Of a stretch of DNA of 39,917 bases, positions 1-39,917 are shown one piece after another. This stretch comes from Flavobacteriales bacterium (GTDB lineage: Bacteria > Bacteroidota > Bacteroidia > Flavobacteriales_H > JAHEZO01), in contig JAHEZO010000006.1 of the NCBI GenBank assembly GCA_023250995.1, forward strand, positions 1 to 39,917, in the 5' to 3' direction. Position 1 is the stretch's first letter. Every line of letters begins with the position of its first letter. Under the pieces are notes generated by a model. The model saw only the letters and a program-made list of their open reading frames with translations. It made no database searches and was not told where the DNA came from. The position numbers were made by a program, and so were the translations under genes.

Positions 1-1266
1 AATTTTTGCCTGTTTGCAATATTTATATTTTACACAATTAAGTGGCACCGGAATCCTTCCTTAAATTACTCTATTGCCCTTGGAATTTTATTTGGGTTAA
101 TTTCATTAATAAGACCTTCTAATTCAGTGGTCTTTTTATTTTTTTTATTTTATGAAATTTCTGATATCAATGAAATAAAAAAACGATATTCTCTGTTTAA
201 GGAGAAATATTTTCTAATTATCACAATTGTACTTGTCGGGTTTTTAATCTGGATTCCTCAGTTTTTATATTGGAAAATTTCTACCGGACATTTTTTCTTT
301 TATTCCTACACCCACGAAAAATTCTTTTTCAATAACCCAAAGATTCTGGAAGGATTGTTCAGCTTTAGAAAGGGTTGGCTTTTGTACACACCTATGATGG
401 TATTTGCATTATCCGGAATATTTATGATGGATAGTGAATTAAAGAAATTGAGGTTTCCAATAGTGTTTTTTGTGCTGATTAATATTTATATAGTTTTTTC
501 CTGGTGGTGCTGGTGGTATGGCGGAACATTTGGGCAGAGACCCATGATAGAAAGTTATGCGATATTAGCCATTCCCCTTTGCTCTTTTGTAAAGTTCATT
601 TCCGAAAAGAAAATATTTTATCGTGTGGCTTTTCTTTTCACGGTTTTGTTTTTTATCTGGCTTAATATTTTTCAAACTTTCCAATTTGAATACCAGTCCT
701 TGCACTGGGATGGAATGACGAAAGAACTCTATTTTAAGCAATTCTGGAAACTCGACAAGATTGAGAATTTTGATAAATATGTTGCCGGCCCTGATTATAA
801 AAAAGCGGAGACAGATGGAAAACCCGCACCAGAGGAACCAAACCAAATTCACGATTATTTTAATGGAAAAAAGGAAATTGGCAGGATTACATTTCAGCTA
901 AAGGCTTTTAATAATAAATATGTTTGTGCCGATGGAACATTAAACAATTTGGTTTTGGCCAATAAGGAAAAAGCCAGCACCTGGGAAACTTTTATATTAA
1001 TTAAATTTGAAAATAATGAATGTGCAATACTTGCCTACAACTATCGTTTTTTATGTTCCGAATTAGGAAATAAAAATGAAATTACTTCTACGAGGGAAAA
1101 AGTTGGCCCTTGGGAAACTTTTACAATGATAAACCTGAATAGTAATTTTATTGCTTTGAGGGCAAACAATGGCAAATACATGAATACAGATGAAAAATCG
1201 CTTCAGCTTTTTGCCAATTCGGGCTTTATCGGCAGGAATGAAAAATTTGAATTAATCCCTCAATGA
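1..1266 (+). CDS. 5'-truncated GT-C-like membrane glycosyltransferase with C-terminal fascin-like beta-trefoil domain
   Basis: Frame 1 is open from base 1 (NFCLFAIFIFY...GLISLIRPSN), so the true start is upstream of the window. Multi-TM protein with FSFRKGWLLYTP and SWWCWWYGGTFGQR motifs typical of Bacteroidota GT-C-like proteins. The last ~125 aa are three LxAxNxKY/WETF repeats. Confidence 0.75.
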   Translation, partial: NFCLFAIFIFYTIKWHRNPSLNYSIALGILFGLISLIRPSNSVVFLFFLFYEISDINEIKKRYSLFKEKYFLIITIVLVGFLIWIPQFLYWKISTGHFFFYSYTHEKFFFNNPKILEGLFSFRKGWLLYTPMMVFALSGIFMMDSELKKLRFPIVFFVLINIYIVFSWWCWWYGGTFGQRPMIESYAILAIPLCSFVKFISEKKIFYRVAFLFTVLFFIWLNIFQTFQFEYQSLHWDGMTKELYFKQFWKLDKIENFDKYVAGPDYKKAETDGKPAPEEPNQIHDYFNGKKEIGRITFQLKAFNNKYVCADGTLNNLVLANKEKASTWETFILIKFENNECAILAYNYRFLCSELGNKNEITSTREKVGPWETFTMINLNSNFIALRANNGKYMNTDEKSLQLFANSGFIGRNEKFELIPQ

Positions 1267-1404
1267 TTCTGCTGCTTGCAACACTCCAACTAAATTAACT
1301 ATTCCTAAAGAAATTAGGAATCTTCAAATACTCTGTTGTGTCGGTTAACCATAAATTTGATTTAAGTAACAAGGCCTTTCATTGGCAAAACAACCTTTTT
1401 TGTT

Positions 1405-1678
1405 ATGGTCTTTTGCCCCATATTGTTTTTATAATATTTTTTTCCGGTTTTTTTTATCGTTTATTATCTTTTGCCCGGTGGATTGAAAAATTATTTTATC
1501 GTTTTTGCCAGCGTGCTTTTTTATGCAGGGGGCGCACCCACTTTTGTATTTGTTTTATCTGAGCAGTGATTTTTGATTTTTTCGTTGCACACTTTTTCCT
1601 TTTAAGCACCACCAAATTGGAAAATTGGAATTTTTTTTCCTGTTCGGCAATATGTGGAAATTGCCTTCAATCCATTTA
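1405..1678 (+). pseudogene. Degenerate N-terminal fragment of an MBOAT (AlgI/DltB-like) O-acyltransferase
   Basis: Hand translation from ATG 1405 gives MVFCPILFL*YFFPVFFIVYYLLPGGLKNYFIVFASVLFYAGGAPTFVFVLS, then after a 1-nt shift AVIFDFFVAH. This matches the AlgI N-terminal pattern (MVFSS.LFLFYFLP...ASLFFYAWG.P). TAA at 1432, frameshift near 1560, remainder of gene absent. Confidence 0.7.
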
Positions 1679-1922
1679 ATGAAAATTACTCTCCTATAAT
1701 GAAGGCATATATCACCTTGAAATATTACCCGATTCGATTGAAAGTCCGAAAAAATTCAGAATTATTCCTTTTGATAATTGACCATTATTTTTAATTAGTA
1801 ATTCAGTAATTTTGTTTATAAAGTTTACCCTTTTTACTATTCAGTATATTTACCCCCATTTTGAACCCTGTTTTATTATAAACGCCAATGAAGAAACAGG
1901 TGAAAAAAAATGACCTGTATTT

Positions 1923-3917
1923 ATGCACCATTTTTTTAATAAACTTTCTCTTTATAATTTCCTTCCTCAAATTGCTCTTGCCATATTTTTACTAATGGGA
2001 ATTTTAGTTTTTCGTGACTATGGTATGGGCTGGGATGAATACGCCCAAATGATTGATAAGGGGGAAACCGCCTATTCCTTTATTACAAACCGGGATGCAG
2101 AAAAATACTTAAAGAATCCGGATGTTTACCAGGGGCCGGCCTTTGAATTGCTTCTTACGGCATCTCAAAAAGCATTCAAAATAACTGATTCAAGAACCAT
2201 ATATTTTTTCAGGCATATCGTAACTTTTATTTTTTATTGGCTTTCAGGAATTGCATTTTTTATCCTTTTGAAAAAATCATATTCGGATACTTTTATAGTA
2301 TTTATTGGTATTTGCTGGTACTTTCTGATGCCGAGAATTTTTGCAGATTCTTTTTATAACTCCAAGGATGTTCCTTTTCTCGCAATGAATATTATTTGCA
2401 TACTGTTTATGATAAAATTTTTTGAAAAGCCTTCCTGGAAATCGGGTATTTTGCATGGGTTGTTTTGCGGTTTTATGATGGATATCCGGCTAATGGGGAT
2501 TCTCCTTCCGGCAGTAACTTGCTTTGTTTTGGCCATAAAAATTGCCGGGAGCAGGGACAGGGTGCAAAAAGGAAAATTATTCCTGGTGCCTTTTATTATT
2601 TTCATTTTATCAACCCTTGTATTTACCATTGCTTTTTGGCCTGTTTTATGGCTCAACCCGATTCATCATTTTATTAAAGGTCTAAAAGAAATGAGCCGGT
2701 TCACATGGATAAGCACCACTCTTTACTGTGGTGAATATGTTCAAACCAATAAACTACCCTGGCATTATGATTCCCTTTGGCTATTGATTACAACACCTTT
2801 GCAATATATTTTCTTTTTTTCAGCAGGTATTTTCCTAACGATAAAAACTTTTTTCTCCTTTGATAAAAAAAGAATTTCAAACCTCAAGCCCGAGTTTATT
2901 TCAATTCTGATTTTTTTTATTCCGCTCATTGTAATTATAATTCTTCATTCGGTGGAATATGATGCCTGGCGACATGTGTTTTTTCTTTATGGCCCTTTGT
3001 GTATTCTTTCCATAAGAGGAATGCAGGAAATCAAAAATTTACTTATCCCATTTATCAAGCCTGTTTTTATTAATGCAGGAATAATTTTAATTACCTTGCC
3101 AATTGCATTTAAAATGATTGAGATGCATCCTTATCAGAACATTTATTTTAACCGCCTTGTTGGCCCAAATGCCGGTGCCGCAAGGTTTAAATATGAATTG
3201 GATTACTGGGGGCTGGCCAACCGGGAAGCACTTGAAAAATTATTTTTAAAAACTGATGACAAAATTATTACTGTATATTCTCCAAATGTGAACTGTAACC
3301 TCAGCGCTGGCATTCTTCCCGTAAATATGAGAGAAAAATTTAAATTTATTAATCATGATTTGGCAAATTATTTTATATCTGATTACAGGTGGGCAAGGCA
3401 TGAACTTAATGACCTTAAAAGAATTGATTCAATAAAAGTGGATGGGGCGGTAATTTCTTCAACCTATATTTTAAATATGGAGAAAAGAAAAATTATTCAC
3501 TTGAAAGCTTCCAATAAAATGTATCTGGGAGTTGACCAAAATTTGAGCAATTTAATTTTTGCCAAAAAGGACGAACCAAGCATAAATGAAACATTTACTT
3601 TGATAAGGCTTGAAGGAAACAATTATGCCATTGTATCTAATGAAGAGCATTTTCTTTGCTCTGAATTGGAGAATAAAAATGAGCTTACTGCCACAAGAAC
3701 TAAGGCGGGTGAATGGGAAACTTTTAAATTGATTAATCTGGATAGCAATTTTGTTGCATTAAAAGCTTATAACAATAAATATTTAAGTATGGAAGAAAAA
3801 ACTTTTCAAATTTTGGCAAAAGCGGATACAATTGGGAAAAACGAAAAGTTTGAACTTATTGAAGGTTGTTTTGGCTGCAAACTTTTTCCGAAAGGCTATA
3901 TTTATTCTGAACCATAA
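1923..3917 (+). CDS. GT-C (ArnT/PMT, GT39/83-like) glycosyltransferase with C-terminal fascin-like beta-trefoil domain
   Basis: DYGMGWDE acidic motif after TM1, PRIFADSFYNSKD, LPWHY, YDAWRH, ELDYWG; many TM helices; C-terminal ETF/WETF/EKF triple repeat. Confidence 0.8.
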   Translation: MHHFFNKLSLYNFLPQIALAIFLLMGILVFRDYGMGWDEYAQMIDKGETAYSFITNRDAEKYLKNPDVYQGPAFELLLTASQKAFKITDSRTIYFFRHIVTFIFYWLSGIAFFILLKKSYSDTFIVFIGICWYFLMPRIFADSFYNSKDVPFLAMNIICILFMIKFFEKPSWKSGILHGLFCGFMMDIRLMGILLPAVTCFVLAIKIAGSRDRVQKGKLFLVPFIIFILSTLVFTIAFWPVLWLNPIHHFIKGLKEMSRFTWISTTLYCGEYVQTNKLPWHYDSLWLLITTPLQYIFFFSAGIFLTIKTFFSFDKKRISNLKPEFISILIFFIPLIVIIILHSVEYDAWRHVFFLYGPLCILSIRGMQEIKNLLIPFIKPVFINAGIILITLPIAFKMIEMHPYQNIYFNRLVGPNAGAARFKYELDYWGLANREALEKLFLKTDDKIITVYSPNVNCNLSAGILPVNMREKFKFINHDLANYFISDYRWARHELNDLKRIDSIKVDGAVISSTYILNMEKRKIIHLKASNKMYLGVDQNLSNLIFAKKDEPSINETFTLIRLEGNNYAIVSNEEHFLCSELENKNELTATRTKAGEWETFKLINLDSNFVALKAYNNKYLSMEEKTFQILAKADTIGKNEKFELIEGCFGCKLFPKGYIYSEP

Positions 3918-3971
3918 ATCTTTACTTTTTCTTCCACTAAACCATGGTGGAATAACTTTTAAGTATAAATG

Positions 3972-5945
3972 CTAAGAATTTGACTTCCTTCCTTTAAACG
4001 ACAATTTCATACTATTTATATATACAGGCATTTTCTCTTTGTTCCAGATATAAGTTACTAAAAAGCTGTTCGATAAAATAGGATTCGTGAATGAGTTGGA
4101 TAGGCTAATTACAAAATTATTTTCTGCATCCGGGGATAGTGTTGAAACATCCAGACTTTTATACGAAACAGATTCTTTGCTTTGGGTTTCTATGGAAGAA
4201 ACAAGAAACAATGAATTTTTGGGTATCGCAGAATCTTTTTTCAAAGAAATAGAAACGGTTGTAATAAATTCACCTTCTTTTTTTGTTATTAATTCATTTT
4301 GGCTTATTCTGAAGGTGGGCCCAAATTCTTCATTTTCGAGGTTTAACCCCTGGGAAATTGTTGTGCCTGAACTATCATTATAGTAATTTTTTTCCTGCAG
4401 AATTTCTGTGATGAAATCACCTTGGTCTGTTTTTTTTCTATGAAATAGATAAACATTCTTTTGGCCCAATAATGATTCCCATTCAGGATCTGAAAATAAT
4501 TCCTCCAATTTAATATTAAATGATTCCGGGGTGAGGGGATAAGGATTGTTAGATTTTACCAGCAAAATATAATCCGCATCATCCACCACCGGGAAAAGGT
4601 ATATAACATCACGAAAAGCCAAATGCGAAACCAAAGGTGAACTGGCACTCACTTTGGCTGTATCCGGAATTAGTGCCATGGCTCCTTCAATTTTTTCCCG
4701 GTCGAAATCGCAGCCATAATGCCAGGGGCTGTAAAACCGGGCATTCAACGGCTCATACCATAAAGAAACCCGGTGTTCTAATTTATGAAACGTAGTAACC
4801 AGGGTGGAAACACAAACACCCGCTGCGAAAATCAATGATTTTAAATAGGTGGTTAAACTGCTTATCCAGATAAATAATGCAATCGAAATAACAGGAACAA
4901 ATTCTATTGAATATTGATAATTTAAACCCCACCGTTCAACAAAATCATTTAGTACCTTTTGACCAAATATCGGAATCAAAAAAATAAAAAATTTTGGTTT
5001 AAAAAAAAGTACAAATCCTCCTGACAAAAATAAGGTGATGTACATTTCTCTTTTTATTCCATCAGCTTCGGGCCAGTTCAGGTGATTGATAAAAAAAAGT
5101 TTAAAAAAATAAAATGGCCTGGTAACTATAGTGGTTAGGGCTTCTCCCAGGTTGTTCCCCAACGCCTTGAATGCAAAATGGTGATATCCTTTTTCGGGAT
5201 TCAGGTTTCCCAAATGAGGCATTAGAACTTTTACCACTAAAACAAAATACACTGAAGCAATAGCACAAAGAACAATCCCGCTGAATAAAAGTTTTTTGTC
5301 TTTGTAATGAATTGCTGCCAGCCCAAGGCTTATGAATACTGCCCACAAGGCCATATTCTCTTTGGTAATAAGTATGGCGACAAAGGTTAGCAAGGCAGGC
5401 CATTTCCTTTTCTGCTCAAAATAATAAATAAACCATGGAACGATGCAGGCAGCCACCACGTTATCATGGTAATCGAAAGCAAGGGCTGAATATATTCCCC
5501 ACATTGAAAAAAAATGGATTGCGGCTAATTCAGGAATCCGGGAATAAATGTTATTCCGGCTTTTAAAATAGGTGTAAACCCCAAAACCTCCCAAAAGAAG
5601 AGCAACAATTTGTACCATTAGCATGGAATAGGAACCTAGGAACCAATAGATGGGGGAAACCAATGGGGTTATCAAAGAAAAATGATCTGCTAAAGGGTTG
5701 GAAAATCTGTCCTTCATTAATACACAATCATTGGATCGGAAATGTGCAAAATCGAAGAGGGCATTATTGAATAAACCTAAATCAAATGCATAAGTGCGGT
5801 AGTTGAAATGATTAATAAAAGAAATTGAACAAAAAATAATTCCGAAACAAATCAGGATGATTTGAATCGGAGTGATTTTTTTTAAAACATTTAATTGATT
5901 CATTTTAATAAAATTGAATAAAACATTTTTTATTTTTCGAGTCAA
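3972..5945 (-). CDS. DUF2079-family GT-C-like membrane protein with extra C-terminal soluble beta domain
   Basis: YRTYAFDLGLFNNAL, DHFS, FDYH, KEN and YQYS motifs characteristic of DUF2079. TTG start overlaps the upstream stop; alternative ATG at 5903. Confidence 0.8.
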   Translation of the reverse strand: MTRKIKNVLFNFIKMNQLNVLKKITPIQIILICFGIIFCSISFINHFNYRTYAFDLGLFNNALFDFAHFRSNDCVLMKDRFSNPLADHFSLITPLVSPIYWFLGSYSMLMVQIVALLLGGFGVYTYFKSRNNIYSRIPELAAIHFFSMWGIYSALAFDYHDNVVAACIVPWFIYYFEQKRKWPALLTFVAILITKENMALWAVFISLGLAAIHYKDKKLLFSGIVLCAIASVYFVLVVKVLMPHLGNLNPEKGYHHFAFKALGNNLGEALTTIVTRPFYFFKLFFINHLNWPEADGIKREMYITLFLSGGFVLFFKPKFFIFLIPIFGQKVLNDFVERWGLNYQYSIEFVPVISIALFIWISSLTTYLKSLIFAAGVCVSTLVTTFHKLEHRVSLWYEPLNARFYSPWHYGCDFDREKIEGAMALIPDTAKVSASSPLVSHLAFRDVIYLFPVVDDADYILLVKSNNPYPLTPESFNIKLEELFSDPEWESLLGQKNVYLFHRKKTDQGDFITEILQEKNYYNDSSGTTISQGLNLENEEFGPTFRISQNELITKKEGEFITTVSISLKKDSAIPKNSLFLVSSIETQSKESVSYKSLDVSTLSPDAENNFVISLSNSFTNPILSNSFLVTYIWNKEKMPVYINSMKLSFKGRKSNS

Positions 5946-7432
5946 TTTATTTCCTTAATCGGAACTAATTTTAAGACTCCCAGATTTACACCTGATAAAT
6001 TCTCACTTAAAATTTTCACAGAATCAGGCAAAACTTCCCCTCTTGCCATATTAAATAAAGTTGCGGAAGCCATCCAATGAAAATATTGAAAGTTACCAAA
6101 AAGCTCGAAACTTCCGTCTGGTTTGCTTACGGAATAAAACGAGTGAACCCAATTTTCATCCCATCCTAAAACAACTCCGCCAGCTATGGGATTGTTGTTG
6201 TTATCAAATAATTTTCCCTCTAACCTGAAGTGATTCAATCCCGAATAGTTGTAATAATTGGGCATACAAACGCAGCTATCTTTAATCCCGTTGTTTTCAA
6301 ATTCTCTAAAAGCTTCGGTAATTGGCTTTGGCTTACCTGAAACTAAATTCCCTTTTTTTGTTACTGTTTCACCTTCCCTGCTCATAACCCCCAAATAGTT
6401 TGGATAAAACACCTTCCAGTCAACATCCTTATATTGCCACCATGAATAACCGGATCCTCCACAGTTGTACACTTGTTTTAATGTTTTTCTTGCAAATGAT
6501 AATTGCCGGGTGTATGGAATAGAATCATCATCTGCCGGAAATCCTGTTTCGCCAATTATCCATGGTTTTTTTACATATTTTCCATACCAATAGGTTTCAT
6601 TCATTACCTGTTCGGGTTCATATTCATAAGGATGAAAGGAAACAAAATCAACCGCCAGTAGGTTTGGATCCCATTCAAAAACTTCTCTAACTCCGGCCAA
6701 TCCAACTGTAAATAATTGGTTTGGGGCATATTTATTCATTAGTTTTTTCCACCTTGAAGTTATTTCAAATGGTCCGGTTTTTTTTCTTTCGAGAGAATCA
6801 AAGTAAAGGGGTTCGTTAAAAAAATCATAAGCCAAAATAGTACTGTCAGAATTAAATTCACTCACAAATTTTATCAAATGTTGTTCGGGTAAGGAATATC
6901 CGGGTAACGTTTGAATCAGAAAAATAACTTTTAGTCCATTACTACTGGCGATAAAAAGCAAATCGCGGATAGCATTAAAATATTCTTTATAATTTTCATC
7001 TTCCCTAAATGAAATCTCTTTGTGACCCTCATTTCCGGTACTTGCAGAAATGGATAATTTTTGAGCGGTTTTATCAAAATTTAATTCCCCTATTCCAACA
7101 ATCCGAATGGTATTGAAGCCCATTTCGCTGATCATTTCAAATTCCGACATCAATTGTTTAAGGCAGGATTCTTTGGTGGTAAACTTATGCTTTGAATCAG
7201 AATTATAATCAGGAAAAATGCATGGCCATAAATTCTTTCCATCTGTTTGGAGAGATATTTTGCAATTTAAGACCATTGGGAAAAATATTTTTTCATGGAA
7301 CCTAAAAATATTATCAGTTATAGAAACGAACCCGGGAGAAGTTTTTTTTTTATCAATGAAATAAAATGGATAGGCCAAATAAATTATTGCAGAGATTGAA
7401 AAAATAATAAATACATATAGGTACTTTTTCAT
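5942..7432 (-). CDS. Membrane-anchored clan GH-A glycoside hydrolase (GH5/GH2-like TIM barrel) with C-terminal beta-sandwich
   Basis: N-terminal TM/signal, MGFNTIRI, YDFFNEP (acid/base Glu), SFHPY, IIGETG (nucleophile Glu), SWWQY. Confidence 0.8.
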   Translation of the reverse strand: MKKYLYVFIIFSISAIIYLAYPFYFIDKKKTSPGFVSITDNIFRFHEKIFFPMVLNCKISLQTDGKNLWPCIFPDYNSDSKHKFTTKESCLKQLMSEFEMISEMGFNTIRIVGIGELNFDKTAQKLSISASTGNEGHKEISFREDENYKEYFNAIRDLLFIASSNGLKVIFLIQTLPGYSLPEQHLIKFVSEFNSDSTILAYDFFNEPLYFDSLERKKTGPFEITSRWKKLMNKYAPNQLFTVGLAGVREVFEWDPNLLAVDFVSFHPYEYEPEQVMNETYWYGKYVKKPWIIGETGFPADDDSIPYTRQLSFARKTLKQVYNCGGSGYSWWQYKDVDWKVFYPNYLGVMSREGETVTKKGNLVSGKPKPITEAFREFENNGIKDSCVCMPNYYNYSGLNHFRLEGKLFDNNNNPIAGGVVLGWDENWVHSFYSVSKPDGSFELFGNFQYFHWMASATLFNMARGEVLPDSVKILSENLSGVNLGVLKLVPIKEIN

Positions 7433-7493
7433 AGATGAAATTTGCCAGGCATTAATCCCTTCTTAATCCCCATTTTCCGAAGATATTTATTAA

Positions 7494-7501
7494 TAAATTT
7501 G
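7494..7501 (+). promoter_or_regulatory. Bacteroidota sigma-A -7 box (TAAATTTG)
   Basis: Exact TAnnTTTG about 50 nt upstream of ATG 7551; no clear -33 box. Confidence 0.35.
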
Positions 7502-7550
7502 TTTCCGGCAAAAATAGTTTTAAATCAGTTTGTTTTATGAAAACCCGGAG

Positions 7551-8993
7551 ATGAAAATATTTGTGAAAATTGCTTTTTGCCTTTTCCTTTTGTTTTCGGT
7601 TGTTTTTTCCTTTAAAAGGTATTATTACTTTACTCTGGAGGGTGATTTGCCTGCCATTGTTTTGCCCGATTCGGGTTTTTATCAAACTGTAATGGATGAT
7701 CCCTTCGGGTTAAATGTAATTCTTCACGATTCTGTTTATCCTGCTACAAATCGTTTTTTTACTCATCTTGAAATTGAATGGTGTTTTAAAACACTTCCAT
7801 TTTGCTTTCAAAAACTTTCTACTCCTGTTAAAAGCATATATTATTCCTGTGCATTGGTAAAAACAGGCGTTCAATTCTTTTTGATTTTTCTAATGGCCTT
7901 TGTTATTACCGGAAGCCGAAAATTTTTTGGCTTTGATTTTTTATTTGTTGGTGTTCTCCTAATTCCATTTTTTCAAACTTTCGGGTTTAATCAATGGATG
8001 GGTATTATTGATCATTCAATAACCTACACTTTTTTTTATGCTCTTTCTTTAGGATTGGTTATGGCTTTTTTTCTACCCTTTTTTTATAATTGGTTTCACA
8101 AAGGATCATTAAAGATTAATTATTTAACTTTTATTCTCCTTATTTGCCTTTTGGTAATTATTTCTTTCAACGGACCGCTTAACCCTCCACTGATACTTTT
8201 AATTGGTTTAACCATTATTTTTAATTTTTTTTCCGGAATTTTTTTTTCTTTTAATGCAATTTCTATTTTTGAAAAAATCAAGATTTCATTAAAATCCATC
8301 CCATTAAACTTGTTTTTATTAATTTTCCTTGCCTGTTTAATGAGTGGGTATTCCTTTTACATTGGTTTAAATAACTCAGAAAATCTTTGGGAAAAAATTT
8401 CACTTGGTGAACGATACTCCCGCCTTCCTTCAGGTCTCTGGAATCAATATCTATCCGTACCAGGTCCGGTTTTGCTGATTACAATATTAATTTTAAATGT
8501 TTTTATTATTTATTTCCTTAAAGATGATTTGAAAAAGAAAAAAATCTTTTTCCTTCTTAAATGGTTTGCCATTTTGTGTTTAATTTATATTTTGCTTCTC
8601 CCGCTGGGTGGTTACAGGTCGTACAGGCCCGATATTATTCGTAGGGATACCATTTTGCCTGTTACTTTAGGACTTTTATTTTTTTATGGTTTGACTGCAT
8701 TTTATATTATTAAAACCGTTTCGGTTAAATACAAAAAACCATATTATTCTCTAATTTTTATTGTAGGACTAATATTTTTTGTTCACGATTTTGAGTTGAG
8801 AAAATACAACCTCTGCGAAAGAAACGCTTTCGAAAAAATATCCCAATCGCCCGACCGGGTTGTTTTTCTGGATAACGATTGTTCGGTGATGAACTGGGGA
8901 AAAACGCTCGATACCGCAAATTCAGAAAACAAAACAAAAGTGTTGCTTTATTGGGGGGTAATCAAAGAAAAGAAATTATATTATCAAAAATAA
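7551..8993 (+). CDS. Polytopic membrane protein, probable GT-C-like
   Basis: About 11 hydrophobic segments, EGD acidic motif just after TM1, LGGYRSYRPDIIRRDT loop. ATG 7551 preferred over TTG 7530. Function inferred from topology and context. Confidence 0.55.
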   Translation: MKIFVKIAFCLFLLFSVVFSFKRYYYFTLEGDLPAIVLPDSGFYQTVMDDPFGLNVILHDSVYPATNRFFTHLEIEWCFKTLPFCFQKLSTPVKSIYYSCALVKTGVQFFLIFLMAFVITGSRKFFGFDFLFVGVLLIPFFQTFGFNQWMGIIDHSITYTFFYALSLGLVMAFFLPFFYNWFHKGSLKINYLTFILLICLLVIISFNGPLNPPLILLIGLTIIFNFFSGIFFSFNAISIFEKIKISLKSIPLNLFLLIFLACLMSGYSFYIGLNNSENLWEKISLGERYSRLPSGLWNQYLSVPGPVLLITILILNVFIIYFLKDDLKKKKIFFLLKWFAILCLIYILLLPLGGYRSYRPDIIRRDTILPVTLGLLFFYGLTAFYIIKTVSVKYKKPYYSLIFIVGLIFFVHDFELRKYNLCERNAFEKISQSPDRVVFLDNDCSVMNWGKTLDTANSENKTKVLLYWGVIKEKKLYYQK

Positions 8994-9000
8994 AAACAGG

Positions 9001-9708
9001 TCAAAACGAATATTTAATAATACACCATAGGGCCCTCAGACCATCCTTCCAACCAATTTTTTTTCCTTCCTCGTAAGTACGTCCATAATAAGAAATCCCT
9101 ACCTCATAAATCCGAACTCCTGCAATCCGGGCCGTTTTTGCGGTAACCTCCGGTTCAAACCCAAATCTTTTTTCTGCCAGCTTAATTTTCTTTATTATTT
9201 CCGCCCTGAATAATTTGTAGCAGGTTTCCATATCTGTAAGGTTCAGGTTGGTGAACATATTTGAAAAAAAGGTAAGGAATTTATTTCCCAGTGAATGCCA
9301 GAAAAATAAAATCCGGTGGGGGTTTCCACCCATAAAACGAGAACCATAAACCACATCAGCAAAGCCATCAAGAATAGGCTGAAGCATCAGGTTGTATTCC
9401 CTTGGGTCGTACTCAAGGTCGGCATCCTGAATAATAATAAAATCACCCTTTGCCATTTCAATCCCCTTGTGTATGGCTGCGCCCTTGCCCATGTTTTTTG
9501 GTTGATTTATTAGTTGGATTGAAAGGGATGCGGTTTCCAATATATATTTTTCAATAGTTTCGAGGGTACTGTCGGCAGAGCAATCATTCACAATAATTAT
9601 TTCTTTTTGAATATTGTTTACCAGGTTTACTGCCAAAATCTTGTTTAAAATAAGATGAATGGTTTTGGCTTCGTTGTATGCGGGAATGATGATGGATAGT
9701 TTTTGCAT
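9001..9708 (-). CDS. GT2 polyprenol-phosphate glycosyltransferase (DPM1-like)
   Basis: [44 protein letters not shown]. Confidence 0.92.
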
Positions 9709-9717
9709 TTGAAAATT

Positions 9718-10641
9718 CTAAATATTTGTTTCCTTTACAATATACATCGGCCGGTTTCTGATGTTATTGCTCATCCGGCTGATATATTCGCCAATAATGC
9801 CAAGGCAAATCAGTTGAATCCCACCAATGAAAAGAACACTTAATATTAAGGAGGTCCAACCCTGTACAAAATCTTTTAAAATGAACCTTGAGTACAAGGC
9901 GTATAACATTAAAATAAATGCAACAAAGGAAACTGCAAACCCTGCAAGGGTGGCAAACTTTAACGGGAAATTGGAGAAAGATGTAATTCCATCGAGGGCA
10001 AAGCGCAACATTTTCTTAAACGGGTAACCCGTTTTTCCTGCATGTCTTTCATTTCTTTCATATTCCACAAATGTTTGGTTAAAGCCGGCCCAGGCAATTT
10101 GTCCGCGGAGGAACTTTTCCTGCTCGGGCATTTGCTTTAAAACCTCGGCAATTTTTTTATCAATAATCCTGAAATCACCCGTATCCAACGGAATATCAAT
10201 AGCGGTAATGGAAGAAAGAATCCGGTAAAAAATTTTTGCTGTAAGAAGTTTAAAAACACTTTCCCCTTTTCTTGTCTTCCGCTTTGCAAAAACAACTTCG
10301 TTCCCCTCTTTATATTTTTTATACATTTCCAAAATTAGTTCCGGAGGGTCTTGCAAATCAGCATCAATAATCACCATGGCATTTCCGGCTGCCAGGTCAA
10401 TTCCTGCACTCACCGCTACCTGATGACCGAAATTGCGGCTGAAATCAATGTATTTCACCGAGGGGTCTTCCGAGGATAATTTTTTAATCATCGCCATCGA
10501 ATTATCCCTGCTTCCATCGTTTACAAAAACCAATTCATAATGAGTTGTAATTTGAGAAACCACATTTTTCAAACGGGAATAGAGCAAGGTGATATTGCTG
10601 CTTTCGTTGTAAACCGGTATGATAATGGAAATATCTTTCAT
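9718..10641 (-). CDS. GT2 bactoprenol glycosyltransferase (GtrB/YkcC-like) with two C-terminal TM helices
   Basis: IPVYNE, VNDGSRD, FSRNFGHQ, DADLQDPP, TGDFR, LGIIGEYISR...RPMY. ATG 10641 likely start (ORF track starts at 10656). Confidence 0.93.
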   Translation of the reverse strand: MKDISIIIPVYNESSNITLLYSRLKNVVSQITTHYELVFVNDGSRDNSMAMIKKLSSEDPSVKYIDFSRNFGHQVAVSAGIDLAAGNAMVIIDADLQDPPELILEMYKKYKEGNEVVFAKRKTRKGESVFKLLTAKIFYRILSSITAIDIPLDTGDFRIIDKKIAEVLKQMPEQEKFLRGQIAWAGFNQTFVEYERNERHAGKTGYPFKKMLRFALDGITSFSNFPLKFATLAGFAVSFVAFILMLYALYSRFILKDFVQGWTSLILSVLFIGGIQLICLGIIGEYISRMSNNIRNRPMYIVKETNI

Positions 10642-10681
10642 TTTTTTAATTAGCAAATTTGCTAATCAGCTAATTATTTTT

Positions 10682-11335
10682 TTAAACCACCATCTCAGGA
10701 ATTTCCCCTTCCACAATCAATCTCCCCTGTGTTTTAGATTTAATTTCTTCCACCGTAACTCCGGGAGCCCGCTCAAGTAATTTAAAACCATCCGGTGTAA
10801 CATCCATAACGCAAAGCTCGGTAACAATTTTTTTAACACAATTAACTCCGGTGAGAGGCAGAGTACATTTTTTTAAAAGTTTGGAGTTCCCTGCTTTATC
10901 AGTATGCATCATCGTTACAATAATATTTTCAGCAGAGGCCACAAGATCCATTGCTCCTCCCATTCCTTTCACCATTTTCCCGGGTACTTTCCAGTTAGCG
11001 ATATCTCCTGTGTCGGTTACTTCCATGGCACCTAAAATAGTTAAATCCACATGCCTCCCCCTTATCATGGCAAAACTGGTGGCCGAATCAAAAAAACTTC
11101 CTCCCGGCAGAATTGTTACTGTTTGTTTGCCGGCATTTATTAAATCGGCTTGTTCTTCGCCTTCAAATGGAAATGGCCCCATTCCGAGCATTCCGTTTTC
11201 CGACTGAAATACCACTTTAATTCCTTCAGGGACATAATTCGCCACCAGCGTGGGAATTCCGATTCCAAGGTTTACATAATAGCCGTTCTTAAGTTCCCGG
11301 GCTATTCTTTTTGCGATTCCGTTTTTATCAAGCAT
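10682..11335 (-). CDS. scoB: 3-oxoacid CoA-transferase subunit B
   Basis: YVNLGIGIPT, QSENG (catalytic Glu), INAGKQ, GMGGAMDLV, KCTLPLTG. Confidence 0.95.
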   Translation of the reverse strand: MLDKNGIAKRIARELKNGYYVNLGIGIPTLVANYVPEGIKVVFQSENGMLGMGPFPFEGEEQADLINAGKQTVTILPGGSFFDSATSFAMIRGRHVDLTILGAMEVTDTGDIANWKVPGKMVKGMGGAMDLVASAENIIVTMMHTDKAGNSKLLKKCTLPLTGVNCVKKIVTELCVMDVTPDGFKLLERAPGVTVEEIKSKTQGRLIVEGEIPEMVV

Positions 11336-11338
11336 AGA

Positions 11339-11633
11339 TTAAAAAAAGTTGGGTGTTTTTTGAGGATTTACTACATTTATTTCTCTGAAATCTTTAAAGT
11401 GTTTTTCATTAAATGTGATGATGGAAGAAATTTTATGTTCAATCATCATGGCAGTAAGAATGGTGTCAAAAACAGATTGTTTTGAAATTCGGTATTTTTT
11501 TATCGGAGATTGAGGCATTAAAATCTCCATTCAATGCACCATTCACAATTTTAACCGACAACTTATGAAATGCAGAATTAAGATTGTAGGCATAAACAAG
11601 GATATTAGTATCTATCAGAAAGGAATTCTTCAT
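11339..11633 (-). pseudogene. PIN/VapC toxin with internal deletion and frameshift
   Basis: ATG 11633 gives MKNSFLIDTNILVYAYNLNSAFHK...SISDK (PIN N-terminus, absent from ORF track). The C-terminal part KKYRISKQSVFDTILTAMMIEHKISSIITFNEKHF is in another frame; the two meet at an A7 run near 11495-11501. Confidence 0.8.
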
Positions 11634-11814
11634 AAATATTCTGTCGGTCCAAATTCAAAATTTTTCCTAAATCACCCGTTGGGAAATGTTTTTTGTTGGT
11701 TTTTTTTTTCCTGGTCATGAGAAAATAAACAAGAATCCTGTATTTTCTTTTTACCTTGGGATGGGCAGAAAGGATAACTTTCCCGTTTTCATAAATGCCT
11801 TCAACTGCTTTCAT
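11605..11814 (-). CDS. Small antitoxin (AF2212/DUF104-like)
   Basis: MKAVEGIYENGKV N-terminus; 69 aa; overlaps the PIN start. Confidence 0.7.
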   Translation of the reverse strand: MKAVEGIYENGKVILSAHPKVKRKYRILVYFLMTRKKKTNKKHFPTGDLGKILNLDRQNIYEEFLSDRY

Positions 11815-11831
11815 TGAGAGATTATTTTAAT

Positions 11832-11839
11832 CAAAGATA
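11832..11839 (-). promoter_or_regulatory. -7 box (TATCTTTG) for the antitoxin-PIN(-scoB) unit
   Basis: Exact TAnnTTTG on the minus strand, with a TTTG about 22 nt further upstream. Confidence 0.45.
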
Positions 11840-11854
11840 AAAAAATATTGCATT

Positions 11855-14800
11855 TCAATTCACAAACAAATCCTTCTCCCCAACCAATTCCACTTTTCCA
11901 AATTTTTCAAGTCCTTTCATGTCTATCCGTTTTTTATCCCCAACAATTGAAATGGTAATTGGTTTTCCTTTTAATTCCCTGTTGTAAAATTCTACCAGAT
12001 TGGCAAAATTTAAATTGGGGTATAATCCATTTTTTATCTTGTTGGGGTCTTCCGAAAATCCCTGTTCCTGCCAGGCCTGGGTGGTTTCAATCAGATTTCT
12101 GAATGAAGGCCTTCGCGATTGCGATTTTTCTATTAAAGCTGTTTTAACCGAGTTCATCCGTTCTTCTTTTAATGGCATAAATAAAATTAATGAATCCATG
12201 GCCAAAAGAGCATCCATCGTTTTATCTCCCTGACATCCTACATAACCACTAAAAAGGGCATTTTTCCCTCTTAAAGGGGAAATATCAAATGTTGCATGAG
12301 TGGAATAGGCAAGTGATCTGAATTCCCTTATTTCCTGAAAAACCAAACTCGACATATCCCCGCCAAAATAATTGTTAAAGGCATCAATTACCGGCATTTC
12401 TTCAACTGAAAAGGCCTTGCCTTCAATATTAAAATTTATCTGGCTCTGCAAAACGTTACTTTTTTCGCAAACAACCACAGTGTTCTGGCTCCGGGCAACA
12501 CGGTCAATTACAATTTTCGGGGTTCGTACATTTTTAACAACCGGATAAAAATTTTCTAAAAAAATATTTTTGACCGATTGCGGGTCTTTTTTCCCGATAT
12601 AATTTATTGTTATTTCATATTCCTGTGCTGTTTTAAATGCCCCCACCATTTCTTTTCCTTTTAATTTGTTTAATTCAGCGGTTGATAGTTCCCTCAGAAA
12701 TTCAGAATTCTTTCCATATAAAACGTATTGCTGCAATGCATCGGAGATAAAAGAAGGCTCTCTTCTCGAAATTTTATGATCTGCGTTCATATCATCAATC
12801 AGCTTTTTCACTTTTTTGTCATCGGGTTTTACATGGGCGCAAAAAGAATTTACCAGTTGAATTGCCCCTGTGAGGTTTTCTTCGGCTCCGCCAATATTGA
12901 TTGAAAAGCTTTCTTCGGTAACCGAAAATGAAAAATCGCATCCTATTTTATAAAATTTTTCTTTCAACTCGTTGGCAGAAAGTGAATCGGTACCAAGCAT
13001 ATTAAGATATTGCGGACCATAAAACAGAAGGGGAATATTAAATTTCCCAACGCCAAATTTTATTTCCATACCGAAAACACTGTTGAATGGGTTCCTCACA
13101 AAATTCATTTCGATGCCTTTGGAAACATCTATCCGCTGCACATCTTTTTTAAAATCAACATATTTTGGAACAGGAGCAGCGGATGGAATTTTGCTGAATT
13201 CGCTCCTGAACGAAGAAAATGCCTCGCTTTTTGGAATGACCGGTTTGAATCCGGGTTTATCTAATTTTTCTTTTTTGGGAAATCCCATTTTAGAATAAAT
13301 GCATAAAAAATTGTCGCCATAGTATTGTTTTGCAACTCTGATAATTTCTTCTTTGGTAACCGAATTTATTTCTTTTTCATATTTTACATAATCACCCCAG
13401 GAGCGGTTTTGGGTAAAACAATCCGCCAGCTGCATCACCCTTTCGTTATTCGTTTCCCACCCCTTCTGGATTTCATTTTTTATTGAAAATTTAACCGCTT
13501 TTATTATCTCTTCATCAATGTTTCCATCCTGAATTTTCTTTATTTCATTTCGCACCATTTTTTCTACTGTACCTAATTTTTGCCCAACAATTTTTGGAAC
13601 AAAAATCAAAATGTTGGCACCATAGTCATTATATGGCAACGGGTAAATATAAGCTCCCATGAATTTACCGTCAATTACAAGTTTGTCAATTAAGCCCGTT
13701 TGTTTTTCATTGGATAAAAGCCGGTTGCAAATATCTACTGCGGCCCTGTCTTTATGCCCGTTTTGCGGTGCCCGGAAACCGAGCACCCCCATTTTTACCG
13801 GAGTCATTTTCAATTTAATAAATTCCCTTCCGTTAAAGGGGTCTTCTTTATATTCCGGGAAGTCAGGAATTTTTCCCATCCGCCAATCCCCAAATTTCTT
13901 TTCAATCACAGGCAATATTTCCTCGCTGTTAAAATCTCCGGCCAATATAAGGGCCATATTATTTGCAACATAATAGGTATTAAAATATTCATACATTTTT
14001 TTTAGGGGCGGATTTTTTAAATGTTCTGTTTTCCCAATTACAGTTTGCTGGCCATAAGGATGTTTTTTATAAAATTTTTCAAGAAATGTTTCGAAAAGTT
14101 TATTGAAGGCATTGTCGTTACCCCGGTTTTTCTCTTCATAAACGGTTTCCAGTTCCGATTGAAAAAGACGAAACACCGGCTGTTCAAACCGGTGGCTGTA
14201 AATTTCAAGCCAGCGTTCCGCCTGGTTTGATGGAAAAGTATTATGATAGGCGGTAAAATCTTCAGTGGTAAAAGCATTGGTTCCGGTGGATCCTATTTCG
14301 CCAAGGAGTTTATCAATTTCATTCGGAATGGCGAATTCGCCTGCCTTCACCGATTGCTCATTGATTTGCATCTGGATTTTTTTTCTTCCCTCAGGATCTT
14401 TTGTTTTTCCAAGCTCCTCATACAAATCATTTATTTTATCCAGAAATGGTTTTTCTCTTTCGTAATTGATGGTTCCCATGGTGGTGGTACCTTTAAATAG
14501 CATGTGTTCGAGATAATGGGCAAGGCCTGTGGCATCGGCCGGGTCATTTTTTCCTCCTGCTTTTACAACCACCATTCCGAAAACTTGTGGGATATCATGA
14601 TTTTCACTGAGTAAAACGGTTAACCCGTTTTTCAATACATATTGCTTTGTCTGAATCGGGTCATCAGGGAATGTTTTAAAACCTGTAGAGGGAATGGACT
14701 CCCTTAGCCCGGTCATTTCTCTCGGAAAATGGGGAACCCTTGGAACATTAATGGGAATTTGGGAAAAACATTTAGGGAAAGAAAAAGTAAATGTGAAAAG

Positions 14801-14872
14801 TAAAATTAACAATTTATGGAAAAATATTTTTGAAATTTTTCTGATACTATTTTGGCTGAATGGTTTTTTCAT
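11855..14872 (-). CDS. M16 (insulinase/PqqL-like) zinc peptidase, exported
   Basis: LKNGLTV, GLAHYLEHMLFKGT (HxxEH), NAFT, VYEEKN, HPYG, EIREFRSLAYS; signal peptide. Confidence 0.93.
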   Translation of the reverse strand: MKKPFSQNSIRKISKIFFHKLLILLFTFTFSFPKCFSQIPINVPRVPHFPREMTGLRESIPSTGFKTFPDDPIQTKQYVLKNGLTVLLSENHDIPQVFGMVVVKAGGKNDPADATGLAHYLEHMLFKGTTTMGTINYEREKPFLDKINDLYEELGKTKDPEGRKKIQMQINEQSVKAGEFAIPNEIDKLLGEIGSTGTNAFTTEDFTAYHNTFPSNQAERWLEIYSHRFEQPVFRLFQSELETVYEEKNRGNDNAFNKLFETFLEKFYKKHPYGQQTVIGKTEHLKNPPLKKMYEYFNTYYVANNMALILAGDFNSEEILPVIEKKFGDWRMGKIPDFPEYKEDPFNGREFIKLKMTPVKMGVLGFRAPQNGHKDRAAVDICNRLLSNEKQTGLIDKLVIDGKFMGAYIYPLPYNDYGANILIFVPKIVGQKLGTVEKMVRNEIKKIQDGNIDEEIIKAVKFSIKNEIQKGWETNNERVMQLADCFTQNRSWGDYVKYEKEINSVTKEEIIRVAKQYYGDNFLCIYSKMGFPKKEKLDKPGFKPVIPKSEAFSSFRSEFSKIPSAAPVPKYVDFKKDVQRIDVSKGIEMNFVRNPFNSVFGMEIKFGVGKFNIPLLFYGPQYLNMLGTDSLSANELKEKFYKIGCDFSFSVTEESFSINIGGAEENLTGAIQLVNSFCAHVKPDDKKVKKLIDDMNADHKISRREPSFISDALQQYVLYGKNSEFLRELSTAELNKLKGKEMVGAFKTAQEYEITINYIGKKDPQSVKNIFLENFYPVVKNVRTPKIVIDRVARSQNTVVVCEKSNVLQSQINFNIEGKAFSVEEMPVIDAFNNYFGGDMSSLVFQEIREFRSLAYSTHATFDISPLRGKNALFSGYVGCQGDKTMDALLAMDSLILFMPLKEERMNSVKTALIEKSQSRRPSFRNLIETTQAWQEQGFSEDPNKIKNGLYPNLNFANLVEFYNRELKGKPITISIVGDKKRIDMKGLEKFGKVELVGEKDLFVN

Positions 14873-14877
14873 TTTTA

Positions 14878-17010
14878 TTAAAATTTATAGCGCATTTGAA
14901 TTTTTACTTCCGTTTTTGTGTTTCCCTGAATTTCGCTCAGGCCGGAGCTAATCATGTTTTTGTTGTTGATATAAGTCTGCCCCAACCGAAGCCAAACATC
15001 AAATTTCCGGAGGAACTTATATTGAAAAATAACATACGTTCTAACCCCGCGGTAATAATAAGCCGGAATGGAATAGGCATACAAAACCTCATTTTCATAA
15101 GCGTAAATTCTCGAATTATATGATTCTGTTTCGAAAAGAGCAAAACGGAAAGAAAATGAAAAGGGGTTGCTGTGCGCCTTAAACATTACATCCTGGTAAA
15201 TTAAATAACCCGATTCGGGTTTCAGGTTTCCAAGTTGATATTTCAAAAACTCCACCCGGTTCCTTAGGGTTATATCCTCTGTAACTTTATATGAAGAATT
15301 AAACCTTAGGTTTTGTTTTTCCCTGTCAGCCAGATAATCTATGATGGCAGCAGGGTCTTTGGAATTTATGCCTGCAGTTTTTTGCCTGTAGCGTGTGTAA
15401 ATCTCAAGCTTTTTATTTGGTTTGTAGGTGAGCTGGGCCAGATAATCTGTTCCCCCTGAAGGAGCGTTAACCTGGTATTTCAACCATGGGAATTCAAACT
15501 TGTCAACAAACCCTGCAAAAGTGAAATCGGAATTTAATTTTGCATTAATTCCAAAGTACAACCCTTTTTCGTTATTGGTTCCGGTTGACTCAGAAAAGGC
15601 ATTGCTGTAAACCGAATTATAATTTCTTTGAAAATTACGGTGAAGTATTGAAACACTTACTTCGGGCGTAATGCTGGCAATAGCTCCGTTCAGAAAGGCA
15701 AAACCGCCACTTAAACTTCGGGCGACCTCCCCAAAAAAATTCAGATTACGGATAATAAAACTGTAATCAGCCCCCAGGTTTTGATTAGCGGAGGCATAAA
15801 AATCATATTGATTATATGCGTTGGTTTTTTTTTGCAGCCCCAATGCCCAAAGAGATTGAACTCCCGATAGTCCAAATTCAGCATTTTCCCTTTTGTAGGC
15901 AATATGGCCACCGGCAATCGTTTCCCCCACTTTGTTTTTATTAGCCACTTCATTGGGAGTTCGGTGAAATCCTGAAGTTTGAACCGAAACCAAAAAGGAT
16001 TCTTCCTGGGTACCGCTGGTATCAGTTGTTCTTGTAACCGAAGCATCAAGCCTTTGGGCGGATAAAAATCCGGTAATTTCAAATTTTTTGATTGCAATTG
16101 TGGTAGCGGCTCCACGCATAAATAAATTCTCCATGGCCGAAACAAAAGGCCGGATGGCCAAAGGATTTTTTTTAATATTCATCACATCGGCCGATTTTCT
16201 ATAGGCCAGTCCCGACCAAAAAGTTAAGCCTTGCCCGAAGTTTACCTGATAATCGCCCAGAGCGAGAAATTTTAATTTGCCGAAATTCCTGAAATAAAGG
16301 TGGGCGGAATAAAAATCAAAACCATTTTTCTGTGTCCCCTTAAAAAATTCTTCCCCGGGATCTTTTTCACAGGTTAATCCGGCACTGATGTTAGTTCTGA
16401 AATTGAAACGATACCTTGCATAAAGCTTATCAGGCCCTCCTAAGTATCGGCTGTTGGGGTTGGCAAGCAAGAGAGAATCGGAAGCAGGTTTAAATCCTTC
16501 CATTTGTTCCACTATCCTGGTTTCGCGTACAATTACCTGATTAACGCTGTTCCTCATCAGATCCTTAAAACCAATATGCGGAGAATTAAAATTATCGGTA
16601 ACCTTAATAAACGGGAGGATATTCTGAATGGTTTGCAGGTCGAATCCATCTACTGATTGCAATTCGTAAATAGAGATCAGTTTTCCGTTTTTTGAAATAT
16701 GATTGAGTAAATTATTAATCTGAACATCGGTGAGGAGGTTTAGTTGCTGTAGTTGCTCTTTTTCGGCAAAATTCAGGTCCAGCGGATTGTCGAAAAAAAA
16801 GAGGAGCTCATCAAACATTGTTGAGTAATCAATTTCTGTTTCCTCATTGGCTTCTGCAATGGTTTCGATTTTTTTTTCAATAATATAATTTTTTTGGGGT
16901 TCGGCAGGTTCCTGTGAAAAAACAACTTTTGGCAAAGAAAAACAGGTGAGAATTCCAAGGTAAAAAAAACCTTTCAAAAAAATAATTTTTTCAAATTTAT
17001 TTAGAGCCAT
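14878..17010 (-). CDS. Helix-hairpin-helix (ComEA-like) domain outer-membrane beta-barrel protein
   Basis: Signal peptide; NPLDLNFAEKEQLQQL...GKLISIYELQSVDGF HhH region; EKDPGE, GDYQVNFGQGL, RIYAYENE; ends in YKF. Confidence 0.85.
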   Translation of the reverse strand: MALNKFEKIIFLKGFFYLGILTCFSLPKVVFSQEPAEPQKNYIIEKKIETIAEANEETEIDYSTMFDELLFFFDNPLDLNFAEKEQLQQLNLLTDVQINNLLNHISKNGKLISIYELQSVDGFDLQTIQNILPFIKVTDNFNSPHIGFKDLMRNSVNQVIVRETRIVEQMEGFKPASDSLLLANPNSRYLGGPDKLYARYRFNFRTNISAGLTCEKDPGEEFFKGTQKNGFDFYSAHLYFRNFGKLKFLALGDYQVNFGQGLTFWSGLAYRKSADVMNIKKNPLAIRPFVSAMENLFMRGAATTIAIKKFEITGFLSAQRLDASVTRTTDTSGTQEESFLVSVQTSGFHRTPNEVANKNKVGETIAGGHIAYKRENAEFGLSGVQSLWALGLQKKTNAYNQYDFYASANQNLGADYSFIIRNLNFFGEVARSLSGGFAFLNGAIASITPEVSVSILHRNFQRNYNSVYSNAFSESTGTNNEKGLYFGINAKLNSDFTFAGFVDKFEFPWLKYQVNAPSGGTDYLAQLTYKPNKKLEIYTRYRQKTAGINSKDPAAIIDYLADREKQNLRFNSSYKVTEDITLRNRVEFLKYQLGNLKPESGYLIYQDVMFKAHSNPFSFSFRFALFETESYNSRIYAYENEVLYAYSIPAYYYRGVRTYVIFQYKFLRKFDVWLRLGQTYINNKNMISSGLSEIQGNTKTEVKIQMRYKF

Positions 17011-17054
17011 CCAGGGTTTTGAATAACTAACTGAGTTTACGCAAAAACATTAAT

Positions 17055-17114
17055 TTCCAAAATACAAATATCAAAATACAAATAATATTCAAAATCAAAA
17101 TTTCAATTATCAAA
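17055..17114. repeat. Degenerate 7-nt tandem repeats, left arm of the four-helix-bundle cassette
   Basis: caaaata caaatat caaaata caaataa ... caaaat caaaatt ... caattat caaa. Confidence 0.6.
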
Positions 17115-17121
17115 CCGTCTG

Positions 17122-17503
17122 CTAAATTGATTTTTCGATTATTGTCGAATAAATCTTCTCAAATTGATTTGCCTCGTCTTGTAAATGTTTTCCCTTATGT
17201 TCAAATTCCCGCGCATTTGCCTCATAAATTAATCGAAGAAAATATGCGCTTTCCTTTGCTTCGATATAATTACCTCCAACGGAACCTGACGATCTGATAA
17301 CTTGCTTTCCATCTTAAATAATATCGGTTGTTTTTGGAAAATTTTTAAAATATAAACGAACATTCTTAGCAAACTGAAATGTGCTTTCTTATACATAGTG
17401 CTACGTAGTTCAGGCGACATTTTTTCATTGGAGAATCATGTCGCCTATGCAATGAACGAAGTAGTAAGTCGAATGGCGGTTTAGAATTTTCTTTATTGGT
17501 TAT
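17122..17503 (-). pseudogene. Four-helix-bundle protein (23S rRNA IVP/bAvd-like) pseudogene
   Basis: Hand translation: (ATA)TNKENSKPPFDL[~73-nt insert]*ESTFQFAKNVRLYFKNFPKTTDII*DGKQVIRSSGSVGGNYIEA/KESAYFLRLIYEAN...IYSTIIEKSI*. Hallmark Q..RSSGSVG.NY.EA and KES.Y.LRL are present; the segment normally between them is missing. Confidence 0.85.
17392..17464. mobile_element. ~73-nt palindromic insertion (MITE/REP-like) inside the four-helix-bundle gene
   Basis: CTAC.TAGTTCA GGCGACAT ... ATGTCGCC ... TGAAC.AA GTAG nested inverted repeat; interrupts the DL/EE-x-T motif; TA at both junctions. Confidence 0.55.
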
Positions 17504-17547
17504 TGGAATTTTTTTGCAATTTGATAATTGTTATTTGTTATTTGAAA
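17493..17547. repeat. Degenerate 7-nt tandem repeats, right arm, complementary to 17055-17114
   Basis: ttattgg ttattgg ... caatttg ataattg ttatttg ttatttg. Confidence 0.6.
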
Positions 17548-17580
17548 TAGGGAGGTTCGTAAATCAGTTATTAACATACC

Positions 17581-17595
17581 ACCCCTGCGGGGTCG
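17581..17595. repeat. Single REP-like GC palindrome
   Basis: ACCCC-TGC-GGGGT(CG) in an AT-rich intergenic region. Confidence 0.4.
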
Positions 17596-17668
17596 AACCC
17601 CTTAAATGTGAATTTCTATTTTTTTCTATTTTCCAATTTTGCAAAATGTAATTTAAAAGTATAATTAT

Positions 17669-18613
17669 TTATTCCCCTGATTTTTTTTTCTTTTTGGAAG
17701 TTTCTCTGATAAGGGAATAACTAAGTGACAATTGGGATGAATACCCTAAAACCGGATGCATGGATGCTGCAATGTCCATTTGAAAATTATGAAAAACCAC
17801 ACCTATCCCGAAATGGTTTACAAAGGGATTTGAGGATGTACCCGCTCTTAAATACAAAGATTCAATTACATGGTATTCCATACCGAATTTTACGATTGGT
17901 TTAAAATCAATGTCTTTTTCGGTTTCAATGCATAGGATAACTTTATCGGAAAATGAATATCCTGCTCCTGCCCTGAAAATGGTAGGAATTTTTTCGTTGT
18001 TGTAACTTGCCCCTTTTGCCCGGTTGATGTTAAATACATGCGCTCCGAGGGTAAGGTTTTTCGAAAGTTTGGCTTGCAATCCCGCTTCCCCGGCAATTAC
18101 ACCTTTGCTTCCGTAATTTTCAGCAATTTGAGTGCGCAAATAATCCAGTTGAATTCCGGCAGAAAAATTTTCTCCGAAGGTTCTTCCGTAGGCCAGCCCG
18201 TATTTGCTTTCGTTGTATTTTGAATATCCCAAAGAGGAAACATCCAACCCAAATACTCCGCTTTTGGTTGGAATAACGGCTATTCCCCCTTTTAACCCCA
18301 GGTTCGAAACAAAATATTTGCTTTCATAAAAAAGGCCTCCCGAAAAATTCTTTTGGTAGGCCAGTCCGGCCTGGTTATGATGAACGGCCCATGGGTCTGA
18401 AAGTGTAACAGAGGCATTTCCCATTCCCATTGACCGGGCTCCAATGGGGTAATTGTCAACGTAGGCGAAGGAAGAAGGAAGAAGAAAGAAAAAAGAAGAA
18501 ATAAAAAAGCCCCAAGCCCCAAGCCCCAAACTCCAAACCCCAAAGTGGTAGTTCTTTTGGGACTTGGGATTTTGGACTTTGAATTTGGAATTTATTTTTT
18601 TTTTATTCTTCAT
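17669..18613 (-). CDS. PorV/PorQ (FadL-like) outer-membrane beta-barrel protein
   Basis: PIGARSMGMGNA...HHNQAGLA N-terminal plug motif followed by amphipathic beta strands and HPVLGYS; long signal peptide ending SFA. Confidence 0.7.
   Translation of the reverse strand: MKNKKKINSKFKVQNPKSQKNYHFGVWSLGLGAWGFFISSFFFLLPSSFAYVDNYPIGARSMGMGNASVTLSDPWAVHHNQAGLAYQKNFSGGLFYESKYFVSNLGLKGGIAVIPTKSGVFGLDVSSLGYSKYNESKYGLAYGRTFGENFSAGIQLDYLRTQIAENYGSKGVIAGEAGLQAKLSKNLTLGAHVFNINRAKGASYNNEKIPTIFRAGAGYSFSDKVILCIETEKDIDFKPIVKFGMEYHVIESLYLRAGTSSNPFVNHFGIGVVFHNFQMDIAASMHPVLGYSSQLSLSYSLIRETSKKKKKSGE
18467..18594. repeat. Heptamer tandem-repeat array with inverted arms, inside signal-peptide coding region
   Basis: GAAGAAR-type units, GCCCCAA x3 ACTCCAA ACCCCAA, 11-nt spacer, then TTTTGGG ACTTGGG ATTTTGG ACTTTGA ATTTGGA. 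Confidence 0.8.
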
Positions 18614-18636
18614 TTTTTGTTCATTTTTCTTTTTTC

Positions 18637-19062
18637 TTAATGAAGCACTCCCAAACTATCCAGTTCACCGGGTGTAATGGAAGGAGGCATGATGTTATTT
18701 TTTATTTTAAAAGCTACAAACTCCCCGGTTTTTTTTGCAAAGTTTTCATTGCTGAAGCCTCTGTTTCCACTCACAGCGGGAATGTGGGGCTGGTGAACAT
18801 ATTGACTTTTGTTAATATAAACATCATATCCCCAGCCAAGGGAATCTTTAAAGGTTATTATTTCTACCGTGGCATCTTTATATGGATTTTCTTTTGGTTG
18901 GTTTCCCTGTATTTTTACCATTTCCTTATCAGCATCGTATCCAAAGCCGGGTTCATTGGCCGGATTTTGTTCCGTAGAATTTGCATTGGAATCCTCCACC
19001 GATTTTTCAGTGCAGGAAATTGCAAGAAAGAGTGGAATAATAAAAAGTAAAATAAATTTCAT
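18637..19062 (-). CDS. DUF4907 lipoprotein
   Basis: Lipobox-like LAISC; GWGYDVYIN...HQPHIPAVSGNRGF...PPSIT..ELDSLG. Confidence 0.85.
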   Translation of the reverse strand: MKFILLFIIPLFLAISCTEKSVEDSNANSTEQNPANEPGFGYDADKEMVKIQGNQPKENPYKDATVEIITFKDSLGWGYDVYINKSQYVHQPHIPAVSGNRGFSNENFAKKTGEFVAFKIKNNIMPPSITPGELDSLGVLH

Positions 19063-19083
19063 AAAAATGTTTTTTACAAAACT

Positions 19084-19124
19084 AAAAAAATAAACCCTTT
19101 GAATTAATTGATTTTTTCAAAGGG
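19084..19124 (-). terminator. Intrinsic terminator of the T9SS adhesin gene
   Basis: CCCTTTGAA (19095-19103) / TTCAAAGGG (19116-19124) stem followed by a U-rich tract on the minus strand; TAGTTTTG -7 box for the DUF4907 gene at 19077-19084 abuts it. Confidence 0.7.
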
Positions 19125-19147
19125 CTTTGAATTAAAATTAATGGCCG

Positions 19148-22100
19148 TTATCTCTGCAAAATAATTTTAAGGGGAAGTGAAATCCCCTCTTCCCTTAGAA
19201 CCTGCAAAAAATAAATTCCATTTCTGTTGCTGCCAATATCAACCTCCGATTTTTTATTCAAAATATCCGCTTCATATATTGTTTCCCCAAGAATATTTAT
19301 TACCCGCAACCTGCCATTCCCGGCTTTATATCCGTCATCCACTTGAACAATAAATTTCCCTTTGTTTGGATTTGGGAAAATCCTGTAATAATGATTTTGC
19401 GAATTTTCGGTTATTCCTATCTGGGTTGCAATGGTAATTGAAATAATTACAGAATCTCCTTCTGAATCTGTAATGGTACAATTATAAATTCCTGCACATA
19501 GGCCGCTGGCAGTTCCGGTGGTTTGACTGTTCAGATCATCCCATAGGAAAGAATAGGGTGCAATTCCACCTGTTGCGGTAATTGTTGCTGATCCGTCACA
19601 ATTACCCTGGGTGGCAGGAGTATTTGTTTCACTCGCATTAAGATCAACGGGTGTGGGTGCAAGCGGACTGGTTTTGTTTGACCGTGAAGAATTATGATTT
19701 TCTGATGACTTTGTAGCACTGCAACCTATTGGATGTTTTACTTCAACAAAATATCTTAAACCAAAAGGAGTGATGGTATCAAAATCAGTATAAGAGCTGA
19801 GGTTGCTCTGAAGAGAATCAATCAAGACCCATCCGGTAGCGGGTTTGTATCTCGAAATGTAATAAGTGGGGAAATAAAATCCCTGGTAATGATCCCAAAT
19901 AAGGTTAATGGTATTTCCGATTCCCTGATTAATGGTAAGATGAATGGTTTTATGTTCGGCACTCATGGGAGATTCGTTGCCACAGGAATCCAGCACAGAT
20001 AATTTATATCTCCAGGAATGTTGCATGGGGTTTGCAACCGGATCAACATACAAACTAAGTGAATCAAAAGGAACGGTTCCTGCCAGTTGATAAACTCCCG
20101 CCTGGGTTGATTCTTTGTAAACTTTGTAAGAAGAAATTCCTAACCCGAAATATTTTTGCCAAACAATTTTATTTGTCCCTAAGGCTGAATCAACGGTAAT
20201 AAGGCAAATCTCGGGAGCACCCGGCAGTTGCTGCAATATTTCGGCAGTCAGTGCGCCCTTGCATCCGTTTGCATCAGTCACAAGCAAATTATAAGTTCCT
20301 CCTCCAACCCCCACAAGATCTTCAGAAGTAAGCCCATTCGACCAGCTGTATAAATAGGGGGATGTTCCGAGACTAACCGAAACAAAAACGGACCCGTTTC
20401 CACCACAACCCGGGTTAATGATTGAATCAACCGTTACAGTTGGCCCTCCAATTTCCGCAATGGCCGCAGTGGCGGAAACATCGCAACCTTTAATATCAGT
20501 AACGGTAACCGAATATATTCCTGAGGCAAGTGCACTCAAAGATGAAGAAGTAGCTCCATTGCTCCACAAATAGGAATAAGGAGAAGTACCGCCAAGGGTG
20601 TTAATGATGGTACTCCCGTCAAAACTACCGCAGGTGGCATCGTTGGAAGTTACTGTAACCTCCATGGAAGGGGGCTCAACAACAGATAAGCTTTTTGTTG
20701 TCAAACATCCATTTGCATCCGAAACACTCACCTCATAAGGCCCAGCGGTTAGATTTGATAAATCCTGGGTTGTATAACCATTCGACCAGGAATAAATGTA
20801 GGGAGTATTACCCCCGGTAACATTTATATTTATAGCTCCTGAGTTTTCGCCATAACAATTTATTTGCGTAATTGAATTTACGGTTACCGTGGCACCACCT
20901 GTATCGCTAATGGTTGCAGCGGTAAAATTAGAACATCCTGAATTATCAAAAACAGTTACCGCATAAATCCCGGCACTTAAACTATCTGCTGATGCAAGGG
21001 TATCTCCGCTGCTCCACTGGTAATTGTATGGGGGATTTCCTCCCCCGGCACTAATCATGGCCGACCCATTGTTTACTCCACAGGAAGAACTAACGGTTGA
21101 TACAATCATTGAAATAGAATTGGGTTGACCAATAACTATACTGTCGGTTTTTGCACAACCTGAGGAATCAACTACCGTAACAAAATATGTTGCAGGACAC
21201 AGACCTCCTACGGCATCCCCATAATTCCCATCGCTCCAGTAAAAAGAATAGGGAGGAATTCCTCCGGTTGCGGTGGCCATTGCTGTTCCATCACAAGAAC
21301 CATTACAAAGCACATCTGTTTTCGAAAAGGAAACTGAAGTGGTGGATGGTGCAGTAATAAAATGTGATTTATATTTTGAGCAGCCATTTGCATCGGTTAC
21401 AGTAAGAGAATAATTTCCGGGGGATAAATTTCCAAGGTTTTGGGTGGTATCTCCGGTGGACCAATAAAAATCATAAGGCGAAACTCCTCCATTTACAAAA
21501 GCGTCAATATTTCCATCGGCATTTCCACAACCCGAGGCATCATAGCCGGCTAGGGATAAATTCATTGATGGAGGCTGATTAATTTGAACCGTTCCGCTGA
21601 TGGCACAACCGGTGTTATCAGTAACTGTACCCGAAAAAGTTCCTGAGGAAAGACCGGTAATTGTCTGGGAATTCTGTCCGTTACTCCAAAGGTAAACAAA
21701 TGGAGGGGTTCCACCGGAGGGAGTAATCGTAGCAGTTCCATTATTTGTTCCGCTGCAATTTATGTTTGTGGAATTAAAACTGGCCGTAAGACCGGATGTA
21801 GTTCCTACATTTACTGTTCCCACTTTTTTGCAGCCCTTATTATCGGTAACGGTAAGAAAATAATTTCCCCCGGCAAGCGAATTGGCCGAGGCACCCGTGG
21901 GTCCCCCCGGAGCTGACCATAAATATGAATAAGGCCCCGTTCCTCCAGAAACTGTAGCGGTTGCGCTTCCGGTGGCACTTCCGCAACCTGCAGGAACTAC
22001 ACTGAAAGATATTATTATTGCTGAAGGACTGATTAGGGTAATATTTCCGGTAGTTCCGCAACCGTTCACATCATTAACTGTTAAGTTGTAGGTACCTGCA

Positions 22101-24805
22101 GTAAGATCGGTAATTGCTCCTGAATTGGAGCCGTTACTCCATAGGTAATTGTAAGAAGGAATCCCTCCTGAAACAGAAACGCTTGCCGTTCCGTCATTCC
22201 CTCCATAACAATTAACATCTGTTTTAAAAAAACTTAAACTTACAGGAGGGGATTGAGAAATGTTAGCACTGGAAACAAGGTTACAACCGTTTGCATCGGT
22301 TACGGTAACAGTATAGATATTGGCACAAAGATTTTGAATGTTTTTCAAAGTATCTCCATTGGACCATTTATAAGTATAGGGGGAAACTCCTCCACTACCA
22401 GTTACGCTTGCATTCCCATTGCAGATACTGTTGCAGCCATTGGTCTTGGAAATAATAACTGAGATGGCAGAATCGGGTTCCGAAATTGTTGCCACATTCG
22501 TAAATGATTCCGAACATCCATTTGAATCAAATACTGAAATGGAATCTGAATATGTTCCGGCACAAAGTCCGGTAATGGATGCAGTAGTGTTCCCGTTATT
22601 CCATAAAAAGGTATAAGGTGACTTTCCTCCATTGGCTGAAACACCCACCGAACCATTGCATTGGCCCGAGCAGGAAATATTTGAAGAAGAAAACTGGGCA
22701 CTAATAATTGTTGCGTCATCAATTGTTAATGCTGTTGAAGAACTGCAGAAATTACCATCTGTGATAGTAACTGAATATGTTCCCGGACATAAGCCAGTTA
22801 CTGCGGAAGAAGTTTTTCCAGTGCTCCAAAAAAAGGTGTAAGGAGATAAACCCCCGCTAACAGTAACAGAAGCCGAACCATCACAAATTCCAAAACAAGA
22901 AACCGGATTGGAAGATGAGGTTACGGTAATTAAATCAGGTTGGCTAATATTAATACTGTCTGAAATGGTGCAACCATTGGCATCGGTTGCGGTTACAGTT
23001 GGTGTTCCTGCACATAATCCGGTTGCACTCTGGGATGAAGAATAATTTCCGGCTTCATTCCATTGATACGATGAATAGGGTGTGGTACCGCCTGAAACAG
23101 TTACTTGTGCAGATCCGCTGCAAATTCCATTGCATAATAAATCCGTTTTTGAGGTTGATGAGGATAGTTGGCCCGGCACGGCAATAGTAACCGAATCCAC
23201 CATCGAGCAGTTATTCGCATCAGAAAATGTAATTTTATATGTTCCCCCCGATAATCCGCTTAGGCTTGCACCGGAATTTCCGTTTGACCAAAGATAAGAA
23301 TAGGGTTGGGTTCCGCCAGAAAATTCCGGGTTGAGGGATCCATTATTTCCTCCGAAACAGGATACATTGGTTTGGTTAAAAGAAGATATTACAAGAGCTG
23401 TTGGCTCACTGATGGAATCAACAAGAAATAAATTACATCCATTGACATCAGTTACGGTGAGAGATAAATTGGATGAGCAAAGTGAATTTATTGATGAAGC
23501 GGTGGAGGTATTTGACCACAAATAGGAATAGGGTGAAGTTCCTCCCGATAAAGAATTAACAGAGGCATTTCCGTTACAAAGGCCATTGCATGTGGCATTG
23601 GCAACCGAAATACCAGCCGATAATGAAGGAGGTTCATTGATGTTTGAACCTGCAACTACAATACAATTTTTACTGTCGGTAACGGTAACATAATAATTAC
23701 CCGGACAAAGTCCCGAAGCAGTGGAACCGGTTTGTGAATTTCCATCACTCCAAATATAGGTGTAAGGGTTTGTGCCTCCGTTAGCTGTGGCAACAGCATT
23801 TCCATTGCAATCCCCAAAACATAAAACTGAAGCATCCGGTACTATTGCAGTTAATTCAAAAGGTTCGGTGAGGGTGATGCTTTTTGAAGCGGAACACCCG
23901 GATCCGTCAGTAACCACAACGGCATAAGTTCCGGCCGTTAATCCCGAGGCGGTTTGAGTTGCCTGTGCATTAATATCATCCCAAAGGAAATTAAAAGGAG
24001 AAGTTCCCCCGGAAACGTTAGCGGTTGCACTTCCGTTTGATCCTCCAAAGCAGGAAACATTTATTGCTGAAGATATGGTTAAGGCTGGAGCTCCTGCATC
24101 ACTCACTGTGGCCGAAGCAGTCTTTGTGCAATTATTTGCATCGGTAACAGTAACGGTATAAGCTCCGGAGGGAATTCCGCTGATTCCGGCTCCTGTCATT
24201 CCATTAGACCATGAATAAGAATAGGGGATAGTCCCGCCTGAAGCAGTGGCGGTAGCGGTACCATCTGAATTTCCACAGGTAGCAATCGTTGAAGTGCATG
24301 ATGCTGTAAGAGCAGTTGGTTCGCTAATAATTATTGTTCCGTTGCTTGTGCATCCGTTGGCATCTGTTACCGTGCCTGAGTATGAACCTGCACACAAACC
24401 GGTAATGGCGGGAGTGGTTTTTCCATCTGCCCATAAATAATTATAAGGAGAGGTCCCTCCGCTGGCAGCTACAGTTATAGAGCCATTGCAATTCCCAAAG
24501 CAATTAACATTTTCTTTAGTTACAAGTGATAATGTTAAATCCGTTGGTTGAGAAATGCTAACGCCTGAGGTAGTTAAACAACCATTGGCATCAGAAATAG
24601 TAGCCGAAAAAGTTCCTGGGCAAAGACCGGTAATGGCGGAATTTGTTTTTCCGTTTGACCAATTATAGCTATAGGGGGATGTGCCGCCATTTACTGTTAC
24701 CAATGCAGAACCATTGCAAAGTCCGTTGCAGCTAATATTTATTTTAGAACCTGCGGAAGTTAGCAAAGTGGGTTGAGTGACGGTGGCACTCCCGGTTTTG
24801 TACAT
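19148..24805 (-). CDS. C-terminal two-thirds of a giant T9SS adhesin: 21 SprB repeats, FN3-like domains, type-A CTD
   Basis: ~75-aa repeats C..G..GS....GGT.PY.Y.WS.G......L..G.Y.VTVTD.NGC; ends IFPNPNKGKF...INILGE...NGIYFLQV...KIILQR. No signal peptide; begins mid-repeat. Confidence 0.9.
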   Translation of the reverse strand: MYKTGSATVTQPTLLTSAGSKINISCNGLCNGSALVTVNGGTSPYSYNWSNGKTNSAITGLCPGTFSATISDANGCLTTSGVSISQPTDLTLSLVTKENVNCFGNCNGSITVAASGGTSPYNYLWADGKTTPAITGLCAGSYSGTVTDANGCTSNGTIIISEPTALTASCTSTIATCGNSDGTATATASGGTIPYSYSWSNGMTGAGISGIPSGAYTVTVTDANNCTKTASATVSDAGAPALTISSAINVSCFGGSNGSATANVSGGTSPFNFLWDDINAQATQTASGLTAGTYAVVVTDGSGCSASKSITLTEPFELTAIVPDASVLCFGDCNGNAVATANGGTNPYTYIWSDGNSQTGSTASGLCPGNYYVTVTDSKNCIVVAGSNINEPPSLSAGISVANATCNGLCNGNASVNSLSGGTSPYSYLWSNTSTASSINSLCSSNLSLTVTDVNGCNLFLVDSISEPTALVISSFNQTNVSCFGGNNGSLNPEFSGGTQPYSYLWSNGNSGASLSGLSGGTYKITFSDANNCSMVDSVTIAVPGQLSSSTSKTDLLCNGICSGSAQVTVSGGTTPYSSYQWNEAGNYSSSQSATGLCAGTPTVTATDANGCTISDSINISQPDLITVTSSSNPVSCFGICDGSASVTVSGGLSPYTFFWSTGKTSSAVTGLCPGTYSVTITDGNFCSSSTALTIDDATIISAQFSSSNISCSGQCNGSVGVSANGGKSPYTFLWNNGNTTASITGLCAGTYSDSISVFDSNGCSESFTNVATISEPDSAISVIISKTNGCNSICNGNASVTGSGGVSPYTYKWSNGDTLKNIQNLCANIYTVTVTDANGCNLVSSANISQSPPVSLSFFKTDVNCYGGNDGTASVSVSGGIPSYNYLWSNGSNSGAITDLTAGTYNLTVNDVNGCGTTGNITLISPSAIIISFSVVPAGCGSATGSATATVSGGTGPYSYLWSAPGGPTGASANSLAGGNYFLTVTDNKGCKKVGTVNVGTTSGLTASFNSTNINCSGTNNGTATITPSGGTPPFVYLWSNGQNSQTITGLSSGTFSGTVTDNTGCAISGTVQINQPPSMNLSLAGYDASGCGNADGNIDAFVNGGVSPYDFYWSTGDTTQNLGNLSPGNYSLTVTDANGCSKYKSHFITAPSTTSVSFSKTDVLCNGSCDGTAMATATGGIPPYSFYWSDGNYGDAVGGLCPATYFVTVVDSSGCAKTDSIVIGQPNSISMIVSTVSSSCGVNNGSAMISAGGGNPPYNYQWSSGDTLASADSLSAGIYAVTVFDNSGCSNFTAATISDTGGATVTVNSITQINCYGENSGAININVTGGNTPYIYSWSNGYTTQDLSNLTAGPYEVSVSDANGCLTTKSLSVVEPPSMEVTVTSNDATCGSFDGSTIINTLGGTSPYSYLWSNGATSSSLSALASGIYSVTVTDIKGCDVSATAAIAEIGGPTVTVDSIINPGCGGNGSVFVSVSLGTSPYLYSWSNGLTSEDLVGVGGGTYNLLVTDANGCKGALTAEILQQLPGAPEICLITVDSALGTNKIVWQKYFGLGISSYKVYKESTQAGVYQLAGTVPFDSLSLYVDPVANPMQHSWRYKLSVLDSCGNESPMSAEHKTIHLTINQGIGNTINLIWDHYQGFYFPTYYISRYKPATGWVLIDSLQSNLSSYTDFDTITPFGLRYFVEVKHPIGCSATKSSENHNSSRSNKTSPLAPTPVDLNASETNTPATQGNCDGSATITATGGIAPYSFLWDDLNSQTTGTASGLCAGIYNCTITDSEGDSVIISITIATQIGITENSQNHYYRIFPNPNKGKFIVQVDDGYKAGNGRLRVINILGETIYEADILNKKSEVDIGSNRNGIYFLQVLREEGISLPLKIILQR

Positions 24806-27800
24806 CCCAAATTATCGGTAATTGTAAGTGAGTAGGTATTTGGGCATAGGGAACCAACAGAAGCCGTGTTTGCTCCGGTTGACCAAAGATAGGTGTAAGG
24901 GGGAACCCCACCCGTGGGATTGGTTGCCGAGATGTTTCCGTTGCAGGCTCCGTTACAGGTTACATTATTTTTAATAACTGTGATGCCGATGTCAGAATTT
25001 TGTGTAACAGTAAATGATTTTGTTTGGGTACAATTATTATCATCAGTAACCGTAACAGAATAAGTTCCTGCTGCAACATTGCTCAGGTTTGAAGTGGTGG
25101 CCCCGTTTGACCAAAGGCTGGAATAAGCGGGAACCCCTCCGGTAGAATTAATAGTTACTGCCCCTGTACTTGCTCCAAAACAATTAATATTATTTCCCGA
25201 GCCCGTAATAGTAATCGAATCGGGTTGTGAAATTACGGCAGTAGAAGCCCCGGTGGTGTTTCCTCTGCATCCAAGAGAATCGGTTACTGTTACATTATAG
25301 TTTCCAATGGATAACCCTGTTGCAGGATTGGATGTTTGGCCGTTGCTCCAGCTGAATTTATAAGGGGGAGTTCCGTTGGCAATAATATCCGTGGCTGTTC
25401 CTGTGCTTCCTCCAAAACATAGAACATCGGTGGTAGTAGTGGATAAAGAAAGAGTTTTCAGGAGGTTTTGGTTTTTATATATTGAAAGTCCAACAATATT
25501 TGAGTTATTGGTAAAAATAAAATCCGGTTTGCCATTACCGTTCAAATCAGTTAGCACTACATCCTGCAATGCGGAGAGCGCGGGATATGTTACTTTGGGA
25601 GCAAAAGAAAATCCTCCGTTATTTTTTATTATTGAAGGAGTGGTATTATTGCTGAATCCAACCGAAATATCAGGCAAATTATCACCGTTAATATCGGCAA
25701 TTGAAATTCTTCTCGGTGCTGCCGTTATGGAGTAGTTTTGTGCAAGAATAAGATTTATGGAACCAATGCTGCTGGTATTTTTAAAAAGGGCAAGCTTGTC
25801 CCCGGTATTAACCGGAACAATCACATCCAGTTTTCCATCAAGATCCAGATCGCTTAAATCAATATCAAGGGAATTTGTTCCCCCGCCAGTTATAGGAAAA
25901 GAAAAAAGGGAAGAAGAAAAATTATCTACCGAGCAATTATTTTTTAAAATATAAAGGGTGGATGTGGCGGTTCCCAAAGCAAGGTCAGGTTTATTATCAC
26001 CGTCAAGATCTCCGGCCGCAATCCGGTAAATCAATTGCGAAATGCTCCAAAAAGTTTTTTGAACAAAAGAAAACTGGCCCACCTTACCCGTGTTCCGAAG
26101 GATAAAAACATTATTGTTTGAAGCCACAACCACGTCTGCTTTCCCATCCATATCCATATCGGTAATTACAGGGGCGTATAACCCGGTAAAAGTAAAGGTG
26201 GAAACAAGAGTAAATGAAATGTTGCCGATAAACGAAGAATTTTTATAAATCAAAAGTTTATTGCTGTTTTGACATGCGATGACCAAATCAGGTTTCCCAT
26301 CCCCGTCAATATCTCCAGCGGCAACATACTGGGGATTTGTGTTTGGACTAATGCTTAAATTAAAAGAGGTTAAAAAGGAAATAGTATCACCGCTGCTTGT
26401 GTTCCGAAAAATCATTACTGTATTTCCGTTTCCATTATTGGTTATTGCCAGATCGGTTTTTCCATCTCCGTCAAAGTCGGCTGAACCAATATCATAAGAC
26501 CCATTTTGACTCGATATATCCAATTTGGATCCGAAAGTAGAAGTGGTAATGGCTGGATCGGCACAATAAAACCGGGGAGTAAAAATTAACGAAGAATAAA
26601 CTGTTTGTGCACAATTATTTGTAACGCTGATTATTTGGTTTGCTGCTCCCGGGGGTACAACAACTTTTAAAAGGGTATCATTACCTGAAATTGAAGTGGC
26701 TAAAACTCTTCCGAAATTTACAAAATCCATCGAGGGGCTGGAACCGAAATTTGTCCCGGTTATTGTGAGGGTATCTCCCGGATAGGCATTCAGTGGTGAA
26801 AAAGAATTAATTGTTGGAACAGCAGGTGCTCCAATAAAAATTGTTGCACTTACCACACAACCATTATCATCTGTTACATTTGCGGTGTGGTTTCCGTTAT
26901 ATAAGCCCGAAACTGTGGGCGTGTTTCCACCCGATGACCAGCTGTAAGAATAGGCTGTTGTCCCTCCGGTTGGAGTGATTGAAGCGGTCCCGTCATTCAT
27001 TCCGCATGTGGAATTGGTTTTAGAAGTGGTGGCCGAAAATGTTCCGCAACGGTCGTATTCAAAAAAATCGGCTTTGTAAACGCCAGAGGCATCATAACCG
27101 GTACCCACATAACCTTTAGTACCAATAAAAAATCCTTTTGCACCATACCTGGCAGAACCTCCGAAATCCGCCTTTTGAAACCAGGAATCTTTTGAGGGGC
27201 TGTATTCCCAAAAATCATTTTTATATGATCCGTTGTATCCTCCTCCAATATAACCTTTAGAGTTTGAGGCAAACCCAAATGCCAAATACCTTGTTGATCC
27301 CCCGAATGCCGCCTTTTGTGCCCAGGTGTTCGCGGTGGTATCAAATTCCCAGAAATCGTTAAGATAACCAGTATCATAACCCGTTCCCAGGTATCCTTTG
27401 GATCCAATGGAAAAACCTACCCCGTACCTTCTTGCCGTACCTGCAAAATTGGCTTTGGCAACCCATGCATTGGTAAGTGAATTATATTCCCAAAAATCGG
27501 TGAGATTCGCTGATCCGGTATAACCCGTTCCCAAATATCCTTTGGTGCCTATTGAAAAGGCGACCGCGGCATATCTACCAACTCCTCCGAAATTTGCTTT
27601 GGCGGTCCAGGTGTTGAGCGAAGGATCGAATTCCCAAAAATCAACCGGGTAGGTAGGTGAAGTTGATGCAAGTCCGGTTCCAACATAACCTTTTGCTCCA
27701 ATGGCAAAACCAACGGCATGCTGGCGGGCAGTACCCCCGAAATCAGCTTTCTGAGTCCATACATTTGTGCCGGGGTCAAATTCCCAAAAATCTTTTTTAT

Positions 27801-28041
27801 ATGTTCCATCCGTACCGGTACCCAAATAACCTTTTGTTCCAATTGAAAATGCCACGCCAAATCTTCTGGCCCCTCCTCCGAAATCGGCTTTTGGGGTCCA
27901 GGTTCCTTGGGCGTGGCAATAGTTGGTAACTAACCCTGTTACTAAAAGAAAAAGTAAAAAAGGGCGAACCTGTCCTACGTAGGATTTCAGGTTTTGAGTT
28001 GCAAAAGGGGCAACCGAAAGAATGGGGTTGAGATTTTTCAT
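24760..28041 (-). CDS. N-terminal third of the same adhesin: signal peptide, 6 Kelch repeats, SprB repeat, IPT/TIG, 7 FG-GAP/VCBS repeats, 3 SprB repeats
   Basis: Six W..KA.F.G..R...F.IG.KGY.GTG units; PTINSFSP...GDTLTITGTNF; seven D.DGDG..D motifs; frame lost at GCTK. Confidence 0.9.
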   Translation of the reverse strand: MKNLNPILSVAPFATQNLKSYVGQVRPFLLFLLVTGLVTNYCHAQGTWTPKADFGGGARRFGVAFSIGTKGYLGTGTDGTYKKDFWEFDPGTNVWTQKADFGGTARQHAVGFAIGAKGYVGTGLASTSPTYPVDFWEFDPSLNTWTAKANFGGVGRYAAVAFSIGTKGYLGTGYTGSANLTDFWEYNSLTNAWVAKANFAGTARRYGVGFSIGSKGYLGTGYDTGYLNDFWEFDTTANTWAQKAAFGGSTRYLAFGFASNSKGYIGGGYNGSYKNDFWEYSPSKDSWFQKADFGGSARYGAKGFFIGTKGYVGTGYDASGVYKADFFEYDRCGTFSATTSKTNSTCGMNDGTASITPTGGTTAYSYSWSSGGNTPTVSGLYNGNHTANVTDDNGCVVSATIFIGAPAVPTINSFSPLNAYPGDTLTITGTNFGSSPSMDFVNFGRVLATSISGNDTLLKVVVPPGAANQIISVTNNCAQTVYSSLIFTPRFYCADPAITTSTFGSKLDISSQNGSYDIGSADFDGDGKTDLAITNNGNGNTVMIFRNTSSGDTISFLTSFNLSISPNTNPQYVAAGDIDGDGKPDLVIACQNSNKLLIYKNSSFIGNISFTLVSTFTFTGLYAPVITDMDMDGKADVVVASNNNVFILRNTGKVGQFSFVQKTFWSISQLIYRIAAGDLDGDNKPDLALGTATSTLYILKNNCSVDNFSSSLFSFPITGGGTNSLDIDLSDLDLDGKLDVIVPVNTGDKLALFKNTSSIGSINLILAQNYSITAAPRRISIADINGDNLPDISVGFSNNTTPSIIKNNGGFSFAPKVTYPALSALQDVVLTDLNGNGKPDFIFTNNSNIVGLSIYKNQNLLKTLSLSTTTTDVLCFGGSTGTATDIIANGTPPYKFSWSNGQTSNPATGLSIGNYNVTVTDSLGCRGNTTGASTAVISQPDSITITGSGNNINCFGASTGAVTINSTGGVPAYSSLWSNGATTSNLSNVAAGTYSVTVTDDNNCTQTKSFTVTQNSDIGITVIKNNVTCNGACNGNISATNPTGGVPPYTYLWSTGANTASVGSLCPNTYSLTITDNLGCTKPGVPPSLNPLC

Positions 28042-28049
28042 GAGTGAAA

Positions 28050-28307
28050 TTATTTTAAAAAAAATTTAGCGGGGTTAATCGGTTGGCTTATTTCATAGAG
28101 ATATTCTGGTGCAAAATCTGCACCGTTATCCCACTCAATAGTATTGAAGGCAATTTTAAATGACTTAAACAAATTTAAGTCTTGCAACGGTAAGAACACT
28201 TGCCCTTGAAGCGAATTTTTTAAATCAACTATTTTTTTTTCTCCGTTATTAAACAGGATTTCTAATTGATAATCTTTAATATGATTTGCTGATTTTACTT
28301 CTAACAT
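28050..28307 (-). CDS. DUF2442 family protein (putative antitoxin)
   Basis: DYQLEILFNNG..K.VDL...VF.PL.D...F...TIEWDNGADFAPEYLY. Confidence 0.88.
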   Translation of the reverse strand: MLEVKSANHIKDYQLEILFNNGEKKIVDLKNSLQGQVFLPLQDLNLFKSFKIAFNTIEWDNGADFAPEYLYEISQPINPAKFFLK

Positions 28308-28313
28308 AATTAA

Positions 28314-28571
28314 TTAATTTAAAGGTTCAATTTTTTTTAAAGGAACTTTGTTTTTTGCATTTTCCCAGTTTTGCATTAGTTCATCCCGGTGAATTTCCAT
28401 CCAATCAAAAATTATTTTCAACGCTCGCTGAGGCATTTGTCCGTTTACAACACCTTCCATTATGGTTACGGTAATTTTATAATCACCATACCAAACATGG
28501 AAATGGGGAGGATTATGGTCGTTGTAGTTCATAAAGATGAACAATCCGTAAAACCTGCTTATTTCCGGCAT
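28314..28571 (-). CDS. DUF4160 family protein (putative toxin)
   Basis: MPEISRFYG..I.M.YNDHNPPHFHV.YG...W...H.DELMQNW...IEPL; real start likely ATG 28571 rather than 28619. Confidence 0.9.
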   Translation of the reverse strand: MPEISRFYGLFIFMNYNDHNPPHFHVWYGDYKITVTIMEGVVNGQMPQRALKIIFDWMEIHRDELMQNWENAKNKVPLKKIEPLN

Positions 28572-28787
28572 GGATTGAAGTTTTTTTTCTTGAAAATAAT
28601 TTTCGTCATCATGGCTCATTACCGGACACTTAAGGAGAAACTTCTGAAATATTCAACGATTTTAAAAAAATGCCACAACCCATAAAAAAGAAGTTTGCCA
28701 ATTGTTCTGATTATTGCTTCCTTAAGTCTAAAATTAAGGTGTCAAATTTAACATTAGGGAAAGGATTAAAAAAACTTTTTTTAAAAC

Positions 28788-28803
28788 CGTGATTGGCATC
28801 ACG
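28788..28803. promoter_or_regulatory. Crp/Fnr-type palindrome CGTGA-TTGGCA-TCACG
   Basis: Perfect 5-bp arms with N6 spacer. Confidence 0.5.
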
Positions 28804-28960
28804 TAATTGAGAGCTGTTTAATGGTTAAAATTGCATTTACAAAAGAAATTCTCTGACCCCATCCAAAGTGGCCCCCAGGACAGAAACTTCATCCGCTGCA
28901 TAATAATTTTTCATGGAGCGGTTGTTTTTTTAGCAAGGCGGGAAAAAAGAATAAAAACTG

Positions 28961-29671
28961 CTAATTGCTGCATATTTCTTCAAGTTTCTTTTTGTCAATA
29001 ATTTTAATTTTTCTTCCCTTGAGAGAAATGATTCCTTCCCTTTTAAATTCAGCAAGTGTTCTGCTTGCGCTGGCAATGGTCATCCCGGAAAGGGAAGAAA
29101 GATCATCTCTTCTGAGCAAGGTATTCAATGTTTTCCCATCCGAATTATCAACTCCATATGAATTAAATAATTCAAGCAGGGCTTCCGCCAATCGTGCTTT
29201 CAGCTGTTTTTGCGAAAGTATTATTGTTTTCCGGTGAGCTAATGAAAGTTCTTTTGCTAAAAATGCCATTACTTTCATTGATAATTCCGGGTTACCCTGA
29301 AGGACTTTTAAAAAATTGCTTTTATCAATAATGCAAACGGATGAGTCAACAAGGGCAACTGCCCGGGTGGTATATTTTTCATCGGCCATCATTTCGGTAA
29401 AACCTAAAAAATCAACCGGCTTTTTCAATTCTACTATTATTTCCTTTTCCTTTTCTCCCGAGATAACAATTTTTACTTTTCCTGAGTTCAGGCAAATTAG
29501 GCCAAAGGGATTTAATCCTTCCTTATAAATTGTCTCCCCGGTTTTATAATTTACAATGGTACGTGTTTTTTCCAGAGTTTCTAGCTCCCCATAGCTTAAA
29601 TTGCAAATGAGCGAAAATCCCTTTTTGGTGCAATTCATACACGTGTTCTGATCATTTGATCTTTCAATCAT
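28961..29671 (-). CDS. Crp/Fnr family transcriptional regulator with N-terminal Cys cluster
   Basis: CMNC-x8-C, cNMP-fold (YKTGETIYKEG...SGKVKI), RLAEALL, HTH (RDDLSSLSGMTIASASRTLAEF). Confidence 0.93.
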   Translation of the reverse strand: MIERSNDQNTCMNCTKKGFSLICNLSYGELETLEKTRTIVNYKTGETIYKEGLNPFGLICLNSGKVKIVISGEKEKEIIVELKKPVDFLGFTEMMADEKYTTRAVALVDSSVCIIDKSNFLKVLQGNPELSMKVMAFLAKELSLAHRKTIILSQKQLKARLAEALLELFNSYGVDNSDGKTLNTLLRRDDLSSLSGMTIASASRTLAEFKREGIISLKGRKIKIIDKKKLEEICSN

Positions 29672-29743
29672 TTTTGTTTTTGTTTTTCAAAACAAAGAAA
29701 TGTTCCGGCATCAAAAAAAAACATGAGATCAAACATATTTTTT

Positions 29744-29759
29744 TATGATAAATGTCATA
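29744..29759. promoter_or_regulatory. Crp/Fnr-type palindrome TATGA-TAAATG-TCATA in the divergent promoter
   Basis: Perfect 5-bp arms with N6 spacer between regulator and coxB; weaker ATGA-GATCAA-ACAT at 29723-29736. Confidence 0.65.
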
Positions 29760-29857
29760 GACCCGAATTAAAATTGTTGTTTTTTTTGCTTCGAAAATTT
29801 GTTATAAAACAATTTTTATTTTGACGAAGGACAGTAAATAAATTTATTCAAAAGAAA

Positions 29858-30559
29858 ATGACCCTGTTCCCAGAAGACATAAGCACCTACGGCCATGAGA
29901 TAGATAATCTCTTTTATCTCATTTTAATTTTTTCAGGTCTTGCATTCATCATCAGTTTGTTTGCCCTTTTATACCCGGTTTTTATAAAAAGGGCAAAGGC
30001 AAATTATTTTACGGGAGATAAATGGAGCCATGTAAAATGGGTCGCCATACCTGTTATACTCCTTGCAGGAGCAGATTTTGTAATCCTTTATGTAGAACAC
30101 GGAACCTGGAAAAAGGTAGAGGAAAGTCCGGCAAAAACCGATTTGCAAATTGGAATTACGGGCCGTCAATGGAACTGGATTTTTACCTATCCCGGGCCCG
30201 ATAATCAGCTTTACACCAGCGATGATATTGTGGTGGATGAAATGGATGGGTCACTGCACGTTCCGGTAAATAAAACTGTTGAAATAAATCTTCGGGCAAG
30301 AGATGTAATTCATAGTTTTTCAGTTCCAAATCTCCGCTTTAAACAGGATGCCTTGCCTGGGAGAAATATTACAAGATGGATTCAGGCAACCAAGGCAGGT
30401 AAATTTGAAATTCAATGTGCCGAAATCTGCGGTATACTTCACGGAAAAATGCGCAATTTTCTTTTAGTTGAATCAGAATCCGATTACCTTAATTATTTGA
30501 AAGGTTTGATAAAGCCCGAGAAAAAAGAAACTGCAGATCTTGTTTCAGTATCAAAATAA
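29858..30559 (+). CDS. coxB: Heme-copper oxidase subunit II (CuA), no cytochrome c domain
   Basis: Two TM helices, GRQWNWIFTY, DVIHSF, CAEICGILHGKM. Confidence 0.93.
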   Translation: MTLFPEDISTYGHEIDNLFYLILIFSGLAFIISLFALLYPVFIKRAKANYFTGDKWSHVKWVAIPVILLAGADFVILYVEHGTWKKVEESPAKTDLQIGITGRQWNWIFTYPGPDNQLYTSDDIVVDEMDGSLHVPVNKTVEINLRARDVIHSFSVPNLRFKQDALPGRNITRWIQATKAGKFEIQCAEICGILHGKMRNFLLVESESDYLNYLKGLIKPEKKETADLVSVSK

Positions 30560-30586
30560 TTTACCAATAAATTAGAATTATTGTTT

Positions 30587-32269
30587 ATGAGCACCACCAA
30601 GGAAGGATTCTGGAGAAAGTATGTTTTTTCAACCGATCATAAGATAATTGGAAAACAATATACCATAACCGGACTAATTATGGCCTTGGTGGGCGGATAT
30701 TTAGCCTATGTTTTCAGAATGAATCTGGCCTTTCCCGGAAAGGCGATTCCTGTTTTCGGAGAGTTGGGCCCGCAGCAATACAATGCCTTTGTTACCATTC
30801 ACGGAATGATCATGTTTTTTTGGGTGGCCATGCCAATCCTACTTGCAGGTTTAGGAAATCTGTTGATCCCTTTAATGATAGGAACCGATGACATGGCCTT
30901 CCCCACAGTCAATATGATATCATTCTGGATTTTTCTTTTGAGCACAATAATTCTAATTGCTTCTTTTTTTGTTCCTGGCGGGGCCTCGGCAGGAGGCTGG
31001 ACTTTATATCCTCCGCTTTCAGCCAATGGGTATGTGAATGAAAGTCCTGATTTTTTCCCTACCCTTTTTTCGGGGACACCTTTATTAATTTTAGCAGTAG
31101 CACTTGAATTTACTTCAATGTTAATGGGAGGAATAAATTTTCTTACCACTACAATAAATAAAAGAGCACCCGGCTTAACTCCTTTCCGTCTTCCCCTTTA
31201 TGTTTGGTTTTCAAATATTGCAAGTTTGATTTTTATGTTCTCCGTTGGTCCTTTGGTTGCCGGAGCCTTAATGCTTTTAATGGATATTGTTACCGGTACA
31301 GGATTTTACAATGCCTACCGCGGTGGCGATCCAATTTTGTTTCAACATCTGTTCTGGTTTTTCGGCCACCCCGAAGTTTATGTGGTGTTGCTCCCTTCAT
31401 TAGGGGTTACAGCCGAAATTATTTCCACCTTTTCCAGAAAACCCCTTTTCGCTTACAAAGGAATTATTTATTTGGCATTAATTGCAGCGGTTCTTTCTGT
31501 TGTAGTATGGGCACACCACCAGTTTATTGCCGGAATTGACCCAAGGATGGCAACATTTTTTAGCGTTGGTACAATAATTATTTCGATTCCTTTCGCAGCA
31601 ATAATACTTTCTTTCATAAGCACATTATGGGGAGGGGCCATACGTTTAAAAATGCCCATGCTTTGGGCCATTGCAGGAATGGGAACATTTCTGGTTGGGG
31701 GCCTCACAGGATTATTTCTTGGTTCCTCCACTTTTGATATTTATGCACACGATACTTATTTTGTTGTAGCCCATTTTCATTTTGTACTTATCCCTGTGGT
31801 TTTCTTTGGAACTTTTGCCGCAATTTATTACTGGTATCCAAAATTTTTCGGGAGGATGCTCGATGAACGGCTTGGAAAAATCCATCTTTTTCTCACGGTA
31901 ACATCTTTTATATTTTTTGCATTCCCCCTGTTTTTCTCCGGCCTTGGAGGTGAACACCGTAGAATTTACGAATACTCAAGTTTTAATTCGCTTATGATTG
32001 GGCCATACCCTGCAATCCGTGTTATATCAACAGTAGCAACTATTATTATGATTTCATCCCAGCTTTTAATTATCATTAATGTATTGAGGAGTTATCGAAA
32101 AGGAAAAATTGCAGGAAAAAATCCATGGGAATCAAATACGTTAGAGTGGCAAACGGATTCCCCACCACCACATGGGAATTTCGAAAGTTATCCCGAAGTT
32201 TTCAGAGGTGCTTACGATTTTAGTTTGCCCGGAAAAGAGAAGGATTTTTTTCCGCAAAATGAAAAGTAA
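30587..32269 (+). CDS. coxA: A-family (GHPEVY) heme-copper oxidase subunit I, K-channel residues absent
   Basis: STDHKIIG, TIHG, DMAFP..N, GWTLYPPL, FWFFGHPEVY, WAHH, HDTYFVVAHFH, RR, NPW...LEW. ATG 30587 likely start. Confidence 0.95.
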   Translation: MSTTKEGFWRKYVFSTDHKIIGKQYTITGLIMALVGGYLAYVFRMNLAFPGKAIPVFGELGPQQYNAFVTIHGMIMFFWVAMPILLAGLGNLLIPLMIGTDDMAFPTVNMISFWIFLLSTIILIASFFVPGGASAGGWTLYPPLSANGYVNESPDFFPTLFSGTPLLILAVALEFTSMLMGGINFLTTTINKRAPGLTPFRLPLYVWFSNIASLIFMFSVGPLVAGALMLLMDIVTGTGFYNAYRGGDPILFQHLFWFFGHPEVYVVLLPSLGVTAEIISTFSRKPLFAYKGIIYLALIAAVLSVVVWAHHQFIAGIDPRMATFFSVGTIIISIPFAAIILSFISTLWGGAIRLKMPMLWAIAGMGTFLVGGLTGLFLGSSTFDIYAHDTYFVVAHFHFVLIPVVFFGTFAAIYYWYPKFFGRMLDERLGKIHLFLTVTSFIFFAFPLFFSGLGGEHRRIYEYSSFNSLMIGPYPAIRVISTVATIIMISSQLLIIINVLRSYRKGKIAGKNPWESNTLEWQTDSPPPHGNFESYPEVFRGAYDFSLPGKEKDFFPQNEK

Positions 32270-32290
32270 GAATTTTTATTCAAAATTGCC

Positions 32291-32896
32291 ATGTCTCAAA
32301 CAACCGTTTCCGTTCCAGCTGCAAGATACATCCCTCAGGGCCGATTAGGCATCTGGATTCTTATAGCCGGGGAGTTAATTATTTTCGGGGGGCTTATTGC
32401 ATGCTACCTTTTATATCGCCTTCGTTTCCCCGAATGGGGTGCCCAGGCAGCCCACACCTCCACCCTTCTGGGGGCAATAAATACCCTTGTGCTTTTAACC
32501 AGCAGCTATACCATTGTTAGAGCTCATTCGGCCTCCCTCGAAAGGGAAAAAACAAAAATTATCAAATGGATGATTGCCACCATTTCACTTGGGTTTGTTT
32601 TTCTTGCTATTAAAACTATCGAGTACTCAAATGAAATAAGCCATGGATTCACCCTTACCAGCCCTTCACTCGTGAAGGCAGGAGATTCCGTTGGCGCCAA
32701 CTTCTGGTCATTTTATTATTTCATGACCGGATTGCACGCTACTCATGTGATTGTAGGTATGATCATAATGACTGCTGCAATTTTTCAGGTTAAAAAAGAA
32801 AAAAATTTTCACCGTGTGGAACTTGCCGGACTTTACTGGCACATGGTTGACATTATTTGGATTTTCCTATTCCCCTTACTTTATATTGCAAAATAA
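32291..32896 (+). CDS. Heme-copper oxidase subunit III family (short form), paralogue 1
   Basis: GIWILIAGE..IFGGL, NT.VLLTSS, TGLHATHV, GLYWHMVDIIW. Confidence 0.9.
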   Translation: MSQTTVSVPAARYIPQGRLGIWILIAGELIIFGGLIACYLLYRLRFPEWGAQAAHTSTLLGAINTLVLLTSSYTIVRAHSASLEREKTKIIKWMIATISLGFVFLAIKTIEYSNEISHGFTLTSPSLVKAGDSVGANFWSFYYFMTGLHATHVIVGMIIMTAAIFQVKKEKNFHRVELAGLYWHMVDIIWIFLFPLLYIAK

Positions 32897-32905
32897 ATTT
32901 TTCTT

Positions 32906-33244
32906 ATGAATAATTACAGAGAATCTCACGAAGGCGTAATTCAACCCGAGCCGGAAACGGATTATCACGGCCATCCGAATTATACCAAAGTATTTTTTGC
33001 CCTGATCGGATTGCTTGCTTTTAGTTTGGTGCTTGGGTTTTTCACCTCTCCAATGATTGCAGTTTCACTTATTTTCTTTGTTGCAATTATTAAGGCAGGT
33101 TTTGTTGTAGGTAATTTTATGCATTTAAAATTCGAACCTATTTTAATTTGGATTGTGATTGGCGTAGTAATATTTATTCTTGCCACTTTTTTTCTTTGCC
33201 TTCTGCCGGATGTAACTTTTGTGGAGCGGATTCTTGCAAAATGA
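32906..33244 (+). CDS. Oxidase subunit IV family protein, paralogue 1
   Basis: Three TM helices, IKAGFVVGNFMHLKFE. Confidence 0.85.
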   Translation: MNNYRESHEGVIQPEPETDYHGHPNYTKVFFALIGLLAFSLVLGFFTSPMIAVSLIFFVAIIKAGFVVGNFMHLKFEPILIWIVIGVVIFILATFFLCLLPDVTFVERILAK

Positions 33245-33278
33245 TTTTACCCGTATTCTGTAAAATATTCATATTTAA

Positions 33279-33878
33279 ATGAAAACCTTTTATCCACAAA
33301 CTCTTCAGTTAGAAAAGAATCAGGAGCAAACCATACCTAATATGGTATTGGGAATTCTTTTTTTAATCACCACTGAAATTATGTTTTTTGCCGGAATAAT
33401 AAGCGCTTTTATCGTGAATAAAGCCGGAATGGAATGGCCTCCTGAGGGACAACCCAGGCTTCCGGCAGAAGTTACAGGAATAAACACCCTGATTCTCCTT
33501 GTAAGCGGAGGAACTCTGTATTTTGCCATCAAAAGTTTTAAAAAGAACAGTTTGAAATTATCGAAGTATTTACTTTTTGCAAGCATATTTTTTGGAGGAA
33601 TGTTTTTGATTGTTCAGGGAAAGGAATGGATAAAATTAATCGGCTTTGGACTCACAACCACTTCAAGCATTTACGGAGCTTTTTTTTATTTCATTATTGG
33701 CACCCACGGGGTACATGCATTGGCCGGATTGTTTCTTTTGGTTTATTTATTTTTCAAAGTAAAAAACATTAAATCCATTCAAATGGATTTTTTAGAAAAA
33801 TTCTCTGCCTTCAGTTTGTTCTGGTCTTTCGTTGTGTGTATTTGGCCCGTTCTATATTGGCTGGTGTACCTGAATTAA
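33279..33878 (+). CDS. Heme-copper oxidase subunit III family (short form), paralogue 2
   Basis: TEIMFFAG, WPP..QPRLP, NTLILL.S, Q..EW, GTHGVH, FWSFVVCIW. Confidence 0.88.
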   Translation: MKTFYPQTLQLEKNQEQTIPNMVLGILFLITTEIMFFAGIISAFIVNKAGMEWPPEGQPRLPAEVTGINTLILLVSGGTLYFAIKSFKKNSLKLSKYLLFASIFFGGMFLIVQGKEWIKLIGFGLTTTSSIYGAFFYFIIGTHGVHALAGLFLLVYLFFKVKNIKSIQMDFLEKFSAFSLFWSFVVCIWPVLYWLVYLN

Positions 33879-33881
33879 AAT

Positions 33882-34109
33882 ATGAAAAAAACACTTCTTT
33901 TATTTTTCTTTTTATTCCTTCTTCCCATTATTCTTCAAAATTTGGGTATGGGTGTAGCAATGGCCTGCAGCGTTTGCAGGGGTGGTGCAACCAAACCTGA
34001 GCTTGATGCATACCTTATTACCATTGTAATCCTTGGATTATTACCAATAATAATCGGCATCGGGCTTTTCACCTGGATTTTCCGCAAAAAGGTTTCTAAA
34101 AACCAATGA
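33882..34109 (+). CDS. Small exported CxxC protein with C-terminal membrane anchor
   Basis: Signal-like N-terminus ending AMA, then CSVC, then a TM helix and basic tail; 3 nt after the previous stop. Confidence 0.65.
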   Translation: MKKTLLLFFFLFLLPIILQNLGMGVAMACSVCRGGATKPELDAYLITIVILGLLPIIIGIGLFTWIFRKKVSKNQ

Positions 34110-34245
34110 GAAAAATCGCAATTCTTACTAAAAAGATTTGGTAATCGCAACCGAATGATTTTTTTTGGTAAAATTGCAGGCCAAAAAAATTTATTTACAG
34201 GTAACTGAAAAGGTAATTATTCTTTTTTCAATATCCAATTTGAAA

Positions 34246-35139
34246 ATGACTCCCAAAACCGAATCGCTTTCCTTTCCCTCTATTATTTTAGCTAAGGTTT
34301 CCGATTTCGGACAATTGGTAAAATTGAGGCTCACCCTTCTTGTGCTCTTTTCTGCGGTGGCAGGATACATTCTGGGAGCAAATGTTTTTCTTTGGACCGA
34401 TTTGTTTTTCCTGATGGTTGGAGGCTTTTTGGTTACCGGCTCTTCCAATGCATTTAACCAGATAATAGAAAAGGAAACGGATAAGCTGATGGACCGGACT
34501 GCAAATCGCCCTCTTCCATCGGGTAGGATGATGGTATCGGAGGCCTTTGTGTTCGCTGCACTTATGGGAATAACCGGAGTAATTATTCTTTGGTTTTTTT
34601 TAAATCCGTTAAGCGGACTGCTGGGTTCATTGGCTCTGTTAATTTATGTTGCCATTTATACACCGCTTAAAAAAATTTCTCCCATAGCCGTTTTTGTAGG
34701 AGCATTCCCAGGGGCAATTCCCCCCCTTTTGGGTTGGGTAGCTGCTACCGGAAAATTTGGTGTGGAGCCCGGAGTATTATTTGCAATCCAATTCATTTGG
34801 CAATTTATCCACTTCTGGGCACTGGCCTGGAAACTGGATGGAGATTATAAAAAGGCCGGCTTCCGCTTATTGCCATCAGCAGGAGGGAAAAATAAATCCA
34901 CGGCCTTTCAGATTCTGGTTTATTCCTGTTTTTTAGTTCCTGCCGGCTTACTTCCTCTTATGTTTAATATTTCAGGTTATGTTTCCGCTGTTATTTCTAT
35001 TCTGGCCGGAGGGCTGGTGATTGTTAAAGCCGTAAAATTTTATTTCTCCTGTGATGATAAGGATGCTTTAAAATTAATGATTGCCGCTTATTTATATTTG
35101 CCGGTTATTTTACTGGCATATGTTTTTGACAAAGTTTGA
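34246..35139 (+). CDS. cyoE: Protoheme IX farnesyltransferase (heme O synthase)
   Basis: KLRL, NQIIE.ETDKLMDRTANRPLPSG, YTPLK, GAFPGAIPP, WQF.HF, DYKKAG. ATG 34246 preferred over 34165. Confidence 0.95.
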   Translation: MTPKTESLSFPSIILAKVSDFGQLVKLRLTLLVLFSAVAGYILGANVFLWTDLFFLMVGGFLVTGSSNAFNQIIEKETDKLMDRTANRPLPSGRMMVSEAFVFAALMGITGVIILWFFLNPLSGLLGSLALLIYVAIYTPLKKISPIAVFVGAFPGAIPPLLGWVAATGKFGVEPGVLFAIQFIWQFIHFWALAWKLDGDYKKAGFRLLPSAGGKNKSTAFQILVYSCFLVPAGLLPLMFNISGYVSAVISILAGGLVIVKAVKFYFSCDDKDALKLMIAAYLYLPVILLAYVFDKV

Positions 35140-35747
35140 CTAACATGAAAGCCGTTTCGGAAAATACCTTATTTCAGGAAGAAGAGCATTTGATTGCATC
35201 AAAAAGCAGAACTTCAAAATCCTTGTTATGGTTGGGAATTGTTAGCATTGTTATGCTTTTTGCCGGTCTTACGAGTGCTTACATTATCAGGCAAGCTAAA
35301 GGAGAATGGCTTAAATTTGATATTCCTTTTCAGTTTTATATCAGTACTGTACTTATCCTGCTCAGCAGCATTACACTTTTCGTTGCCGGCTCATCGGCAA
35401 AAAAAGATAAATATGGAGCAGTTACATTAAATGTTGGTGCGGCTGCTTTGCTCGGAACCGGCTTTATTGTTTCGCAATTTCTGGGTTGGGGTGCCATGGT
35501 TAAAAGCGGAATTTTTTTTACGGGGCCGGGAAGCAATGTATCTGCTTCATTTCTTTATGTTATTACCGCACTTCACGCAGCCCATGCTTTTGCCGGAATT
35601 ATTTCACTGATGATAATTTTTTTTAATTCCCTGAAAAACAAATACAATTCTAAAAATTTATTGGGCCTTCACCTTGGTTCAACTTATTGGCATTTTTTAG
35701 GTGCACTTTGGATTTATTTATTATTATTTTTGCAATTTATCAGATAA
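35136..35747 (+). CDS. Cytochrome c oxidase subunit III family, paralogue 3 (Bacteroidota type)
   Basis: SIVMLFAGLTSAYI, SFLYVIT.LH.AH, YWHFLG.LWIYL. Confidence 0.9.
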   Translation: MTNMKAVSENTLFQEEEHLIASKSRTSKSLLWLGIVSIVMLFAGLTSAYIIRQAKGEWLKFDIPFQFYISTVLILLSSITLFVAGSSAKKDKYGAVTLNVGAAALLGTGFIVSQFLGWGAMVKSGIFFTGPGSNVSASFLYVITALHAAHAFAGIISLMIIFFNSLKNKYNSKNLLGLHLGSTYWHFLGALWIYLLLFLQFIR

Positions 35748-35800
35748 AAAATACAGTTATCATTTTATCCCCAATTCCCAAATTTTAACTAAATCATATT

Positions 35801-36610
35801 ATGTCAGGCGAAGCTTCAAAAACAATTCCCACTTCCGAATTATGGGCAGGAGGACGGTCTCCTTTTAGCGTTAGTTATGGTAAAATGTATATGTGGTTTT
35901 TCCTCATATCCGATGCCCTTACTTTTGGTGGCCTTTTAACTTCGTTGGGTTTTTATAAACATAAATATGCCGATATATGGCCGGCAAGTGAAAAAGTTTT
36001 TGTTCACTTTCCCTTTTGTGGAGAAACACATCTTCCCCTTCTTTATGTGGCCCTGATGACATTTATTCTCATTGTAAGTTCAGTAACTATGGTTCTGGCT
36101 GTTGAGGCCGGCCACCGGATGAACAGGAGCAAAGTAATATTCTGGCTTGGCCTTACTGTGGTTGGAGGATTTTTCTTTTTGTTTTCCCAGGTTTGGGAAT
36201 GGTCGCATTATATTCATGGCAGCGAACTCGGGGCACTTCAACTTTCTGACGGGCAAATTGCTCATTGGGCTGACGAGGGGAAACATGCAATTATTCTTGC
36301 CAACGGAACCGCTTTGGGAGCTCAGGAATCCGCCCCTCTTATCGCCAATGCAGCGGAGGTATTCGGGGCCAACCTTCATGTGAATGAATATGGAACCCAG
36401 CTATATGCCAACTTTTTCTTTTTTGTAACCGGGTTTCATGGCTTTCACGTTTTTAGTGGTGTAGTAATTAACCTGATAATTCTAATTATGGTTATCAAAG
36501 GGGTTTGCCAGAAAAGAGGACATTATGAATTAGTTGAAAAAACCGGTCTCTACTGGCATTTTGTAGACCTTGTATGGGTATTTGTTTTTACTTTTTATTA
36601 TCTACTGTAA
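35801..36610 (+). CDS. Cytochrome c oxidase subunit III family, paralogue 4 (Bacteroidota type)
   Basis: GG.SPF.VSYGKM.MWFFL.SDALTF, TGFHGFHV, GLYWHFVDLVWVFVF. Confidence 0.92.
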   Translation: MSGEASKTIPTSELWAGGRSPFSVSYGKMYMWFFLISDALTFGGLLTSLGFYKHKYADIWPASEKVFVHFPFCGETHLPLLYVALMTFILIVSSVTMVLAVEAGHRMNRSKVIFWLGLTVVGGFFFLFSQVWEWSHYIHGSELGALQLSDGQIAHWADEGKHAIILANGTALGAQESAPLIANAAEVFGANLHVNEYGTQLYANFFFFVTGFHGFHVFSGVVINLIILIMVIKGVCQKRGHYELVEKTGLYWHFVDLVWVFVFTFYYLL

Positions 36611-36648
36611 TTTCTCATTGTAAAATTTTATTCAAGAATTTTTAAACC

Positions 36649-37020
36649 ATGGAAAGAGACGATATTATTGAATATTCGCTGGATGCTCATCATAGCGAGG
36701 AGGAGGGAAAAGCCCTTAGAAAAAAAATTGTTTTTGTTACCATTCTTTTAGCCACAGTAACAGCTATTGAGGTGTTGCTGGGAGTATGGTGGAGTAGTTT
36801 GCATCTCCCCTGGACCATGGTAAAACTGGGTTTTATTGGTATGACTCTTTTAAAGGCAGGATATATTGTGCTTGTGTTCATGCACCTGGGAGATGAAAGA
36901 AAATCGTTGAAATGGGCTATCCTGGGGCCTTACATGCTTTTCATCAGTTACCTTATTTTTATTTGCCTTACCGAAGCCATGAAATTATATGACCTCCGGC
37001 ATTTGTTCGGCTGGCTTTGA
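36649..37020 (+). CDS. Cytochrome c oxidase subunit IV family, paralogue 2
   Basis: VTAIEV, TLLKAGYIVLVFMHLGDE. Confidence 0.88.
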   Translation: MERDDIIEYSLDAHHSEEEGKALRKKIVFVTILLATVTAIEVLLGVWWSSLHLPWTMVKLGFIGMTLLKAGYIVLVFMHLGDERKSLKWAILGPYMLFISYLIFICLTEAMKLYDLRHLFGWL

Positions 37021-37087
37021 ATAATACAATAATATTCCCAAAAGCGTTTTATAGTTTTCCTTCCTTGATTTCTATTTTCAGGAATTT

Positions 37088-37756
37088 ATGAAACCTCACC
37101 ATAAAAAGTTCCTGGTTTTAATTGTTATCCTTCTTTTTCCCTCCATACTTTACCTTTTTTTAAAATCCGGAAGGCATCATATTAAAACCCTCGAAATTTT
37201 TGGCCCTCGGGAACTCAACGAAAAGGGAGATACCATATTTCATGTTATTCCGGATTTTGAATTTACCAACCAATACGGAAAATTAATTTCGAAAAAGGAT
37301 TTTGAGGGAAAATTTTTTGTTGCAGATTTTATTTTCACTACATGCAAAACCATTTGCCCAAAAATGAGTGAACAGATGGCAAATATCCAGGAAAAGGTGA
37401 AGGATATGGATGATGTACTTTTAATTTCTCACACTGTTGACCCTGAAGAGGATTCGGTTCCAGTGCTGTTTGATTATGCAAAAAAAATGGGAGCCAAAGA
37501 GGGAAAATGGCATTTGGTAACCGGTGATAAAAAGCGATTGTATGATATTGCCAGGCATGGGTATCTGGTTACCGCCATGGAAGGAGATGGAGGGCCGGAC
37601 GATTTTATTCATAGTGAAAAATTCTTATTAATTGACAAAGAAAGTAGAATCAGGGGGTTTTATGACGGAACCGATCCGGTGGAGGTTAAAAGGTTAACGG
37701 ATGAAATAAAGGTTTTAAAATTTGAAGAACAAATTCCAAGAAAAGAACGAAGGTAA
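37088..37756 (+). CDS. SCO/SenC copper chaperone
   Basis: DFIFTTCKTICP (CxxxC), TVDPE.D, FIHSE, IRGFYDG. Confidence 0.95.
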   Translation: MKPHHKKFLVLIVILLFPSILYLFLKSGRHHIKTLEIFGPRELNEKGDTIFHVIPDFEFTNQYGKLISKKDFEGKFFVADFIFTTCKTICPKMSEQMANIQEKVKDMDDVLLISHTVDPEEDSVPVLFDYAKKMGAKEGKWHLVTGDKKRLYDIARHGYLVTAMEGDGGPDDFIHSEKFLLIDKESRIRGFYDGTDPVEVKRLTDEIKVLKFEEQIPRKERR

Positions 37757-37762
37757 ACTCCT

Positions 37763-38284
37763 ATGGCCAAAGCAAAAACCTACTTTTCCCTCATCATTTT
37801 TGCTTCCTTGTTAATTCCCCTTGTAGTTACCATACTTTATTTTGGTCCAAAATTAAAAGTAGGGGTTGACTTGAGTTTTCTCCCTGCATTAAATGCAACA
37901 CTTAACGGACTAACTGCGATAATGCTCACTCTGGGCTTTGTGGCAATCCGTAAAAAAATTATTGATGTTCATCAAAGGTTTATGACTTTTGCCATGATAT
38001 TATCGGTAATTTTTCTGGTTTCATACATTCTGTATCACAGCACTTCTGAGCCCACCCCATTCGGAGGTCAAGGGTTTGTAAAATACCTTTATTATTCGCT
38101 CCTTATTTCTCATATTTTTCTTGCCATAGTTATTGTACCGCTGGTACTGATCACCTATGTTAGGGCACTTTCAAAACAGTTTGATAAGCACCGGAGAATA
38201 GCAAAAATTACGTTGCCTCTCTGGCTTTACGTTTCGGTTTCGGGTTTTGTAGTTTACCTTATGATTTCGCCTTACTATAAATGA
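37763..38284 (+). CDS. DUF420 (CtaM-like) oxidase assembly membrane protein
   Basis: LPALNA.LNG, H..FM, FLVSY..YH, LISHI.L, H.RIA..T.PLWLYVSVSG. Confidence 0.9.
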   Translation: MAKAKTYFSLIIFASLLIPLVVTILYFGPKLKVGVDLSFLPALNATLNGLTAIMLTLGFVAIRKKIIDVHQRFMTFAMILSVIFLVSYILYHSTSEPTPFGGQGFVKYLYYSLLISHIFLAIVIVPLVLITYVRALSKQFDKHRRIAKITLPLWLYVSVSGFVVYLMISPYYK

Positions 38285-38286
38285 AA

Positions 38287-39534
38287 TCAAATTTCATGGG
38301 GAATCAACTCAAAAGACCTGTCCCAATCCTTCCAAACCGGTTCAAAACCTTTTTGTTTGAGCATCTCTGAAATTATTTTTGGGGACCGTTCATCAGAGAT
38401 TTCAAATTGCTGCAGGGACATTTTTTCATCGGAAGATGTTATTTTTTCAAAATTATTTGAGTGAGAATATCCACCGGGGTTTGTTTTTGATCCGGCACTC
38501 ATGGTAGTTACACCCAGGTTAATAATGTTATCTCTGAAGCTTTCTGATTCTCGTGTAGAAATGGATAACTCCAGTTCAGGATTAAATATCCGGTAAGCAC
38601 AAATTAATTGCACAAGTTCTTTATCTGAAATACCCTCATCAAAGTATTTTGTAGTGGATGAATTGGTTGCTCCATTATCAACCTTTTTCTTATTAATTAA
38701 TACCGGCCCGGCAATTTCAATAGGCCTCAATCTTGGAAAGGACACAGAAAACTTAGTTTTCCAATAAATTTTTTCGAGATAGTGCAAATGTAGAGCACAA
38801 AAAAAGGAATTTGTACGCCAGGTTGAACCTTGTTTATCTTTTTTTCCCAATCCAAGCAGAACCCCCAAACCAATTTTGTGGATGTCGGCTTTACCCAACC
38901 GGTCGGGCGTTTCGAGACGGAAATAGAAATTTGATTTTTTTCCGCGGGGATGAAATAGCTTATAATCCTGTTTGTTGTATGTTTCCTGATAAACAAGAAC
39001 GGTATTTACACCAAGTGATTTCAGTTCCCGGTAATCTGGTTCATCCAGGGGCTGAACTTCAAAAGAAATATGGGAGAAATGCGGACGAATTAAAGGCAGC
39101 ATTTTTCTGAAATATTCCATGCCCACAGACTGTATCGCTTCTCCCGTTACAATTAGTATATGGTTAAACCCCAATTTTTTTAATACTGAAACCTCCTCCA
39201 TTATCCGTTCCTCAGTTAGAGTAATTCTTTTTATTTTATTATCGAAGCTGAAAGCGCAGTAGGTGCATATGTTCTGGCATTCGTTACTCAGGTACAGCGG
39301 AGCATAAAGCTGAATGGTATTCCCAAATCTCTTTCGTGTGAGATTATAACTTAATCCAGCCATTTCCTCCAGAAATTTTCCACCTGAGGGCGAGATGAGA
39401 GCCTTAAAATCTTCCAGGGTTCTTTTGGTGGTTTTCCGAAGGGCAATTTCAACGTCAGTGGAAGTTTTCAAAAAAATGCTTTCCATGGACTTTTCCCAGG
39501 AATGTTCATTAAAGATATCTGAAAAGGTTTTCAA
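38287..39534 (-). CDS. thiH: 2-iminoacetate synthase (radical SAM)
   Basis: YAPLYLSNECQNICTYC, VYQETY, SFPRLRP, STRE, SAGSKTNPGGY, QFEISDERS, WKDWD; TTG start. Confidence 0.95.
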   Translation of the reverse strand: MKTFSDIFNEHSWEKSMESIFLKTSTDVEIALRKTTKRTLEDFKALISPSGGKFLEEMAGLSYNLTRKRFGNTIQLYAPLYLSNECQNICTYCAFSFDNKIKRITLTEERIMEEVSVLKKLGFNHILIVTGEAIQSVGMEYFRKMLPLIRPHFSHISFEVQPLDEPDYRELKSLGVNTVLVYQETYNKQDYKLFHPRGKKSNFYFRLETPDRLGKADIHKIGLGVLLGLGKKDKQGSTWRTNSFFCALHLHYLEKIYWKTKFSVSFPRLRPIEIAGPVLINKKKVDNGATNSSTTKYFDEGISDKELVQLICAYRIFNPELELSISTRESESFRDNIINLGVTTMSAGSKTNPGGYSHSNNFEKITSSDEKMSLQQFEISDERSPKIISEMLKQKGFEPVWKDWDRSFELIPHEI

Positions 39535-39551
39535 AAGGAGAATTATTTAGG

Positions 39552-39559
39552 CAAAAATA
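39552..39559 (-). promoter_or_regulatory. -7 box (TATTTTTG) for thiH
   Basis: Exact TAnnTTTG about 18 nt upstream of the start codon. Confidence 0.45.
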
Positions 39560-39652
39560 ATATTAACAGGCCAATATTGGTAACCCTGAATTTATTGGAG
39601 GCCTGTTTCATTGGGCAGAATAAAATTTAAATAAATAAAAGTTACTTTTTTT

Positions 39653-39725
39653 TGCTGCAAAGACGCTAAGACACAATGAATTTTCTTAAACTTTTATTTT
39701 TTTGTGCCTTTGTGTTTCGGCAGCA
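39653..39725. repeat. Imperfect hairpin built from 8-nt-period units
   Basis: TGCTGCAAAG ACGCTAAG ACACAATG ... TTTGTGCC TTTGTGTT TCGGCAGCA. Confidence 0.55.
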
Positions 39726-39796
39726 TTATAAAGCTTTAAAATTTTAATTTCGCTTTTAATAAACTAAACAGAAAACAATTCCTTCAAAACAATTTC

Positions 39797-39917
39797 ATGA
39801 AAAACATAGCCGTTGTAACCGGTGGGGATTCGGGAGAGGCAAAAATATCTTTCCAAAGTGCCGATCAGGTAATTTTAAATATCGACAGGAAAAAGTTCAT
39901 CCCTTATAAAATAATAA
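39797..39917 (+). CDS. ddl: D-alanine--D-alanine ligase, 5' fragment running off the window
   Basis: MKNIAVVTGGDSGEAKISFQSA matches the Ddl N-terminal GG.S.E..IS..S motif. Confidence 0.85.
   Translation, partial: MKNIAVVTGGDSGEAKISFQSADQVILNIDRKKFIPYKII

Follow-up and report, generated by a model that had tools for sequence, protein, structure and literature searches.

How an A-family heme-copper oxidase could work when its K-proton channel has been replaced in both subunit I and subunit II is the question raised by a gene cluster on contig JAHEZO010000006.1 of a Flavobacteriales bacterium (assembly GCA_023250995.1, positions 1 to 39,917; this whole 39.9-kb stretch is referred to as the window). 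The need for two proton channels in A-type oxidases, and the switching between them, have been debated on the basis of mutants of a few model enzymes, and the K-channel mutants of these model oxidases are almost dead.

K-channel positions and catalytic core

The subunit I gene (30581..32269, forward strand) encodes a protein of 562 amino acids (PF00115, 429.4 bits against a cut-off of 34.8) with an A1-type active site and a D-channel, and without the K-channel residues. In the HMMER alignment helix VIII could be placed on the solved A-family oxidases without gaps, Phe338 standing on the channel Thr and Ile341 on the Lys. Residues 165-352 were matched to residues 187-373 of R. sphaeroides subunit I (1m56_A), where Glu265, Tyr267, Ala278, Phe338 and Ile341 correspond to E286, Y288, S299, T359 and K362, respectively; the column of Ile341 is the one occupied by Met in the entry of the K362M mutant (3om3). 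The translated codons agree with the alignment: Ala278 is encoded at 31412-31414 and the helix VIII segment Ser335-Ile-Pro-Phe338-Ala-Ala-Ile341, carrying Ser at the A356, Phe at the T359 and Ile at the K362 position, at 31583-31603 (both forward strand). The initial annotation had read helix VIII in the same way and had placed an Ala at the bovine S255 (S299) position, and it was correct on both points.

Per-column conservation was compared between 127 sequences of the K-less clade and 101 canonical ones. Lys never occurs at position 341 of the clade (0/127; I 86, V 20, L 7, M 4, W 4, T 4, S 2) and is present in all the canonical sequences (101/101), while Phe338 is kept in 123/127 clade members. 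At the position of Ala278 the clade has A 61, G 52, S 7, C 4, L 2 and I 1, and the canonical oxidases have Ser in 101/101.

In subunit II (29858..30559, forward strand; 233 amino acids, Pfam COX2) the CuA site is intact and a heme c domain is absent. Its Ser57-His58-Val59-Lys60-Trp61 segment was aligned by HMMER on the Leu-Glu-Ile-Ala-Trp of R. sphaeroides subunit II, that is, His58 (codon 30029-30031) stands in the place of E101, the entry Glu of the K-channel. The loss of this Glu, claimed already in the initial annotation, is general, as it is found in 0/83 of the best subunit II homologues; the nature of the replacement, nevertheless, had to be corrected, since it is not apolar but polar (His in 50, Gln in 29 homologues) and is followed at +2 by Lys or Arg in 75/83. 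K362, T359, S299 and subunit II E101, which usually define the K-channel of the A family, are all replaced here.

The six His ligands, the Glu and Tyr equivalent to bovine E242 and Y244, the D-channel, the His-Asp Mg site, the Arg pair and CuA had been described as intact, and the conservation analysis bears this out. H74, H263, H312, H313, H398, H400, E265, Y267, N93, D104, N111, N186, R460 and R461 are invariant in 127/127 clade sequences; in the Mg site H390 is found in 127/127 and D391 in 124/127, and the CuA ligands (His, Cys, Cys, His, Met) are present in 82/83 best subunit II homologues, the 83rd being gapped. The invariant His ligands and Tyr267, the helix-VI Tyr of the His-Tyr cofactor, are features of the A family, and D104, N93, N111, N186 and E265 (E286) are those of its A1 subtype.

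The AF2 model of subunit I (pLDDT 90.8) contains 12 long helices, the first starting from residue 20, and it was matched by Foldseek to P. denitrificans 1ar1_A with TM 0.88/0.93. The sequence is 36-43% identical to the solved aa3 oxidases and only remotely similar to ba3 (E about 1e-9). Both subunits score below the relevant NCBIfam cut-offs (subunit I 572.2 against 670.75 for CtaD_CoxA, TIGR02891; subunit II 133.8 against 147.7 for CoxB, TIGR02866). In the NO reductase families (cNOR, qNOR, eNOR, sNOR, gNOR and others) the cross-linked Tyr, which is required for the O2 chemistry, is lost and the CuB/FeB ligands are altered (PMC11214002), whereas the Tyr and the three CuB His are invariant in this clade (127/127).

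The K-less clade and its signature residues

The 120 best homologues in the database, which are 60-100% identical and include the protein of the window itself, all lack the Lys as well as the Thr (120/120). Private decay or a sequencing error, raised at the outset as what could undo the initial reading, can be discarded, because none of these homologues keeps either residue and the gene is under purifying selection: the synonymous sites of subunit I are saturated (pS 0.72-0.96 against pN 0.07-0.24), and dN/dS is about 0.03 for L090/L091, the sole pair with computable dS. The K-less clade is monophyletic (SH-aLRT 100), and its sister group consists of the Lys-bearing CoxMNOP-type and canonical Bacteroidota oxidases (SH-aLRT 95). 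Together with the recurrence of the operon described below, monophyly and purifying selection indicate that the coordinated loss in the two subunits marks a specialised, selected sub-family, as had been supposed.

The accompanying statement that the K-channel Lys is near-invariant in A-family O2 reductases proved to be overstated. Oxidases of the A family without this Lys have been published, and among the A-family sequences near the query 83/171 are without Lys, in at least five groups, the Lys state having to change six times or more in the trees. Since K-less A-family O2 reductases exist, a different substrate is not needed to explain the loss of Lys. The union of this clade with a second 'Ala-Phe-Ile' clade (P0148, P0173 and others) was rejected with p-AU 0.014, a value obtained on a 32-row subset of the 85-row set (53 rows were out, including all the Lys-to-Gln, L009-type and grp5 groups) and for a group named only after the tree had been seen. 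One deep relative, P0238, has lost its His ligands.

The clade is rare, and its enzyme is accessory wherever genomes were checked. The genome of the window (92% complete) has two PF00115 matches only, with the canonical II/I pair on contig C312, and no cytochrome bd was found in it; heme A synthase and a di-heme cytochrome c peroxidase are encoded. The idea that the K-less enzyme replaces a missing high-affinity oxidase was rejected as it fails to generalise, a third heme-copper oxidase being present in each of G409, G349 and G309.

The clade has its own invariant signature, consisting of Glu176, Gln314 and Ser335. Glu176 (31106..31108, forward strand) is a buried helix IV residue at the R. 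sphaeroides S197 position, at the top of the D-channel; it is present in 127/127 clade sequences, and an acidic residue occurs there in 0/101 canonical ones. S197 is counted among the D-channel residues (PMC10341450), and in the AF2 model Glu176 and Glu265 share the same helix depth, the likeness concerning depth only. Gln314 (31520..31522, forward strand) stands right after the two CuB histidines (Gln in 127/127; Met in 98/101 canonical sequences), and Ser335 at the A356 position is likewise found in 127/127 (canonical A 93, G 7, S 1). Additionally, His459 (31955..31957, forward strand) precedes Arg460-Arg461 on the P-side near the heme propionates (His in 120/127, Pro in 87/101 canonical sequences), and Phe451 (127/127) occupies a column where His is found in 86/101 canonical oxidases. 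The canonical D-channel entry Asp104 (127/127) has an extra acidic residue ahead of it (Asp103-Asp104, 30887..30892, forward strand), position 103 being D in 112 and E in 11 of the 127 clade sequences, and P in 41 and R in 40 of the 101 canonical ones. The S200 position is Ala in 76 and Ser in 51 clade members, and the S201 position is never Ser (0/126, with 126 of the 127 clade residues listed). As the helix IV serines are largely lost and Glu176 is invariant beside Glu265, the top of the D-channel appears to be rebuilt.

When the 127 clade sequences were compared with the 101 canonical ones, a substitute polar path on the N-side was not revealed; Ser335, Ser306 and Glu279, which is kept, were all that could be listed. 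Of the conserved polar gains, only the acidic residue at 103, next to the D-channel entry Asp, is located in the N-side half of the helices, the others being Glu176, Ser335 and P-side residues. An extra acidic residue at the depth of E265 (position 176, 177 or 332) was found in 0/88 Lys-bearing sequences, in 39/40 sequences of this clade, in 11/12 of the Lys-to-Gln clade and in 11/31 other K-less sequences; the carboxylate sits at helix IV position 176 in this clade, at the neighbouring 177 in the Lys-to-Gln clade and at helix VIII position 332 in the others. The link between the loss of Lys and the extra Glu/Ser comes from few independent events, since the starred branches provide only 4 independent pairs (sign test, median p 0.25).

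Operon, electron entry and regulation

The two oxidase genes open a conserved five-gene unit (29858-33878, order II-I-IIIa-IV-IIIb), which recurs in members labelled as several phyla. Subunit I is followed on the forward strand by a subunit III-like protein a (32291..32896; 201 amino acids, Pfam COX3; after subunit I also in L003-L008 and L089-L091), by subunit IV (32906..33244; 112 amino acids, Pfam COX4_pro; in L006, L007, L008, L089, L090 and L091) and by the second subunit III-like protein b, the last of the unit (33279..33878; 199 amino acids, Pfam COX3; in L004-L008 and L089-L091). The heme O synthase gene (CtaB/CyoE; 34165..35139, forward strand, Pfam UbiA) may serve both oxidases; it adjoins the K-less operon in L089 and stands near to it in L006. 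The genes at 35136..38284 (forward strand; by Pfam a CoxO/CoxP-like subunit III pair, a second subunit IV, SCO1/SenC and DUF420) probably belong with the canonical oxidase encoded on another contig, and not with the K-less enzyme. In L031 and L051 the same III-III-IV trio is located 3' of a subunit I that bears Lys, and in L092 it follows the subunit I of a further K-less variant.

No cytochrome c gene adjoining the operon was found in the 39.9-kb window. In related loci such a gene stands immediately 5' of the operon (L003, L008, L090, L091) or is fused to subunit II (L004, L005), and the CuA ligands, together with the adjacent or fused cytochrome c of these six loci, are features of a cytochrome c and not of a quinol oxidase.

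A gene divergent from the oxidase operon (28961..29671, reverse strand; Pfam cNMP_binding and HTH_Crp_2) encodes a Crp/Fnr-family regulator, a candidate O2/redox sensor. Its best NCBIfam match is Fnr (3.5e-20), reaching 72 bits against a cut-off of 228, and FnrL is also under its cut-off. In L003 and L089 an orthologue is likewise located upstream of this operon in divergent orientation, and C11, C14, C55 and C113 are conserved in all three, in a spacing which presumably differs from that of E. coli FNR. Between the regulator and subunit II a motif scan located a palindromic Crp/Fnr-like box, TATGAT-N4-RTCATA (29744..29759, unstranded), as the sole site in the window, where 0.51 would be expected with at most one mismatch. 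The corresponding spacer of G409 (L084/L089) carries the same box, the other fetched loci being without it except for the window copies L002 and L083. Since the pattern was derived from the window and the G409 loci themselves, where it was found, the box is a lead only as a putative site of the regulator. The classic FNR box (TTGAT-N4-ATCAA) was not found in the promoter, and its single match in the window (37962-37975) lies within the DUF420 gene, which is fewer than the chance expectation. The oxidase operon is probably FNR-controlled. No RNA run is listed as carrying the region, and an RNA run of the sample with the best DNA coverage contributed 0 contigs over 28900-38300, which speaks neither for nor against expression.

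Proton supply and comparison with known systems

We propose, with a probability that we place a little short of an even chance, that the five genes at 29858-33878 code for a working cytochrome c oxidase of the A1 type, accessory in role, which would reduce O2 to water and would take up all its N-side protons via a remodelled D-channel with Glu176 as the compensating residue; among the readings considered, the D-channel-only idea fits best to these sequence data. The electrons would pass from a c-type cytochrome to CuA, and the cytoplasmic-side protons, pumped and chemical alike, would all enter through the conserved D-channel. Glu176 might serve as an internal proton donor and as a charge-compensating group during the reduction of heme a3-CuB, in place of Lys362 and its channel, and Ser335 could make up for the Thr hydroxyl that is missing close to the cross-linked Tyr. 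The divergent FNR-like regulator probably controls expression, which suggests that the enzyme is used at particular O2 tensions. In the oxidised R. sphaeroides oxidase no water links the D-channel's end to the binuclear centre (PMC10341450), therefore a D-channel-only route would need rearrangement. A vestigial water path may exist at the mouth of the old channel, where the His/Gln of subunit II and Glu279 of subunit I (95%) are kept. As a canonical oxidase is co-present wherever this was checked, the K-less enzyme need not be an efficient O2 reductase. In a broader and more doubtful form of the proposal, the loss of Lys would be a recurrent and viable design with repeatable compensation, a new buried carboxylate appearing each time at the depth of the catalytic Glu, usually together with Ser at the A356 position; this clade would then be a D-channel-only pump having Glu176 for Lys362.

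The K-analogue channel of B-family enzymes works without Lys, and the old K-channel space might have been turned into a water-only wire of an O2 reductase in a similar way, running along Ala/Gly at 278, 302, 339 and 340, whose small size would open a cavity, from a mouth made of His58 (II) and Glu279 (I). Several changes agree with such a wire, namely the exchange of the subunit II Glu for His/Gln in 79/83 homologues with the basic residue at +2, the conservation of Glu279, the Ala or other small residue in place of the canonical Ile (99%) at 302, the Ala/Gly at 339/340, and Ser335 and Ser306 (81%) in the upper part. We consider it unlikely, nevertheless, as the bulky Phe338 stands mid-path and there is no conserved B-family-like Ser/Thr/Tyr ladder between 338 and 345; furthermore H96 of subunit II, the alternative entry residue of R. 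sphaeroides (PMC10341450), corresponds to position 53 here (counted back from E101=His58), which is Gly in 118/120. It is still less probable that the chemical protons of the reductive phase come from the periplasmic side, as in NO reductases, via Gln314, His459, Gln/Glu458, Tyr388 and the loop insertions; the charge yield would then be lower. The polar gains of the clade are mostly on the P-side (Y43, Y151, Y243, Q314, R322, S382, Y388, H459), where two loop insertions (55-61 and 152-162) were also recognized, but these changes equally fit exit-path tuning or partner docking, and the D-channel, fully kept with its Glu, points to a pumping enzyme.

An oxidant which bypasses the reductive phase could also make the K-channel dispensable, an alternative along the lines of the H2O2 or NO reductase suggested in the initial annotation: the enzyme would be a proton-pumping cytochrome c peroxidase acting on H2O2, or an NO-reducing or NO-tolerant enzyme of the oxic-anoxic boundary. 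In the R. sphaeroides K362M mutant the oxidase turnover is abolished and the peroxidase activity is left. FNR-like control would suit micro-oxic or anoxic use, and the enzyme is always an extra oxidase. We give this a similarly small chance as the periplasmic route, because Fe(II) oxidisers possess K-less oxidases which reduce O2, the active site is of the O2-reductase type (the Tyr and the three CuB His, with none of the NOR-family changes), and a di-heme cytochrome c peroxidase is already encoded in the genome; we infer that O2 is the substrate. A decaying or non-functional paralogue is hardly credible. Although the absent residues are those whose mutation inactivates the model enzymes, and the deep relative P0238 is without His ligands, the catalytic residues are all conserved (127/127), the synonymous sites are saturated with the protein sequence conserved, and the five-gene operon is kept in members labelled as several phyla.

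With more than 100 diverged sequences kept under selection, an A1 enzyme that is orthodox apart from its missing K-channel offers a natural test case for one-channel function, and the invariant co-changes, with Glu in the S197 and Ser in the A356 position, Gln next to the CuB histidines and His ahead of the Arg pair, are transplantable into model oxidases. For annotators and metabolic modellers it should be emphasized that 'cytochrome c oxidase subunit I' matches in groundwater and sediment MAGs conceal functionally distinct subfamilies.

The K-less enzyme shares with the canonical A1 aa3/caa3 oxidases (R. sphaeroides, P. denitrificans, mitochondria) the 12-helix fold, the six His, the His-Tyr, the D-channel with its Glu, the His-Asp of the Mg site, the Arg pair and CuA. 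It differs from them by the replacement of the K362, T359, S299 and subunit II E101 positions, by Glu176, Gln314 and Ser335, which are gained at S197, behind the CuB histidines and at A356, respectively, by the non-Ser S201 and mostly Ala S200 positions, by the change of the His before the end of helix XI to Phe, and by the new His ahead of the Arg pair. The sister group, the CoxMNOP-type of Proteobacteria and the canonical Bacteroidota oxidase (the C312 paralogue), is 41-47% identical and also has more than one subunit III-like gene, but keeps Ser/Thr and Lys (73/73 loci L010-L082 and the C312 paralogue), and its gene order is II-I-III-III-IV instead of II-I-III-IV-III. The B- and C-family oxidases likewise have a single proton channel for both chemistry and pumping; however, they keep the K-analogue channel without a D-channel (PMC11214002), whereas the K-less clade keeps the opposite one.

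The clade does not represent a new kind of enzyme, and oxidases without a K-channel have been published before. A description of the clade or of its signature was not found in the literature searched; it may be in the 2020/2021 Degli Esposti supplements (most COX1 without a K-channel, about twenty subclades). According to that work (Degli Esposti et al., bioRxiv 10.1101/2020.03.01.968255; PMC8239418), K-less A-family oxidases occur in acidophilic Fe(II) oxidisers, where they are working O2 reductases, in relatives such as Thioclava and in several archaeal lineages; they were also noted for Ferrigenium (bioRxiv 10.64898/2026.01.22.701106). As described by Degli Esposti et al., the enzymes of Fe(II) oxidisers resemble ours in the exchange of Lys for a hydrophobic residue such as Ile, in the replaced subunit II Glu and in the kept D-channel, and they belong to the A2 type with two extra N-terminal helices, whereas 12 helices from residue 20 and the A1 Glu are found here. 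Helix number and A1 type thus contradict an assignment of the two to one group, and a rusticyanin/Cyc-type context was not found in the window. The enzymes of the acidophilic Fe(II) oxidisers, in which the D-channel is retained without the K-channel Lys, are nevertheless a precedent which supports the D-channel-only reading of the present enzyme.

Loss of the K-channel residues in the oxidase operon

The oxidase operon (29858-33878, + strand) begins with the genes of subunit II (233 aa) and subunit I (562 aa); these are followed by the genes of a subunit III-like protein (201 aa), of subunit IV (112 aa) and of another III-like protein (199 aa). Genes for heme O synthase, a CoxO/CoxP-like subunit III pair, a further subunit IV, SCO1/SenC and DUF420 follow on the 3' side, and a Crp/Fnr-family regulator (28961-29671) is divergent from the operon. 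A DUF4160 and DUF2442 gene pair (28050-28619, - strand) lies between this regulator and the nearer of two very large ORFs of 1885 and 1093 aa (19148-28041, - strand). The translation of the 1093-aa ORF contains many Gly/Thr-rich beta-propeller-like repeats and FG-GAP-like Asp-Gly-Asp stretches, and both ORFs probably encode secreted surface proteins unrelated to the oxidase. In the host genome (92% complete, 341 contigs) heme A synthase, a di-heme cytochrome c peroxidase and, on contig C312, a second, canonical A-family subunit II/I pair are also encoded; cytochrome bd was not detected in it.

The initial annotation had described the loss of K-channel residues in both subunits. This description was correct, since the HMMER alignments of the query subunit I to solved oxidases, free of gaps through helix VIII, the residue mapping and the codon coordinates confirmed by translation all agree. 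With query residues 165-352 aligned to residues 187-373 of R. sphaeroides 1m56_A, A278 corresponds to S299, F338 to T359 and I341 to K362; the I341 column is Met in the R. sphaeroides K362M mutant entry. In the same alignment S335 matches A356, E265 matches E286, Y267 matches Y288, E176 matches S197 and N186 matches N207. The entry Glu of subunit II (E101) is lost as described, with the nuance that the residue aligned at its position, His58, is polar. The six His ligands, E265, Y267, D104, N93, N111, N186, H390 and the Arg pair are kept in subunit I, and the CuA ligands of subunit II are intact.

Conservation, phylogeny and distribution of the clade

Both Lys and Thr are absent in all 120 best database homologues (60-100% identity), contrary to the possibility that close homologues keep them and the loss is a private decay. 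The clade set (n=127) was made up of the query with 119 database proteins, six loci from genomes and a single representative of a 50% cluster, and was compared with 101 Lys-bearing sequences. The Lys position, K in 101/101 of the latter, is occupied in the clade by I 86, V 20, L 7, M 4, W 4, T 4 and S 2, and the Thr position by F in 123/127; the Ser position, S in 101/101, holds A 61, G 52, S 7, C 4, L 2 and I 1. None of the 83 best subunit II homologues has the entry Glu (His 50, Gln 29), and in 75 of them Lys or Arg stands two residues past its position.

The initial annotation had proposed to test for a clade, a conserved operon structure and dN/dS below 1; the K-less homologues of the query do form a clade, and its operon structure is conserved. 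The gene order II-I-IIIa-IV-IIIb was found in six loci, labelled Spirochaetia (L006), Deltaproteobacteria (L007) and Kapaibacterium (L008) or belonging to Bacteroidota-phylum genomes (L089-L091). In L004 and L005 (Fibrobacteria) the order is II-I-IIIa-IIIb and subunit IV gave no match; the Cytophagales locus L003 stops within IIIa. All pairs are saturated at synonymous sites (pS 0.72-0.96), subunit I pN is 0.07-0.24, and dN/dS is ~0.03 for L090/L091, the sole pair with computable dS. A private accident in the query is ruled out by the clade-wide loss, the saturated pS with low pN and the recurrent gene order, and decay of the enzyme is excluded in practice. The clade was monophyletic in the FastTree tree of 171 sequences (support 1.00) and in the IQ-TREE tree of 85 sequences (LG+C20 PMSF, quick search, ten trait columns removed; SH-aLRT 100). 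Its sister in the latter (support 95) is a Lys-bearing group consisting of the host's own canonical paralogue type and proteobacterial coxN-type genes. Clustering at 50% leaves few representatives of the clade; identity to its next relatives does not exceed 45%.

The clade is rare: matches at its level (>=67-68% identity) occur in 3 of the 401 sampled genomes of the phylum, the host included, and one additional carrier was found among 41 relatives' genomes. Calditrichia, Gemmatimonadales, Oligoflexia and Leptospiraceae are further database labels among the homologues. The K-less oxidase is an accessory enzyme in the four carriers checked, since every one also has a Lys-bearing paralogue; three of them encode a third heme-copper oxidase as well.

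In L003, L008, L090 and L091 the gene directly 5' of subunit II encodes a mono- or di-heme cytochrome c. In the Fibrobacteria loci subunit II itself ends in a fused cytochrome c domain that has a single CxxCH (L004 1582-2964, L005 2071-3027), so the K-less enzyme has a caa3-like form there. These adjoining or fused genes support the reading of the enzyme as a cytochrome c oxidase. The best family matches of the regulator are Fnr and FnrL, both under the cut-offs; in L003 and L089 its orthologues are likewise divergent from the operon, and the three proteins share four conserved Cys. The palindrome TATGAT-N4-RTCATA occurs once in the window, between the regulator and subunit II (29744-29759), and recurs at the equivalent place in genome G409, but as a candidate regulatory box it counts as a lead and no more, since these same loci served to derive the pattern. 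A perfect TTGAT-N4-ATCAA inside the DUF420 coding region (37962-37975) is within chance (4.3 expected at <=1 mismatch).

D-channel remodelling and the proposed route of protons

Glu176 is present in 127/127 clade sequences and an acidic residue at its position in 0/101 Lys-bearing ones. Equally invariant in the clade are Ser335 (Lys-bearing: Ala 93, Gly 7, Ser 1) and Phe451 (His in 86/101). An acidic residue precedes the D-channel Asp in 123/127, the helix-IV S200/S201 positions are mostly Ala and Met, the Trp at Lys position +4 is lost, and two P-side loop insertions are present. PMC10341450 counts S197, S200, S201 and N207 among the D-channel residues and assigns A356 and W366 to the lining of the K-channel. 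The AF2 model of subunit I (pLDDT 90.8) gives geometry as helix-depth estimates only: Glu176 lies 11 residues into helix IV and Glu265 12 into helix VI, and Ser335 is level with Tyr267. Depths were counted from the P-side helix ends, with the helix polarity usual for the fold.

In canonical enzymes, as PMC10341450 describes them, the K-channel delivers the chemical protons of the reductive phase and the D-channel all else, and in the oxidised structure the D-channel end has no water link to the binuclear centre. The clade is very probably a subfamily of functional oxidases that lack the canonical K path. A full statement, which we hold tentatively and at slightly under an even chance, is that the enzyme would be a cytochrome c:O2 oxidase, that its D-channel would feed all N-side protons and that Glu176 would serve as an added relay at the rebuilt top of this channel. 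We prefer it because the O2-type active site and the D-channel are intact, the D-channel top is rebuilt and carries an additional, invariant Glu, another path on the N-side is not seen, and working K-less oxidases provide a precedent.

Among the rivals, a residual path of water only might run through the old K-channel, where Ser335 is invariant; when the columns of clade and Lys-bearing sequences were compared, acidic 103 was the one new conserved polar position in the N-side half of the helices. Protons might also be supplied from the P-side through a His459/Gln314 cluster: Gln314, after the CuB histidines, is found in 127/127 of the clade (Met in 98/101 Lys-bearing), and His459, preceding the Arg pair, in 120/127 (Pro in 87/101). 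The remaining rival is a possible specialisation for H2O2 or NO, against which the intact O2-type active site speaks.

Lys loss in other A-family oxidases

The near-invariance of the Lys assumed in the initial annotation was not supported, as its loss is wider: 88 of the 171 sequences sampled around the query have the Lys and 83 do not, and at least six state changes are required on the 85-row tree. Besides the clade the K-less sequences form at least four more groups, among them a second Ala-Phe-Ile group, probably fused I+III proteins (Lys->Gln), a group containing L009 (labelled Planctomycetota) and smaller ones. Holding the clade and the second Ala-Phe-Ile group as one was rejected (lnL 45.2 lower, p-AU 0.014) on a 32-row subset, the group having been named after the tree was seen. 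Ser at the A356 position occurs in 1/88 Lys-bearing, 39/40 clade, 22/31 other K-less and 0/12 Lys->Gln sequences, and an acidic residue at 176, 177 or 332 (the depth of Glu265) in 0/88, 39/40, 11/31 and 11/12, respectively. A recurrent compensation accompanying Lys loss is consistent in direction, and we offer it as a hypothesis because independent contrasts are few (4 on starred branches; Ser in the same direction 3.3 and opposite 0.0 on average; median p 0.25).

Among K-less sequences outside the clade (P0148, P0173, P0178, P0150, P0146, P0158, P0171) the helix VIII motif often opens with Thr-Glu (Glu, column 332) and Ser then stands in the 335 column; P0148, P0173 and their relatives seem to have reached the Ala-Phe-Ile pattern by convergence with the query clade. 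The Lys->Gln proteins (P0144, P0170, P0174, P0199, P0207, P0221, P0236 and relatives; ~650-860 aa, most ~840) are probably subunit I+III fusions. Their helix IV has Glu one residue past the column of Glu176, and many have a further Glu where N207 would be; both channels look remodelled. Subunit I of L092 (G033:C49, 6770-8542, 590 aa), an A-family protein of the same phylum with 47% identity to the query, carries Ile in place of the Lys, while the Thr position is still Ser and the CuB histidines are still followed by Met. L092, with its coxMNOP-like II-I-III-III-IV operon, represents a K-less variant of its own. The CuB histidines and the D-channel Asp are missing from P0238 (504 aa), which branches deeply next to the clade and is probably a degenerate or misassembled copy.

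No published description of the clade or of its Glu176/Gln314/Ser335 signature was found by full-text literature searches, and the clade may be tabulated in the Degli Esposti supplements or the 2020 BBA paper. K-channel loss has been noted for Ferrigenium (bioRxiv 10.64898/2026.01.22.701106). K-less COX that retain the D-channel are reported, in bioRxiv 10.1101/2020.03.01.968255 and PMC8239418, from acidophilic Fe(II) oxidisers and relatives, with multiple archaeal losses inferred. The bacterial proteins are described there with two extra N-terminal helices and as A2 type, and the query matches neither feature.
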